Assembly: GCA_963716725.1 (NCBI GenBank)
Contig: CAVQUB010000013.1
Span: forward strand, 256,001 to 320,000
DNA from: an uncultured delta proteobacterium
GTDB lineage: Bacteria; Myxococcota_A; Polyangia; Polyangiales; Polyangiaceae
Length of the DNA: 64,000 nt
Direction of reading: 5' to 3'
The first letter of the stretch is position 1; the number at the start of each line of letters is the position of its first letter. A model generated the notes under the pieces. It did no database searches. It had not been told where the DNA came from and saw nothing but the letters and a program-made list of their open reading frames with translations. Position numbers and translations under genes: made by a program. This document shows, in pieces, positions 1 to 64,000 of the stretch.

Positions 1-366
1 AAGAAGGCCTACCCAAACATCGACCCCGGCGAGTTGATGAAGCTCGCTGCGAGCTACGACTTCAACGGCGAGGGCAAGACCCAACGTGCCGGCAAGCTTC
101 GCGGAAGCATGGGGGTGCGCGTAAAGAAGGAGTTGCCCAACGGCGATCTCTTCATCGAAGGCACGAAGGTCGTGATGATCAACCTCGAGGAGTACCACCT
201 GTACGTCTCAGGGGTCGTGCGCCCGGCAGACATCGAAGGAGACAACTCCATAGACTCCTCGCTGATCGCCGACGCCCGCGTCGAATTCACCGGACGGGGC
301 GACATTGCCGACCAAGTCGAGCGCGGTTGGCTCACCAAAGCGCTGGACTTCCTGAGCCCGTTTTGA
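1..366 (+). CDS. flgH: Flagellar L-ring protein, 5' truncated by window edge
   Basis: LPNGDLFIEGTK, VSGVVRPADI, NSIDSSLIADARVEF and GWL..LDFLSPF are typical of the FlgH C-terminal half; lies directly upstream of flgI. Confidence 0.92.
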   Translation, partial: KKAYPNIDPGELMKLAASYDFNGEGKTQRAGKLRGSMGVRVKKELPNGDLFIEGTKVVMINLEEYHLYVSGVVRPADIEGDNSIDSSLIADARVEFTGRGDIADQVERGWLTKALDFLSPF

Positions 367-368
367 TC

Positions 369-1463
369 ATGAACAAGCTCTTCGCCCTCACTGCCTCGGT
401 CTTGCTGTCGCTCACGCTCTCGCCGCGGGACGCGGCTGCCGGAAAGGTGCGCGACATCTGCGACGTGGTCGGCGCCCGGGACAATCAGCTCCTCGGCTAC
501 GGGGTGGTCACGGGTCTGAATGGCACCGGAGACGACGTTTCTGCCCCCTTTGCCGCTCAATCGCTGCGAGCCTTGCTCCGGCGCCTCGGCGTCCAAATCG
601 ACCAACGACAAGTCCGGCTACGCAACGTGGCGGCGGTGCTCGTCACCACCAACATCCCGGCTTTCGTGCGCCAAGGCAGCAAACTCGACGTCACCGTGAC
701 GTCCATCGGAAACGCCCGCTCGCTTCGCGGAGGAGTGCTGATCCAAACCCCACTGCGGGGTGCGGACCGCAGGACGTACGCGGTGGGCCAAGGCGCGCTG
801 ATCGTGGGCGGCTTCTCGGCCAGCGCCGGCGGCAGCTCAGTCACTGAAAACTCCACGAACACCGCGCGGGTCCCGGGCGGTGCGCTCGTCGAGCGAGAAA
901 TTCGCAGCGAGATCGCGAGCAAGGGCAAGATCACGCTTTCGCTCCGCACTCCCGACTTCATCACTGCCGACCGCGTCAGCCAAGCCATCAACAAGGCCCT
1001 CGGGGCCGGCTCCGCCAAGGCCATCGACGCGGGAGCCATCGAGGTGAAGGCCTCGGGCTCCACCGTCGCGCTGCTGGCGAAGGTGTCCGACCTCGAAGTC
1101 GAGCTGCCGAGCTCCGCCAAGATCGTGATCAACGAACGCACCGGCACCATCGTCGCGGGCGGCGACGTCCAGCTGTCGCCGGTTGCCATCGCGCAAGGAG
1201 GGATCACGATCAGCGTGACTGAGACTCCGCTGGTCTCGCAGCCGGGAGCCTTCACGCAGGGCACGACCCAAACGGCCAAGGAGACGGACGTCCAGGCCGT
1301 GGAGCAGCGGCCACCGACGCTCTCGTATGTCAAAGGCGCAACCACCCTGGCGGACGTGGCGCGATCGCTCTCGGTGTTGGGAGTAGCCCCGAGAGAGCTC
1401 GCGAGCTTGCTCCAGGCGCTCAAGGCGGCCGGAGCCTTGCATGCGGAGATCGTCGTCCAATGA
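369..1463 (+). CDS. flgI: Flagellar P-ring protein
   Basis: Signal peptide, then RDNQLLGYGVVTGLNGTGD, SIGNARSLRGGVL, KIVINERTGTIV, LQALKAAGALHAE; ATG at 369. Confidence 0.96.
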   Translation: MNKLFALTASVLLSLTLSPRDAAAGKVRDICDVVGARDNQLLGYGVVTGLNGTGDDVSAPFAAQSLRALLRRLGVQIDQRQVRLRNVAAVLVTTNIPAFVRQGSKLDVTVTSIGNARSLRGGVLIQTPLRGADRRTYAVGQGALIVGGFSASAGGSSVTENSTNTARVPGGALVEREIRSEIASKGKITLSLRTPDFITADRVSQAINKALGAGSAKAIDAGAIEVKASGSTVALLAKVSDLEVELPSSAKIVINERTGTIVAGGDVQLSPVAIAQGGITISVTETPLVSQPGAFTQGTTQTAKETDVQAVEQRPPTLSYVKGATTLADVARSLSVLGVAPRELASLLQALKAAGALHAEIVVQ

Positions 1464-1753
1464 TCGCCCGCGTTCCAGAGCCAGGCGCGGCAGCTCCCTC
1501 CGCGCCTGATCCGCAGCAGCACCGCCTGCGAGAGGCCGCCCACCAGTTCGAAGCCATGCTGCTCACTCGGGTGCTGCAGAGCCTCGAGCGCACCACCCAG
1601 ATGGGGCAGAAGCCCGCGCAGGGTGGCAGCAGTCAGTACGGGCGCATGCTCGTCGAGGCCATTTCGGACGCTATCGCGCGGGCGGACGGCATCGGACTCG
1701 CCCGCGAGGTCGAACGCGGCGTGACCGCCCAGGCAGGAGTCCCCCGACGATGA
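1460..1753 (+). CDS. flgJ: FlgJ-type rod-binding domain protein without muramidase domain
   Basis: LREAAHQFEAMLL...GIGLA pattern; ATGA overlap with flgI. Confidence 0.8.
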   Translation: MIARVPEPGAAAPSAPDPQQHRLREAAHQFEAMLLTRVLQSLERTTQMGQKPAQGGSSQYGRMLVEAISDAIARADGIGLAREVERGVTAQAGVPRR

Positions 1754-1790
1754 CTCCAATCCTAGTCTTTTCCAGCAGTTACACAGCAGC

Positions 1791-1819
1791 CCTCAAGCTC
1801 CCCCGGAGTCGGCCGTTCA
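1791..1819 (+). promoter_or_regulatory. Putative sigma28 (FliA)-type promoter of flgM, CCTCAAG-N15-CCGTTCA
   Basis: Same boxes and spacing recur upstream of fliC2 (7978-8006); resembles TCAAG-N14-GCCGATAA. Confidence 0.7.
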
Positions 1820-1850
1820 CCTCTACGATGCAACCGTATCGGAGGAGGCC

Positions 1851-2138
1851 ATGAAGTCTGTAACTGGAAACCCAGCGCTCGACGCCTACCAGCGGATGGC
1901 GATTTCGGGGGTGAGCCCCGCGCGCCCGGCCGCCCAAGGCGATCCGTCGCCTGCGGAGACCTCCGGCGCCAAAGAGGCCGCTCACGTCGAGATCTCGGAG
2001 GCCGCCCGCGAGCTGGCGCGCGCCGGGGAGGCCGTCGATCAGCGGAAGGTCGACGACTTGAAGAGCCGGATCGCGGCCGGCGCTTTCGATGTCGATAGCG
2101 CAGCGGTGGCACGGCGCATGCTGGACACGCTGGGTTGA
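1851..2138 (+). CDS. flgM: Anti-sigma28 factor FlgM
   Basis: VEISEAAREL...KVDDLKSRIAAGAFDVDSAAVARRML; GGAGG RBS; position before flgN-flgK. Confidence 0.88.
   Translation: MKSVTGNPALDAYQRMAISGVSPARPAAQGDPSPAETSGAKEAAHVEISEAARELARAGEAVDQRKVDDLKSRIAAGAFDVDSAAVARRMLDTLG
2107..2122 (+). promoter_or_regulatory. Putative sigma54 -24/-12 promoter (TGGCACGGCGCATGCT) inside the flgM 3' end, upstream of flgN-flgK-flgL
   Basis: GG-N10-GC spacing with TGGCACG; lies in coding sequence, so could be coincidental. Confidence 0.5.
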
Positions 2139-2160
2139 GGCGCGCCTTGGCGCGCGCCAG

Positions 2161-2535
2161 ATGGAGCATGCCATGCCGTCTGAAGAGCCAAGTCAACCGA
2201 TCAACGTCGACACCATTCTTCATCAGCTCGACGTAGCGCTATCCGAAGAGCGCCGCGCACTCCGCGCGCTCGATAGAGACGGAGTCGAGCAGGCCGCTGG
2301 GCGAAAGCTCGAGCTTGCCGAACTCCTGAGCCGAGCGATGGCGGATGCCCCCGTCGACCCCAGCAAGCTGCAGCGCCTGCGGTCGAACATCGTCCACAAC
2401 CAGTTGCTGCTGGTACACGCCCGGGACTCGGTCCGGGGCATCCTGAGGGTAATGACCGGCGCACCCGGACCGAGCTACGGTCCCGGCGGCGCCCGCCACA
2501 TCGGATCGAGCGCCGGGCTCGACACGACGGGTTAG
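2161..2535 (+). CDS. flgN: FlgN-like export chaperone for FlgK/FlgL
   Basis: Helical protein with L..E..AL...D and HNQLLL pattern between flgM and flgK; start could be 2173. Confidence 0.7.
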   Translation: MEHAMPSEEPSQPINVDTILHQLDVALSEERRALRALDRDGVEQAAGRKLELAELLSRAMADAPVDPSKLQRLRSNIVHNQLLLVHARDSVRGILRVMTGAPGPSYGPGGARHIGSSAGLDTTG

Positions 2536-2537
2536 TC

Positions 2538-3917
2538 ATGCCCGCGCTGACGCAACTGCTGCTCACGGCTCGCGACGCGCTCAGCGCACAATCGTTTGCA
2601 CTGGGCGTCACCGGGCAGAACATCACGGGCTCGACGACGCCAGGCTACGCGCGCCGAGACGCCCTGCTCTCGGCTCGAGAGCAGGGCGGCGTCGTGGCCA
2701 CTGGCGTCCGCCGCGTCGCCGACCAGTACGTGGACCGGCGCTGGCTCTCGGCATCGAGCACGAGCGCCAGAGCCTCGGAACGCGAAGGCCTCCTCAGCCG
2801 TGTCGAGGCGCTCTTCGACGACACGGGCGGCTCGGGCATCGGAACCCAGCTGGACCGGCTGTTTTCTGGCTTCTCCCAGCTGGCCTCGACGCCCTCGGAC
2901 CCAACCGCTCGGCAAGCGCTGCTCGATCGCGCTGACGCCCTGGCGGGACGAATCCGCGACAATGCCGACTCCATCGCGACTCAACGTGAAGAGGCGCTGG
3001 CTCAGGCGCGGAGCGTCGTCGGGGAAATCAACGGCACGGCATCCAAGCTCGCGGAGCTCAACCGACAAATCTCCATGACCGAAGCCCAAGGCGGAGATGC
3101 GAGCAGCCTCCGCGATCAGCGGGACAGTCTCTTGCTCGGGCTCTCATCGCAGGTAGATCTGCACACCTTCGTCGATGGCCAGGGCGCGCTCGTGGTCCGC
3201 GCGGCAGGCGCTACCTTGGTAGAAGGCAACGTCGCTCAGCGTTTCGACATCGATCTCGCCGGCGACGGCAGCATGCGCCTGCTGCTCGCGAGCAGCGGTC
3301 CTCCCTCCATGGAAATCACGGCGTCTCTCAGCGGAGGCGCGCTGGCAGCCATCAAAGAGGTTCGCGACTCCGATCTCGGGAGCATGGCCGCCGGGCTCGA
3401 TCAACTCGCCTGGGATCTGGCATCCGCGGTCAACACTCAACACGCAGTCGGTTTCGGCCTCGACGGGATCGGCGGTCGCGCGCTGTTCTCGATTTCAGCA
3501 TCGCCTGCTGGAGCGGCCCGTGCCATCGCGCTGGACTCCCAGATGGTCGGACATCCCGAGCGCCTCGCGGCGAGCGGCCAGGTGACCGCGCTGCCTGGAG
3601 GCTCGGACAACGCGGTGGCCCTCTCCGGGCTCTCGTCCCAGCAGCTGTTCTCGGGAAATACGCGCTCTGCGACCCAGGCCTGGAGTGATCTGGTCGGCGA
3701 CGCGGGCAGCCGCCTCGCACAGGCGAGCGCGGAGACGGAGATCCGGCAAAGCATTCGAGCCCAGGCCGACTCGCTTCGAGAGAGCCTCAGCGGCGTGTCG
3801 CTCGACGAAGAGATGGTTTCGCTCACCAGGTATCAGCATGCCTACGACGCAGCCGCCAAGGTGCTTGCAGTCGTCGATGAACTGCTCCGCGAACTCCTGG
3901 ACAAGGTCGGGCGATGA
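2538..3917 (+). CDS. flgK: Flagellar hook-associated protein 1
   Basis: VTGQNI...TPGYARR N-terminus; SGVSLDEEMVSLTRYQHAYDAAAKV C-terminus. Confidence 0.95.
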   Translation: MPALTQLLLTARDALSAQSFALGVTGQNITGSTTPGYARRDALLSAREQGGVVATGVRRVADQYVDRRWLSASSTSARASEREGLLSRVEALFDDTGGSGIGTQLDRLFSGFSQLASTPSDPTARQALLDRADALAGRIRDNADSIATQREEALAQARSVVGEINGTASKLAELNRQISMTEAQGGDASSLRDQRDSLLLGLSSQVDLHTFVDGQGALVVRAAGATLVEGNVAQRFDIDLAGDGSMRLLLASSGPPSMEITASLSGGALAAIKEVRDSDLGSMAAGLDQLAWDLASAVNTQHAVGFGLDGIGGRALFSISASPAGAARAIALDSQMVGHPERLAASGQVTALPGGSDNAVALSGLSSQQLFSGNTRSATQAWSDLVGDAGSRLAQASAETEIRQSIRAQADSLRESLSGVSLDEEMVSLTRYQHAYDAAAKVLAVVDELLRELLDKVGR

Positions 3918-4794
3918 GAGTCAGCGACGCAGCCCGCTACAAGACCGTGAACGAAGCTCTCCAGCGGATTGCGTCCGATCACGCGAAGGCCTCGCGAGAA
4001 GCGTCGACCGGTCAGCGGGTGAACCGCCCCTCGGACGACCCGCAGGCCGCCGCCGAGCTGGTGCGGCTGCGACACGCCGGGAGCAAGATCGACGCGCACA
4101 TCGAGACGTTGCGCTACGCGACTGGGGATCTCGAGCAGTCGGAGGCGGCCCTCGCCGCGGCGCAGCGACCTCTTCGTCCGTGCAAGAGAGCTGGCGATGC
4201 AAGGAGGCAACGGCGCCCTCGACGCCAGCGGACGCAGCTTGCTCGCCGAGCAGGTCAGGGCCCTCGAGCAAGAGTTGGTCGGCATCGCCAATCAGCAGGG
4301 CGCACGCGGGCATCTCTTCGCCGGCAGCAAGACCGACGCCGTTCCATTCGCGGCCAACGGTGCCTTCAGCGGAGATGGCGTGGACCACGTCGTGGACGTC
4401 GGCGCGGGCGCGACCAGCGCCAGCGCAAGCGGCGCGTTGGCCTTCACGGCCAGCGGTGGACGCGACGTGTTCGCAGAATCTCGCGCAGCTCCGCACGGCG
4501 CTGGCGGCCGATGACTCCGCGGGCATCAGCGCGTCGCTGGACGGCTTGGAGGCCTCTCGAAAGCAGATCGAGCAGGAACGCGGCAAGGCCGGGCTGTCCC
4601 TCGAGAAGCTCAGGGCCGCCGACCAAGTCCTCGAGCAGGGTCGGGTCGACGTCGCCCGGTCCTCCGAGCGGGTGGGCGCCGCCGACGCTTTCGAAGCCTT
4701 CTCGAAGTTGACCTCGCTCTCGGGCGCCTTCGAGCGAGCCATCGCCGTGTCGAAACAGATGCTCGATCTGGGCTCGCGCTGGCGCGGATTCTGA
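3914..4794 (+). CDS. flgL: Flagellar hook-associated protein 3, split by two +1 frameshifts (~4162, ~4478), probably sequencing errors
   Basis: STGQRVNRPSDDP in frame 1, RARELAMQGGNG...IANQQ..GHLFAG in frame 2, flagellin-like C-terminus in frame 3. Confidence 0.88.
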
Positions 4795-4806
4795 TCCGGC
4801 ATTCAG

Positions 4807-4822
4807 TGGCACGGCGACTGCA
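4807..4822 (+). promoter_or_regulatory. Putative sigma54 promoter (TGGCACGGCGACTGCA) of csrA
   Basis: Intergenic, GG-N10-GC, TGGCACG box. Confidence 0.65.
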
Positions 4823-4833
4823 CACGGGCAATC

Positions 4834-5058
4834 ATGCTCGTCGTCGCGCGTCGCAAGGGTCAACGCATCGTCTTGGGGGGCGAGATCGTGCTGGTGGTCA
4901 CCGAAGTCGCGCGAGGCACGGTCAAGCTCGGGATCTCTGCCCCGGCACGCTGCACCATCATCCGCGGTGAAGTCCACGACGCGATCGAAGCCGCCAACCG
5001 CCAAGCGCTGGCGAGCACCGTGGAATCCGCTGCCCGTGCCACGAAGTCCGAGCGCTGA
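4834..5058 (+). CDS. csrA: Carbon storage regulator CsrA, flagellar type with C-terminal extension
   Basis: MLVVARRKGQRIVLG...VKLGISAP...IIRGEV, then helical extension with Asn55. Confidence 0.92.
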   Translation: MLVVARRKGQRIVLGGEIVLVVTEVARGTVKLGISAPARCTIIRGEVHDAIEAANRQALASTVESAARATKSER

Positions 5059-5204
5059 GCTCGTCACGGCGGTGGCAGTTGCTGCGTCAGCCGACCGCCG
5101 CTGGGCGTGCCCCGCGACCCATCCGAGCGACGTCGTCGGTGAGGCTCCTGCGCGATGGCAGCTAGAGGGGCACTGGCACGCCGCGTGAATAGTGGACTGC
5201 GACC

Positions 5205-7142
5205 ATGGGCACCATGAACTGGCCCGATGCGGACCTCCGCGCGGACTTCCTCACTGACAACTTGAGCGCCCTCGGCGCCTCCGCGGTCACCATCGAAAGG
5301 GTGCGCGCGGCTCGCTCCGCCGAGATCGTCGAGATCGAAGCGGGGATCGAGGTGGTGCGGATCGGCGGCACGGTGCTCGGCGCTCCGGCGGACGACTGGG
5401 GACTGGATCGCACCTGCCGCGTCGGCGGGCGGGCTCCGATCGTGGTGTTCGGCCTCGGGACCGGCGACACCGTCCGCTCCGTGCGTAGAGCGTCCGACGC
5501 GCCCGTGGTGGTCTACGAGCCGGACCCAAGCGTCGCTCGCGCGGTGCTCGAGCATGGACCGACCGACCTCGGCGACGCCGATCTGGTGTGCTCCCTCGAC
5601 GAGCTCTCACAACTCTGGTCCGGCCTCGCGCAGGACGAGGTCGGTGCGACCTTCGTTCGAACTCCGGGGTACCCCGAGCGATTTCCGATCGAACACTCCG
5701 CGCTCGAGGCAAAGCTCTCCGAGCTCGTCGACCGCAGCGGCATCAACCGCAATACCCACCAGCAACGTGCCCGCGCCTGGGTCGAGCACCTGTTCGCAAA
5801 CGTCCGCTGCTTGCTCGACGCTTCGCCCTTTGTCGCGCTTCGTGGCCGACTCGAGGGTGTTCCCGCGTTCATCGTCGGAGCCGGCCCATCGTTGGCAAAA
5901 AACGCTGCCTTGCTGCGCGCCGCGACGGAGAAGGGCCTTGTCATCGCCACCAACTCGAGCGGCCGGGTGCTCGCGAAACACGAGGTCGAACCCCAGGTCT
6001 TCTGCTGCATCGAGTCGGTGGACGTCTCTCAGCTCATCGCCTCGCTGCCGTTCGTCGACCGCGCCATTCGCGCCTTCAGCCTGTCCGCGCACCCAAACAC
6101 GTTCCGCACCGGAAGAGGGCCGCTGTTCCCGGTGTGGGAGGCGATCCCGGAGCTCGCAGATCCGATGATGCGCCTGACCGGAGCGCCCGGGCTCGCGGTT
6201 TCGGGGAGCGTCTCGACGCTGGCCTTCTCCCTGGCCTACGCCCTCGGCTGCTCGCCCATCGTATTGGTGGGCCAAGACCTGGCGTACACCGGCCAGCGCA
6301 CCCACGCCGAGGGTAGCGCGTTTGATGCGTCGCGCGTCGAGATCGGCGCCGACGGTAGGCTTCGCATCCAGTGGTGCGCGACCTCGCGCGGCACCCGCGC
6401 GCCAGGTGATCCACCCCTGCACGCTGAAGAGCGCCTCGAGGAGGTGACGGCGTGGGGTGGGCAAGGAAGCGTGCCCTCGGGCCAGAGCTTCGCCGGCCCC
6501 CGCGCATGGCTGAGCGGGGCCGCCGAGCAGCTGCGGCAGCAGTCGTCGAAGACCGAACTCATCAACGCCACGGAGGGCGGCTCGCGCATCGAGGGCTTTA
6601 CGGAGCGCCGGCTGGCCGAGGTGATCGCCGAGCAACCGGATCGCGGCCTCAGCGTCGACGAACTGTGCCGCATGGCAAAGGACTCTGCTCGGGTGGTCGA
6701 CCGCCCCGAATTGTGCGCGTGGGCCGTGGACGAGCGGCAGCGGGTCACTCGGGTTCGAGAGCAGGCACGCCGAACACGCCGAGCCGCCCAGCGCGCGCGA
6801 AGCGCCATCGAGCGCGACCGCCCGCAGGAGGTGACACGGATGTTCGAGCGCCTCGAGGAGTCCGAGACTGCGCTCAGAGCTGCGGTGGAAGCCGCCCCGA
6901 TGGTGAACGCCTGGGCCTTCGCCGAGGTCGAGGCGGCGCTCCAATCGAACGCGCCGACAACAGCCGACGACGCCCGACAGGACGCCCTCTCGTCAGTAGG
7001 CCGAGAGGTCGCGCTGGCGCGAGCCATCGAGGACGCGGCGCGAGCCATCGAGGACAAGCTCAGCCAGATCATTCGAGAGCCCGGCGCGGCTCTTGTCGAG
7101 CCAACCCAGAGCCAAGGAGAACCCGACCCATGCCGATTGTGA
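5205..7142 (+). CDS. maf: Motility-associated factor (Maf) family flagellin glycosyltransferase (MptE-like domain)
   Basis: AFIVGAGPSLAKN, GSVSTLAFSLAYALGCSPIVLVGQDLAY, INATEGGSRIEG; directly upstream of the flagellins. Confidence 0.88.
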   Translation: MGTMNWPDADLRADFLTDNLSALGASAVTIERVRAARSAEIVEIEAGIEVVRIGGTVLGAPADDWGLDRTCRVGGRAPIVVFGLGTGDTVRSVRRASDAPVVVYEPDPSVARAVLEHGPTDLGDADLVCSLDELSQLWSGLAQDEVGATFVRTPGYPERFPIEHSALEAKLSELVDRSGINRNTHQQRARAWVEHLFANVRCLLDASPFVALRGRLEGVPAFIVGAGPSLAKNAALLRAATEKGLVIATNSSGRVLAKHEVEPQVFCCIESVDVSQLIASLPFVDRAIRAFSLSAHPNTFRTGRGPLFPVWEAIPELADPMMRLTGAPGLAVSGSVSTLAFSLAYALGCSPIVLVGQDLAYTGQRTHAEGSAFDASRVEIGADGRLRIQWCATSRGTRAPGDPPLHAEERLEEVTAWGGQGSVPSGQSFAGPRAWLSGAAEQLRQQSSKTELINATEGGSRIEGFTERRLAEVIAEQPDRGLSVDELCRMAKDSARVVDRPELCAWAVDERQRVTRVREQARRTRRAAQRARSAIERDRPQEVTRMFERLEESETALRAAVEAAPMVNAWAFAEVEAALQSNAPTTADDARQDALSSVGREVALARAIEDAARAIEDKLSQIIREPGAALVEPTQSQGEPDPCRL

Positions 7143-7966
7143 CTCAAACCAACGTCGCCTCGCTCGAGACGCAGAAGAACCTGTTTCGCTCCCAGGCAGC
7201 GCTTCAGAAGAGCTTTGCTCGGCTGTCGAGCGGTCACCGGATCAACAGCGCGGCGGACGACGCCGCCGGACTCGCCATCAGCGAGAGCATGCGAACCCAG
7301 ATTCGGTCCTATGTGGTCGCCGAGCGCAACGCCAGCGACGCCATCAGCATGACTCAGACCGCCGAGGGGGCACTGGGAGAGATGCACTCGATCCTCGGGC
7401 GCCTGCGCGAGCTCGCCATGCAGGGCTCCAACGGTTCGATGACGGCCACCGACCGCGGCTACCTGAGCACCGAGTTTTCCGCGCTGCAGGCGGAGATGAC
7501 CCGCATCCAGGCGTCTAGCAAGTTCAACGGCAAGTCGCTGCTCTCGGCGACCGCTTCGAGCCTGACCTTTCAGGTCGGCTTGAACAACACCGCGAGCGAC
7601 AAAGTCACCTTGACTTTCGGCGGACTGGGCCTGACGACGCTGCTTTCTGCTACCACCACGCTGTCTGGAGCGGGAACGACCGCTTCGCTGACGGCTCTGG
7701 GCCGCATCGACTCGGCGCTCGCGACGATTTCGACCAGCCGCGCGCGTTTTGGCGCCGCCATGAACCGTTTCGAGGTCGTGACCTCGTCGATCCAGACCAT
7801 GCGGCTGAACCTCTCCGCCGCCAACTCCCGCATCCGCGACGTCGACGTCGCCGAAGAAACGTCGGCCTTGGCCAGGAATCAGGTGCTCTCTCAGGCTGGC
7901 GTCGCCGTCCTCGCCCAGGCCAATCAGCTCCCCCAGCTGGCCCTGAGCCTGGTGGGCGGTGGCTGA
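7130..7966 (+). CDS. fliC: Flagellin 1 (278 aa, D0/D1 only)
   Basis: RLSSGHRINSAADDAAGLAISE; SRIRDVDVAEE...QVLSQAG..VLAQANQ; AAGGAG RBS inside the maf 3' end. Confidence 0.97.
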   Translation: MPIVTQTNVASLETQKNLFRSQAALQKSFARLSSGHRINSAADDAAGLAISESMRTQIRSYVVAERNASDAISMTQTAEGALGEMHSILGRLRELAMQGSNGSMTATDRGYLSTEFSALQAEMTRIQASSKFNGKSLLSATASSLTFQVGLNNTASDKVTLTFGGLGLTTLLSATTTLSGAGTTASLTALGRIDSALATISTSRARFGAAMNRFEVVTSSIQTMRLNLSAANSRIRDVDVAEETSALARNQVLSQAGVAVLAQANQLPQLALSLVGGG

Positions 7967-7977
7967 CAGCAAAAGCT

Positions 7978-8006
7978 CCTCAAGGCCGGGTGGGCCGGTC
8001 CGTTCA
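7978..8006 (+). promoter_or_regulatory. Putative sigma28-type promoter of flagellin 2, CCTCAAG-N15-CCGTTCA
   Basis: Identical boxes and spacing to the motif upstream of flgM. Confidence 0.72.
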
Positions 8007-8082
8007 GGCTCATTGAACGGGCAGCGACGCCCCCCGCGCCTCCTCCGGGAGTCGCGGCGACCTCCAAGAAGGAGCAATTCCC

Positions 8083-8913
8083 ATGGCCGTAAATATTCAG
8101 ACCAACGTAGCCTCACTCGAAGCTCAGAAGAACGTCTCTCGCAACCAGCGGGCCCTGCAGTCGAGCTTTGCCAAGCTCTCCAGCGGGTTTCGCGTCAACA
8201 ACGCCTCCGACGACGCCGCCGGCCTCGCCATCAGCGAGAGCATGAAGTCGCAGATTCGGTCCTACACGGTGGCCGAACGCAACGCAGGCGACGCTGTCAG
8301 CATGGCGCAGACGGCCGAAGGCGCCCTCGGCGAGGTCCACGAGATCCTCGGCCGCATGCGCGAACTGGCGATGCAGTCGTCCAACGGCGGCCTGACGTCG
8401 ACGGATCGCGGCTACATCAACACCGAGTTCGGCTCCCTCCAGGCGGAAGTCACTCGCATCCAGGGCTCGGCGAAGTTCAACGGCAACAAGCTGGTGAACG
8501 CGACCGCGAGCACGGTCACCTTCCAGGTCGGCCTCAACAACACCGCCTCGGACAAGATCTCGGTCACCTTCGGCGGAGTCGGCTTCACCACGCTGCTCGC
8601 CTCCACCACGGTGCTCTCCGGCGCCGGGGCCACTGCGTCACTCACGGCCCTCGGCCGCATCGACAGCGCCATCGCGACCACCTCGGGAGCGCGCTCGAAG
8701 TTCGGCTCCGCGATGAACCGTCTGCAGGTGGCGACCAACAACATCCAGACCATGCGACTCAACCTCAGCGGAGCGAACTCGCGCATCCGAGACGTCGACG
8801 TCGCCGACGAGACCTCGAAGATGTCCCGCAACCAGGTCCTGTCCCAAGCAGGCATCTCGGTCCTCGCTCAGGCGAACCAACTGCCGCAGCTGGCCTTCGG
8901 CCTCATCGGCTGA
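8083..8913 (+). CDS. fliC: Flagellin 2 (276 aa, D0/D1 only)
   Basis: KLSSGFRVNNASDDAAGLAISE; SRIRDVDVADE; AAGGAG RBS. Confidence 0.97.
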   Translation: MAVNIQTNVASLEAQKNVSRNQRALQSSFAKLSSGFRVNNASDDAAGLAISESMKSQIRSYTVAERNAGDAVSMAQTAEGALGEVHEILGRMRELAMQSSNGGLTSTDRGYINTEFGSLQAEVTRIQGSAKFNGNKLVNATASTVTFQVGLNNTASDKISVTFGGVGFTTLLASTTVLSGAGATASLTALGRIDSAIATTSGARSKFGSAMNRLQVATNNIQTMRLNLSGANSRIRDVDVADETSKMSRNQVLSQAGISVLAQANQLPQLAFGLIG

Positions 8914-8923
8914 CGGCTGAACG

Positions 8924-8976
8924 CGGGGCGCGCCGGCTCGGACCTCCGTCCAGGGTCTGCGCGCCCCGAGTCTTTT
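8924..8976 (+). terminator. Stem-loop with short U tract between fliC2 and fliD
   Basis: CGGGGCGCGC (8924-8933) pairs with GCGCGCCCCG (8959-8968), followed by AGTCTTTT and the fliD RBS. Confidence 0.55.
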
Positions 8977-8986
8977 AGGAGGCGAC

Positions 8987-10321
8987 ATGGCTGGCACGAT
9001 CTCGTTCGGCGGAATCGGATCCGGGCTCGACACCGAGGGCATCGTCCAGGGCCTGGTGTCGGCGAGCAGCGCTGGGCTCAGCTCGCTCAAGAGCCGTGCC
9101 GCGGCGACCCGGTCCGCTGTCTCCACCCTGTCCGAGGTCGGAAGTCTCCTCGGCAAGCTGAAGTCTGCGCTCGGTGCGTTGTCGGACGACAGCGGCGTCA
9201 AGAGCTACAAAGCGTCCTCCAGCAGCTCCGCCCTGGTCGCTTCCGCGAGCTCGGCGGCCCAGACGGGCGCTTGGTCCGTCCAAGTACAGCAACTCGCCAA
9301 AGAGCAGCGGAGCTATTCGTCCGCCTTCTCGAGCTCGAGCGCTGCCCTCGGTCAGTCGGGGACCTTGAGCCTTCAGGTGGGGTCGGGAGACGTGAAGAAC
9401 ATCTCCATTGCGGCCGATGACACCCTCGACTCCCTGGTCACGAAGATCGGCGCCTCGGGCGCCCGCGTCAGCGCGGCCGTGCTCTTCGATGGCACCGACT
9501 ATCGCCTGCAAGTCAGAGGACTGGACACTGGCGCCGACAACGCGCTGACGTTCTCCGAAACCGGGACGAGCTTCGGGCTGACCTTGCCCGGAAGCGTGGT
9601 TCAGGCCGCGCAGAACTCTCAGGTGGTGATCGACGGCTTCACCATCAGCCGGCCGTCGAATCAGGTGGCGGGAGCCCTGCCGGGCGTGACGCTCAATCTG
9701 ACCCAGACGACCACCGAGCCGGTGACGGTGAACGTGGACGCTGACTCCGCGGCGCTCAAGACCAAGCTCGAGAGCTTCGTCAGCGCCTACAACGCGGTAG
9801 TGAGCAAGGTCCACCAGAGCGCCGGCTTCGGGACGATCAAGGCTCAGAACCCGGTGCTGGCGGCTGACTCGTTGCTGCGCAACATCACCGGGCAGCTCGG
9901 GAACGCCGTCTTGAACGCCGTGGCCGATTCGGGCACGCACGGCACCTTGTCAGCGCTCGGCGTGAGCGTGACCAAAGACGGCTCGCTCACGCTCGACTCT
10001 ACCAAGCTCGACAAGGCGCTGGCGAGCGACGCGGCCAGCGTGGTCAAGGTCTTGGCCGGTGTGTCCGGCGACGACGGCGCAATGGATGTTCTGTCCGGGG
10101 TAGTCGACTCCTTCAACCAGACCGGCTCGGGGCTGCTCGCCACCAAGAAAGAGACCCTGGAGCAGCGCGCGAAGACCATCGATTCCCGCGTGGATCGGGA
10201 GCAGCAACACCTGGACTGGTACGCAGAGATGCTCCGCCGTCAGTTCTCGGTCATGGACGGCAGCGTCGCAGGCTCGAACGCCCAAACCGACTACTTGACC
10301 GCCATCATGAAGCTCAAGTGA
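8987..10321 (+). CDS. fliD: Flagellar filament cap protein
   Basis: ISFGGIGSGLDTEGIV, VQQLAKEQ, LESFVSAYNAV, LRRQFSVMD. Confidence 0.95.
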   Translation: MAGTISFGGIGSGLDTEGIVQGLVSASSAGLSSLKSRAAATRSAVSTLSEVGSLLGKLKSALGALSDDSGVKSYKASSSSSALVASASSAAQTGAWSVQVQQLAKEQRSYSSAFSSSSAALGQSGTLSLQVGSGDVKNISIAADDTLDSLVTKIGASGARVSAAVLFDGTDYRLQVRGLDTGADNALTFSETGTSFGLTLPGSVVQAAQNSQVVIDGFTISRPSNQVAGALPGVTLNLTQTTTEPVTVNVDADSAALKTKLESFVSAYNAVVSKVHQSAGFGTIKAQNPVLAADSLLRNITGQLGNAVLNAVADSGTHGTLSALGVSVTKDGSLTLDSTKLDKALASDAASVVKVLAGVSGDDGAMDVLSGVVDSFNQTGSGLLATKKETLEQRAKTIDSRVDREQQHLDWYAEMLRRQFSVMDGSVAGSNAQTDYLTAIMKLK

Positions 10322-10340
10322 CACGCAGAAGGAGTCGAAG

Positions 10341-10739
10341 ATGCACCCCGCCGCCGTTCGCTATCAGCAGGTCCGCGCCACGACCTCGAGCCCGGGCGAA
10401 ATCCTGATCGCGCTCTACGACGGGCTGTTCCGCTTTCTCAAAGGAGCGCGCCTCCAGCTGGAGCGCGGGGAGCGCGCTCGCGCTGCCGAGCTCTTGTCGA
10501 AGTCCTACGCCATCGTCAGCGAACTCTACATCGCCCTCGACCACTCGGTGCATCCCGAGTTGTGCGCGAATCTGGAGGGGCTCTACGGCTTCGCGATGGA
10601 CCGAATCACGCAAGCGAGCCGGCAGGGCTCCGTCGACTGCATCGACGAAGTGGTGCGCGTGCTGACGCCAATGCGCGATGCATGGCGGCTCGCGGTCCCC
10701 AAGGCAGTACTGGACGCGGCGAAGGATGGGGGAGAGTAG
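10341..10739 (+). CDS. fliS: Flagellin export chaperone
   Basis: YQQV..TTSSPGEILIALYDG...NLEGLYGF...MRDAW. Confidence 0.93.
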   Translation: MHPAAVRYQQVRATTSSPGEILIALYDGLFRFLKGARLQLERGERARAAELLSKSYAIVSELYIALDHSVHPELCANLEGLYGFAMDRITQASRQGSVDCIDEVVRVLTPMRDAWRLAVPKAVLDAAKDGGE

Positions 10740-10741
10740 TG

Positions 10742-12079
10742 ATGTCGGCCAGTGTATCGCGAGTCAGCAGCGCGCCTCTCGACGGGGTGTTGCCGCCCAG
10801 GTACGTGGCAGGCGGTAGTCGCTCGGAGGTCTTCGCCCACTTCCCGTCGGGTCTCATCGTCCGCGCTGGGCGCGGCCGCGCGCGGACCTACCCCGGGCTG
10901 CGCGGGGCGGCCCCGCCGACCACGGTGTTTTATGGGATCGCATGCCAGCTTCCCGACGTCGAAAGCGTATTGGACCTGGGCTGTGGCTCCGGGGACGGGA
11001 CGCGCCGGCTGTGCGCTAGATTCCCTTCCGTCACGGGCCTCGACTCGAGCGCGGAGGCGTTGGTCTTCGCTCGCGAATGGTGCCCGCGGGCCCACTTCGC
11101 TCAGGCCGACGCCACCGGGGCGCTCGATGCACCGCTCTTCGATGCAGCCGTCGTCGCCGATCTGCTGGGGCATTTGAGAGATCCCGAGGGCGCACTCCGC
11201 GGCCTGCGCAATCGACTCGCTCCCCAAGGACGACTGTTGGTGGCCGAGCCTCGGGCCATTCCCCTCCAACGGCTCGCCAGTCCGGCACGCCGCGCCCACT
11301 CTCTGCGGTCGCTCGAAGCACTGCTGGTCCGAGGGGGATTCGCCGTGCGCGACTGGATCTCCAAACGAGGCAGCTTCGTTGCTTGCATCGCCGAACCCGA
11401 CACGAGCGCTGGCGCCACAGCGCTGCTCTCGGGCCTGGATGCGCTCGCGGCGGGCGACGCCGCCGCCGCGCGCTCCGCCTTCGCGAGCGCCACCGAATAC
11501 GGCTCACGAGCCATCGCTTGCGAGGCGCTGCTGGCCAGCGCCCGAGCCGCGCTGGCCCTGGGCGAGGGCGACGTGGCTGCGCAGGCTTTGATGGCGGCGG
11601 CAGCGCTCGACAACGCCGACGCCCGGCCGCTGGCGGGACTGGCGGAACTGTCATTTTTGACCAACGACCTGCCGACGGCCCTTCGTCTCGGTCTCGATGC
11701 CGTGCAGCTGGAGGCTACCGAGCCCACCGCCGCGCGGGTCGCCGCGTTCGCCGCGCTCGCGCTCGACCATCGCGACGCGATGAGCGCCATCCGGGTCGCA
11801 AACAACTTGGCGCCGGACGACTTCGACGTGGCTCGCGCGCTCTCGGAGGCCGCGGCCTGCCTGGGCGATGGCGGCCCAGGGGTGGCGGCGCTGGAGCGAG
11901 TACGTTCCTATGGAGACGACGTCGGCGCCGCGTTGCATGTCGAGCTGGCCAGGGCGCTGTTTGCCCAAGGCCGGCGCGCCGATGCCGAGCTCGAGGCCCG
12001 ACTTGCGCGCGCGCGCCACCCCGACGACCCCGAGGTGATCGAGCTGTGGAACTCGCTCCCGGGTCGAGTCGCGCACTGA
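10742..12079 (+). CDS. Class I SAM-dependent methyltransferase fused to TPR-like repeats
   Basis: VLDLGCGSG motif I, HLRDP motif, Ala/Leu-rich helical repeats in the C-terminal half. Confidence 0.75.
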   Translation: MSASVSRVSSAPLDGVLPPRYVAGGSRSEVFAHFPSGLIVRAGRGRARTYPGLRGAAPPTTVFYGIACQLPDVESVLDLGCGSGDGTRRLCARFPSVTGLDSSAEALVFAREWCPRAHFAQADATGALDAPLFDAAVVADLLGHLRDPEGALRGLRNRLAPQGRLLVAEPRAIPLQRLASPARRAHSLRSLEALLVRGGFAVRDWISKRGSFVACIAEPDTSAGATALLSGLDALAAGDAAAARSAFASATEYGSRAIACEALLASARAALALGEGDVAAQALMAAAALDNADARPLAGLAELSFLTNDLPTALRLGLDAVQLEATEPTAARVAAFAALALDHRDAMSAIRVANNLAPDDFDVARALSEAAACLGDGGPGVAALERVRSYGDDVGAALHVELARALFAQGRRADAELEARLARARHPDDPEVIELWNSLPGRVAH

Positions 12080-12164
12080 GTTCAGTCGACGCGCCGCCGG
12101 CGGGCGAGGGCGCCCCAGGGCCGCGCATGCACGGCAGGTCGCGCTCGACGAGCCACGCGGCCAC

Positions 12165-13679
12165 TCACGCCACGCACTGCTCGGTCAGCTCGCTGGGCCT
12201 GGGCGCCTCGGATCGCTCGACTTCGACCCGGTTCCTCCCGCCGCGCTTCGCGACATAGAGTGCGGAGTCAGCTCGATTGAAGAGCTCCGACGAGTCAGGC
12301 GGCCCTGCCATGGTGACGGCCACGCCGAAACTGGCGGTGACCGGCAAGGAGGTGCCGTCCTCCAACACGACGGGAGCGGCAGCGATGGCGTTGCGCAAGC
12401 GCTCGGCGACGACGCGCGCGCCCTCGATTTCCGTCACCGGCAGGAGCACGACGAACTCCTCGCCGCCGTAGCGGGCCGGCATGTCACCGGCTCGGAGCGC
12501 GCCGCGCAGCCTTTGCGCCACCGCGCGCAGGGTCTCGTCGCCCGCGGCGTGCCCGTAGGTGTCGTTGACGCGCTTGAAGAGGTCGATGTCCACCATGATC
12601 AGCGAAACGGGCGTCTTTGCGCGGACCGAGCGCGCGAGCTCGCGGGCCAACGCCTCGCGAAACGCTCGATTGTTGGGCAACTCTGTCAGCGAATCCGTGG
12701 CGGCCGCCGCCGAGAGCCGCGCGTTGGCGGACCGCAGCTCGTCGGCCACCAGCTCTTTCTCCGCCATGACCTGCTCGAGTCTGCGCAGGACCGACTCGTA
12801 CTCCAGATTCAGATTGACCAATGCCTGATGCGCGCCTGCGGCCAGCTCCCCGATGCTGCGCTGCGGCTCCAGCTCGCGGTCCAGGAGCGAAGCCGCAGCC
12901 ACAAACTCGACCGGAAAACCCGCTACCAGGTTCCCCGCTTCTTGCCGGTTCAGTCCTACGAGCTCGAGACAAGCCAGGGCGTCATCAGTTGTGGCCCCGT
13001 GAGACTCGAAGACGCCCGCCAAACGTTCGGCGGCCCACGCGATTCGTCCCAGGGGGCTGTCGGGCGGCTCCGGAACATGGTGCATCCGGATCGCGTCCAC
13101 GACGTCGTCGGAGAGTCGAAACGATGACGCGAACTCCGCGCCGACCTCTGGGTGCGGTCGGATGCCGTCGGCTCGCTCCAGGAGCGGCCGGTGGTGAGCG
13201 GGTCGCCGCGCCAGCTCGAGGGCACCTTGAAAGTCTTCCCGGGCGCGCACCAGTAGCCCCACCTCCAAGAACAACCCTAGGGTGAAGGCCGCGTCCGGAT
13301 CACAGAGCCGCGTCGCGCGCGCCACGCACCGAGCCGCCGCCGCCCGTCGGATGCAGTTCGCGAGGAGCACCACGCCGTCGGCAGTTGGGACCATGTCGGA
13401 GAGCGCGAGGCTGAGCCCCAGGTTGCGCAGGCTCCGAATCCCGATCAGGCTCACTGCCTGGCGAACGTCCGTGACGCGGCGCGACAGCCCAAACGCGGCG
13501 CTGTTCACGCAGGTCAAGAGCTTCGCGGCGAAGGCCGGATCGCTCTGGGCGAGGGACGAGAGCTTCGACACCTCGACGTCCGGCTTGATCGACTCCTCCA
13601 CGATTTGCGCCGCGATCAGCGCGATGGGACCGGAGGCTGGCTGGCTGTTGGTCGACACCCTCTTTTCCCGCCTTCCCAA
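12165..13679 (-). CDS. HDOD-GGDEF diguanylate cyclase
   Basis: DPAFAAKLL..VNSAAFGL (HDOD), coiled coil, DSLTELPNNR, DIDLFKRVNDTYGHAAGD, RAGD I-site, GGEEF. Confidence 0.92.
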   Translation of the reverse strand: MGRREKRVSTNSQPASGPIALIAAQIVEESIKPDVEVSKLSSLAQSDPAFAAKLLTCVNSAAFGLSRRVTDVRQAVSLIGIRSLRNLGLSLALSDMVPTADGVVLLANCIRRAAAARCVARATRLCDPDAAFTLGLFLEVGLLVRAREDFQGALELARRPAHHRPLLERADGIRPHPEVGAEFASSFRLSDDVVDAIRMHHVPEPPDSPLGRIAWAAERLAGVFESHGATTDDALACLELVGLNRQEAGNLVAGFPVEFVAAASLLDRELEPQRSIGELAAGAHQALVNLNLEYESVLRRLEQVMAEKELVADELRSANARLSAAAATDSLTELPNNRAFREALARELARSVRAKTPVSLIMVDIDLFKRVNDTYGHAAGDETLRAVAQRLRGALRAGDMPARYGGEEFVVLLPVTEIEGARVVAERLRNAIAAAPVVLEDGTSLPVTASFGVAVTMAGPPDSSELFNRADSALYVAKRGGRNRVEVERSEAPRPSELTEQCVA

Positions 13680-13691
13680 GCCCGAACGGCA

Positions 13692-14504
13692 CTAGCGGGC
13701 CGAGCTTGAGGCCGGCGCTGTCGCAGGCCCGCCGTCCGGACGCTCCGGCTCCTCCGAGGTCGCCGCGATCAGAACCACATCCACCCGGCGATTCTGCGCC
13801 CGCCCCTCCGACGAGTCGTTGGCCGCGACCGGGCGGAACTCGCCGTAGCCCGCCGCCGCGAACCGCTCGGGCGCCATCTTACACGCCTCGACGAAGTAAC
13901 GAACGACCGAAGTCGACCGCCCCGCCGACAGCTCCCAGTTGGATTGGTACCGGATGTTCTTGATCGGCACGTTGTCGGTGTGCCCCTCCACGCGGAGCTC
14001 GAGTTCGCGGCCCTTGAGGGCGTCGGCGATGCCCGAAAGCGCGGCCTGGCCGTCGTCGTTCACTCGAGTATCTCCACTCTCGAAGAGCAGCTGCTCGGGA
14101 AGCCGCAGCACCAGCTCGTCCCGATACTCGATGACCTGCAGGTCTCGCAGCTCCGGCACGGACTTGAATTTCTCTCTCAGCTCTCGGCCCAGCGGGGACT
14201 CGTCGACGCGAACACGCGAGTTGTGTCCGAGCACCGCCTTGCCCACCGGCTTGACGCTCTGTCCCACCAGCGGCTGGATGCGCTTGTCCGCTGGCATGAA
14301 CCCCTTTCCTCCCTTGGCGTCGAAGACCTGCCACTCCAGGGCGTCGGTGAACGACTCGGTGAAGCGCCCGACCTGCTTGGTGTCCACCTGGGACACCGCG
14401 AACATGACCACGAAGAACGCGAAGAGCAGGGTGATGAAGTCTGCGTAGCTGATCAGCCAGCGCTCGTGATTGACGTGCTCCGGCGGCTTCTTTTTGCGAG
14501 CCAT
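13692..14504 (-). CDS. motB: Flagellar stator protein MotB
   Basis: WLISYADFITLLFAFFVVMF; OmpA-like VEGHTDN, NWELS, NRRV. Confidence 0.96.
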   Translation of the reverse strand: MARKKKPPEHVNHERWLISYADFITLLFAFFVVMFAVSQVDTKQVGRFTESFTDALEWQVFDAKGGKGFMPADKRIQPLVGQSVKPVGKAVLGHNSRVRVDESPLGRELREKFKSVPELRDLQVIEYRDELVLRLPEQLLFESGDTRVNDDGQAALSGIADALKGRELELRVEGHTDNVPIKNIRYQSNWELSAGRSTSVVRYFVEACKMAPERFAAAGYGEFRPVAANDSSEGRAQNRRVDVVLIAATSEEPERPDGGPATAPASSSAR

Positions 14505-14514
14505 GGCCGCCCGC

Positions 14515-15324
14515 TCAAGCCGCCACGCTCTTCGGCGCGGCCCCGGCGGGAGCGCCGTCTTTGCCCTTGGCGCTGGGGCCCTCGTGGGGCACGAGGCCTT
14601 CCAGGCGCTCGCGCAGCACCATTGGGTTCACTCCTTGCTGGATACCGAGTGCACCCTCCAACATCAGGGTCAGGGTCTGAACATGATCGCGGGTCCGGAT
14701 CTTCATCTTGCCGCCGCAAGGGAGCGCGATGATGTTCGCGATGGCAACGCCGTAGATGGTCGCGACGAAGGCCGTCGCGATGCCATGTCCGACCTTCTCG
14801 ATGTCCGACAGGTTCTGCATCACCTGGATCAGACCGAGCACGGCGCCGATGATGCCAACCGTCGGGGCGTAGCCGCCAATGGCTTCGAACACCTTCGCCA
14901 CGTCCTCGCCTTGTTCCTCGGCATGGTCAATGGTGGATTCCAGGGTCTGCGTCATCTGATTGCTGTCGGCGCCGTCGACCGCCAGCATCAGCGCTCGCGC
15001 CAAGAAGGGATCGGACGCGTTTGGTGCCACCGACTCGAGCGCCAGGATCCCGTCGCGACGCGCGGTGGTCGCGTAGCCCACGATCTCCTCGATCAGCTCC
15101 TTGGCTCGGCTCTTGGGAGGGTTGATCACGAGCTTGAAGCTCTTCATCGCCCGCACGAAGGTGCCCATGGGGAACTGAAGCATGGTCGCACCGATGGTCC
15201 CACCAGCGACGATGCCGAACGCGATGGGGTTGAGAACCTGCGACATCTTGCCGCCTTCGAGCACGTTTCCGCCGAAGATGGCCAGCAAGCCCAACGCCAG
15301 TCCAAATATTGAGGCCTTGTCCAT
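14515..15324 (-). CDS. motA: Flagellar stator protein MotA
   Basis: ARRDGILALE, YAPTVGIIGAVLGLI, IATAFVATIYGV. Confidence 0.96.
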   Translation of the reverse strand: MDKASIFGLALGLLAIFGGNVLEGGKMSQVLNPIAFGIVAGGTIGATMLQFPMGTFVRAMKSFKLVINPPKSRAKELIEEIVGYATTARRDGILALESVAPNASDPFLARALMLAVDGADSNQMTQTLESTIDHAEEQGEDVAKVFEAIGGYAPTVGIIGAVLGLIQVMQNLSDIEKVGHGIATAFVATIYGVAIANIIALPCGGKMKIRTRDHVQTLTLMLEGALGIQQGVNPMVLRERLEGLVPHEGPSAKGKDGAPAGAAPKSVAA

Positions 15325-15325
15325 C

Positions 15326-15586
15326 TCACTCCTCGTCGTCTTTGCACTCGTCGAGCTGCTGGGTGACCTGTCTCGAAGGAGGGTGCGCGCTCCCCGGCCC
15401 TAGCGGTTGATGCACGGATCGACGGAAGTTCACGACCCTCGCCATCACCTCGTCGAGGGACTCCCGCACCATGATCCGATCCCCGTTCAAGAATTCCATA
15501 GTCGTATCCGGCGTCACCTCGATCCAGGTCACGAGGTCCGGGTTGATGGCGATCACGCCGCCATTGAGCCTTGTCAGTTGGATCAT
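15326..15586 (-). CDS. flbD: FlbD/SwrD family flagellar protein
   Basis: MIQLTRLNG...INPDLV..IEVTPDT...NG..I.VRES; upstream of motA. Confidence 0.9.
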   Translation of the reverse strand: MIQLTRLNGGVIAINPDLVTWIEVTPDTTMEFLNGDRIMVRESLDEVMARVVNFRRSVHQPLGPGSAHPPSRQVTQQLDECKDDEE

Positions 15587-16662
15587 GCTTCGGGTTTCCG
15601 GGTGAGCTCGGCCTCTACGACCTCGCAGATCGCGTGCCAGCTCAGAATGTGCAGCTCCTGGATGCGCGGCGTCGATGTCGACGGCGCGCGAAACCGGAGT
15701 TCGGCGACGTCGGCGACTCGACCGCCACTGGCGCCGGTGAACGCCACGGGGATCGCCCCGATCTCCCGGGCTGCCTCCAGTGCGCGCACGACGTTCTTGG
15801 ATTGTCCGCTGGTGCTGATGCCAACCACGACGTCACCCGGACGTCCGAGTCCACGCACCTGCCGCGCGAAGACCTCGTCGAAGCTCCAATCGTTGCCGAT
15901 GGCGGTCAAGATGGACGAATCGGTGGTGAGCGCGACGGCCGGCCACGGCTCGCGCTCACGCGAGAACCGTCCCACCAACTCGGCGGCCACGTGCTGGGCG
16001 TCCGCTGCGCTCCCGCCGTTGCCGCAGAACATCGCCTTTTTCCCGGTTGAGATAGCCCGAACCAGGACCCGCGCTATTTCGCACAGCGTCGGGGTCGCTT
16101 CTTCGAGCATGCGCTGGTGCGCTTCGAGGCTCTCGCCCAAGGCCGCAGCGATGCCCCGACTGCGCTCGATGAGGTCGGCGTCACGGCCGACGATGCGCAG
16201 GACAATCTCGACCGCCTCCGCCACGGCGCCCGAACCGCCAGAGCGCGTGAGAACGCGATCCGCTCGCTCTCTCGCCTGACGAGAGGCATCGGCGGGGGCC
16301 AATGCGAGCCCTACGCTCGCGAACGCGGCTGCATCGCGGTCGGCGTCCCCGACGAAACACACGGTGTCGAGTTCGGCGTGCATGTCCCGCGCGAGCTGGC
16401 GCAGCGCCGCAGCCTTGTCCTTGGCGCCGCGGATGACTCGCTCCGCGCCGGTTCGCTGCGCGATGACATCGACCAGCGGGCCCTCCTCGCCGGTCACCAG
16501 TGCGATCCGAAGCCCGGCCCGGCGGGCCGCCGTGAGCGCATCGAGATCGCGGAACGCGATTCCCTTGCTCTCTTCCCCACCCGGCCCCAGCTCGACGCGC
16601 CCGTCGGTGAGCACGCCATCCACGTCCAGCGCCAGCACTTCCAATACGGACTGGGAAATCAT
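15583..16662 (-). CDS. Fusion of KdsC-family HAD phosphatase and GmhA-type phosphoheptose isomerase (SIS)
   Basis: N-terminal LDVDGVLTDG...VGD..D...SGGSGAVAE; C-terminal CGNGGSAADAQHVAAEL, AIGND, ISTSG, RIQELH; alternative TTG start at 16677. Confidence 0.9.
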   Translation of the reverse strand: MISQSVLEVLALDVDGVLTDGRVELGPGGEESKGIAFRDLDALTAARRAGLRIALVTGEEGPLVDVIAQRTGAERVIRGAKDKAAALRQLARDMHAELDTVCFVGDADRDAAAFASVGLALAPADASRQARERADRVLTRSGGSGAVAEAVEIVLRIVGRDADLIERSRGIAAALGESLEAHQRMLEEATPTLCEIARVLVRAISTGKKAMFCGNGGSAADAQHVAAELVGRFSREREPWPAVALTTDSSILTAIGNDWSFDEVFARQVRGLGRPGDVVVGISTSGQSKNVVRALEAAREIGAIPVAFTGASGGRVADVAELRFRAPSTSTPRIQELHILSWHAICEVVEAELTRKPEA

Positions 16663-16673
16663 GGTTTTTCCAA

Positions 16674-17417
16674 TCAAGCCGGGCGCCGCAGTCGCGACAC
16701 AGGCGCCTGAGGCCTCCGCGAATTTGTCAGTGCACGCTCGAGCGACGGGATCTGATCGGGGTAATCCAAGTCGAGCACGCGTTCGAAGATGACGAAGGGG
16801 AGGATGAGCGCGCCGTTCATCGAGTCCTGCTCGAGCACCCGCGGTCGGAGCACGTCCACGTAGCCATTTCCGCGGTACACGGGCGGCAGCTGTTGGCGCG
16901 GCATGTTGTGGGCCTCCGGCAGGCCGGAGACCGCCAGAACTGGGCGTAGCCTGCCGCCGTCGATGCAGTACATCTTGTAGGGGGTGTGCTCGGCGAGCTC
17001 GACCGACCGTAGTGAGTCGGCCTCGGGGTGCTTGATCATCTCGTCGATACCCCTATCGACCACGGCAGCCTCACGCGCGGGCTGGGTCGGGCGCAGGTGA
17101 ACGACCAAGTCGGGTTGATAGCCCTCAGCCGCGAGCCAACCCAGCGCGTGGCGGAAGACCTGCAAATCGGTTGCCTCGTCGGTAGCGTGCTCGGCCGGTC
17201 GGCGAAACGGCACCTCTGCGCCGGCCTTGGTGGCAACGTCGGCGATCTCCGGATCGTCCGTCGAGACGATGGTGCGGGTGATCCGGCGCGACGCCAGTGC
17301 CGTCTCAATCGTGTGCACGATCAGCGCTTTGCCAGCGATCGGCAGCAGGTTCTTGCGGGGGATCCCCTTGGAGCCTCCGCGGGCGGGGATCAGCGCCAAT
17401 ACCTCGAGCGAGGTCAT
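16674..17417 (-). CDS. neuA: Acylneuraminate (ulosonate) cytidylyltransferase
   Basis: ALIPARGGSKGIPRKN, VSTDD, LRPTQP, PRQQLP. Confidence 0.9.
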   Translation of the reverse strand: MTSLEVLALIPARGGSKGIPRKNLLPIAGKALIVHTIETALASRRITRTIVSTDDPEIADVATKAGAEVPFRRPAEHATDEATDLQVFRHALGWLAAEGYQPDLVVHLRPTQPAREAAVVDRGIDEMIKHPEADSLRSVELAEHTPYKMYCIDGGRLRPVLAVSGLPEAHNMPRQQLPPVYRGNGYVDVLRPRVLEQDSMNGALILPFVIFERVLDLDYPDQIPSLERALTNSRRPQAPVSRLRRPA

Positions 17418-17422
17418 CTTCC

Positions 17423-18289
17423 TCACGCCACTCGCCGCAGCTTGTTCATGATCGGGACCTCGTCCGAGCTCACCGTCTTCACGCCGTCGCCGAGGGCTCG
17501 CTCGACGGCACGAATGTCTCGAACCAGCTTCATCAAGCCTTGGGGCTCGACGCTGGCGGCCTGGTCGCTGCCCCACATGGCGCGATCCAGGGTGATGTGG
17601 CGCTCGACCATGCAAGCGCCCATGGCCACGGCGGCGAGGGATGTCGCCAGGCCGACCTCGTGTCCGGAGTAGCCGACAGGCACCCCGTAGCGCTCGGCGA
17701 GTTTGGGGATCATCCGCAGATTCAGGTCTTCCAGCTTGGCGGGGTAGGCGCTGGTCGTGTGGAGCAGAACCAGGTTCTCGGTGCCGAGCTGTTCGACAGC
17801 GCGATCGACTTGCTCCGTGGTGCTCATCCCGGTGGACATGATCAGCGGCCGACCGGTTCGTCGATGGTGAGCGAGTAGCTTCTCGTCGGTGAGGCAGGCC
17901 GAAGCGATCTTGTAGGCGGGTGGATTGAACTGCTCGATGAAGTCGACGCTTCGCTCGTCCCAACACGACGCGAACCAGGTCATGCTCTTGTCACGGCAAT
18001 ACCGCTGCATTTCCCAGTACTGTCCGAGCCCGAACTCGAGGCCTCGTTTCAGATCGCCATTCGTCTTTCCGAAGGGACTCTCGCGGGGACGAGCCAGCTC
18101 TTCTTCGCCGTACACGATCTCGAGGGTTCGCTTCTGGAACTTGACAGCCTGGCAGCCAGCGATGGCAGCGACGTCGACCAGACGCCGCGCAATGTCGATG
18201 TCGCCGTTATGGTTGATGCCGATCTCGGCAATCACGTAGCAAGGGGACCCCTCACCGATGCGTGCTCCGTTGATGATGACCTCGGGCAT
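17423..18289 (-). CDS. neuB: NeuB-family ulosonate synthase, short form without C-terminal SAF domain (288 aa)
   Basis: IAEIGINHNGD, AVKFQKR, YKIASA, MSTGMST, GYSGHE, ERHITLDRAMWGSDQAAS; GGAGG RBS. Confidence 0.92.
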   Translation of the reverse strand: MPEVIINGARIGEGSPCYVIAEIGINHNGDIDIARRLVDVAAIAGCQAVKFQKRTLEIVYGEEELARPRESPFGKTNGDLKRGLEFGLGQYWEMQRYCRDKSMTWFASCWDERSVDFIEQFNPPAYKIASACLTDEKLLAHHRRTGRPLIMSTGMSTTEQVDRAVEQLGTENLVLLHTTSAYPAKLEDLNLRMIPKLAERYGVPVGYSGHEVGLATSLAAVAMGACMVERHITLDRAMWGSDQAASVEPQGLMKLVRDIRAVERALGDGVKTVSSDEVPIMNKLRRVA

Positions 18290-18316
18290 GAACTGATTCC
18301 TCCGAAGAAGGGCGTT

Positions 18317-18332
18317 TGCAACCGCCGTGCCG
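18317..18332 (-). promoter_or_regulatory. Putative sigma54 promoter (CGGCACGGCGGTTGCA) of the neuB-neuA-HAD/SIS-flbD-motAB operon
   Basis: Intergenic, near-consensus GGCACG-N4-TTGCA. Confidence 0.72.
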
Positions 18333-19115
18333 CTAGACGCGATCCGCTTCATCGCGACGGTCATTGCGATCCGACAGGATCCGGACCGCCGTTCGCCCCA
18401 CCTCGTCCGCCAGCGCCAATGCGCTGACAAAGGGAGTGTCCACCGGCGCAAGCTCGGTGCCGGAACGAGTCGGTGCAGCGAGCGCCCCCGGCAAACGGGT
18501 CGGGGCAACCCCGGGAGTTCCTCCAACAGCGTCGAATCCGGACTGCAGGGCGACTGCGGAGAGCTTGGCCACGGAGCGCGAATAGGCCCCGGCGTCGCCC
18601 GTGAAGTAGCCGCGGGACTTGAGGCCGCGGACAAACGCCGCTGGGTCTCCCTCCTTCGCCCCCTGAAGGGCCGCACCGTAGCGTCTCTCCAACAAGCCGA
18701 TGTAGTCGGCGGCACCTTCGTCCGCGCTTCGATATGCGCGGAAGCGATCGTGAATGACCCGTTCGCTCGCCCCGGAGCCCTCGCGCGTTCTCTGCACTAC
18801 GGAGAGCCCCGACGGACCGACGCCTTTGATCCCGCCGAAGTTGAAGTTGTACATGGATCCGCCACGCCCAGTTTCGTGCGCCCACTGTGCGACCAGTACC
18901 CCCATCGTCTCCCGGCTCGGTTGCTCGCCGAAGCGTGCGGTCCAGGCGCGTTCGAGCGCGGTTCGTGCCTCTTCACCCGACAGGGAGGTCCGGCGCACCG
19001 CGGCGGCACCGGCCCGTTCGAGTTCCAGGTCGAAGCCCGCCGCCGGTGGTGGCGGCCGCGGCACCGGCGCAGCGCGGGGCTCTGAGGCGACCACGGGGAC
19101 CACGCCGACGTTCAT
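18333..19115 (-). CDS. Stand-alone FlgJ-type peptidoglycan hydrolase (GH73 glucosaminidase domain)
   Basis: AQWAHETG, NFGGIKG, TRE, FRAYRS..EG..DY..LL..RY, LKSRGYFT. Confidence 0.85.
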   Translation of the reverse strand: MNVGVVPVVASEPRAAPVPRPPPPAAGFDLELERAGAAAVRRTSLSGEEARTALERAWTARFGEQPSRETMGVLVAQWAHETGRGGSMYNFNFGGIKGVGPSGLSVVQRTREGSGASERVIHDRFRAYRSADEGAADYIGLLERRYGAALQGAKEGDPAAFVRGLKSRGYFTGDAGAYSRSVAKLSAVALQSGFDAVGGTPGVAPTRLPGALAAPTRSGTELAPVDTPFVSALALADEVGRTAVRILSDRNDRRDEADRV

Positions 19116-19128
19116 GGCGAAAGTATTG

Positions 19129-19143
19129 GCAAGAAGTGCGCCA
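19129..19143 (-). promoter_or_regulatory. Putative sigma54 promoter (TGGCGCACTTCTTGC) of the muramidase gene
   Basis: TGGC-N7-TTGC, intergenic. Confidence 0.65.
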
Positions 19144-19273
19144 CCGCGGCTGCGCCGCAGTGGCTACCAGTCGGCGCCGCTCTGCCAGATCAGTGACGCG
19201 GGGGCCGTCAATTCCGCGGGCACTTCGGCTCCGGTCCTCGTGTCCGGAGATTCGCTCCCGGCCAAACGCGACC

Positions 19274-19289
19274 TGGCGTAAGCTTTGCT
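19274..19289 (+). promoter_or_regulatory. Putative sigma54 promoter (TGGCGTAAGCTTTGCT) of REC-HDOD/flgF
   Basis: TGGC-N7-TTGCT, intergenic, divergent from the 19129-19143 motif. Confidence 0.65.
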
Positions 19290-19302
19290 CGGTGGGGGCA
19301 TC

Positions 19303-20550
19303 ATGAGTGAAGCAATCGGGCGGGACGGACCCATTCAGGTCCTCCTGGTCGACGACGACCCACTTGTCCTCAAGAGCGTCGCGCGACTGCTCGGCAGCGT
19401 CGAGCCCAACTGGACCGTCGCCACAGCGGGCTCGGGGGAGGAGGCCATTGGGATCCTCGAGAAACAGCCCATAGATTTGGTCCTGTCGGATCTCAATCTG
19501 GGCGCAACGAACATGAGCGGCGCTGAGCTTCTCTCGTACGTACAGGAGCGCCACCCGGACGTCGTGCGGATCCTCCTGACGGGCCAAGCAACGCCGGAGA
19601 TGGCTCATCGTTCCCTGCCCGCGGCCCACTCGCTGCTACAGAAGCCCTTCGAGCGCCTGGAGCTCCACGCGAAGCTGCGACGGGCCGCCGAGCTGCGCGA
19701 GCTGCTGACGAACACCCGCATCCGGAGCCTGATCGGGTCGAGCAATCGGCTCCCCTCGCCCCCAAAGGTCTTCCACGAGGTGGCCGTGGCCCTGGCCGGA
19801 CGCCGCGCTGGAATGGAAGACGTCGCCTGCCTGATCGAAAGGGACGTCGCGCTCTCCGCGCAACTGATCCGCCTCGTGTCGTCCGCCTTCTTCGGTCTGC
19901 CACCGCGCGTGCGGAGCGTGCGCGGGGCCATCGCGTACTTGGGATTCAACACGGTCAAGACCCTCGTGCTCAGCGCGTCCATCGTCGAGCAATATCGAAC
20001 GACTCGGCCCGTCCGCGGTTTCGACCTCGACGGACTGCAAGCGCACGCGGTGGCCAGCGCCCATATCGCGCGCCAGGTGGTGGGGGAACCGGGCCTGACC
20101 GAGTCGGCCTTCAGCGCCGCGATGCTGCAGAACGTCGGCCAACTCCTGCTGGCGTCCCGGGCACCGGACGAATACTCCGAAGTGTTGATCCGCCAGCGCG
20201 AGGGCGCGCCGCCGGAGCAGGGCGAGGCCGACGTGTTCGGCGTCGCTCATCCGCAGATAGGCGCCTACCTGCTGGGCATATGGGGCCTGCCCAGCAGCTT
20301 GATCCGCGGGGTCCTCCACCATCACGAGGTTCAGCGCAGCGTGTCCTCCCGCATGGACGTGGCCCTAGCGGTGAACATCGCCGCGAAGCTGGCGAGCTCG
20401 CCGGACGCGCCGGCTCTGGACGACCCGGGAGATGACCCCTTCGTCATCGACCTCGCCCATTTGCGCGAACTGGGAGTGGCCCAGCTCTTGCCTGAGTGGC
20501 GTGAGACTGCCAGGCGCATGCTGGAGTCTAGCGGAGGAAATGATCGATGA
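19303..20550 (+). CDS. Response regulator, REC + HDOD
   Basis: VLLVDDD, LVLSD, LLTG, QKP; LPSPP, DVALSAQLIRLVSSAFFG, HPQIGAYLLGIWGLP. Confidence 0.9.
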   Translation: MSEAIGRDGPIQVLLVDDDPLVLKSVARLLGSVEPNWTVATAGSGEEAIGILEKQPIDLVLSDLNLGATNMSGAELLSYVQERHPDVVRILLTGQATPEMAHRSLPAAHSLLQKPFERLELHAKLRRAAELRELLTNTRIRSLIGSSNRLPSPPKVFHEVAVALAGRRAGMEDVACLIERDVALSAQLIRLVSSAFFGLPPRVRSVRGAIAYLGFNTVKTLVLSASIVEQYRTTRPVRGFDLDGLQAHAVASAHIARQVVGEPGLTESAFSAAMLQNVGQLLLASRAPDEYSEVLIRQREGAPPEQGEADVFGVAHPQIGAYLLGIWGLPSSLIRGVLHHHEVQRSVSSRMDVALAVNIAAKLASSPDAPALDDPGDDPFVIDLAHLRELGVAQLLPEWRETARRMLESSGGNDR

Positions 20551-21287
20551 GCACCGGGATCTGGTCGGCGGCGTCCGGGGCGGTCGCCCAGGGGTTCTCG
20601 CTGGATGTCGCGGCGAACAACATCGCGAACGCGACGACCCCGGGCTTCCGATCCGACAAGGCGGTTTTTCGACAGGAACTCGCAAAGGCAGTGCAACGTG
20701 GAGAGACGCCGTCGCTTCGCTACGCGTTGGTTCGCAATGCAGTCGTGGACTTTCGAGCGGGAGACTTGACCCCCACAGGACGGCCGCTCGACGTCGCGCT
20801 GAGGACCGACGACACCTTCTTCGTGGTGAGGACCCGCGATGGGGAGCGATACACTCGCGCAGGCGGCGTGCAGATCTCGAGCGACGGATCGCTGACCATG
20901 GCCGACGGCACGCCCTACCTGGGGCCCGACCGGAAGATCATGAAGGCGCCGATGGAAGCTGGGACGGTCGCGTTCTCCAAAGACGGACGCCTCATCGTGG
21001 ATGGCGTGGAAGGCACACAGAAGCTTCTTGTCGTGTCCTTCAAGACCCCGGCGGCGCTGGTCCGCGACGGCAACGTCATGTTCCGCGCACCCCCGGCTGC
21101 GGGTCGCCCCGTCGAAGCGCCCGCGGACCTCGAGATTGGAGCGCTCGAGGGCTCCAATGCCTCTGCAGTCGGCGGCATGACCTCTATCGTCACGGCGAGT
21201 CGACAGTTCGAAATGCTGACCCGAGTGATCGAGGCGTTTTCGACCATCGATCGCAAGGCCGCCACGGACGTCATGGCGAAACGCTGA
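20547..21287 (+). CDS. flgF: Flagellar basal-body rod protein FlgF
   Basis: LDVAANNIANATTPGF, TGRPLDVAL, YTRAG, LEGSN, RQFE. Confidence 0.88.
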   Translation: MSTGIWSAASGAVAQGFSLDVAANNIANATTPGFRSDKAVFRQELAKAVQRGETPSLRYALVRNAVVDFRAGDLTPTGRPLDVALRTDDTFFVVRTRDGERYTRAGGVQISSDGSLTMADGTPYLGPDRKIMKAPMEAGTVAFSKDGRLIVDGVEGTQKLLVVSFKTPAALVRDGNVMFRAPPAAGRPVEAPADLEIGALEGSNASAVGGMTSIVTASRQFEMLTRVIEAFSTIDRKAATDVMAKR

Positions 21288-21907
21288 GCAGTCCGGGGCT
21301 CAGCATCGCGCTCGCCAGGACTGCAACGACGACGACCCCCGCGGCCAGTCCGATGCGCTGCTTCAAACGGACGGCTCGGACCGGCTCGTGTCGGCTCGGG
21401 ACCACTGCGTCCCGGTGCGAAGACACCGGGGGCGAGCTCAAGCCAGTGAAATTGTGCTCGTCCGCATTGGGCAGCATCAAGCCGACGTGCTCGAAGTCGC
21501 CGTAGCGCTTCAGATCACCAGAAAACGCGGCGACCCCCGAGTAGCGGAGCAGCGGCTCGGCGCAGGTGGCGCGCCTCACGACTCGGGAGATGCCCGCCGG
21601 CGCTCGGGCCAGACAGTCGAGTCGCGGGATGTTCTCCCGCTCATCCGGAGGCTCGGGTCCGAGCACCAGGAAGGCGAGAATACGCCCGAGCGACGCAGGC
21701 CACCAGGTCCAGCCGTGCCGCTCCGCGAGGCCAGGGCTGCTCAGCGCCGAGGCCCACCAGCGGCAACAGGTCAGTGGGGTTGGATAGGGTCTGCACCACG
21801 CGCTCGTCGGCCCCGGGACACTGAACGACGCTCACCTTGGATCCTTTAGCGGTCCCGGCTGTCGCAGGTTGGACTACCTTTAGCCTCGCGGCGCGGGGCC
21901 GTTCGCG

Positions 21908-24508
21908 ATGGTGCCAGCCGTGTCCATCTCTCCCCTCTCCTTGGGTGACGCCTTCGTCGCAGGAGCCGCAGTGCTCCTCGCGACCTACGAGTTCTGGCTG
22001 TATTCCAAGCGCCCGACCCACGCCGAACACCTCTGGATGGGCGTGATGTGCCTGATGGCGGCGGGATACGCCGGGCTGATGGGCGCGCACTACAACGCTG
22101 GAGCGGACGCGGCAGTGGTCTTGTCTCGCTTCGAAGGCGCCACCATCGCAGGCGCCTGTTTCGCGTCGCTGGCGTGGGCGCTCACCGTCGCCGACCGGGC
22201 GAGCCCGCGCGCGCTGGCCTGGCTCGGCGTGGCCGCCACGGTCGTCGTGGCCTCGACCCTCTCGCCCTGGGCGATCACCAGCGTGCACGCCGTCGCTCCT
22301 CCCTTCGGGGGCGACGTCTTCTGGCGTCGAGATCCGACGCCGTTGGTGAACGTGATCCAGATCATCGCCGTTGTGCTGGTGGTCGCTGCGCTCGCGCTGA
22401 CCACCCGCGCTCCTCCGGAGCGACGCAGCAGCCTCCGTTACTTCCAGGTGGGCATGGGACTCTGGGTGCTCTGCGCCTCACCGAATATGATCGGCGCCCT
22501 GGTCGGCAGTCCTGCACCGCTGTCGACCATCGAGTACGGCTTCGCGGCGCTGGCGCTGAGCCTGGTTGCCCACGACGTGCGTCGATTCATGGAAGCCCTC
22601 TCGCTGAGCGAAGACAAGGTCGAAGCCACCGAGTTGCAGCACCGTGCCCTCGAGTCGCTGCATCGTGACGTCGTCTCGTCCATCGGGGAAGGCGTCGTGA
22701 TGCTGGACCCGGAGGAACGGGTGCGGCTCTGGAACCCCGTGGCCGCCAAACTCTTGGACGTGAGTGTCGAACGCGCGCTGGGCGAGAAACTCTGGGATGT
22801 GCTGAGTATCGCTGAGCACGACCGGGCGACACTGACGGCGAAGCTGAGGGAAGCCTCCGACGGAAATGTGGTGACGACCGCGCCCTTCACCCAGCGCGCC
22901 GGTGAGCGCGAGGTGCAAGTGGTCTGGACCCTTGCGCCCTTCGACTCCCAAGACGCCGGCCGGGGCGCCATCGCCGTGCTGCGCGACGTGACCAGCGAAC
23001 AGTCGGCGCGCGCAGCGCTGATCCGCAGCGAAAAGAACTCGCGCGCTCTGATCGACGCACTGCCCGACGCCATCGCCGTGATGGATGACGACCGGATCCT
23101 CTATGTCAACGCCGCGCTGAGCGACTTGCTGGGTCTCGAGAGCGAAGACAGCTTGAGCGGGCTTCGCGCGGGACGCCTGGTGCACTACGCTGACCGCTCT
23201 CGACTCCAAGCCCTGCGCCACAGCGGCTCGCCGGCCGAGCTCCGCATGGCCGCACGGGGTCGCTCCGTCGTAGCCGAAATTCGCTGTGTGCCCATCGAGT
23301 TCGACGGTGCTCCTGCGGAGGCGCTGGTTGCCAGGGACGTCACTGAGCGCAACGAACTCACCGCGCGAATGATGGAACTCGACCGAATGGTGGCGGTCGG
23401 CACCCTCGCCGCCGGAGTGGGCCACGAAATCAACAACCCGCTCGCCTTCCTGACGGCGAACCTCGAAGAGCTGGAGCAGACGCTCTCACCCGTAGCCTCG
23501 GAGGCCAAGGTCCTGGTGGAAGAGGCGCTGGTCGGCTCGCGGCGAATCCGCGACATCGTTCGGTCCATTTCTGGGTTCTCGCGGGCTGGCGGGGAGCGAC
23601 GCACGATCAGCCTGAGCGCAGCGGTGCACTCCGCGACGACCCTGGCCGGCAACGAACTCCGCCACCACGCTCGGCTCTCGGTGGAGCACCAGCAGGAGTT
23701 CTACGTCGAGGCCAACGAAGCCGACCTGGGGCAGGTCTTGCTCAATCTCTTGGTCAACGCGAGTCATGCCGTTCGGGACGGCGGCCCGGAGCAGAACTCG
23801 GTCCGAGTGCGGACCTACTCGGACCAGGGCCGGGCCGTGTGTGAGGTGTCGGACAGCGGCTGCGGCATCTCGCCCAGCGTGTTGCCGCGCATCTTCGATC
23901 CCTTCTTCACGACGAAGCCCGTAGGCGAAGGCACCGGGCTCGGGCTGAGCATCTGCCTGCAGACGGTTCGTTCGCTCGGCGGTAACATCGAAGTCGAGAG
24001 CGAAGCCGGCGTTGGCACGACGTTCCGGGTACTCCTGCCCGCCGTCGAGCCCGCCACCGAGCCGTTGCGGCTGGCGAACCGAGCGCCGGCGACCAGCGGA
24101 CGTCGCGCGCGCCTGATGCTGGTCGATGACGACGAGAACCTGCTGCGCTCGCTTTCGCGACCGCTACGCCGACACTTTGACCTGACCCTGTGCGTTTCGG
24201 CCGAGGACGCCCTGAGCCACCTCGAACGCGGCGAGGAATTCGAGGCAATCCTGACCAATCTGATGATGCCCGGGACCAGCGGGATGGAACTCTACGAGTG
24301 GGTTCTCCAGCTCGACCCCGGCGTGGCCGCGCGCATGCTCTTCACCACTGGTGGAGCGTTCACGCCCGCCGCGACCCGCTTCTGCGCCGCGATGGAGGAC
24401 CGCGTCCTCCCGAAGCCCATCAGCGTGGCGGAGCTCCGAGACCGCGTCGAGGCGCTGGCCGGCCCCGCGGCGGGCGTGGCGGAAATCCGCCGCTCCCGGC
24501 TGCACTGA
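21908..24508 (+). CDS. Hybrid sensor histidine kinase (multi-TM input, 2 PAS, HisKA, HATPase, REC)
   Basis: About 7 TM segments; HEINNPL, NLLVNA, DSGCG, FFTTKPVGEGTGLGL; C-terminal REC. Confidence 0.92.
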   Translation: MVPAVSISPLSLGDAFVAGAAVLLATYEFWLYSKRPTHAEHLWMGVMCLMAAGYAGLMGAHYNAGADAAVVLSRFEGATIAGACFASLAWALTVADRASPRALAWLGVAATVVVASTLSPWAITSVHAVAPPFGGDVFWRRDPTPLVNVIQIIAVVLVVAALALTTRAPPERRSSLRYFQVGMGLWVLCASPNMIGALVGSPAPLSTIEYGFAALALSLVAHDVRRFMEALSLSEDKVEATELQHRALESLHRDVVSSIGEGVVMLDPEERVRLWNPVAAKLLDVSVERALGEKLWDVLSIAEHDRATLTAKLREASDGNVVTTAPFTQRAGEREVQVVWTLAPFDSQDAGRGAIAVLRDVTSEQSARAALIRSEKNSRALIDALPDAIAVMDDDRILYVNAALSDLLGLESEDSLSGLRAGRLVHYADRSRLQALRHSGSPAELRMAARGRSVVAEIRCVPIEFDGAPAEALVARDVTERNELTARMMELDRMVAVGTLAAGVGHEINNPLAFLTANLEELEQTLSPVASEAKVLVEEALVGSRRIRDIVRSISGFSRAGGERRTISLSAAVHSATTLAGNELRHHARLSVEHQQEFYVEANEADLGQVLLNLLVNASHAVRDGGPEQNSVRVRTYSDQGRAVCEVSDSGCGISPSVLPRIFDPFFTTKPVGEGTGLGLSICLQTVRSLGGNIEVESEAGVGTTFRVLLPAVEPATEPLRLANRAPATSGRRARLMLVDDDENLLRSLSRPLRRHFDLTLCVSAEDALSHLERGEEFEAILTNLMMPGTSGMELYEWVLQLDPGVAARMLFTTGGAFTPAATRFCAAMEDRVLPKPISVAELRDRVEALAGPAAGVAEIRRSRLH

Positions 24509-24593
24509 GGCGCGCCGGCGAGCAGGTCCCTCAGCCGCTGCCCGCCGACGCGAAACCCTCGCTCGGGCCGGCGATTCGCGGTAGAAGCGCCCC

Positions 24594-25790
<1,197 letters not shown>

Positions 25791-25800
25791 AGCGTGGTGC

Positions 25801-26811
25801 TCACCTCGCGGTCGGGAGGGCCGTGAGCGTGGGCACTGGCAGGGCTTCCAGCTCCTTCTGCAGCTCGCGCCAGCGCTTCGGGGGCGCGAGCAAGTCGAAC
25901 TCGGTCGAGCAGGGCAAGGTGTCCCAACCCCGCATCAGCCGATCGGCCCGATCCAACGCGTCAGCTCGACTCTCCCCTCCGAGGCGAGAATAGACGTAGA
26001 GCCGAGTCGCGACGCTGAGCGCGTTGAGCGGACAGACGCGGGACTTGCTGCTGCTCTTGCGAACGACATCGGCGTCCAGCTGCGTGCGCCGCAGGCGTTC
26101 GGCATAGAGTGGGGTCAAGAGCGCCAGATCACGGGCGTAGCGCGCTCCATCCCACCGCTCGAGCCCTCGCACCTCGACCAACAGCGCGCTGGAAGGTCCG
26201 CACGACACGCGCGAGCAGGGCGCGATGCTCAGCGCCCCCAGCCGCACTTCGAACTCCGGAACCCCGTCGGCGTCCTCGTCCCTGAGGCACGTCGGGCACT
26301 CGGGAGCGGTGCTAGCGAGCTTGAAGCCGTGTTCGACCAGATCGATCACCAATGGCTTGGCCACTCCGCAGTTGGCGCCACAGGGCGTCAAGTGGATCAC
26401 GACGGACTTCGAGCCATCGCCGCGTAGATCCCAGAGCAGCGAGCCGTCGCGCTTCTTCATCACGTCGACCATGCCGCTCTGACTGGACACCACTTGGTAC
26501 GGGCCGGCGCCAATGGCGTCCACCCGCGCGACGCGCGACGCGGGCGCCTTTTCGGGCGTCGGGCCGTAGATCACGATGGCCGCGTGATGCTCGGGGATGG
26601 GCACCACCTCCTTCACCACCCAACCGGCGCGCTCGGCCTCGACCTTCGCGTGCTCGAGGTTCTGGCGGAAGCTGATCAGAAGGGGATCGGGCGGGCGGCT
26701 GGGAGTGGGTGGCGGAGCAGCTGCCACCGTTACCGGCGCCGTGCCCGCCGTCGGCGTGACTCCGGCGCAACCCGCCGACGCGAGCACCAGCGCGAGACCC
26801 AGTCGTCTCAC
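25801..26811 (-). CDS. Hypothetical lipoprotein
   Basis: MRRLGLALVLASAGC lipobox, Pro-rich linker, paired Cys; start overlaps the dapB stop. Confidence 0.7.
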   Translation of the reverse strand: MRRLGLALVLASAGCAGVTPTAGTAPVTVAAAPPPTPSRPPDPLLISFRQNLEHAKVEAERAGWVVKEVVPIPEHHAAIVIYGPTPEKAPASRVARVDAIGAGPYQVVSSQSGMVDVMKKRDGSLLWDLRGDGSKSVVIHLTPCGANCGVAKPLVIDLVEHGFKLASTAPECPTCLRDEDADGVPEFEVRLGALSIAPCSRVSCGPSSALLVEVRGLERWDGARYARDLALLTPLYAERLRRTQLDADVVRKSSSKSRVCPLNALSVATRLYVYSRLGGESRADALDRADRLMRGWDTLPCSTEFDLLAPPKRWRELQKELEALPVPTLTALPTAR

Positions 26812-27590
26812 CCGAGCACGTCTGCCACGGTGTAGAGGCCGGGGGGCTTGCCGACCAGGAAGCGGGCCGCGAACAGCGCGCCGTGGGCGAACAGCTCCCG
26901 GCTCGAGGCTCGGTGCGTCAGCTCGATGCGCTCGCCGGGACCGAGCAAGTAGACGGTGTGCTCGCCGATGACGTCACCGCCCCGTATGCCGAACACGCCG
27001 ATCTCGTCGGTTGGCCGAGCGCCGACGTCGCCGTCGCGGCCGTGGACTTCGGTGAGGGGCCCACGCGCGACCTGCGCCGCCTCGGCCAGCCGCTTGGCGG
27101 TGCCGCTCGGCGAGTCCGCCTTCTTGCGGTGGTGGATCTCGACGATCTCGACGTCGTACTCGCTGCCGAGGCGTCTCACCGCCTGGGTCACCAGCTCGGC
27201 GAGCACCTGCACTCCCAAGCTCATGTTGGGCGCCCACAACACCGGCACGCTGGCAGCCGCCTTTTCGAGCAACGCCCTGGTCGGAGCATCGAGGTTGGTC
27301 GTGCCGCTGACCACGGCAACTTTCTGCCTGGCAGCGATTGCCAGCAGCTCCGGCACGGCGCGAGCCGTCGAAAAGTCGATGACCAGGTCGGCGCCGAGCA
27401 GGCCCGACGCAGTGTCCGCGCCCACCGCCACGCCGACGCTGCCCAAACCCGCGAGGTCGCCGAGGTCGCGCCCGAGGTTCGGGTCGTCAGCCGCCGCTAC
27501 CGCGCCAACGATCTCGTGGCCCGCCGCGCGAGCGAGGCGCGCGACGGTCAGGCCCATGCGCCCGGTGGCGCCAAAGAGCGCGAGCTTCAC
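26808..27590 (-). CDS. dapB: 4-hydroxy-tetrahydrodipicolinate reductase
   Basis: GATGRMG, IDFS, GTT, APNMSLGV, EIHHRKKADSPSGTA, RGGDVIGEH; GTG start overlapping the dapA stop. Confidence 0.96.
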   Translation of the reverse strand: MKLALFGATGRMGLTVARLARAAGHEIVGAVAAADDPNLGRDLGDLAGLGSVGVAVGADTASGLLGADLVIDFSTARAVPELLAIAARQKVAVVSGTTNLDAPTRALLEKAAASVPVLWAPNMSLGVQVLAELVTQAVRRLGSEYDVEIVEIHHRKKADSPSGTAKRLAEAAQVARGPLTEVHGRDGDVGARPTDEIGVFGIRGGDVIGEHTVYLLGPGERIELTHRASSRELFAHGALFAARFLVGKPPGLYTVADVLG

Positions 27591-28483
27591 CGCTTCCGAT
27601 ACTCCGCGACGGCACGGCCAACGGCTTCGCGACAGCCCGCGCTCGCCTCGACCAGGGGCAGGCGAACGCCCGGCTTCATGCGACCATCGAGGCACAACGC
27701 AGCCTTCATGGGCTGAGGGTTCGGCTCGATGAACATGGCCCGGTGCACGGGCAAGAGCGCGAGGTGCTTCTTCCTCGCTTCGTCCCAGCGCCCCGCCAGC
27801 GCGTCGGCACACACCTCGGAGACCTCCCGGGGGAAGAGGTTCGAAGTCACGCTGATCACGCCGCTCGCGCCGACCACCATCATGGGCAGAGTCAAGGGAT
27901 CGTCGCCCGAGAGCAGGGTCACTCGACCCGCGGCGCGTCGCAGAAGCTCTTGGCACCACATGACGTTGCCGGTCGCGTCCTTGATGGCGACCACGTTGGG
28001 ACTCGAGTCGAGGAGTTCGAGCGTGCTCTCGACGCTCAGCTCGACGCCGGTGCGGCCCGGGATGTTGTAGAGGATGACCGGCGCTCCGCCGAGCTCTTTC
28101 GCAACGGTCTGAACGTGGCGGATCAGGCCCTGCTGTGAGGGCTTGTTGTAGTACGGCATCACGATCATCACGCCGTCGGCGCCGGCCTCGAGCGCGGCCT
28201 TGGATGCGTCGATGGTCTTCTTGGTGTTGTTGGAGCCCGTGCCGGCAAAGATCGGAACCTTGCCCTTGGCCAAGCTCGCCGTCCGCTTCACCAGTTCGCG
28301 TTGCTCGCTGTCGGAGAGGGTCGGAGACTCTCCGGTGGTGCCGCAGGGGACCAGGCCGGAGATGCCGCCCGCGAGCTGGGCCTCGACCAGAGCGTCGAAG
28401 GCCGCCCAGTCGATCTCGGAGAGGTCGTCACTGAATGGTGTCACCACGGCGGTCAGCGCGCCGCTCAGGGAAACTGCTGCCAT
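27587..28483 (-). CDS. dapA: 4-hydroxy-tetrahydrodipicolinate synthase
   Basis: VTPF, GTTGESPTLS, PYYNKP, LYNIPGRT, IKDATG, LSGDD. Confidence 0.96.
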   Translation of the reverse strand: MAAVSLSGALTAVVTPFSDDLSEIDWAAFDALVEAQLAGGISGLVPCGTTGESPTLSDSEQRELVKRTASLAKGKVPIFAGTGSNNTKKTIDASKAALEAGADGVMIVMPYYNKPSQQGLIRHVQTVAKELGGAPVILYNIPGRTGVELSVESTLELLDSSPNVVAIKDATGNVMWCQELLRRAAGRVTLLSGDDPLTLPMMVVGASGVISVTSNLFPREVSEVCADALAGRWDEARKKHLALLPVHRAMFIEPNPQPMKAALCLDGRMKPGVRLPLVEASAGCREAVGRAVAEYRKR

Positions 28484-28518
28484 GGGCGAACTATTGGCGC
28501 GCAGCGGGCCGGACGCAA

Positions 28519-28777
28519 GGGCAACGAGTTCTGCAACTTCCCGGACGAGTGCGGCCTGGTCAAGACGGGCTACTGCACGGTGAAGCCGACCGCCTGCGAC
28601 GCCGCCTGCCCGGGGGTGTGCGGCTGCGACGGGAAGAGCTACTGCAGCCAGTGCGAGGCTCACAAGGCGGGCGTGGACGTGGACCCCAACTCGAGCGAGT
28701 GCACCCCGAGCGACTCGGGCGCGGATTCCGCAACGGACGCCGCAGCCGACACCGGCACCGACGAAGCGGCGGACTGA
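28519..28777 (+). pseudogene. 5'-truncated Kazal-like Cys-rich protein fragment
   Basis: FCNFPDECG...C...CPGVCGCDGKSYCSQCEAHKAGV plus acidic tail; no in-frame start or signal peptide between the dapA start and the domain. Confidence 0.55.
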
Positions 28778-28782
28778 TTCAG

Positions 28783-30069
28783 TCAGCGCCTGCGGAGGGA
28801 CGCGACGAAGTAGCCATCGGTGCCGTGAGCGAGCGGTAGGAGGCGCACGCTCGTGACGCCTTGCAGAACGTCGAGCCCGCTCGAGTCGAAGGGCACCGGC
28901 TCGAGCAGATCATCGACGCGGGCGAGAACGTCTTCGGCTTCTTCCCGGAACGCGCTGCAGACCGCATACACCACGCGCCCGCCCGGGCCCGCCAGACCGG
29001 CAGCGTTGCGCAAGATGCGAGTTTGCAGCTCTCCCATGCGCGCGGGATCGTCGGGCCCGAGCCGCAGCGCGATTTCGGGCCGCCGGCGCAGCGTGCCGCT
29101 GCCAGTACAGGGTGCATCCACCAGAATTCTCCGAAAATCTCCGGGCAGATCGCCCACGCCCACGGACAAGTCGACCGCCGTCGTGCGCGCCTCGATCAGC
29201 CCGAGCCGGCGATGCTCGCTCGTGAGCCGCGCGAGCTTCCCGGGGTGAAGATCGCTGGCCCAGAGCTCGCCGCGGCCCTCGAGCATCTCGGAGATCAAGC
29301 TGCTCTTGTGCCCCCGCCCCGCGCAGGCGTCGAGCACGCGGTCTCCGGGACGCGCGCCGAGCGCCAGCGCGACCACCTGCGCACCCTCTTCTTGCACCAC
29401 GAAGCTCGTGCCATCCCCAGGTCGGCGGCGTGGATCGCCTTCGCCGCGCGTCAGGCGCGCCAGCGGCGAGACGCGCCCGCGCTCGGCTTGTTCGAGCCAG
29501 TCGGGCAACGCCCGACCAGGACGAACCCGGACTGCGACTGCCGGCTCGCCTCCCGCCGCACCAACCAGCGCGCGCATTTCGTCCGCACCCACGTCGCGCT
29601 CGAGCCGCCGGCGCAGCCACTCCGGAGCGCTCTCCAGGATCGCCGCGTCGCGGTCGAGCGAGATGCCGCCCGCCGCGACCTTGCGCAGGACCGCGTTGGC
29701 AAAGCCCGCGAGCTTCGGCCCACGCTCGGCTCGGACCAAGCTCACCGCGGCGTCCACGGCCGCAAAGGCCGGAACTCGATCGAGGAGCAGGATCTGATAG
29801 GCGGCGATCAAGAGGTGCACCCGCGCCGCGCGGTCGGTCTTGTCGAGACCGCGCGGGATGTGTTTGGTGAGCCGCGCGGAGAGCGCGCCGAGAGTGCGAA
29901 GGCTGCCGTAGGTGAGCTCGGTGGCTAGAGCACGCTCCCGGGGGTCGAGCCCAGGGCGGCGCTCGAACTCTGCGGCGAGAGCCGCCGCGGCGTAGGCGCG
30001 GTCCTGCTCCACGCGCGCCAGCACGCGCGCCGCAATGGCCCGTCCACTCGATCCGTCCGGGGACCTCAT
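28783..30069 (-). CDS. rsmB: 16S rRNA m5C967 methyltransferase (NusB-like + RsmB/NOP)
   Basis: ELTYGSLR, FANAVLRK, VLDACAGRGHK, LVDAPCTGSGTLRRRPE, YAVCS, TDGYFVA. Confidence 0.92.
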   Translation of the reverse strand: MRSPDGSSGRAIAARVLARVEQDRAYAAAALAAEFERRPGLDPRERALATELTYGSLRTLGALSARLTKHIPRGLDKTDRAARVHLLIAAYQILLLDRVPAFAAVDAAVSLVRAERGPKLAGFANAVLRKVAAGGISLDRDAAILESAPEWLRRRLERDVGADEMRALVGAAGGEPAVAVRVRPGRALPDWLEQAERGRVSPLARLTRGEGDPRRRPGDGTSFVVQEEGAQVVALALGARPGDRVLDACAGRGHKSSLISEMLEGRGELWASDLHPGKLARLTSEHRRLGLIEARTTAVDLSVGVGDLPGDFRRILVDAPCTGSGTLRRRPEIALRLGPDDPARMGELQTRILRNAAGLAGPGGRVVYAVCSAFREEAEDVLARVDDLLEPVPFDSSGLDVLQGVTSVRLLPLAHGTDGYFVASLRRR

Positions 30070-31742
30070 CCGACGATCTCGCGCAACTGCCCCACAATGA
30101 CGTCCCAACGCTTCTCGATGTCGTTCTTGAACGCGAGAACCATCAACCCAAAGAGGATTGCCATGCCGACAATATGAGCGATCTCGCGCGTTCGCAGGGG
30201 CAGCGGTCGTCGCAGCACCCCCTCGATGGCAAAGAACATCAGGTGGCCACCATCGAGCACCGGGATGGGCAAGAGGTTGAGAAGCCCGAGGTTGATGCTG
30301 ATCAGCGCCATGACCCAGATGAAGAAGTCCGGCCCCTTCCTGCCCTCTTCACCGGCCACTTCGTAGATGGTGATGGGACCCGATAGCGTCTTGAGACTCA
30401 CTCGACCCTGAATCACTCGCACGATGCTAACCAGGGTGAAGCGCGTCACGTCGATCGTTTCCTCGACGGCCTTGGACAGCGCGTAGCGCAGCGGAGACGG
30501 GTGCGCTACGAAGTCCTCTGGAGCGAGTGGCAACCAGTTCTTGACGTGCAGAACGTAGCGCGCGAAAGCCTGACCGTGCTCGTCGACGATGTCCTCGCGC
30601 CGCATCTGGAAAGTACCGCTCTTCTCCCGCCCCTCTTTCGCCGATAGGTAGTCGATCTTGTGCGGGCGATCGGGCGACGCCACGAGCCGCTCGCGAAAGG
30701 TGGACCACGCCGGCAGCGGCTCTCCATCCAGGTTCAGGATCTTGTCCCCAGGCCGAAGCCCCGCCTTCGCGAGATAGCTCGCGTCGGGAACGACCGCTGC
30801 GTAGAGATCGGCGAGTTCCATCCCGGTCAAGCTCATCAGATCCGTACCCGAAGGATCCGGAGTGAGGGCCACCACCCCAGACTCGAAGACCGCCATCTCC
30901 GCGAGCCCGCCGAGCGCGTTGCCGAGGGGGGTGGGCCGAAGGTAGGTCACGGGCACCGTTTCGCCGCGATTCTCGGCAAAGGCGACCTCCAAATCGCGGA
31001 AGCGGCGGACCGGTTGTCCGGCGACGTGCGTGACGACGTCGAAGGTGCGAAGGCCGGCCCGAAAGGCCGGCGACTCCGTGCTCGGAACGCCGATCACCGC
31101 TGCGGGGGCGCTCGGCTGGATACCGATGGTCCCGACGCGTTCGATGACGTCGAGCTCGCGGCGCTCGATGGTTTCTTCCGCGACGACCTCCACCTCGACG
31201 TGTTTGCTATCGCGGAACACCTTGAAGCGGAGCGCTTGTCCCGGGTTCTTCGAGATGATGCGCTTGAGTTCGTCGAAGGTGCCGACGTCCTGCCCGTTCA
31301 CGCTCATGATGCGATCGCCCGGAATGAGCTTGCCCGCGGCGGGATGCCCGGGCAGCACCACCCCGACGGTCGGCGGCAAGAACGGCCCGTCGGTGACGAA
31401 GACGGAGAAATAGAGCAGTACCGGAAACACCAAGTTCATCACCGGCCCCGCGAGCACGACCACGATGCGCTTGTACACGGGCAAGGACTCGAAGGTGCGC
31501 TGCCGGTCTTCTGGAAGAACGATGTCGCTCTTCGAGGCCTCCAACATCTTCACGTAGCCGCCGAGCGGGATCAGACTGATGCAGTACTCCGTCTCGCGTC
31601 CGCGCAGCTTCAGCACCTTGGGCCCGAACCCCAGACTGAAGGTGATCACCTTCACACCGAACGCTTTTGCAAACGCGAAGTGCCCGAGCTCGTGCACGAA
31701 AATCAGCGAGCTGATGAGGATGACGAAGTAGAGGAGGTCCAC
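30066..31742 (-). CDS. rseP: Intramembrane zinc metalloprotease with several PDZ domains
   Basis: HELGH, FSLGFGP, PLGGYVKM, AGPVMN, NLLPIPVLDGG. Confidence 0.95.
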   Translation of the reverse strand: MDLLYFVILISSLIFVHELGHFAFAKAFGVKVITFSLGFGPKVLKLRGRETEYCISLIPLGGYVKMLEASKSDIVLPEDRQRTFESLPVYKRIVVVLAGPVMNLVFPVLLYFSVFVTDGPFLPPTVGVVLPGHPAAGKLIPGDRIMSVNGQDVGTFDELKRIISKNPGQALRFKVFRDSKHVEVEVVAEETIERRELDVIERVGTIGIQPSAPAAVIGVPSTESPAFRAGLRTFDVVTHVAGQPVRRFRDLEVAFAENRGETVPVTYLRPTPLGNALGGLAEMAVFESGVVALTPDPSGTDLMSLTGMELADLYAAVVPDASYLAKAGLRPGDKILNLDGEPLPAWSTFRERLVASPDRPHKIDYLSAKEGREKSGTFQMRREDIVDEHGQAFARYVLHVKNWLPLAPEDFVAHPSPLRYALSKAVEETIDVTRFTLVSIVRVIQGRVSLKTLSGPITIYEVAGEEGRKGPDFFIWVMALISINLGLLNLLPIPVLDGGHLMFFAIEGVLRRPLPLRTREIAHIVGMAILFGLMVLAFKNDIEKRWDVIVGQLREIVG

Positions 31743-31873
31743 TCTTGGAGCACGGCTCTAGCCGATGGCCCGGCGCCAATCAAACCCCAGGGGGCGCGCG
31801 TCTTCGCTGATCCAACGCCCGGCGCCGCTGCATCCCCGGACGCTCCGAGGGAAAAGTGTTCTAAAACCACCCC

Positions 31874-32356
31874 ATGACCGACCGACCCGGAAAAACCGTG
31901 AGTGCCTCCCGCGTCGAGCTCTGCCAGCTGATGCTGCCCGAGCACGCCAACGCCTACGGCAACGTACACGGCGGGCTCATCATGAAGATGGTGGACGAGA
32001 CCGGCGGCATCGCCGCCATGCGCCACGCGCAGCGTCCCTGCGTCACGGTCGCCATGGACGAAATGTCGTTCGTATCACCGGTGCACGTCGGCGAACTGCT
32101 CTGCTGCAAGGCCAGCGTGAACTTTGCTGGCAAGACTTCGGTGGAGGTCGGTGTCCACGTGCACGCGGAGAACCCCATCACGGGCCGGACCACCCACACC
32201 AACTCGGCCTACCTGGTGTACGTGGCCATCGACGACGCCGGAAAGCCGTGCGCGGTGCCACCGCTGGTGATCGAGACCGACGAAGAGCGTCGTCGATGGG
32301 AAGGCGCAAGTGCACGTCAAGCGACACGCCTGGCGCAGCGCAAGAAGAAGCGCTGA
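31874..32356 (+). CDS. Acyl-CoA thioesterase (hotdog fold, YciA-like)
   Basis: PEHANAYGNVHGG.IMKMVDE, PVHVG, GKTSVEVGV, YVAID. Confidence 0.92.
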   Translation: MTDRPGKTVSASRVELCQLMLPEHANAYGNVHGGLIMKMVDETGGIAAMRHAQRPCVTVAMDEMSFVSPVHVGELLCCKASVNFAGKTSVEVGVHVHAENPITGRTTHTNSAYLVYVAIDDAGKPCAVPPLVIETDEERRRWEGASARQATRLAQRKKKR

Positions 32357-32521
32357 CACCGCGCTCGCAGCGACGCTCGGACCAGAACGCCGACTCAAGA
32401 GCTGTCGAAAATTCGACAGCTCTTTCACTTTGTCATCGGGGAGGCACGCGCCTCCCCGCCCCACCGAAGTGAATTCGTTGGGGCCCCACCCCACGCGACG
32501 CGCTTCGCGATACCCGACGGG

Positions 32522-33988
32522 CTCATGATTGATCGGATCCCATCTGGGACCGGGCAGCTCGGAAGCCGATCTCGTAGTCGAGGAGCTTCTGGTAGCCCCG
32601 TCCTAACGTTTGCCACCCGGGTGCGCCGTTGTTCTTCAGATGCCCGCCGAGTCGCGCGACAGCGAATAGCGCTTGCTCAATGGTCTGCGGGACGGCCGGG
32701 AGGCGGAGCTTGAACTTTATGAGGAGCAACTGGGGCTCACTCAGGATCGTTGTTGCCGGTTGCTCGGGTGCGACGCGGGCTAACGAGCGCATGAGCAACA
32801 GGCGCCAGGCGATGGGCAGGAACACGGCGAGCGCGTTGCTCAGTGCCTGATACGACTCGAGCTGTCGTTTCTCGAGAGAACACCCTTGCTTGAGTGCCTT
32901 GAAGAACTCTTCGATCACCCACCGACTGCGGTAACAGTCCACGACGGTCGCGAGTTCGGCGACGGTGTCAATGGGTTCGGTAGTGAGCAGCACCCACTCG
33001 ACCGACTGCTCGCCTTCTGGTGGTTGGAGTTCCCAGACTCGAACCACGTTGAGTTCGATGCTGCGCGTCTCATGTCGAGTGTTGCGGGGGCGCAGCACAG
33101 TCAAACGTTTGCCTGCCACGGCGACCTCCGCGCTCCGGGCGTTGCGAGACGGGTGCTCTTTTGCAGCATGCGCGCGACTGCTCGGTTTCCTCGATGACAC
33201 CGAGATCGTGCGAAAAAACTGCGGTTCGAGCGTTGAGATTGCACTGCGCAAGCAGATGCCTATTTCCTCAGTTACTCGGTCGTGAGCCGAACGGATGACG
33301 TAGCGCGCACCGAGTTCCTGCGCCTTCGCCAGGACCTCGAAAATGTCCGCTTCGCGGTCCATCACGTGAATGAGCGCGCTGCCGGGGCAGCGTGCATGGA
33401 CGGCCTCGAGCATGGCCGGCCAGCGCAGTGATTCGCGCTCGGGGTCTCTCCGACTGACAGACCGGCGGCGCCCGCGTCCACCCTTGTGTACGAGGCGGAC
33501 GTGTCGCTGTAGACCCAGAACTCCGAGTGGCACTCGCTCCTCGCCGGGAAGCACGGCCAGCGCCACGTGTGCGAGAAACCCCTGGCTGCCGCCGGACGTG
33601 ACGCCCAACCCAGCTCGCCGACTGGCGCCGCCGAGCGATACTTCGGTCGTATCGTGCGCGACGATACACAGGCCAGCGGAACTCACACGCTCCACCGTCG
33701 CCGACAGGTGCGGGTCAAGGATCTGCTCCGCGTCGAACTGCTCGTTGCGCAGGAATCGGTAGACTCCCTCAAGCTCGGACGGAGTGTCGACAGCCTGCGG
33801 AAACCCAACACCGGGCGCCGCCATCAGTTTCTCAGCGAGCCAACCGAGCCTGTCACTGCGCCGCTTATCGCCGAGCTGAGAGCCCTCGAACTCGTCCGAA
33901 ATCGACCGCCCTAACCATTCTGTTGCCGGCATTTCTCCCGTAGATCACACGCGCCGTCCGCTCGCAATGAGATGTGTTTGATCATGAG
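32522..33988 (-). mobile_element. IS4-family (IS50/Tn5-like) insertion sequence, 1467 bp
   Basis: Imperfect terminal IRs starting CTCATGAT; 8-bp target duplication CCGACGGG at 32514-32521 and 33989-33996. Confidence 0.9.
32523..33932 (-). CDS. IS4-family DDE transposase
   Basis: LGDKRR..R N-terminal DNA-binding motif, HDTT, DREAD, WVLLTT, YRSRWVIEEFFKALKQGC, LGG...PGWQTL.RG dimerisation motif. Confidence 0.95.
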   Translation of the reverse strand: MPATEWLGRSISDEFEGSQLGDKRRSDRLGWLAEKLMAAPGVGFPQAVDTPSELEGVYRFLRNEQFDAEQILDPHLSATVERVSSAGLCIVAHDTTEVSLGGASRRAGLGVTSGGSQGFLAHVALAVLPGEERVPLGVLGLQRHVRLVHKGGRGRRRSVSRRDPERESLRWPAMLEAVHARCPGSALIHVMDREADIFEVLAKAQELGARYVIRSAHDRVTEEIGICLRSAISTLEPQFFRTISVSSRKPSSRAHAAKEHPSRNARSAEVAVAGKRLTVLRPRNTRHETRSIELNVVRVWELQPPEGEQSVEWVLLTTEPIDTVAELATVVDCYRSRWVIEEFFKALKQGCSLEKRQLESYQALSNALAVFLPIAWRLLLMRSLARVAPEQPATTILSEPQLLLIKFKLRLPAVPQTIEQALFAVARLGGHLKNNGAPGWQTLGRGYQKLLDYEIGFRAARSQMGSDQS

Positions 33989-34043
33989 CCGACGGGGTGG
34001 GCCGGCTCCGCCGGCCTGCGCTCCGCCATTCTTCGACAGACCT

Positions 34044-34919
34044 TCAGCGCAACATGCCAGGCAGCACGCAGCGTACCGCCGCCGTGGTAGCCGGCTCGTC
34101 CACCGGGTGTGGTCGTGGCGGCCCCGGACGCTGACACGTCAGCGCGAACCCGAGCACGGACGACGCCGATGCGACGCTGCGCGCCGCGCAGGGCAGCTTG
34201 CCTCGAGTCGCATCCCAATCGAAGCCCGGCGCGGGACAGCTCTCTCCAACGTCGAGCAGCGTCACCCCGGCGTCAGTCGCGAAGGGTGCGGCGCCGCACT
34301 GCACGATGGTGTCCCAGGGGATCGCACGCCGCTCTCCGCTGGGGTACATGCCGACCCGGCATTTGGCGACAGTCGGGGTTTCACAGGGCTCCTCGCTGAC
34401 CCACTCTGCCAGGCGAGTCAGCTCGAAGTGCGGCGGTTCAGTGGGTGACTGGCTGACGATCACGGCGGCCAGTCCGAGGCTCACCTCAGCCCGCGCTCGC
34501 TCGGCGCGCGTCGGGAGGCGACCGGCGAAGCGCATGTAGCACCAGCCCTGGGCGCTGTTGGCGTCGGTGACGAACGCCGACGTGCTCGGGACCTGGTCCG
34601 GCGTACGAGGGTCACCAGCCGTCGGGTGATGGAGCGGAGTGACGCTGGGGCAGCGCAGGGTCGCGTTCTCGCCCTTCGCGCAAGTCAGCGCATGGGCAGC
34701 GATCCAGAAGGGTTCGAAGGCCAGGCCGGGGACCGGCAGATCCTTGGGGCACAGCTTCGAGAATGGGATCCCGAGCTTCTCGGTGGTGCGTGGCTCGCAC
34801 TCGGCTGCGGGCGCGTCCGCTGCGTCACGAGCTTCTGTGCGGGGGTCGTTGTCACAACTACGGCAGCCCGAGAGCGTGAGCGCGAGCAGCGCGCATGGGA
34901 GCACCGACCCGCGAATCAT
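34044..34919 (-). CDS. Hypothetical lipoprotein with degenerate FGE-sulfatase-like motifs
   Basis: LTLSGC lipobox; AQGWC...GRLPTRAE, LAEWV, terminal RCV; ATGA overlap with the upstream gene. Confidence 0.6.
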   Translation of the reverse strand: MIRGSVLPCALLALTLSGCRSCDNDPRTEARDAADAPAAECEPRTTEKLGIPFSKLCPKDLPVPGLAFEPFWIAAHALTCAKGENATLRCPSVTPLHHPTAGDPRTPDQVPSTSAFVTDANSAQGWCYMRFAGRLPTRAERARAEVSLGLAAVIVSQSPTEPPHFELTRLAEWVSEEPCETPTVAKCRVGMYPSGERRAIPWDTIVQCGAAPFATDAGVTLLDVGESCPAPGFDWDATRGKLPCAARSVASASSVLGFALTCQRPGPPRPHPVDEPATTAAVRCVLPGMLR

Positions 34920-35608
34920 CCCTCCACGGGCTCCGCTGGACTCGACGTTGCCCGGGCTCGTTGGGCCTTGCGGATGCGCAGCCGTCCGATGACGAGATGA
35001 GCGATCGCGACCACCAAGATACCCGTCGCGAACCCGGCCAGGAGGTAGCTGCCCGTCCCCGGGTAGGCGTGGGTCGCAAAGTTTCCAACTTGCTTGTGTC
35101 CCCACATGGCCGGCATGAACGGCGCCACCGTGATCGGTGCGTCCGGCGACAAATCGTGACCGTAGGAGTGCATCTTGTGCACGAAGCGAAAGATCGAGAA
35201 CCCACCGAAATAGATCACCAGCACGGCTAAATCGACCAGTGCGCGCACGTTGCCCAGGGCGGCGACCCGCACCAAGAGCAGCCCCAGCGCGCCAAACCCG
35301 AAGGGCAGCCAGTCGAGCTCGGTGAACATTGCGCGCTCGAGCTTCTGCATGCCGATGTAGTGGTTCAGGATGTTGATCTCTTTGATGTCTGCGCCGTCGT
35401 GCCCGCCGACGATGGTATGCGCGAATACGTGAAGCGACAGGCCCTTGGGGTACTGCGGAGCCTGCATTTCGATGTGCCAGAGCGGGTGCATCAAGCCGAT
35501 GACGAGGGGTATCAGCAGCAGCAGCAGGATCGGCCGCGACCACAGGTACACCGGCTCGTCGACGAAGGCGTAAAACCCATCCAGCGCCCGCTTGATCCGC
35601 TCCCTCAT
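34916..35608 (-). CDS. NosB-like membrane protein (family found in clade II nosZ clusters)
   Basis: PLWHIEMQAPQYPKGL, EINILNHYIGM, YGHDLSPDAPI; about 4 TM segments. Confidence 0.72.
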   Translation of the reverse strand: MRERIKRALDGFYAFVDEPVYLWSRPILLLLLIPLVIGLMHPLWHIEMQAPQYPKGLSLHVFAHTIVGGHDGADIKEINILNHYIGMQKLERAMFTELDWLPFGFGALGLLLVRVAALGNVRALVDLAVLVIYFGGFSIFRFVHKMHSYGHDLSPDAPITVAPFMPAMWGHKQVGNFATHAYPGTGSYLLAGFATGILVVAIAHLVIGRLRIRKAQRARATSSPAEPVEG

Positions 35609-35649
35609 CCGGGCATCTTCGCACCAATCCCCGGGAGGTTCGAGGGGGG

Positions 35650-37422
35650 TCAGCGCGGACCTACGCCGAGGGCCGCGACCGCGGCCAAGCGTACGTCGGC
35701 GTGCTGGCTCTCGACGGCCCGGGCCAGCGCAATTCGTGCGCCCTCCGTCTTCATCCGACGCAGCACCCGGACCAACTCGACCCCCAGCTCTCGAGGTGCT
35801 TGGGCGAACAGGTCACCGATCTGCTCTTCGTATCCGGCGCTGCTGCGCGCCAAGTAGGCCCGCAAGATGTCCTTGAGTTCACCGTCGGGCACCGCGGTCA
35901 GGTTCTCGAGCACTACGCCCGCGTGCGCGTCGCCCAAGAAGTCGACCAACATGCCGATGGCCGCCGCGCTCACCGCGCGATCGACCCCGGGGGTAGCCGC
36001 GTTCGCGAGCAGCGCGCCCAGAGCCCGCGTGGACACCACCGCGCTGGCGAACGACCGACGGACTGCATCATTGTCGAATTGGCTGGCGTCATCGACGGCG
36101 TTGCACAAAGCCAAGAGCAGGTGCATCGCCGCGTCGGGAGCCCGGGTCGCAAGTCGACGCAGGCCGGTGCGGATGGGTTCGGTGACGGACTCGGTGGTGC
36201 CCTGCGGGATCGCCCGCCGGTACGCCCGCACGACCGACTCGGCGAAACGCTCGTCCACGATCGACTCGGCCTCGACGCGACGCGAGATGGGCTTGCTCGT
36301 CGGTGACGGTCGCTCGACACCGGGAGCAGAGGGAGACCCGTCCCCCGCGCGCGGCAGAGGTTCGGGCTCGAGCAAGTCGTCGAGATCGACCTCGACTTCA
36401 TCCCCGATCTCGATCTCGACTTCGTCGGTCACCACCGGCGATGACGTCTGGGATGGCTCCACGTCGCCGGCCACCGTGGCCGCTTCGTAGGCTGACGGGG
36501 GCGGCGGCCTCGACCCGGTACCCGCGCGCTCGACCAGGCCGCTGTCACCGATTTCGCGCCGTACGACCCGGAGCACGCCCAGCATCGTCTCGGCGTCCGG
36601 GAAGCGTCGCTTGGGATCGAAGGCCAGCGCTCGATCGACCAGGCGCACCAATGAGAGCGGTGCCTTGGCCACCCGAGCCAGCGACGGCGCCGACATGGTC
36701 GCCGCTCGAATCAACAACTCGCTGCCCATTCCGGAGCCGTGCACCAGGCGGCCGCTCAAGAGCAGAAACAGTAGCGCGCCAACCGCCCAGAGATCCGTGC
36801 GCGCATCTACTTCGGACCAACGGCCCAGCGCTTGCTCCGGCGCCATGAACGACGGAGTGCCCATGATGATCCCGGTGCGCGTCTGACCGCGATCGTTGGC
36901 TTGGTCGAGCATGCGCGCGATGCCAAAGTCCAGCACCTTGATCTCGCCGTCGGAGGTGAGAAACACGTTCTCGGGTTTGAGATCTCGGTGCACGATCCCG
37001 AGCCCGTGAGCGACGACCAAGACCTCGACCACGTGCTCAGCGACGTGAAGCGCGTCCCGGACGGTCAGCCGCCCTCGCTGCTGTTCGAGCAACTGGTCGA
37101 TGGACTGACCCCGCAAGAGTTCCATCAAGATGTAGGGCTCGCCATCGTGGCTCGTACCGTCGCCTCGGATGGCAACCACGCCGGGGTGCTCGATCTTGTT
37201 GGCGATGTACGCCTCGCGCTGGAAGCGGGACCTCACCACCGGCGTCTTGGAGAGATGGTGGTGGATGAGCTTGATGGCCGCGCGCTCGCCAGAGCCGTCG
37301 ACGGCGGCGTAGACCGCCGCCATGCCGCCTATTCCGAGCAGACGCCGGAGTTGCCAGGTTCCGTCGATGACGGCACCGAGCCTACGCTCACAGCGCGAAA
37401 GGAGCTCGTCGTCGGAAGGCAT
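35650..37422 (-). CDS. Ser/Thr protein kinase with C-terminal HEAT-like helical region
   Basis: [34 protein letters not shown]. Confidence 0.93.
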
Positions 37423-37653
37423 GCTCGGGGATCGGAGCCAGTCTACCCAGCCTCGCTTCGCTCCGTGGTGCAGATCCTACGGCTCCGCCAGGGCGGCCTA
37501 GAAAACCCGCGGAATTGGTGGTTTTTGTGGGCCAAGCGCCGGCGGGACGCTTGGCCCTGGCGTGCTCGGGCACGAGGCATTAGCTTCCAGCGACTTTTCG
37601 CGGTCTGCCGTCGCCGTTGGGGCGCCGGGACGACACGCAAATAGAGAGTCTCG

Positions 37654-40600
37654 ATGCTCACTTGGGTAGCGAAAAAGCTGTTCGGAACCTCCAACGAACG
37701 CGCGGTCAAGCGCATGCGGCCCATCGTCGCGGCGGTCGGCGACCTCGAGAAGACCATCTCGCAGCTGACGGACGCCGAGCTCAAGGCCAAGACGGCGGAG
37801 TTCAAGGAGAAGCTCGACAACGGGGCGACGCTGGACGACATCCTGATCGACGCCTTTGCAGTCTGCCGCGAGGGCGGCAAGCGCGCGCTCAAGATGCGCC
37901 ACTACGACGTCCAGCTGATGGGCGGCATCGTGCTGCACCAGGGCAAGATCGCCGAGATGCGAACCGGCGAGGGCAAGACGCTGGTCGCTACCCTCCCCAT
38001 CTACTTGAACGCGCTCGCCGGCAAGGGCGTGCACCTGATCACGGTGAACGACTATCTCGCGAAGCGTGACGCCGAGTGGATGGGACGTCTCTACAACTTC
38101 TTGGGGCTAACCATCGGCGTCGTGATCCCGCAGCAGAGCGACGCCGACAAGAAGCGAGCCTACAAGTGCGACATCACCTACGGGCAGAACAACGAGTTTG
38201 GCTTCGACTATCTGCGCGACAACCTGAAGTTCTCGGCCCTCGACTATGCCCAGCGGCCGCTCCACTTCGCAATCGTGGACGAAGTGGACTCGATCTTGAT
38301 CGACGAGGCACGCACGCCGCTGATCATCAGCGGGCCAGCCGACGCTGCCAGCGAGAAGTACCGGACCTTGAACGAGGTCGTGGCGAAGCTGCACAAGGAC
38401 GAGCACTACAACGTCGACGAGAAAGCCTTCAGCGCCACGCTGACGGACGACGGCGTCGAGTACGTGCAGAAGCTGGTCGGGATCGGCAACCTGTACGACC
38501 CGGCGAACATGCAGACCTTGCACATCCTGAATCAGCTGCTGAAAGCCCACGCGCTCTACAAGCGCGATCAGCACTACATGGTGAGCCCCGACGGCAAGGT
38601 CCTGATCATCGACGAGTTCACGGGGCGCGTGCTGGCAGGGCGTCGCTGGAGCGACGGCTTGCACCAGGCGGTCGAGGCCAAGGAGAACGTGCGGATCCAG
38701 GAAGAGAGTCGCACGATCGCGACCATTACCTTCCAGAACCTGTTCCGCATGTACAAGAAGCTCGGCGGCATGACCGGCACCGCCGAGACCGAGGCCAGCG
38801 AGTTCCACTCCACCTACAAGCTCGACTGCGTCACCATCCCCACCAACAAGGACATGATCCGGCTCGACGAGCACGACATCGTCTACAAGACCGAGCGCGA
38901 GAAGTTCACGGCGGTGATCAAGGAGATCCTGGCCGAGCACGAGGCGGGTCGCCCGGTGCTCGTGGGCACGACCAGCGTCGAGAAGAGCGCAGCCATCAGC
39001 AAGATCCTCACGAAGAAGAGCGTCGCCGCACCACGTGCTGAACGCCAAGCACCACGAGAACGAGGCCTTCGTCGTGGCGCAGGCCGGCCGCAAAGGCGCC
39101 ATCACGGTCAGCACCAACATGGCCGGACGCGGCACGGACATCGTCTTGGGTGGCAACCCAGAGATGCTCGCAAAGTGGGAGCTCAAGGAGAACGGGAAGG
39201 ACATCGACCTCGACGCCGAGGACTACGACCGGCTCTCGAAGAAGTACGAGAAGCTCTGCAAAGAAGAGCACGACGAGGTCGTCGAACTCGGCGGCCTGCA
39301 CATCGTCGGAACGGAGCGACACGAGTCGCGTCGCATCGACAACCAGCTCCGCGGTCGCGCCGGTCGCCAGGGTGACCCGGGCTCGAGCCGCTTCTACCTC
39401 TCGCTCGAAGACGACCTGATGCGCATCTTCGCCGGCGACCGCGTGAAGAACTTGATGGATCGCATGGGCATGCCCGACGACGAGCCCATCGAGCATCCGT
39501 GGGTCACCAAGAGCATCGAGAACGCGCAGAAGAAGGTCGAGGAGCGCAACTTCGACATCCGCAAGAACCTGCTCGAGTACGACGACGTGATGAACGCGCA
39601 GCGCAAGACCGTGTACTCGCTGCGGCAGCAGCTGCTCTTTGGCCGCTACGAACCCGAAGAGCTCGACGAAGTCGGCAAGCCCACGGGCGGGGTGCGCGCC
39701 ATCGCCATGGACAAGCCCATCAAGAAGCAGACCCGCCCTCTGGTCGGCAAGCTGCTCACCTATTTCGTCGACCCACCGGTCACCGCGTCGGGGGAAGGCG
39801 GCAGTGACGAAGAGGACGACGGCGACGAAGCGAAGGGCGCTCCGGCACCGAAGCGCAAGGACTTCGAGAAGGCCGAGAAGCTCGTCGAGCTCGAGGCCCT
39901 GCAGCGCGAGGTCTACCAGCTCTGGGGCGTCCGCATCGAGATCGAGGACCGCTCCAAGAAGTGGACGCCCATCCAGATGTACGACGAGCTGGTCGAGCTC
40001 GTGGCCCAAGGCCTCTCGGAGCAGCGGGAACGCATGCTCGACGTCATCGACCGCGTGATCGCCGCCATTGTCGAAGAGAGCTGCCCCGAGAACAAGCCGC
40101 CCGAAGACTGGGATTGGGCCAGCGTCCGCGATGGCCTGATGGAGAACTTCAAGATCAAGGCCGGAGCCGAACTCGAGGACTACGGAGACCCCGATTTGCT
40201 GGTGCGCGACCTCTACAAGCAGGGCGAGCAACAGTACCTGGAGCGCGAGAAAGACCTCGGCGTCGACAACGCCATGCGCGTGTTCCGCTACATCTACCTC
40301 GAAACCATCGACCAAGCCTGGGTCGACCACCTGACCAACATGGAGCATTTGCGCGACGGCATCGGCCTGCGCGGCTACGGGCAGAAGGACCCGAAGAACG
40401 AGTACAAGAAGGAGGGTTACAACCTCTTCTTGAACATGATGGCGAAGGTCAGCGGCGCCGTGTTGCAGCGCTTCTTCGAGGCCCAGATCCAGCGTCCCGA
40501 GGACATCGAGGCCATCGAAGCCGAAGCGGCGGCGGAGCACCAGAGATCTGCTCGAGCACGCCGTGGCTCGACACGCCAGGGCTTCATCCGAATCCGTCGA

Positions 40601-40796
40601 AGATGCGCTGGCTCGCGGCGGAGCACGTCCGCAGTCCGTTCCGCCCCCGCGCCCTGCGCCTGCGCCGGCCGCGCCCAAGATCGGACGCAACGACCTCTGC
40701 CCTTGCGGCAGCGGACAGAAGTTCAAGAAGTGTCACGGCGACATGCTCGAAGAGGACGGCGAGAGCGGCGACGACGACGAGCAGCCGCGAGCGTGA
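37654..40796 (+). CDS. secA: Preprotein translocase ATPase SecA, split by two +1 frameshifts (~39025, ~40545), probably sequencing errors
   Basis: [33 protein letters not shown], then [35 protein letters not shown], then [23 protein letters not shown]. Confidence 0.96.
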
Positions 40797-40920
40797 TCGC
40801 GGTGCGCCCTGCTGCGCGCGCGAGGATCCACATGCGTCCAACCTGCCTCAACTGCGCGAGACTCATCAGCGACTCATTCGGCGCTTGAAAGTTTTGCGGA
40901 CGCCGCTACCTTCGTCAGTC

Positions 40921-42193
40921 ATGCGGCGCGCGATCCTCGGGCTGGTTGGGTTCTCTTTCGCCTCGCTCTCGGGCTGTGCGCAAGCAGGAGGCGCAGGCGG
41001 CGGCTTGGGAGGCGCGGCTGGCTCGGGCGGCTTCACCGGCATTGGCGGCGCCGGCGGCTCGAGCGCAGGCGGCGGCGCCGGCGGCTCGAGCGCAGGCGGC
41101 GGCGCAGGCGGCTCGAGCGCAGGCGGCGGCGCCGGCGGTGCGGGCGGCGGGGCAGCCGGCGTGGGTGGCACCAACGTCGGTGGAACCTCGGGCTCCGGCG
41201 CGACGGGCGGGACCACCTCGACCGGGGGCAGCGGGGGCAGCACGGGCGGTAGCGGCGGATCCGGAGGCACCGGCGGCAGCGGCGGAATCCGGCGGCACCG
41301 GCGGCAGCGGGGGCAGCACGGGCGGTAGCGGCGGATCCGGAGGCACCGGCGGCAGCGGGGGCACCGCGCCAAAGAGCGATTGCTGCACAGAGACGCCGTA
41401 CGTGACCGGCTGCACCAACTCGACGGTGCAAGCCTGCGTCTGCGCCCAAGACTCGTACTGCTGCACCCTCGAGTGGGACTCGGTATGTGCCGGCGAGACA
41501 CTCTTGTACAAATGCGGCACCTGCCCGACGCCCGCCGACTGCTGTAGCGCTGGCAAGTGCTCCAGCGACGCGGTCACAGAGTGCGTCGGCGACAGTGACA
41601 GCGCCTGCCTCACGACGTGGAGCGCAAGCTGCGCGGCAAAGGTCGCGTCGCTCGGCTGTGGCAGCTGCGGAGGTCCACCAGTGACGCCGTCAGTCTGGAT
41701 CAACGAGCTGCACTACGACAACGCCAGCACGGACACCGGTGAAGGCGTGGAAGTCGCCGGCACCGCGGGCACCGATCTCACCGGTTGGTCCCTGGTCTTC
41801 TACAACGGGGCGCCAACTCAGCTGAAGCAGTACATGTCGAAGACGCTGTCGGGCACGATCCCGAGTCAATCGAACGGCTACGGGACGGTTTGGGCCGCAG
41901 CCGCGAACATGCAGAACGGCGGCGCGGACACGACGCCCGAGCCGGATGGCGTCGCGCTCGTGGACAAGGCCGGCAAGGTGGTGCAGTTCTTGTCGTACGA
42001 GGGCAAGTTCACTCCCACCGACGGTCCCGCGACGGGCATGAGCTCCGTCGACGTCGGCAAGAGCGAACTGTCGACGACGCCCGCGGGTCAGTCGCTCGGG
42101 CTCACCGGCAGTGGCAAGAAGTACTCGGACTTCACCTGGTCCGGCCCCGCGACGTCCACCCCCGGACAGCCCAACACCGGGCAGAGCTTCTGA
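40921..42193 (+). CDS. Gly-rich, Cys-rich lipoprotein with C-terminal lamin-tail-like domain; +1 frameshift at ~41287
   Basis: LSGC lipobox; GGAGGSS and GGSGG repeats; CVCAQDSYCC..EWDSVC; WINELHYDN...GVEVAG..GTDLTGWSLVFYNG. Confidence 0.75.
41044..41366 (+). repeat. Gly-rich coding tandem repeats (24-nt unit x3 and a duplicated ~60-nt block)
   Basis: GGCGGCGC(C/A)GGCGGCTCGAGCGCA repeated; GGCAGCGGGGGCAGCACGGGCGGTAGCGGCGGATCCGGAGGCACCGGCGGCAGC occurs twice. Confidence 0.85.
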
Positions 42194-42302
42194 GCCGCTC
42201 CCTGTGCGAGGGTCTGGAAAGGCCGGACCGACGATACCGAGCGCTTCGCCGAGGTCGAGCGCCGTCTGGCGCGGCTCGAAGCGCGCGTCGGGGTCTGAAC
42301 GC

Positions 42303-42875
42303 CTACTTCGCGAGCTCGACCCAGGCGACGCCGCGCAAATCGCCCTCGGCAAAGCCCGTGGCCTGATCCTTTGGGTAGCGTTCGCCGAGCTTCTGTTTCA
42401 CGTCCGCCGGGATCCCCTGCGCAGGCCCGTGACAGCTGACGCACAGCGCTTGGGTGGGCAGCGGCTCGACCACGCCGAGCTTTGCGCCTAGGTCGTAGAC
42501 GGCGGGTTTCACGTCCTTGGCGGGTTTGCCCGCCGCCTCGTCCAAGTAGGCCTTCACCCAGGGTCGGGGCGCGTTCTTCTCGTTGCGCAGCCCGCGGCTC
42601 GACCGGCCGATTTCGATGCCGTTCTTCCTGGCAAGGTCGCTCGTGAGTTCGCCGGCCTCGCTGGCACACACCTCGATGCCGCTGGCGGGCCCGCCGCCCT
42701 TGATCGCCTCCTGAAGCCGGCCGCTCAGTGTCTTCTTCAGCTCGCCAATGGCGCCCCGAGCCTTGGTGACTCCGGCCTCGTGCTCCTGGGGCACCGGGTC
42801 GAGCCGCTTGGGACCGCCCTGGCAACCCAGAGCAGTGAGCGCGACGAGAAGGGCGAATGGGCTACGAAACCGCAT
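42303..42875 (-). CDS. c-type heme lipoprotein, DUF3365/Tll0287-like
   Basis: ALGC lipobox; IEVC, RNEKNAP, CVSCH, YPKDQATGF..GDLRG. Confidence 0.82.
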   Translation of the reverse strand: MRFRSPFALLVALTALGCQGGPKRLDPVPQEHEAGVTKARGAIGELKKTLSGRLQEAIKGGGPASGIEVCASEAGELTSDLARKNGIEIGRSSRGLRNEKNAPRPWVKAYLDEAAGKPAKDVKPAVYDLGAKLGVVEPLPTQALCVSCHGPAQGIPADVKQKLGERYPKDQATGFAEGDLRGVAWVELAK

Positions 42876-42950
42876 GGCATTCGGTGAGAGCCGCGGCTGC
42901 CCGAAATGGGTTCGTCCGCTGTCTCGCCGTCCCAGCGCAGCTGCCTGAGT

Positions 42951-43946
42951 TCACTCCGCGTCTCGCGCGCAGCGAAACCCGGCCACCAGGATTTTCCACG
43001 TTCCCGGGTGATGTACCCGGTTGGTCGAACGCAGGCCCTTGGCGTTGTAGTTGAACGCTCCACCGCGCAGTACTCGCTCGCACTCGGTCGGGATGGGGTT
43101 GCTACCGGTGTAGCCTTGGAGTTTCTTCTTGCGGAGTTCATCCTGGCTCGCGAGGATTTCCTCGCAGGTCCCCGGCACACCGCGATCTGCGCTCGAGCGT
43201 TTGTAAGCGTAAGGATCGTAGGGGTCCGCGAGCCACTCCCAGACGTTGCCCGCAAGATCGTGGTGGCCATAAGGCCCCGCGTCGTCGGGAAACGAGCCCA
43301 CCTCAGCTGTCGCTCCGCCCTGGCAGCCTTGAAAGCACCCGTGCTTCTTCGGATCGGGGAAAGCGTTGCCCCAGGGGTACTTCCTGGCGTCGTCGCCCCG
43401 CGCGGCCCGCTCCCACTCCGCCTCGGTGGGCAATCGCTTCTTCTGCCATTCGCAATACGCCTTGGCGTCGTGCCACGACACGCCGACGACGGGCTTCTTG
43501 GCGCCGCGGAACTCCTTCTCGGAGCCGTACTTCATGGCCTTGGCCGCGTCGGCCTTCCATGGCGGGCAGATCTTGGCGTTCACGCACTCGAGATACTGTC
43601 CGTTGGTGACCTCGACTTGATCCAGGAAGTACGCCTTCAACGTGACCTGATGCGCTGGCTTCTCGTCCTCTTCGCCCTCGTCGCTCGAGCCCATCGTGAA
43701 GGTGCCCGCGGGGACGGGCAGCATGCCCGGGGGCGGCGCAGCGGAAGGAGGAGGCGCCGCCGTTGGTGCCGGCGTTGGAACCAGGGCGCTCGTGACGGTC
43801 GGTGGCGTGCGTGGCTTGGTATTCTGCCGCTTCGCGACCGGTGGTGCGCGCTCGGCCTTCGCGGCGGGAGGCGGCGCCTGTGACGCACCGTTGCAGGCAA
43901 CGATGAGGCAGCTGCCGAACACCGAAGCGAATCGTTCGCGTATCAC
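42951..43946 (-). CDS. FGE-sulfatase (SUMF1) domain lipoprotein
   Basis: VPAGTFTMGS, EVTNGQY, VSWHDAKAYC, RLPTEAEWERAARG, DLAGNVWEW, GFRCARD. Confidence 0.9.
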   Translation of the reverse strand: MIRERFASVFGSCLIVACNGASQAPPPAAKAERAPPVAKRQNTKPRTPPTVTSALVPTPAPTAAPPPSAAPPPGMLPVPAGTFTMGSSDEGEEDEKPAHQVTLKAYFLDQVEVTNGQYLECVNAKICPPWKADAAKAMKYGSEKEFRGAKKPVVGVSWHDAKAYCEWQKKRLPTEAEWERAARGDDARKYPWGNAFPDPKKHGCFQGCQGGATAEVGSFPDDAGPYGHHDLAGNVWEWLADPYDPYAYKRSSADRGVPGTCEEILASQDELRKKKLQGYTGSNPIPTECERVLRGGAFNYNAKGLRSTNRVHHPGTWKILVAGFRCARDAE

Positions 43947-44019
43947 CGCGCCCAGATCTACTTGAGGCCTGCGGCGAGTGCCAAGAACATGACCACCCGA
44001 TCCGCTCGTCCCCCGGAGC

Positions 44020-46065
44020 TCACGGTTTCGGGTAGACGAAGGGGGCGCGGCCTGCCGGCGGCGTGCAGCCGTCCGTGCACGAGGGAGGAGTCGTGCTCGA
44101 GGTCCAACAAGGCGGCTGATAGCTGGTGCCGGGGTCGTCATAGCAAACCCGCAACGGCCGCGAGATCCCCGTATTTCCGACTTTGTCCTTGGCCACCGCC
44201 GCCAGGCAGAGCCAACCTTCTTTCTGCGTGGCCTGGGCGAGCTGAGATGAGAGCTCCCAGCCGGTACCCGTGCACTCGAGGCCCGTCATCTGCCCGATGC
44301 CGTACACCACGGGCTCGACGCCTGCCATCGTGTGCCCGACCACGACGTTCATGTCGGATGCGTTGTTGGTGCAGAGCGTCGCAGGCGGCTGGGGTTCAAC
44401 CCCCAGAACGCAATATCCCGACGGAAGGGCCGGAGCGGTCGAGGCACCGGTGTTCGGGTAGAAGGCGCTGCCTGCAGGGCTGACCGGGTTCAGCTGCAGG
44501 TTGGGGATCGCCTTGCCGCCGACGACGGTGTTCAGCGCGTCACACTCGGGATCCGCGTCGTTGTTGATCAGCAGCGGGACCGTGGGGCCGTCAGGCTGAA
44601 GGTACAGGTACACCGACGTGGGCTCTGTCTTTGCGTAGTAGAAGACCGTCTGCCCCGACACGGAGTTGGTCTGCTCCCACACCATGGCGCGGAAGTGCTT
44701 GAACGGGGTGACCTTGCCCTGGTCACTCGCGGCATACGTACCGAGCGGGTCAAAGGACTCGGAGCAGAGAATCCGGCGGGCCCTTCTTGCTGAGCCTCAC
44801 GTTGCCCGGGTCCAAGTCGACCACCGGGGGCTGATTGTCCAAATACAAGAGCACCGAGGCTCCGGACGACTTGTTCCCGGCCTTGTCGATGGCCGTCACG
44901 TTCACCGTGACCTGCACCTTCGAGCCCGCCACGTTGGCGCTGTCGAAGGTGAAGGTGTAGTCGTCCGCGGTGTTCGACCACTGCGTCGTCGCCGCGTACA
45001 GGTTCTGCACCTGGTTCAGCTCGACGTTGATGGTCTTCTGATCGACCCCGCTCCCGGTATCGACGACGGAGAAGGCGAGCGGGACCTTGCCCCCGATGAT
45101 GTCCTGGTTTTTCGGGCTCTTGATGGTGATGACCGGACCCTGCCCGTCGAGCGTGAAGTTGTAGCTCTTGAGGGCCTTGGCGGCGGTCGGAGTCCGCTTG
45201 TTCGTGCCTTCGATCACCACAGGGATGGATCCCGAGGGCACCTGCGGGAACAAGGTCTTGTCGTTGAAATCGATGGCGTTCTTGTAGCCGCCAGGCACCG
45301 AGACATCCGGAGTGGGGGTGATGTTCACGCCGTTGACCGTGAGCTTCACCGTATCGACGGCGCTCTCCGGATCGGTCGCGGCGAGCAATGCCGGGCTCAC
45401 CTTGAACACGAAGGGCACGACTCCCGTCAGCGGGTAAGCCGAACCGTCCGCCGGCGTGGTCACCGCGATGTTCGGGCCGTGATCGACAAAGGTCGCGAGG
45501 GTGTCCGCGCCCGTCTTGGGCGGGGTCGACGTGTCGCCCGCCATGCATCGGAAGGAGACCTTGCCGGTGGGAACCGTGCTGAGGACGAAGGACGCTTTGT
45601 ACTCGTTGAGGTTCGTGGTCGGTGTGCCCGGAAACTCGTCGACGACCGCCTGAGAGGCGTTCAAGACCGCGATCTTCACCGTCGTCAGGATCGACCGGGA
45701 GAGCCCCCGCCAGCGTGGACTTCTCTGCCGTGCATCGCGCCTCGAGTTGAGCTCCCACGATGACTTTGTCGTTGGTCGGATCAGTGGCGGCGTCCGGGGA
45801 GATCACCTTGACGGTCGGCGCGCCGGGAACGTTGACTCCGCCATCGCCGCCGCCGGTGCCGCCAATTCCGGCGGTTCCCCCCGCCGCCGCCGCTACCCCC
45901 TTTGCCGCCAGTGGCTCCCGTGCCGGCTTCGGCGCCGCCGCTGCCACCTCCGCCAGAACTCTGCGGGAGGTTTCCGGCGCGGTCCTCGCCTCCGCAGGAA
46001 ACCAAGACGTACGAGGTGACCCCGATCGACGCCAAGCCCAAGAGCAGCGCGCGCATATTGGCCAT
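44020..46065 (-). CDS. Large beta-rich (Ig-like) lipoprotein, split by three +1 frameshifts (~45880, ~45688, ~44765)
   Basis: VLVSC lipobox and Gly linker; continuous GC3-biased reading across four frame segments; TAIDKAGN and AKDKVGN Ig-like motifs. Confidence 0.7.
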
Positions 46066-46192
46066 GTGAAGCACTCCCTGATCGCGAAGGGTACCTCAGC
46101 ACGCCGGGGGGCGCGATACCCCGGCGCTCCCACCTGCCGAGGGTCTCCGCTCACCGCGATTCGCCGCGGGGGGCGATTTGCAGCCGAGACGG

Positions 46193-47152
46193 CTACGGCT
46201 GCGACCCGAGCCAGCGCAGCGTCGCCCCGAGCCCTTGCTCCAGGCTGGTACTCGGGCGAAAGCCCAGCAGGTTCGCGATCTTTTCGACGCTGCCGACGCG
46301 GCTCGAGCCGTGGGTCCAGTCCGCGGGCCCAGCTTCGATCGGAACCTCTCGCCCCGAGACGCGCACCATGGAAGCGACCAGCTCCCTGACCGGGGTCGCG
46401 ACCCCCGAGCCGACGTTGAAGAGTTCGCCCGAGAGCGGGGCCTCCAGCGCGCGGCAGGTGGCCTCGACGGCGTCGTCGACATAGATGTAGTCGAGGGCTT
46501 GCAGGCCGTCGCCGTTGACGATCGGCGACTCGCCGTCGCGGAGGCGCTCGAGGCTCTTCACGATCACGCTCTTGTACCCGGTGCCCGCGAACTGCCGAGG
46601 CCCGTACACGAAGAAGTAACGCAGGTTGATCCAGTCCGCCTGGTGCTGCCTGGCAAAGAACGCCGTGAGGTGCTCACCGGTCAGCTTGCTGATGCCATAG
46701 ACAGTGCTCGGCTGGGGCTGCTCGCTCTCGAGCATCGGCGGCCCAGAGAGCCGCCCGTAGGCGTAGAGCGACGAGGTGAACACGATCTTGCGCACGCCGG
46801 CGCGACCCGCCGCGCCCAGCAGCGCCGCGGTGCCCTCGACGTTGGCCCGGAGGACGCGCGTCGGGGCGTCCTTGGACTGGTTGTGCTTCTCGGCCGCGAG
46901 GTGGAACAGGAAGTCCGCCCCAGCGCAGGCGCCATCGAGCTCGCTCGCCTCACCGAAGCCCAGGTCGTGTTGCACGACCTCGACGGGCAAGCCGGCCGCC
47001 AGGTTCTCGGGCTTTCCGTAGCGCAGGCTGTCGATGACCACGATGCGTCGGGCGCCGCGCGCGGCGAGGGCGCTCACGAGGTGAGAGCCGATGAAGCCGC
47101 AGCCACCGGTGACCACGACGGTCGCGCCGTCAATGTTGTGAGTTCGAGACAT
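46193..47152 (-). CDS. NAD-dependent epimerase/dehydratase (extended SDR)
   Basis: VTGGCGFIGSHL, FHLAA, YGISK, LRYFFVYGPRQ, DYIYVDD. Confidence 0.93.
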   Translation of the reverse strand: MSRTHNIDGATVVVTGGCGFIGSHLVSALAARGARRIVVIDSLRYGKPENLAAGLPVEVVQHDLGFGEASELDGACAGADFLFHLAAEKHNQSKDAPTRVLRANVEGTAALLGAAGRAGVRKIVFTSSLYAYGRLSGPPMLESEQPQPSTVYGISKLTGEHLTAFFARQHQADWINLRYFFVYGPRQFAGTGYKSVIVKSLERLRDGESPIVNGDGLQALDYIYVDDAVEATCRALEAPLSGELFNVGSGVATPVRELVASMVRVSGREVPIEAGPADWTHGSSRVGSVEKIANLLGFRPSTSLEQGLGATLRWLGSQP

Positions 47153-47229
47153 CGCGCACAGCCTAATACACAGAGGCGACTCCGCGACGGCTGGAATGGC
47201 CGGAGCGTGTTAGGGTCCCGGGCCCCGCG

Positions 47230-48843
47230 ATGGTCGCGCGCACGCGAATCGAGCGACTCCAGAAGCTCCGCAGCAGCCTCCGCGAGAGGCCACTCGGCTG
47301 GCTGTGCGCCCTGGTGGCCCTGGCGGCCTCGGCCTACGTCATCGGCTACCCCTTCGCGGTGGTCCGGTACCCGCCAATCACGGATCTGCCCTTCCACGCC
47401 AGCGACATCTCCATCTTCCGGCACTACTGGGACCCGTCCTTCGGCTTCGACCGCCAGTTCACGCTCCAGCCCTTCAAGGTCCCGTACATGTCGATGTACG
47501 CAGTCGGCGCGCTCTTGGCCCTGGTGCTGCCCATGCATGTCGCGGTCAAGGGCGCCGTGGTCGTCACGCTCGCTCTCTTGCCCGCCGGGCTCGCAGTGCT
47601 CTTCCACGGCATGAAGAAGAGCCCGCTCTGGGGCCTCTTGGGTCTGTCTGCGGTGTGGATGCACCTCACGCACTGGGGGTTCATCAACTTCGTCGGCGCC
47701 ATCGGTCTGTTCGCGATGTGCGTCGGACTGACTCTCCTGATCGTGGATCGCCCCACCCGCGGCCGTCAGATCGGGCTCGCCGTCTGCCTGATCGCCGTGT
47801 TCTTCTCGCACCTGTTTCGCTACCCCTTCGCGCTGATGGCGGTCGTGGGCAGCGCCGTGCTGGTGTGGCCCGCTACGCGGCGGCTCTGGCCGGCCATCTG
47901 GCCCACGCTTCCCAGCGTCGGCGTATACGCGCTGTGGCACTTCCACCCGGGAAGGACCCAGGCCGACGTGGGCGCGCATTTGGCGTGGACCCCGGCCAGG
48001 CTGAGCGAAATTCGGGGCTACTTGGTGGACGGCTTCGCCGGCGCGGCGGGCGTCGAAGAGAAGCTGCTCTTCAACCACTTTCTGGACCTGGCGCTCGTGC
48101 TCGGCCTGTCCTGCGCGGTGTGGTTCGTGGTCCAAGGCCGGGCTCGAAACCGATCGTTCCGCGAGTGGTGGTGGGGCGCGTCGGTGACGCTGCTGCCGGT
48201 GCTGCTCGCCGGTGGGTTCGTGTTTGCGTTCCTGATGTTGCCGATGCGAATTGGGCTGTGGTGGTACGTGTACCCGCGCGAGGTCACGCCCGCGCTCTAC
48301 ATCCTCTTGGCAGTGGTCCCCGACATGCCGCGCTCGGCGTGGGTTCGGCTCGCCCTGGTGACGGCCCTAGGTCTGTCGGCCGGGCGCATCGGCTACCACG
48401 TCGCGCGGCAGTATCACGCGTTCGATCAGAACACGCGGGACTTCCAAGAGGTCGTCCAGCACATCCCACGCGCACCCAAGCTCTTGTATCTGGTGTTCGC
48501 CCACGACGGCTCGACGCGGTCGATCACGCCCTACATTCACTTTCCGGCCTGGGTGCAGGCCGAGAAAGGCGGAGCTCTCTCGTTCCACTTTGCGGGATGG
48601 GACTACGCGCCGGCGGCCTATCGCGTCGGGAGCCCGGACGTCCCGCCCTCGGTCCCCGAGCGCTGGGAGTGGCAGCCGCACCTCTTCAACGTGCGGCAGC
48701 ATGGCGCATGGTTCGACTGGTTCTTGGTGCGACGCCACGATAGCCCCGAGGCGCTATTCAGCGCAGATCCCAGCGTTCGGCCCGTAGCGCAGCGCGGGAC
48801 CTGGTGGCTGTACCGCAGGGCCGAATCCAGCTCGGCGCCCTGA
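47230..48843 (+). CDS. Polytopic membrane protein, possibly GT-C-like glycosyltransferase
   Basis: About 10-11 TM segments; YPPITDLPFH loop, WGFINF; soluble C-terminal domain. Confidence 0.6.
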   Translation: MVARTRIERLQKLRSSLRERPLGWLCALVALAASAYVIGYPFAVVRYPPITDLPFHASDISIFRHYWDPSFGFDRQFTLQPFKVPYMSMYAVGALLALVLPMHVAVKGAVVVTLALLPAGLAVLFHGMKKSPLWGLLGLSAVWMHLTHWGFINFVGAIGLFAMCVGLTLLIVDRPTRGRQIGLAVCLIAVFFSHLFRYPFALMAVVGSAVLVWPATRRLWPAIWPTLPSVGVYALWHFHPGRTQADVGAHLAWTPARLSEIRGYLVDGFAGAAGVEEKLLFNHFLDLALVLGLSCAVWFVVQGRARNRSFREWWWGASVTLLPVLLAGGFVFAFLMLPMRIGLWWYVYPREVTPALYILLAVVPDMPRSAWVRLALVTALGLSAGRIGYHVARQYHAFDQNTRDFQEVVQHIPRAPKLLYLVFAHDGSTRSITPYIHFPAWVQAEKGGALSFHFAGWDYAPAAYRVGSPDVPPSVPERWEWQPHLFNVRQHGAWFDWFLVRRHDSPEALFSADPSVRPVAQRGTWWLYRRAESSSAP

Positions 48844-48868
48844 CTGCCGATGGAGTACCCTTCGAGCG

Positions 48869-50341
48869 GTGCTCTCAGCCGGCAAGCGCATCCGCGACTA
48901 CGAGGTGTGGGGACGCCTCGGCGGCGGCGGCATGGGCGACGTCTGGCTCGCTCGACACGTCGTGCTCGGCACCCCGGTGATCATCAAAACGCTCAGGGCG
49001 GAGCTGGGTGGGTCGCCCCAAGAGCGGGCCGAGCGGGTGGTGACCGAGGCGCGATTGATGGCGCGGATCAACAGCCCGCACGTGGTGCGGGCGCTCGACG
49101 TCGGCTCGGCCGGAGAGGTTCCCTACGTCGTTCAGGAGTACATCGACGGCATCGACCTCAACGAGTTGGACCACGCGCGCCGGCAGGCCCTCGGCCTGGG
49201 CCTCCCGCTCTGGTTCGTATGTGATGCCGCCGCGCAGGTGGCCAAGGGACTGCGCGCGTCGCACCAGTACGGCGTCTTACACCGCGATCTGAAGCCCTCG
49301 AACCTGTTTGGCTCGGTGGACGGCACGGTCAAGCTCGGAGACTTTGGCGTGGCCGTGCCGACGCAGCTCTCCGAGAAGAGGCTGTGCGGCAGCGCTGGCA
49401 CGCTGCGCTTCATGGCTCCGGAAGCGTTGAAGCGCGAGGCTCTCGATCGTCGCTCGGACGTCTACGGCCTGGGCGCGACCATCTACGACCTGCGCTACGG
49501 CTCACCGCCCTTCCTCGACATTCACGAAATCCTCGACACGCCCGACGAGGCCCGATTCCCCCCCGCCCAGAGCGCCTCGGAGGCTTCCTTTCAGTACGTG
49601 GTCGCGAAGATGCTCGCGAAGGACCGGAATCACCGCTACTCGGATCTGTCCGAACCCGATCGTGCCTTGGCGGCGCTCGCGGAGACGACCCGTCGTTCGC
49701 TCCGGGCCATGAAGGTGAAGGACGGAGCGATAGCGCTCGACCGGCTGCAGGTCGTCACCGAGGCCTCCGACATCGCCCAGGCCTCGGTCGATGCCATCGT
49801 CAACTCAGCCAACTGGCAGCTCTCGATGCGGACTGGCGTGGGGGAATCCCTGCGTCGCGCTGGCGGTGACGAGATCGAAGACGAGGCGATCAGCCACGGC
49901 GAGCAGCCTCTGGGCGCCTGCGTTGCCACCGGTCCCGGTCGGCTGCACTGCCGGCGCGTGCTGCACGCGGTCAGTGCCTGGGAAGAGGCCTCGTGCGTGG
50001 GGCGCGCCATGCAACGCGTGCTGCTCGTCGCCGAGCGGTTGGGTCTGCGACGCCTGGCAATGCCCGCGCTGGGAACCGGTGCGGCGCGGGTCACGCTCGA
50101 GGTTGCCGCGCAGGCGCAGGCCTCGGCGCTGCGCTGGCATCTCTCCCTCGGCGGCTCCCGCATCGAAGAAGTCCGCTTCATTCTCTACGACGACGCTAAA
50201 CTGCGAATCTTTCGCGACGTGCTCGAGAGCGAGCTCTTCGGTCAGCACGGCGACTCGGTGCTCGACTCGGGTCTGGCCGGCCAGGACCGCGACACGGCCG
50301 ACGCCACCGCCCCCACCATGGTGGACCCGCGCAAGACCTGA
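48869..50341 (+). CDS. Ser/Thr protein kinase fused to a macro (ADP-ribose-binding) domain
   Basis: LGGGGMGDVW, HRDLKPSN, DFG, MAPE; then SDIAQASVDAIVNSAN, GVGESLRRAGG, VLHAV, MPALGTG. Confidence 0.9.
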   Translation: MLSAGKRIRDYEVWGRLGGGGMGDVWLARHVVLGTPVIIKTLRAELGGSPQERAERVVTEARLMARINSPHVVRALDVGSAGEVPYVVQEYIDGIDLNELDHARRQALGLGLPLWFVCDAAAQVAKGLRASHQYGVLHRDLKPSNLFGSVDGTVKLGDFGVAVPTQLSEKRLCGSAGTLRFMAPEALKREALDRRSDVYGLGATIYDLRYGSPPFLDIHEILDTPDEARFPPAQSASEASFQYVVAKMLAKDRNHRYSDLSEPDRALAALAETTRRSLRAMKVKDGAIALDRLQVVTEASDIAQASVDAIVNSANWQLSMRTGVGESLRRAGGDEIEDEAISHGEQPLGACVATGPGRLHCRRVLHAVSAWEEASCVGRAMQRVLLVAERLGLRRLAMPALGTGAARVTLEVAAQAQASALRWHLSLGGSRIEEVRFILYDDAKLRIFRDVLESELFGQHGDSVLDSGLAGQDRDTADATAPTMVDPRKT

Positions 50342-50345
50342 GGCG

Positions 50346-50855
50346 TCAGGGACCCCGCACCGACGGCGGCGGCTCGCTGCGACGCAGCGCCCGGAGCGCG
50401 GCCTTGGCCAGCGCCTTCACGGCCGGCATGGCGTTGGCTTCGGTCGGTTCGACGACCAAGACCGGCGCGACGCCGGTGAGCGACTGCCACTCCATGGCCA
50501 GCGCAGGGCCTCCGAATACCACCGCCGGCAAGACCACGCGCGCCGGCTGAAGCGCGCGACACAGCCGCTCGACCGCCGAGCTCGAGTAATGGGTGCCGGG
50601 CGTCAGGGCGTCGGTGAGCACCAACGCATCGAGCTGATGTGCGGCGCGATCGAGCGCTGGGCCCGCGCTCGCGTCTCCGGCCCAGGGATCGACCCCGAAG
50701 GTCTCGAAGCACATGCTGAGATCGAACTCGTGGACCCTACCCAGCGGCAGATCGTTGCCCGAGAGGTTCAGGGCGCGCACGAACTGGTCGCTCGCGCCGC
50801 CCATGACCACCACCCGTAGGCGCAGATCGCGCGCTGTCTCGTCGGAGCTGCTCAT
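50346..50855 (-). CDS. Hypothetical protein
   Basis: Coding-like ORF filling the gap, preceded by TGCTAGGCT; no recognisable motif. Confidence 0.55.
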   Translation of the reverse strand: MSSSDETARDLRLRVVVMGGASDQFVRALNLSGNDLPLGRVHEFDLSMCFETFGVDPWAGDASAGPALDRAAHQLDALVLTDALTPGTHYSSSAVERLCRALQPARVVLPAVVFGGPALAMEWQSLTGVAPVLVVEPTEANAMPAVKALAKAALRALRRSEPPPSVRGP

Positions 50856-50950
50856 CTTGCCTGCGCGCAGCCTAGCATCCATCGGTCCGCGCAGCCTCGC
50901 GCGGGCCCCGGGTTCCCTGCGCCGTCGGGCTCTGCTACCCAAGCAGCACC

Positions 50951-51646
50951 ATGAGCACGCCCTTGGTCTCCTTCGAGCTCAGCGACGAAGTCGCCGTCGT
51001 CCGGATGGACGACGGCAAAGCGAACGCGCTCGGCCCCGAGATGCTCGACGCTCTCGACGCAGCCTTCGACCGCGCCGAACGCGAGGCCAAGGCCGTGGTG
51101 CTCACGGGCCGACCGGGCCGGTTCTGCGCCGGCTTCGATCTAAAGCACATGATGGCTGGTCCCGAGCGCGCTCGCGCATTGGTTGTCCGCGGCGCGGAGG
51201 TGCTCTTGCGTGCCTACGCGCATCCGCAACCCTTGGTGGTGGCCTGCACCGGTCATGCGCTGGCCGGCGGCGCCCTCGTGGTGCTCTGCGGAGACATGCG
51301 AATCGGCGCGGCTGGCGAATTCAAGATCGGCTTGAACGAGGTGGCCATCGGCTTGCCCCTGCCGATTCTGGCCATCGAGCTCGCTCGCGATCGACTCGAC
51401 CCGCGAAGGCTCACAGAAGCGACGCTGCTCGCTCGGCAGTACGACCCCGAAGCAGCGCGGGAGGCCGGGTACCTGGACGAAGTGGTCCCCGCCGAGCAAC
51501 TGATGGCGCGCGCGCTCGACGAGGCTCGGCGCTTGGCCCAGCTCGGCAGCTCGCCCTTCTCCGCCAGCAAGCGCGCGCTCCGGCGCGACAGCATCCGGCA
51601 CATTCGCGAGACTCTCGACGAGAACATCCGCGAGTTCGGCGGCTGA
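50951..51646 (+). CDS. Enoyl-CoA hydratase/isomerase (crotonase) family protein
   Basis: DDGKANAL, FCAGFDL, GHALAGG, GLNEVAIG. Confidence 0.92.
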   Translation: MSTPLVSFELSDEVAVVRMDDGKANALGPEMLDALDAAFDRAEREAKAVVLTGRPGRFCAGFDLKHMMAGPERARALVVRGAEVLLRAYAHPQPLVVACTGHALAGGALVVLCGDMRIGAAGEFKIGLNEVAIGLPLPILAIELARDRLDPRRLTEATLLARQYDPEAAREAGYLDEVVPAEQLMARALDEARRLAQLGSSPFSASKRALRRDSIRHIRETLDENIREFGG

Positions 51647-51662
51647 AAAGGGGCCCCCGTCC

Positions 51663-51857
51663 GTGGCCAGCTCGGAATCGTCCCCGGCGACGGCGGTGTT
51701 GATCAGCGTCGTCGCGCTCTTCCTGGTGATCATCGTGCTCGCGTGGCCGGCCCCGCGGCTCTGCTACGAGGATTTGACGGGCACTCCCGCGGTATCCGAC
51801 GTCTGCAACCCCCTGGGGTGGGTGAAGCGCGCGGTGGCGCGAGTTTTGGGCGGCTAG
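51663..51857 (+). CDS. Small membrane protein
   Basis: One strongly hydrophobic helix, two Cys, amphipathic end. Confidence 0.4.
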   Translation: MASSESSPATAVLISVVALFLVIIVLAWPAPRLCYEDLTGTPAVSDVCNPLGWVKRAVARVLGG

Positions 51858-51900
51858 TGCTACTCCGAGGCCCGAAAACCGTGCTATCCCCGGCCCGTCG

Positions 51901-52881
51901 ATGATCGAGGTCGAGCGCCTGACGAAGGACTACGGCACCGTCGTGGCCGTGCGCGACGTGTCCTTCCAAGTGGGCAAGGGCGAGGTCGTCGGATTCCTCG
52001 GCCCGAACGGCGCCGGCAAGAGCACGACCATGCGCATCTTGGTCGGGTTCCTGGGCGCGACGAGCGGCAGCGTGCGCGTCGCCGGACACGACATCGTGGA
52101 CGACAGCCTCGAGGCGCGTCGCTGCATCGGTTACATGCCCGAGTCTGCGCCGCTCTACATGGAGATGCGCGTCCGCGAGTACCTGGCCTTTCGCGCTGCC
52201 GTGAAGAAGGTCCCGCGAGCCGAGCGCAAGTCCGCGGTGGATCGCGCGATGAGTCTGGCGGTCGTCACCGAGATGGCAGACACGGTGGTGGGCCATCTCT
52301 CGAAGGGCTATCGACAGCGCGTGGGGTTGGCAGATGCGCTGGTGGCGAACCCTCCCCTGCTGATCTTGGACGAACCGACCGCAGGGCTCGATCCGAACCA
52401 GATCCGGGAGGTTCGGCGGCTGATCCGCGATCTGGGCGAGAGCCACACCATCTTGCTCTCGACGCACATCTTGAGCGAGGTGGAGACGACCTGCGACCGC
52501 GCCATCGTCATCGATCGGGGCCGACTGGTCGCGGAAGGCAGCATCGAAGAACTGCGCGCCCGGCGCCGAGCCGAAGGGGGACTGATCACCGTGCGCGGCG
52601 ATCGCGCCCGCGCCGTCTCGGCCGTCGAAGCACTGCCGGAAGTGCGCCGAGTCAAGGCACGTAGAGGCGAGGCCGACGGGCTCTGGCGGCTCAGCGTGGC
52701 GCTAAAAAAGGACTCGACGGACGTCGGCACCATGCTCGAGTCCGCCGTGGGCGCGCTGATCTCGGCGGGGCTCTCGGTGCGCGAAGCCGGGCCGTCGCGA
52801 GCGACGCTCGAAGACGTGTTTGCCGAACTGACCAAGGCCGAGAGCAACAACGCTTCGGATGAGGACGAGGACGACACATGA
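51901..52881 (+). CDS. ABC transporter ATP-binding protein (GldA-like)
   Basis: GPNGAGKST, LSKGYRQR, ILDEPTAGLDP, STH. Confidence 0.95.
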   Translation: MIEVERLTKDYGTVVAVRDVSFQVGKGEVVGFLGPNGAGKSTTMRILVGFLGATSGSVRVAGHDIVDDSLEARRCIGYMPESAPLYMEMRVREYLAFRAAVKKVPRAERKSAVDRAMSLAVVTEMADTVVGHLSKGYRQRVGLADALVANPPLLILDEPTAGLDPNQIREVRRLIRDLGESHTILLSTHILSEVETTCDRAIVIDRGRLVAEGSIEELRARRRAEGGLITVRGDRARAVSAVEALPEVRRVKARRGEADGLWRLSVALKKDSTDVGTMLESAVGALISAGLSVREAGPSRATLEDVFAELTKAESNNASDEDEDDT

Positions 52882-53624
52882 GCGGAGTGTTGCCCATTCT
52901 TCGCCGGGAGCTTCTGGCGCTCTGGGTCACACCCCTGGCCTGGGTGCTCCTGGTGGTCTTCCTGCTGATCCAAGGGCTCAGCTTCTATTCCATCGTCGTG
53001 CACGTCTCGAGCATGACCACCGCGTCCATCGACAGCGGACCGGTGCAAGCCTACTTTGGCCAGTCGATCTTCCTGTTGGTGTCGCTGCTCTTGGTCTGCC
53101 CCGCGCTGACCATGCGCGTCTTCGCCGAAGAGCGGCGGAGCGGCACCATCGAGGCGCTCTTGACCGCACCCGTGACCCCGGCGGGGGTCGTGCTCGGCAA
53201 GTATCTCGCAACCCTGGCCACCTACGTCGCCATGTGGGCTCCGACGCTCCTGTACATCTTGATTCTGCGCAACACCGGTCAGGTGGACTGGCGGGTGGTC
53301 GGCTCCAGCTACCTCGGAGTCTTCGGGGTCGGCGCCGGCTACCTCGCGGTCGGCACGCTGATGAGCGCCATGACCAAGAGCCAGCTCACGGCATTCTTGC
53401 TGACCGTGCTGGTCATCTTCGGCCTGTTCATCTTGGGCATCGGCGAATACGTCTTCGAAGCGGGCATGCTTCGGGACCTCTCGTCGCACGTCTCGGTGCT
53501 CTCCCAGATGGACGAGATGGCGAAGGGCATCGTCGACCTGCGGCGGCTGGTCTTCGACGGAACGCTGATCGGGCTGCCGCTCTTCGTCACGGTGCGGGTG
53601 GTCGACTCGTGGAGGTGGGGCTGA
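52878..53624 (+). CDS. ABC-2 permease (GldF-like)
   Basis: ALTMRVFAEERRSGTIEALLTAP, VLGKY; 6 TM segments. Confidence 0.92.
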   Translation: MSGVLPILRRELLALWVTPLAWVLLVVFLLIQGLSFYSIVVHVSSMTTASIDSGPVQAYFGQSIFLLVSLLLVCPALTMRVFAEERRSGTIEALLTAPVTPAGVVLGKYLATLATYVAMWAPTLLYILILRNTGQVDWRVVGSSYLGVFGVGAGYLAVGTLMSAMTKSQLTAFLLTVLVIFGLFILGIGEYVFEAGMLRDLSSHVSVLSQMDEMAKGIVDLRRLVFDGTLIGLPLFVTVRVVDSWRWG

Positions 53625-55231
53625 TGTCCAAGCAGCCGACGGCGGAAGCGAAGCGCCCAGCCAGGGGCGCCGTCACGCCGACCTTCAAGGCACTGGCGGC
53701 TGCGGGCGTGCTCGCGGCCGCCGTGATCGCGGTCCTCTGCAACGTGCTGGTGGCGCGCTTCTACAAGCGATGGGACGTCACCCGAGGCGGGCTCTACACC
53801 CTGTCACCCGCGACGGTGGAGACTCTGCAGGGCCTGGGCGCGCCGGTGGAGATCATCGTCTTTCTGAGCGCCAGCGATCCGCTCTCCGTCAGCGTTCGTC
53901 ACATGCTCACGTCCTATGGCGCCGAGACCACCAAGATCAACGCGCGTTACGTGGACCCCGACCGCAGCCCTGCCGAGTTCCTGGCGCTACAGCAGAAATA
54001 CGGCATCGTGGCCGGCAAGACCGACGACGGTCGCGTCGTCACCGACGCGAGCTTGGTCATCGTCCGCGGCGAGCGTCACTGGTTCGTGACCACGGACGAC
54101 ATGGTCGCGGTCGATGACGACGAAGGGCGAAGCAAGCCGCGGCTCGAGCAGGCGTTGACGGAGGGGATCCGCAACGTGCTCGAGAAGCAGTCCACCAAGA
54201 TCTGTTTCTCGACGGGCCACCAGGAGATTTCCATCGACGATGGCGGACCCCAGGGGTTGGCCGAGTTGCGCTTCCGGCTGCAGAAGAACAACTACGAGAG
54301 CGTCCTGGTGGACTTCTCGTCGCCGAAGCCGAGCGTCGCGCTGACCGAGTGTCAGGTCTTGGCAGTGGTAGGCCCCGAGGTCCCGGTCTCGGAGAAAGTG
54401 GCCAAACAGCTCACGGACTACCTGCTCGGCGGCGGCAACGTGCTGGTGATGGTCAACCCAGTGCTCGACGACGACAACCGCATTCGCAGCACCGGCCTCG
54501 ATCCACTCGGGCGCGCGGCGGGCATCGAACTCGGCAATGACTTCATCATCGAGAAATCGGAACAGGCGCGGCTGCCCCAGGGCCTGGGTGAGACCTTCTT
54601 CGCCCTGCCCCGGGCCCACGGCATCACCAGCGGACTGCTGAAGGGCGACCAGGCGCGTTTCAAGGTCATGCTCAGCGCCGCGCAGAGCCTCCGAGCCACG
54701 ACCGGATCGGCCGCCCAACCCTTGCTCACCACCAGCGCCGAAGCCTTCGCCCTGAAGGACGTGCGGCCCTTCGTCGAGCAGGGCAAGCCCGTCGAGAAGA
54801 GCCCGAGCGACGCCGCAGGTCCGTTCACCGTCGCCTACGCCGTCGAGCTGCCCAAGGCGGCGGGGTCCGAAGCCGCGCACGGGCCCCGCGCCGTCTTTGC
54901 CGCGAGTGCCAACCTGGCGTGGGGTCGGAATTGGCGCGAGCCCACCCTGCTCGGCAACCGGCTCTTCGTCGAGAGCGCGCTTTCCTGGCTGGCGGCACGC
55001 CCCGCGCTGGTCAGCGTCCCAGAAAAGCAAAGCTACGACGCGGGCCTGGCGTTGACCGAAGAGTCGCTGAGTGAGGTGCTCCGCTACGTGTTGATCTACA
55101 TGCCGCTCTCGGCGATCGCGCTGGGCGCCTTCGTGATGCTGCGTCGTCGCTCCAAAGAGAAGCGCTCCCGAGGCGCCGCCGCGGCAGGCACCAAGGCCGA
55201 TGGAGCCGACAGCGGAGACCCAGAGCGATGA
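53624..55231 (+). CDS. GldG-like ABC transporter auxiliary protein
   Basis: RWDVT..GLYTLSPAT, YVDPDRSP, FSTGHQE, GNRLFVESALSWL, C-terminal TM. Confidence 0.88.
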   Translation: MSKQPTAEAKRPARGAVTPTFKALAAAGVLAAAVIAVLCNVLVARFYKRWDVTRGGLYTLSPATVETLQGLGAPVEIIVFLSASDPLSVSVRHMLTSYGAETTKINARYVDPDRSPAEFLALQQKYGIVAGKTDDGRVVTDASLVIVRGERHWFVTTDDMVAVDDDEGRSKPRLEQALTEGIRNVLEKQSTKICFSTGHQEISIDDGGPQGLAELRFRLQKNNYESVLVDFSSPKPSVALTECQVLAVVGPEVPVSEKVAKQLTDYLLGGGNVLVMVNPVLDDDNRIRSTGLDPLGRAAGIELGNDFIIEKSEQARLPQGLGETFFALPRAHGITSGLLKGDQARFKVMLSAAQSLRATTGSAAQPLLTTSAEAFALKDVRPFVEQGKPVEKSPSDAAGPFTVAYAVELPKAAGSEAAHGPRAVFAASANLAWGRNWREPTLLGNRLFVESALSWLAARPALVSVPEKQSYDAGLALTEESLSEVLRYVLIYMPLSAIALGAFVMLRRRSKEKRSRGAAAAGTKADGADSGDPER

Positions 55232-57420
55232 CTCAGGGCATGCGGCGGCAGATCGTCAACCTGGTGCTGGTCGTCGCGGCGCTCGCTCTGGTGGGCGTCG
55301 TAGTCTCGACCCAGCGCCAGGTCACCACCGGGGAGAAAGACGCACGTTCGTTCAACCTGCTGACGGCGTTCCGCGAGGACGACATCACGCGCATCACCTC
55401 GGTCCGAGACGGGAAGCGGCTGGTGATCGATCGCGCGACGAGCCCCGATGCCGGCGATCGCAGCTGGAACATCACCGAACCGGTGCAGGAAGAGGCCGAG
55501 GCCTACGCCATCGACAAGCTCTTGGGCTCCCTCGAGTTCGCCCGCTTCGTACGTCGAATCAAGCCCGAGGAGGTGAACCGCGCGGAGTTCGGGCTAGAAA
55601 CGCCCAGTTGGCGGATCGTGCTCGAGATGGGCAACGTGCACTACGCGCTCGCCTTCGGCAAAGAGGCCGCCTCGCCCGCCGGAGCGCGCTACCTCGAGCT
55701 CGAGGCCCGGGGCGGTCCCGAGAGCGGCGTCTTCTTGGTGAGCCGCGACTTGGTCAAAGAGCTCGACATCGACGCCGGAGCCCTCCGGGGTCGCCAGTTG
55801 ATGCCCTACACCTCGAATCAGCTTTCGCACGTGGTCATCACCGGGAGCGACGGAGTCGAACGCAAGCTGAAGAGCGCAGGGCGCGATCGCTGGCGCTTCG
55901 ACGGGATGCAGCACGGCGTGCGGGTGAACCGCGACGTCTTCGACCAGGTTTTGATCCAATTCGCTCGGACCAAGGCCGAACACTTCATCGATCGAGCCGA
56001 GGCCGAGGCGGCCCTCGCTGGCGGCAAGAACGTCCGCGTCGAGCTGACCCCCAAGGAGGCGGGCCTCCCCAAAGGAGTGATCGAGGTCGGGGGGCGCTGT
56101 CCGAAGAGCGAGAACGACGTCGTGGCCTTGCGCCGGGAGCCCGATGTCGTGGCCGCGTGCGTTCCGAAATCGGTGCTGCCCGGGCTGGACACACCCGCCG
56201 TCGAGCTGGTGGACAAACACCTGTTTGCGCTGCGCAAGGACGAGGTCGAGTCGCTCTCGGTGGTTCGAGGGGACAAGAAGCTGGACCTCGCGCGCAAAGA
56301 GAGCGGCTTCGTGATGCGCTCACCGGTCCAGGGTGAGGTGGAGCTCGAGACCGGCAATCGCCGGATCGAGGCCATCGTGCGCGCCGAAGGCGCGCTCCTG
56401 CTGGACGCCAAGGCCGCCGACCTGGGCCTCGAGCCTCCAACAGGCAAGATCACGCTGCGGTCTTCGGCCGAGAGCGACGAAGCGGTCGTGGAAGAGACGG
56501 TCGAAATTGGTCGCGTCGGGAAATCCGGCAAGCTCGCCGTGCGCCGGGTCGCCGATGGCATGGTGCTCGAGCTCGACCCCGACGCAGCGCGGACCCTGGA
56601 GGCCGACTCGACTCTGATCCGAGGCCTCCGGCTCTTGGATTTCTCGGGAGCAGACTTCCGCAGCCTCGAAGTCCGCGGAAGGAGCGTGAAGCAGACGATC
56701 CACCGCGAAGCCTCGGGCCAGATCGTGCTGGATGTTCCGGCTGGCAACAGCGCGGACACGGCGCTCACCGGCGACGCCATCCACGAGCTCGGGCGGCTGA
56801 CCGCCGATCGCTGGGTGAGTGATGTCGAGGATCCCAGCTTCGGACTCGCCAGCCCCGAGCTCACGGTCGAGCTCAGCTTCGCTACCGGTGACGCCGGGGT
56901 GAAAGATCGCGTGCTCACCGTCGGCGCGTCCACCGCCGGCGGCGCGTTCGCGAAGCTGGCAGGCGAGCCGGGGGTCTTCGTAATGCCGCGCCGCGCCATC
57001 GACGCGCTCGATACCTGGTTCCTCGATCGCACGGTATTCACAGTCACGCCGGACGTCGCCACCAAGGTCGAGATTGAGCGCCAGGGCAAGAAGCTCACCC
57101 TCGAGCGCCAGGGCGACGGCTTCGTCCGCGCGGCGGGCGTCGAGCTGTCGCCGGCCCGCGTCGCGGAGATCTCCGACACCCTGATCGCCCTGCGCGCCGA
57201 GGCGGCAGTCGCGCTGGGCGCAGCCAAACCGGCGCAGGGCTTCGACAAGCCGGAGGTCACCGTTCGCGTCGAGCGCACGGGCGAGGGTCCCAAGAGCTTC
57301 CGTATCGGCGTCGGCGACGCCTGGCGCGGTCAGAGCATCCACTATGTGCGAGCCGATGGCGTGGATGCGACCTACGTCATGGCGAAGACCAAGGCCAAAG
57401 TGCTGATCGACGCATTTTGA
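55228..57420 (+). CDS. DUF4340-repeat protein
   Basis: N-terminal TM; repeated FGLETP / LGLEPP / FGLASP / GFDKP units; typical position after gldG-like genes. Confidence 0.8.
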   Translation: MTQGMRRQIVNLVLVVAALALVGVVVSTQRQVTTGEKDARSFNLLTAFREDDITRITSVRDGKRLVIDRATSPDAGDRSWNITEPVQEEAEAYAIDKLLGSLEFARFVRRIKPEEVNRAEFGLETPSWRIVLEMGNVHYALAFGKEAASPAGARYLELEARGGPESGVFLVSRDLVKELDIDAGALRGRQLMPYTSNQLSHVVITGSDGVERKLKSAGRDRWRFDGMQHGVRVNRDVFDQVLIQFARTKAEHFIDRAEAEAALAGGKNVRVELTPKEAGLPKGVIEVGGRCPKSENDVVALRREPDVVAACVPKSVLPGLDTPAVELVDKHLFALRKDEVESLSVVRGDKKLDLARKESGFVMRSPVQGEVELETGNRRIEAIVRAEGALLLDAKAADLGLEPPTGKITLRSSAESDEAVVEETVEIGRVGKSGKLAVRRVADGMVLELDPDAARTLEADSTLIRGLRLLDFSGADFRSLEVRGRSVKQTIHREASGQIVLDVPAGNSADTALTGDAIHELGRLTADRWVSDVEDPSFGLASPELTVELSFATGDAGVKDRVLTVGASTAGGAFAKLAGEPGVFVMPRRAIDALDTWFLDRTVFTVTPDVATKVEIERQGKKLTLERQGDGFVRAAGVELSPARVAEISDTLIALRAEAAVALGAAKPAQGFDKPEVTVRVERTGEGPKSFRIGVGDAWRGQSIHYVRADGVDATYVMAKTKAKVLIDAF

Positions 57421-57822
57421 TCAGCTCGGCGCGCTCGGCTTCTTCTTGTGCGCCCAGATCACGTCCCAGCCGTTCCGGTACTCGTCGCTCGACACCTGGG
57501 GCGGTCCGCTCGAAACGCGCGCCCGCTCTGCCGGCGCGCTCGCTGCCGTGGGGTCGCTCGCGCGACTCGGCGTGTACTGCACCTCGACGTCGCACACGCG
57601 CGGCGAGTCGGGGCGGGGCTTCAGCTTCACGACCTCGCCGAGGATGGGCTTGCCCTCCTCCATGGGCTGGACGCGACCGACCTCTACCTGGCCTTCCCGC
57701 AAGCGCACGACGCCGACGCCCTTGCCGTCCGGCAACTGCGCGCCGAGCACGACTACGTCGTCACCCGCAGGTTTGCCCCCAGATGCCCCGGAGGATCCCC
57801 TGGAGTCGCGGTCTTCAGTCAA
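57421..57822 (-). CDS. Hypothetical protein
   Basis: Probable TTG start 7 nt after a TAGGCT -10 box; GPPQVSSDEYRNGWD.IW C-terminal motif. Confidence 0.6.
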   Translation of the reverse strand: MTEDRDSRGSSGASGGKPAGDDVVVLGAQLPDGKGVGVVRLREGQVEVGRVQPMEEGKPILGEVVKLKPRPDSPRVCDVEVQYTPSRASDPTAASAPAERARVSSGPPQVSSDEYRNGWDVIWAHKKKPSAPS

Positions 57823-57845
57823 CCCGAGCAGCCTAGCACGAGGGC

Positions 57846-58517
57846 TCAGTGCTGCCTGGGCCAGTGCGCGGGTGCGCGCGCCACGCGCTCGATGAAGTGC
57901 ACCAGCCTGAGCCCGAGCTGAAGCTGCGCTCGATCCGGCGCACCCCACTGCCAACGGTATAGCGCGCGGGCATCGGCGAGCAAGCGCGTGCCTCCTACCT
58001 CGACGCCGAGGGCAGCAGTGCCGAAGGGCGCGTAGATCCCGAAACCGCGATCGTCATCGACCTCGTCGATTTCGAACATGAGCGCGCCGACGCCGAGGCT
58101 CCCGAACAGCACGGGGGTGCGGTACCCGAGCCAGAAGCCGAAGGGCAGGCCACCCCCGCCGGAGCCGTCGGCGATCCACAGCTCGCCGCCGAGCGTGACG
58201 CCCCCCACCGGCCCGCGACCCTCGTAGCGGCCGGCGCCAAAACCCTCGAGCTCGAGCCGGCCGAACCAACCGTTCGGCGCACGCTCGGTGAAGACCCGGC
58301 CCACCGTGGCCGAGAGCCCGCCCCCCGCCGAGCTGCCGTCCGTGGGCTCCCTCCGGGCGACGACGGGCGCTTCTGCCTGCCCGTGCCCGAGCGCCCGCGG
58401 CTGCTCCGCGCTCTCCGGTCCGACCGCCACCTTCAGCTCGGCACGAGCGCCTATCGGCTCAGCCGCAACTGCGAGCGCAGCCCACCAGGCCACGACCGCC
58501 ACACACCGCGCGCTCAC
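57846..58517 (-). CDS. Hypothetical secreted or outer-membrane beta-rich protein
   Basis: Signal-like N-terminus, amphipathic strands; GTGA overlap with the upstream gene. Confidence 0.5.
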   Translation of the reverse strand: MSARCVAVVAWWAALAVAAEPIGARAELKVAVGPESAEQPRALGHGQAEAPVVARREPTDGSSAGGGLSATVGRVFTERAPNGWFGRLELEGFGAGRYEGRGPVGGVTLGGELWIADGSGGGGLPFGFWLGYRTPVLFGSLGVGALMFEIDEVDDDRGFGIYAPFGTAALGVEVGGTRLLADARALYRWQWGAPDRAQLQLGLRLVHFIERVARAPAHWPRQH

Positions 58518-59437
58518 ATGCCGATGGCGGTGCGAAAGACCCATCCCTCGGCGCCCTTTGCATCGTACTTGATTCGATACCAATCGCCGTCGCGTCCGCT
58601 GACTACTACCCGCGTGCCGCGCATCAAGCGCGCGACGATTTCGCCGTCCTTGGGCTGGTCGCGCACGATGCCCACCTCCCACGCGACGGTGGCACGGCCA
58701 CTCGCGGTCTCGACCTCTTTGGTCGGCGTGTCCTGATCGGGCTTCGGTCCTGGCGGGCGCAGGTCGACCAGCGTGAAGACCGTGTACTTCGCGTGCTCGT
58801 GTTTGACGTCCGCCAACGACAAGGACTGGAGCTCCTTCTTGGCGCAGACGATCAGAGCATCGGCGGTGGCGTCCGGGAGATTCGTGCTCTTTCCCTTGAG
58901 CACGTCGGTGGCTTTGCCGCTGGCGAAATCGAGCTCGATGCCCAACGACAGCTTGCCCTGAACGCCTTCGGCCGCTGGACAGCCTGCGAGGGCCAAGACC
59001 TTCGGCCGAATCAGGGAATCGACCTCGATCGAGTCGCACTTCTCTTTGCGCGCGCCTTTGGCGTCACGGCAGCTCGTGACCGATGCTGGAGAAACGTCGA
59101 ATCGATCACTGGGCTCCGCCGGGACCTCGGCCGCCGCTGCGGGGACCACCTTCGCCGCCGGGAGCTTCGCGGCGCCCGGCGAAGCCGAAGATCCGGTCTT
59201 CGGATCGTCGCTGCTCGCGGCCGCGGCGGGTTCGTTCTCGACCGGCGCGCTCGGAACCAGCTTGACCCCGGCCAGTCGAGGCCAGATGACCCCGATGGCA
59301 AAACCCACGACCGCGATGGCAGCGACGCGGCCAAGGCGTGGCTGATCGTCGCCCGCTTTCGGGATTCGGACGGAAAGGCCGCTCTTGTCTGGGGTCATCG
59401 GAGGCAAAAGCCCGGACGGGACCGGGCCGTTGCCCAC
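58514..59437 (-). CDS. Membrane-anchored protein with C-terminal bacterial SH3 domain
   Basis: TM helix; VRDQP..GEIVARL.RGT.V.V..RDGDWYRIKY...EGWVF. Confidence 0.8.
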   Translation of the reverse strand: MGNGPVPSGLLPPMTPDKSGLSVRIPKAGDDQPRLGRVAAIAVVGFAIGVIWPRLAGVKLVPSAPVENEPAAAASSDDPKTGSSASPGAAKLPAAKVVPAAAAEVPAEPSDRFDVSPASVTSCRDAKGARKEKCDSIEVDSLIRPKVLALAGCPAAEGVQGKLSLGIELDFASGKATDVLKGKSTNLPDATADALIVCAKKELQSLSLADVKHEHAKYTVFTLVDLRPPGPKPDQDTPTKEVETASGRATVAWEVGIVRDQPKDGEIVARLMRGTRVVVSGRDGDWYRIKYDAKGAEGWVFRTAIGM

Positions 59438-59558
59438 CCCTTAGCACGCGCTGGTCCGGACGGAAAAATGCGTGGATAGGCCGATTCTCGCGGACTTTCC
59501 TCGAAGCCCTTCCAACAGGCTCTAGCCTGGCAGAGGATAGCCCCCTGCCCCGGCCGCC

Positions 59559-61283
59559 ATGAAAGCCTGCCCGCAGTGCAAGCTGAAGTACCCCTCGGAC
59601 AAGATCACTTGTTTCGTGGACGGCGCCGCTTTGGCCGAGATCCAGGATCCGCGCATCGGAACCACGGTCGCGGGACGTTACCAGATCGAGGACGTCGTCG
59701 GCGAGGGCGGGATGGCCACCGTCTACCGCGCCAAGCATCGGGTGAGTGACCGACACGTCGCCATAAAGATCATGAACGCGACGCTCGCGAGGAACTCCGT
59801 CATTCAGGAGCGCTTCCGCCGCGAGGCAAAGGCCGCACAAAAGATCGCTCACCCGAACATCATCGAGATCTTGGAGCAGGGCGAGACCGGCGACGGCAGC
59901 CTCTACCTGGTGATGGAGCTGCTCGAAGGGGAGACGCTGGCGGACGTCGTGGACGCCGGCAAGGTGCCGGTTGACCGCGCGCTTCGAATTCTGATCCAGG
60001 TTGCTCGGGCACTAGCCCGCGCTCACGACCTCGAGGTCATCCACCGGGACCTGAAGCCGGAGAACATCTTCTTGGCGCACCTTCCCGAGAGCGAGGAGTT
60101 GGTCAAACTTCTCGACTTCGGCATCGCGCGATCGATGCAGGACGTCCGCCTCACCGGCTCCGGCGAGGTCTTCGGAACGCCGCAGTACATGGCTCCTGAA
60201 CGCATCACTTCGACGGAAGCCGGACCCGCAGCCGACCTCTACGCGCTGGGCATCATGGCCTTCGAGATGCTCACCGGTCGCCTGCCCTTCCAAGCCAACG
60301 ACGTCGCGAGTTGGTTCATCAAGCACATGAAAGAAGCGCCTCCGTCGATGAGGCAGTTCGAGCCCGCTCTCCCGGAGACGCTCGACGACCTCGTCCTGGA
60401 GTTGCTGGCCAAAGACCCTTCGGATCGACCGGTGGACGCCCACAAGGTGCACAACGATCTGGTCGCGATCGCCGAGACGCTGGGAGTGCACCTCCCGGTC
60501 GAGGCCGACGACGACGCGGTCAGCTCGCACTTGCCCGTGACGTCGGAGCGGAGCGCCGTCGATCGCTGGACGCGTCGCCTCGAAGTTTTCGAGCTGATGC
60601 TGATGCGCGCGTATCCGAGCAACCGACCCGCCGATCTGGTGCAGATGCTCTCCCAGGTCAAAGCCAAGCTCGCCGAGCTCTCGGAGGTGGGCGCCGCAGG
60701 ATCCGAAGTTCAGCTCCAGCTCGAAGCCGTCGAGGCCCGGGGTCGGGAGGGACGACAGCGCTTGGGACACGCCGTGCACGCGCTCGGCGTGGACGCGAGC
60801 CGGGCCCGCGAAGACGCCAAGACCGCGGACTCCACCATCACCGCACAGACGGCCGAGGTGTCGCGCTTCGCAGAAGACTACCTCGCCGCCCACCAGAAGG
60901 CCGTCTACTGGGAAGGCCGGTCGGGGTTCATGATGCCTTACCTGCAGCTCGCCGCCGCCTACCGCGCCATCGCCGATCTGGTCGACGCCTGGCTCGAAGC
61001 CAAGAAGGCCCTCGACGCGGCCACTCGCACGGCCGAGTCGAAGCGCGCGGAGGTGAGCGATCTCGAATTCCAGATCCAGTCGCTGCGCAGCGCTCTCGCC
61101 ACGAAGGAAGAGAGCATCGAGAAGGAAGTGGCGGAGGGCAACCGCCAGCTTCACGACCTCGGAGAACGCGCGGACACCATCGAAACGGAGCTGCTCGAGC
61201 TGGCGACCAAGTTCTGCTCGCCCCTGCGCACGCGACCGGAGCTCGGATTGCTGTTCACGAAGCTCGAGAACGTGGCTGCCTGA
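59559..61283 (+). CDS. Ser/Thr protein kinase with N-terminal Cys motif and C-terminal coiled coil
   Basis: [34 protein letters not shown]. Confidence 0.94.
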   Translation: MKACPQCKLKYPSDKITCFVDGAALAEIQDPRIGTTVAGRYQIEDVVGEGGMATVYRAKHRVSDRHVAIKIMNATLARNSVIQERFRREAKAAQKIAHPNIIEILEQGETGDGSLYLVMELLEGETLADVVDAGKVPVDRALRILIQVARALARAHDLEVIHRDLKPENIFLAHLPESEELVKLLDFGIARSMQDVRLTGSGEVFGTPQYMAPERITSTEAGPAADLYALGIMAFEMLTGRLPFQANDVASWFIKHMKEAPPSMRQFEPALPETLDDLVLELLAKDPSDRPVDAHKVHNDLVAIAETLGVHLPVEADDDAVSSHLPVTSERSAVDRWTRRLEVFELMLMRAYPSNRPADLVQMLSQVKAKLAELSEVGAAGSEVQLQLEAVEARGREGRQRLGHAVHALGVDASRAREDAKTADSTITAQTAEVSRFAEDYLAAHQKAVYWEGRSGFMMPYLQLAAAYRAIADLVDAWLEAKKALDAATRTAESKRAEVSDLEFQIQSLRSALATKEESIEKEVAEGNRQLHDLGERADTIETELLELATKFCSPLRTRPELGLLFTKLENVAA

Positions 61284-62103
61284 CGCGCTCGGCGACCACC
61301 AGCAGCTCGTCGATGGGACCCCGGGCAGTGGGCCGTGAATTGATGTTGCGCGCCACCTTGACCTTCTTTGCCCGAAAGCCCCGGTAGAGTGCCCGGGTCG
61401 CCGGGGTATCCGAGTTCGAGAGCACCGCGTGCACGCCTCGCCGTTCGAAATCGGCGAAGACCCGAGCCAGGCGCTCGTGCTCCGTCGAACCGAAGGGGTG
61501 GCGCGCGTAGGCTGTGAAATTTGCGGTTCGCGACAGGGGCACGTAGGGCGGGTCCAAGTAGACGGCATCCCCACGTCGTGCGCGCCGGCAGACCTCCTCG
61601 AAATCGGCTTCGACGATCTCGACCCGCGCGAGCACTTGGCCTGCGGCCCGCAGGTTCTCGGCGTCGCAAATGTTGGGGTTCTTGTACCTGCCGAAGGGCA
61701 CGTTGAACTGCCCGGATCGGTTCACCCGATACAAGCCGTTGTATCCGGTCTTGTTCAGGTAGATGACCCGAGCCGCGCGCTTGACCAGACTCCGGGGAGC
61801 GAGGGCGCGAACCCGATAGTACTCGTCCTCCGAGTGGTGCATGCCTTCGAGTTCACGAACCACGCCCTCGGCGTCCGTTTGAAGCGCCCGGTAGACGGCC
61901 AGCAGATCCGGGTTTCGGTCCGCCAGCACGGCCTTCTGGAATCGCCCCTGCGCGGCCAACGCGAAGAACACCGCCGCGCCTCCGGCGAAGGGCTCGAAGT
62001 AAGTGCCGATGCGTTCTGGGAGGAGCTCGAGGATCTCCGACGAGATTTGCGCCTTGCCACCGGCCCACTTGAGCACTGGACGAGCCGGAGCTCGGGACGT
62101 CAT
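61255..62103 (-). CDS. dam: Dam-family N6-adenine DNA methyltransferase
   Basis: PVLKWAGGK, EPFAGG, YLNKTGYNGLYRVN..GQFNVPFG, YLDPPY, LSNS. Confidence 0.9.
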   Translation of the reverse strand: MTSRAPARPVLKWAGGKAQISSEILELLPERIGTYFEPFAGGAAVFFALAAQGRFQKAVLADRNPDLLAVYRALQTDAEGVVRELEGMHHSEDEYYRVRALAPRSLVKRAARVIYLNKTGYNGLYRVNRSGQFNVPFGRYKNPNICDAENLRAAGQVLARVEIVEADFEEVCRRARRGDAVYLDPPYVPLSRTANFTAYARHPFGSTEHERLARVFADFERRGVHAVLSNSDTPATRALYRGFRAKKVKVARNINSRPTARGPIDELLVVAERVRQPRSRAS

Positions 62104-64000
62104 CGCGACCTGAGTACCGCCGGCGGCGCCCGACGTCCAGGTTTCGACGAGGGTCCGATGCCAAGCCGCTTCATCATCTTCTGAAGCCCGAAACGCGACA
62201 TCCCGAGCAGCTCGGCGGCGTGGGTTTGATTGCCTCCGGTCCGGGCCAGCGCCTTTTCGACCAGCGAGTGCTCGAGTTCGTCGACGCGGGCGCGAAGGTC
62301 GAGCTCATTTTCCGAGCGAAGCCTGCCCGAGCCGACCGTGCCGACCTCGGGCGACAGGTGGCTCGGCTCGATGACCTCGTCCGACAGCACGAGCGCGCGC
62401 CGGATCTCGTTTTCGAGCTGCCGAACGTTTCCGGGCCACGCGAAGGCGACCAAGCGATCCATGGCCTCGCGGCTGAGTTTGACGGCCCGGCTCTGCGCGT
62501 GCTTCTGCATGAAGTGGCGCACCAAGATCGGGATGTCGGCGCGCCGCGCTCTGAGTGGCGGCACCTCGAGCCGGATCACGTTGAGGCGGTAGAACAGGTC
62601 CTGGCGAAAGAGCCCCGCGGCGACCCGCTCCTCCAGATCGCGGTGCGTGGCGCCGATCACGCGCACGTCGACCCGCCGCGTCCGCTCCGAGCCGAGCGCG
62701 TGGACCTCGCCATCTTCGAGCACGCGTAGCAACTTGGTCTGCATCGCCAAGCTCATCTCTGCGATTTCGTCGAGGAACAGTGTGCCTCCGTCGGCCACAT
62801 CGAACAGACCCGCTCTGGCGCGAGAAGCACCGGTGAACGCTCCGCGCACGTGTCCGAACAGGGTGGACTCGAGCAACGCCTCGGGGATGGCCCCGCAGTT
62901 CTCGCTGACGAAGCGCCCACGTGTCCGAGCGCTGTGCTCATGAATCGCTCGAGCCACGAGTTCCTTGCCGCTGCCGCTCTCGCCGACAACCAACACCGGA
63001 ACATCCGCGAGGCTCACGCGGTCGAGGATCCGGAGCAGGCTTCGAATCGCCTCGCTCTCACCGACGATGTGCTCGTATTCGAAGCGAGTTTCGCGAGCGC
63101 GAGCGAAGGCCAGCTCCTGCTCCGCGACGTCGAGCGCGGCCTCGCGCTGGGCGAGCTCGTCGGCCAATTGCGCCTCTGCGCGCTTCGCCCGCCTCACGGC
63201 CCGACGGAGCAAGACCCGGTCGCGCGCGTCCGCGATGGCCACCGCGGCCAGAGCACCGAGCAACCGGACCCACGCGAGCTCGGCGGGGCCGAAGGCCCCG
63301 CGGCGCACCCGATCGTCGAGGTAGACCACACCGAGCGCCTCGCCGTGAGCGAGCAGCGGGACCGCCAGGACGCTGCGCAGCTTGAGCGCGTGCACGCTCC
63401 GATGCAGCTCCGGCAGCTCTCCCGCCGCGTCGACTGCGACCACGGGCTCCGAGAGCGCGAGCGCGCGCTCCGCCAGCGTGTTCGAGAGCGCGAGCTGATC
63501 GTCCGACAGGTCGTCCTTGGCCAGGTTCCTCGCCGCGCGAGGCACCAGCTTTCCGCCCGGCGCGCGCAACAGCAGAAGTCCGCGCTCGACTCCGGTCCAC
63601 GAAATCAGCGCGTCGAGCACCTGATCGAGCAAGGGACGCAGGCGGTCGCGGCGACCGAGCGCATACACCAGGGACTCGACGTCCGCGACCTGATCGGAGG
63701 AGACGCCACCGTCGGCGGGCACCGGCAGCTCGGCGATCCAGGGCAGCGCACGAACCGCCTGCGCGAGCTCCCGCGGCGCGTGCTCCAGCAGCTCGGCAGC
63801 GGCGCTGCGTGCCACGGCTCCGAATCGTCGCGCGCGTTCGCCATCACCGAGCCGTTCGGCGAGACGCGCGGCGGCTGCGAAGGCCGGCCCGCGCACGCTG
63901 GTCGGGACCCCCGAGTGAGCGAGGGACGCGAGCTCGACCAGCACCGCGTCGGCGCGGGTTGGTTTTGGGGACCGCGCTTCGTGTCGGGCTCGCGCGCCCC
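62100..64000 (-). CDS. GAF + sigma54-interaction AAA+ + Fis HTH activator, 5' truncated by window edge
   Basis: GESGSGKE, ESTLFGHVRGAFTGA, LFLDEI, DLFYRLNV, WPGNVRQLEN, HTH GGNQTHAAELLGMSR. Confidence 0.94.
   Translation of the reverse strand, partial: GARARHEARSPKPTRADAVLVELASLAHSGVPTSVRGPAFAAAARLAERLGDGERARRFGAVARSAAAELLEHAPRELAQAVRALPWIAELPVPADGGVSSDQVADVESLVYALGRRDRLRPLLDQVLDALISWTGVERGLLLLRAPGGKLVPRAARNLAKDDLSDDQLALSNTLAERALALSEPVVAVDAAGELPELHRSVHALKLRSVLAVPLLAHGEALGVVYLDDRVRRGAFGPAELAWVRLLGALAAVAIADARDRVLLRRAVRRAKRAEAQLADELAQREAALDVAEQELAFARARETRFEYEHIVGESEAIRSLLRILDRVSLADVPVLVVGESGSGKELVARAIHEHSARTRGRFVSENCGAIPEALLESTLFGHVRGAFTGASRARAGLFDVADGGTLFLDEIAEMSLAMQTKLLRVLEDGEVHALGSERTRRVDVRVIGATHRDLEERVAAGLFRQDLFYRLNVIRLEVPPLRARRADIPILVRHFMQKHAQSRAVKLSREAMDRLVAFAWPGNVRQLENEIRRALVLSDEVIEPSHLSPEVGTVGSGRLRSENELDLRARVDELEHSLVEKALARTGGNQTHAAELLGMSRFGLQKMMKRLGIGPSSKPGRRAPPAVLRSR

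Follow-up and report, generated by a model that had tools for sequence, protein, structure and literature searches.

We identified a three-gene cassette among the flagellar genes of the window (i.e., the whole 64-kb stretch of DNA analyzed here, which comes from an uncultured, myxobacterium-like organism) whose four activities could form a route in the style of Kdo and Kdn biosynthesis, leading from sedoheptulose-7-phosphate to a 3-deoxy-deculosonic acid on flagellin. We assign this reading a probability of about 0.5. A ten-carbon relative of sialic acid is a sugar type without a described pathway, and the cassette may make one because its entry enzyme is a heptose-phosphate isomerase. The cassette and the unit to which it belongs comprise the following features:

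18333-19115, minus strand: flgJ-like glucosaminidase gene, first gene of the unit (Pfam PF01832)
17423-18289, minus strand: neuB, short PEP-condensing ulosonic acid synthase of 288 aa (Pfam PF03102)
16674-17417, minus strand: neuA, CMP-ulosonic acid synthetase of 247 aa (Pfam PF02348)
15583-16662, minus strand: gene for the KdsC-type HAD/GmhA-type SIS fusion (Pfam PF00702/PF08282 and PF13580 SIS_2)
16183-16662, minus strand: N-terminal half of the fusion, residues 1-160, cap-less KdsC-type HAD phosphatase (NCBIfam and structure matches)
15583-16155, minus strand: C-terminal half of the fusion, residues 170-359 plus stop codon, GmhA-type SIS isomerase (NCBIfam and structure matches)
15326-15586, minus strand: flbD, its start overlapping the fusion stop (Pfam PF06289)
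14515-15324, minus strand: motA, downstream of the cassette in the same unit (Pfam MotA_ExbB/MotA_N)
13692-14504, minus strand: motB, downstream of the cassette in the same unit (Pfam MotB_plug/OmpA)

The flgJ-like gene and neuB are separated by 43 nt, the neuB ORF ends 5 nt before neuA, and 11 nt lie between neuA and the fusion ORF, which starts with ATG (an alternative TTG is located at 16677). The stop codon of the fusion gene overlaps the flbD start codon in an ATGA, and flbD is followed by motA, motB, and an HDOD-GGDEF gene with successive gaps of 1-12 nt. No terminator-like or promoter-like site was found between 11800 and 19700. An earlier note on this DNA had described a neuB without SAF domain, a neuA, and a KdsC-GmhA fusion running in one operon into flbD-motAB, and the Pfam and NCBIfam matches together with the gene gaps confirm this arrangement.

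All three cassette proteins score below the curated NCBIfam cut-offs. The window NeuB contains a single Pfam domain (PF03102, E 5.2e-77, full model covered) and ends in a conserved KLRRV tail; no SAF domain (PF08666) was detected in the Pfam scan. In Neisseria meningitidis NeuB, the C-terminal SAF (antifreeze-like) domain contributes a substrate-binding Arg. SAF-less NeuBs are a known minority and account for ~30% of sequences, according to the accessible part of PMC8208679. The window protein reaches 253.5 bits against TIGR03569 (NeuB_NnaB, cut-off 399.65) and 211.4 bits against the PseI equivalog (cut-off 340.25), and its closest solved structure is 6ncs, a short NeuB of 290 aa (E 1.3e-40). 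We found no feature in the NeuB sequence that separates heptose-7-P from mannose-6-P as substrate. In NeuA, Pfam detects PF02348 (CTP_transf_3), a PARGGSKG motif is readable in the translation, and the top NCBIfam match is PseF with 113.9 bits (cut-off 205.7).

The HAD half of the fusion matches solved KdsC structures at E 4e-24 and the KdsC model TIGR01670 with 97.6 bits (cut-off 106.95); it also matches the KDN-9-P phosphatase model NF058599 with 74.1 bits (cut-off 180), and no GmhB model is among the NCBIfam matches listed. The HAD motif residues D13 and D15 (DxD), T57, K81, D106, and D110 are invariant across 15 fusion proteins. Equally invariant in these is E59, part of a TGE where KdsC has TGR, and we count this departure from the KdsC arginine in favor of the heptose route. 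The HAD half further reads GGSGAVAE, whereas four of the five solved structures listed, which are named KdsC enzymes, combine TGR with GGRGAVRE or GGNGAVRE. When the HAD half is aligned to BT1713 (3e81), residues 7-157 fall onto 4-154 with no net gap and E59 falls on position 56, which is presumably the specificity-determining Glu of that enzyme. As for the KdsC and GmhA identities claimed earlier, both domains are present, but they lie below the NCBIfam cut-offs and the HAD half differs from solved KdsC at the TGR arginine.

The SIS half belongs to PF13580 SIS_2 (E 2e-26) and reaches 214.9 bits against the phosphoheptose isomerase model NF010546. Against the gmhA model TIGR00441 it scores 195.2 bits and stays below the cut-off of 209.45; since GmhA domains that have GmhB or HddC as fusion partner likewise stay below it, with 178-205 bits, this cut-off is uninformative for fused domains. 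Among solved structures, the SIS half matches GmhA of Pseudomonas aeruginosa (1x92) at E 3.5e-50, and 1x92, 5i01, and 2xbl span E 3.5e-50 to 6.7e-47. The GmhA domain is intact, as the earlier note had stated: the catalytic residues E228, Q335, H343, and D258, which we tentatively place on Escherichia coli GmhA numbering, are all kept and are invariant in the 15 fusion proteins. Comparison of 22 NeuB/KdsC-linked SIS domains with 14 domains that have heptose-pathway partners revealed 40 columns identically conserved in both groups, and not a single column that was differently conserved or conserved in one group only. GmhA relies on a catalytic Glu-Gln-His plus an Asp, and the Glu is replaced in DiaA-type proteins, according to the accessible part of PMC4697000. 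The SIS half also shows no long branch on the tree and, judged by these comparisons, looks like an ordinary sedoheptulose-7-P isomerase.

To find related cassettes, we fetched 80 loci with the fusion as query. Six of them encode the full fusion: L001, L002, L003, L005, and L006 are MAGs of Myxococcales/Polyangiaceae type and L004 belongs to the Chloroflexota. A short neuB and a neuA lie beside the fusion gene in five of the six, whereas L003 stops at a contig end. Four further Chloroflexota loci (L019, L029, L034, and L042) carry a stand-alone gmhA with neuB within 10 kb; neuA genes and a KdsC-type HAD are also present in the first three, and in L034 the HAD is fused to neuA. The window NeuB is 67-89% identical to the NeuB of nine related loci; for the stand-alone-gmhA loci the values are 67-69% over the full length in three and 67-71% in L042, where NeuB is in two pieces. 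A survey of genomes had been proposed in the earlier note; here, the cassette genes are linked in 10 loci besides the window, which belong to the Myxococcota and Chloroflexota.

Proteins joining a KdsC-type HAD to GmhA form many 50%-identity clusters, extending down to ~32% identity, and HAD/GmhA fusions occur in both orders (HAD-GmhA and GmhA-HAD). All seven tested fusions match KdsC/KDN-9-P phosphatase models and none a GmhB model, whereas in the heptose-pathway GmhA fusions tested the phosphatase partner is GmhB in four out of four. Among 120 listed long relatives of the window NeuB, at least three are direct fusions to GmhA (P0274 and P0279 as NeuB-SIS, P0303 as SIS-NeuB), with 55-58% identity to the window NeuB and gmhA scores of 199-206 bits. 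The linkage in two phyla, the independent fusions, and the absence of heptose-activation genes strongly support the view that the GmhA domain is part of the NeuB/NeuA pathway.

This absence had been asserted earlier for the window, along with that of NeuC and Pse/Leg genes, and it was upheld by two approaches. The Pfam scan of 66 window ORFs revealed no Epimerase_2 (NeuC), DegT aminotransferase, PfkB or GHMP kinase, NTP_transferase, or GT9 domain. Likewise, when HldE, GmhB, GHMP kinase, GT9, NTP-transferase, and NeuC proteins of other loci were compared with the window by tblastn, no counterpart was detected, one weak SDR match excepted. The latter, at 46235-46714, is a GalE-like epimerase remote from the operon. 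By Pfam and tblastn, the 64-kb window also contains no second NeuB or NeuA and no Pse/Leg gene; as only 64 kb of the genome are visible, Pse/Leg or heptose-activation genes may lie elsewhere. Within 10 kb of the cassette genes, heptose kinase, GmhB, and heptosyltransferase are missing from all 11 linked loci (the window and the 10 others), and the sole nucleotidyltransferase-like match in the 10 is a weak one in L042 (26% identity). By contrast, five of 14 other gmhA loci examined have heptose-pathway genes adjoining gmhA.

The presumed glycosyltransferase and its acceptors are encoded on the other strand:

5205-7142, plus strand: maf, presumed flagellin glycosyltransferase (Pfam PF01973 MptE-like, E 9.5e-28; NCBIfam PseD domain, 73 bits)
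7130-7966, plus strand: flagellin 1, presumed acceptor (Pfam Flagellin_N and Flagellin_C)
8083-8913, plus strand: flagellin 2, presumed acceptor (Pfam Flagellin_N and Flagellin_C)

The end of maf overlaps the start of flagellin 1 by 13 nt, which bears out the earlier description of a Maf abutting the flagellins, and maf adjoins flagellin genes in L003, L005, and L006 as well. The cassette lies within flagellar genes in L001, L002, L003, L005, and L006, as in the window; tblastn detects the flgJ-like gene upstream of neuB in all of these but L003, and translational coupling to flbD is shared by the window and L006. A PF01973 Maf-type domain is fused to NeuB in at least 22 of the 120 listed long relatives, which ties the NeuB clade to Maf.

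From the domain identities, intact catalytic motifs, operon structure, linkage, and fusions observed here, we infer the following pathway with all of its substrates, its product, and its acceptor. The GmhA domain would convert sedoheptulose-7-P to D-glycero-D-manno-heptose-7-P, which the SAF-less NeuB would condense with PEP to 3-deoxy-dec-2-ulosonate 10-phosphate, i.e., Kdn extended by one CHOH. The KdsC-type HAD domain would then remove the phosphate, NeuA would produce the CMP-sugar, and Maf would transfer the activated sugar onto the two flagellins. In a variant with the same product, the HAD domain would dephosphorylate heptose-7-P first and NeuB would use the free heptose. No description of a heptose-fed pathway was found in the literature searched, and the term 'deculosonic' did not occur in a full-text search.

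The proposed route shares its four steps with the Kdo pathway (KdsD-KdsA-KdsC-KdsB): a SIS isomerase supplies an aldose phosphate, which is condensed with PEP, dephosphorylated by a KdsC-family enzyme, and activated with CMP. It differs in that the synthase is NeuB-type rather than KdsA-type, the isomerase is a GmhA-type SIS_2 protein rather than KdsD, the phosphatase carries a Glu at the position of the KdsC arginine, and no LPS genes lie near the cassette. With Maf-dependent Pse/Leg glycosylation of flagellin in Campylobacter, Helicobacter, and Plesiomonas, the window shares a maf adjoining the flagellins and NeuB/NeuA homologues in a flagellar locus. Unlike these systems, it encodes no dehydratase, aminotransferase, N-acetyltransferase, or NeuC/LegG-type epimerase, and a cassette product free of amino groups is therefore expected. 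A further likeness, to Pse/Leg systems with PtmA/PtmF (PtmF being a 326-aa oxidoreductase; PMC4481668, Table 5), comes from the relatives: genes for a Gfo/Idh/MocA oxidoreductase and for a PtmA-like SDR (NF006619, 176.7 bits; FlagModPtmA, 114.5 bits) accompany the cassette in eight of the 10 related loci, and six of these eight also have a TIM-barrel epimerase-like gene. The sugar usually made by the cassette family may therefore undergo additional modification. Because all three genes are absent from the window (as they are from L006), the pathway may need steps unseen here.

The main rival to the ten-carbon reading is a Kdn pathway, which we consider unlikely. NeuB would use mannose-6-P and PEP, the HAD half would be a Kdn-9-P phosphatase, NeuA would form CMP-Kdn, and the GmhA-like domain would make mannose-6-P from fructose-6-P. 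The latter reaction is the same ketose-to-manno-aldose chemistry as that of GmhA, one carbon shorter. GmhA is not known to us to act on fructose-6-P, and 'Kdn' together with 'phosphoheptose isomerase' was not found in the literature searched. The step order has a precedent: in the accessible part of PMC6200933, a Kdn pathway is established for Bacteroides thetaiotaomicron (Kdn-9-P synthase BT1714, Kdn-9-P phosphatase BT1713) and Prymnesium parvum, in which a NeuB-family synthase condenses a phosphorylated manno-aldose with PEP, a cap-less KdsC-like HAD enzyme removes the phosphate, and CMP activation comes last. The same part reports that the Prymnesium synthase accepted Man-6-P as the sole substrate among seven sugars; heptose-7-P is outside those seven. 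Kdn is further favored by the match of the HAD half to the KDN-9-P phosphatase model, by its alignment to BT1713 without net gap and with E59 at residue 56, and by the 57-61% identity that the window NeuB shows to its counterparts in GmhA-free actinomycete NeuA-HAD-NeuB triple fusions, which may be Kdn enzymes. Yet the known Kdn clusters do without a dedicated isomerase, whereas GmhA is fused to the phosphatase here and to NeuB elsewhere, and neither scores nor conserved positions set the SIS half apart from heptose-pathway GmhA domains. As the SIS half looks like an ordinary sedoheptulose-7-P isomerase, we favor the ten-carbon product over Kdn. A dedicated and repeatedly fused isomerase would also fit the heptose route better, because mannose-6-P, unlike heptose-7-P, is a common metabolite.

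Two other explanations appear less probable still. GmhA might feed a nucleotide-heptose pathway completed by genes outside the window while NeuB/NeuA start from a different precursor and produce a nine-carbon acid, the two routes being clustered by a shared glycan. To our knowledge, the only established role of GmhA is indeed the first step of nucleotide-heptose synthesis (GmhA, HldE or HddA, GmhB, HddC). Heptose genes are often scattered (nine of the 14 other gmhA loci examined have no pathway neighbor), and the visible genome is limited to 64 kb. Nevertheless, we regard this explanation as improbable, given that the phosphatase fused to GmhA comes from another HAD subfamily than GmhB, that at least three protein clusters join GmhA directly to NeuB, and that the linked cassettes have no kinase, GmhB-type phosphatase, nucleotidyltransferase, or heptosyltransferase gene around them, the weak L042 match excepted. 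Very improbable, in our view, is that the cassette sugar enters another surface polymer and flagellin receives Pse/Leg made elsewhere, or nothing. The characterized Maf proteins known to us take Pse or Leg as donor sugar, and the Chloroflexota cassettes have Wzt, glycosyltransferase, and methyltransferase genes as neighbors rather than flagellar genes. Against this stand the flagellar setting in the window and five relatives, the flbD coupling, the lack of any other NeuB/NeuA or Pse/Leg gene in the window, and the NeuB-Maf domain fusions. Overall, the comparative evidence favors the heptose-fed reading, and the interpretation given in the earlier note is partly supported.

Bacterial CMP-linked alpha-keto acids with a backbone of more than nine carbons have analytical support: mass spectrometry has revealed CMP-activated C10 ulosonic acids in Magnetospirillum gryphiswaldense (bioRxiv 10.64898/2026.04.20.719630). 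As described in the accessible part of that preprint, which names no genes for them, they bear two N-acetyl groups and are Pse/Leg-like, whereas the predicted cassette sugar is a non-aminated polyhydroxy acid.

Kdn on flagellin via a dedicated GmhA-like isomerase, the conservative outcome, would likewise be without precedent in the literature searched; titles and abstract openings on Kdn, flagellin glycosylation, and Maf do not report it. Somewhat more tentatively than the pathway itself, we suggest that the heptose-fed route could be the first one defined at the gene level for a ten-carbon 3-deoxy-ulosonic acid, directed to flagellin via Maf in flagellated Polyangiaceae-like bacteria and to surface polysaccharides, with three additional tailoring enzymes, in Chloroflexota. 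The PEP-aldose series comprises DAHP (C7), Kdo (C8), and Kdn/Neu5Ac (C9). If the heptose route is true, this series would be extended by a C10 compound that has a CMP-donor and a transferase of its own and represents a sugar class beyond the nonulosonic acids, and the cassette would provide a genetic handle on 'higher-carbon' ulosonic acids, which have so far been only unexplained mass-spectrometry signals.

The genes of interest lie among eight minus-strand genes that run head to tail from a flgJ-like gene to one encoding an HDOD-GGDEF protein, in a window with a G+C content of 67%. The maf and flagellin genes are on the plus strand, where flgH, flgI, flgM, flgK, flgL, and csrA precede maf.

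18333-19115, minus: flgJ-like glucosaminidase gene
17423-18289, minus: neuB, 288 aa, NeuB domain only, no SAF domain (Pfam)
16674-17417, minus: neuA, CTP_transf_3 protein (Pfam)
15583-16662, minus: HAD-SIS fusion gene, a HAD half and an SIS_2 half (Pfam)
15326-15586, minus: flbD
14515-15324, minus: motA
13692-14504, minus: motB
12165-13679, minus: HDOD-GGDEF gene, last of the motility operon
5205-7142, plus: maf
7130-7966, plus: flagellin gene 1, overlapping maf by 13 nt
8083-8913, plus: flagellin gene 2, followed by fliD and fliS

The flgJ-like gene is separated from neuB by 43 nt, neuB from neuA by 5 nt, and neuA from the fusion gene by 11 nt. The fusion stop and the flbD start share 4 nt, gaps downstream of flbD measure 1-12 nt, and a scan of the window sequence detected no promoter-like or terminator-like sites in 11800-19700. 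Domain calls and gene spacing thus confirm the earlier note's observation that neuB, neuA, and the fusion run into flbD-motAB, with maf at the flagellins.

A receiver-HDOD gene (19285-20550, plus) is divergent from the start of the motility operon and, together with the HDOD-GGDEF gene at its end, suggests c-di-GMP control of the flagellar unit. Adjoining fliS is a class I methyltransferase gene with a long alanine-rich C-terminal extension (10562-12079, plus); a methyltransferase gene lies beside fliS in the related locus L001 too (18648-19976), and flagellin or its glycan could be the methylation target. Window positions 1-24500 and the related loci L001-L006 carry a large flagellar set, comprising flgH, I, M, K, and L, csrA, maf, two flagellins, fliD, fliS, flbD, motAB, and a rod gene. 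The nearest relatives of its host are MAGs labelled Polyangiaceae/Myxococcales, groups classically held to be non-flagellated gliders.

Elsewhere in the window, the essential gene secA (37645-40888, plus) is broken into two ORFs, 37645-39375 and 38918-40888, which overlap but use different frames; the frame changes near 39045, through either a frameshift or an error in the assembly. An IS4/Tn5-type transposase gene (Tnp_DNA_bind and DDE_Tnp_1; 32523-33944, minus) lies in a stretch at 30-34 kb that is lower in G+C (about 0.635 versus about 0.67 elsewhere), and a gene at 48788-50341 (plus) encodes a Ser/Thr protein kinase fused to a Macro (ADP-ribose-binding) domain.

Among NCBIfam models, the SIS half is nearest to phosphoheptose isomerase (NF010546, 214.9 bits; TIGR00441, 195.2), the HAD half to KdsC (TIGR01670, 97.6 bits; KDN-9-P phosphatase model, 74.1), NeuB to NeuB_NnaB (253.5 bits), and NeuA to PseF (113.9 bits), all at scores below the curated cut-offs. 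The solved structures matched were Pseudomonas aeruginosa GmhA for the SIS half (E 3.5e-50), KdsC (E about 1e-23) and BT1713, the Kdn-9-P phosphatase of Bacteroides thetaiotaomicron (E about 1e-15), for the HAD half, and 6ncs, a 290-aa short NeuB, for NeuB (E 1.3e-40). In an alignment of 15 fusion proteins, the HAD motifs D13, D15, K81, D106, and D110 and the GmhA residues E228, Q335, H343, and D258 are invariant. GmhA is described as having an E-Q-H catalytic triad plus Asp94, and DiaA as being without the Glu (PMC4697000). With the catalytic Glu present, a DiaA-type or inactive SIS domain is ruled out on sequence grounds.

The HAD half carries TGE and GGSGAVAE in place of TGR and GGRGAVRE/GGNGAVRE of the named KdsC enzymes (four out of five solved structures in the comparison). 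It has a KdsC-family fold, yet is no typical Kdo-8-P phosphatase. We also ruled out that it is a GmhB: its matches are to KdsC/KDN-9-P phosphatase models, with none among the GmhB models, which genuine GmhB-GmhA fusions do match (4/4). The KdsC/KDN-9-P models were matched by all seven KdsC-type HAD-GmhA fusions tested, and GmhB models by none of them.

All aligned short NeuBs, i.e., those lacking the SAF domain, end in a conserved KLRR(V) (window position 17426-17440), and the solved 6ncs likewise ends in LRR. They also share the motifs KFQKRT and RPRESPFG..NGDLKR, which are missing from the SAF-bearing NeuB of the Chloroflexota locus L004. The tail may replace the SAF-domain arginine, and phosphate binding by the conserved basic residues together with the KLRRV tail is only a lead. 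SAF-less NeuBs are described as an environmental minority (PMC8208679).

At least 120 proteins of about 360 aa are close homologues of the fusion protein (59-99% identity), the named ones labelled 'SIS domain-containing protein [Polyangiaceae bacterium]', and full-length relatives in a 50%-identity library reach down to about 32% identity. In the ESM Atlas, clusters combining SIS_2 and Hydrolase_3 occur most often in Myxococcota, Bacillota, and Thermodesulfobacteriota and are distinct from those named heptose-1,7-bisphosphate phosphatase. A single scan over species-representative genomes gave 80 loci, and the whole fusion is present in six. Locus L006, from a Polyangiaceae MAG, reproduces the window layout (flgJ-like, neuB, neuA, fusion, flbD, motA, motB) with proteins 69-92% identical and maf and flagellins nearby. 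In L001, L002, and L005, also among flagellar genes, the order is neuB, xylose-isomerase-like TIM barrel, Gfo/Idh/MocA oxidoreductase, neuA, SDR, fusion; L003 ends at a contig edge. L004 carries neuA, neuB, SDR, a gene of no assigned function, and the fusion, and holds a separate canonical NeuB+SAF/NeuC/NeuA set.

Four further Chloroflexota loci (L019, L029, L034, L042) have neuB within 10 kb of a stand-alone gmhA. The NeuBs of the first three are 67-69% identical to that of the window over their full length, and the neuB of L042 is in two pieces (67-71%). L019, L029, and L034 add the TIM, Gfo, and SDR genes; they also have a HAD of the KdsC type, fused in L034 to neuA. The L034 cassette is surrounded by genes for glycosyltransferases and methyltransferases. 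L019 (10695-11552), L029 (8645-9502), and L034 (14063-14920) encode a second short paralogue of NeuB with 54-57% identity to the window protein, and L029 and L034 a third cytidylyltransferase. This suggests that one locus makes two different ulosonic acids.

The four activities (GmhA, NeuB, HAD, and NeuA) are found fused in several combinations. The order is HAD-SIS in the window and SIS-HAD in protein clusters P0125, P0143, P0156, and P0149. Among 120 long relatives of the window NeuB listed, three (P0274, P0279, P0303) are NeuB-GmhA fusions, in two orders, with gmhA scores of 199-206 bits and visible catalytic motifs; 22 join NeuB to a Maf-type PF01973 domain, and the others are mostly actinomycete NeuA(-HAD)-NeuB fusions, e.g., from Streptosporangium and Nonomuraea. 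The NeuB-PF01973 proteins (P0273, P0275, P0276, and 19 more) are about 550 aa long with a short NeuB, two being named from Tepidisphaeraceae, and join the synthase to its presumed transferase. Taken together, the fusions speak for one pathway, with the isomerase joined to the predicted user of its product.

The sub-cut-off gmhA score of the SIS half is no sign of divergence: at 195.2 it falls within the 178-205 range of canonical GmhA domains that have GmhB or HddC as fusion partner, which likewise score below the cut-off. We compared two sets of SIS domains, hand-picked and non-exhaustive: 22 that have NeuB as a linked gene or a KdsC-type HAD as a fusion partner, and 14 whose linked or fused partners belong to the heptose pathway (HldE, GmhB, GHMP kinase, GT9, PfkB, CTP_transf_like). 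Both sets share the same conserved residue at 40 columns; no column was conserved with different residues in the two sets, and none was conserved in just one of them. A quick tree covering 79 SIS domains groups the fused domains in one clade (SH-aLRT 91) and those linked to NeuB in Chloroflexota in another (SH-aLRT 98), both nested among ordinary GmhAs without long branches; the NeuB-linked label requires 3 changes versus a shuffled mean of 10.5. HldE, GmhB, GHMP kinase, NTP-transferase, or GT9 genes adjoin gmhA in 5 of 14 other loci examined. The window has none of these, nor have the ten linked loci (L001-L006, L019, L029, L034, L042), where L042 alone gives a weak match resembling a nucleotidyltransferase.

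A five-step reading rests on the observed domain identities, motifs, linkage, and fusions, and infers every substrate. The isomerase would convert sedoheptulose-7-P to glycero-manno-heptose-7-P, which NeuB would condense with PEP to a 3-deoxy-deculosonate 10-phosphate; this would be dephosphorylated, CMP-activated, and moved onto flagellin by Maf. We consider this ten-carbon product, as proposed in the earlier note, the most probable single explanation, at a probability of roughly one half. The main rival is a Kdn pathway yielding a nine-carbon acid, in which fructose-6-P would be the substrate of the SIS domain. Its logic is already established, and the HAD half carries a BT1713-like Glu that is presumably specificity-determining; however, the SIS domain does not deviate from GmhA in the comparisons above, and no isomerase is required in the Kdn pathways known so far. 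For the Kdn-9-P synthase of Prymnesium, strict specificity is reported among seven sugars, heptose-7-P not being one of them (PMC6200933), so the specificity of NeuB is not to be guessed.

Searches of the full-text literature returned nothing joining Kdn with phosphoheptose isomerase, nothing joining sedoheptulose, nonulosonic acid, and cytidylyltransferase, no occurrence of 'deculosonic', and nothing relevant on GmhA with NeuB and flagellin or heptose with NeuB and KdsC. CMP-linked C10 ulosonic acids are reported in Magnetospirillum by mass spectrometry (2026 preprint, bioRxiv 10.64898/2026.04.20.719630), but these are of the di-N-acetylated type, and the relevant passages of the preprint name no genes for them.

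The cassette is real, conserved, and, as far as these literature searches show, previously undescribed. Most relatives (L001, 6439-8432 and 9175-9996; L005; L019; L029; L034; L004) add a trio of genes: the TIM barrel, which is weakly L-ribulose-5-P 3-epimerase-like, the Gfo/Idh/MocA oxidoreductase, which is IolG-like (cf. PtmF), and the SDR, which is PtmA-like (NF006619, 176.7 bits; FlagModPtmA, 114.5) and always encoded directly upstream of gmhA. PtmA (254 aa) and PtmF (326 aa, an 'oxidoreductase') are listed as companions of the cytidylyltransferase in clusters for legionaminic acid (PMC4481668, Table 5). All three genes are absent from the window (tblastn) and from L006. Their presence in most relatives suggests further tailoring of the product usual for this family, with the window and L006 representing a minimal form.
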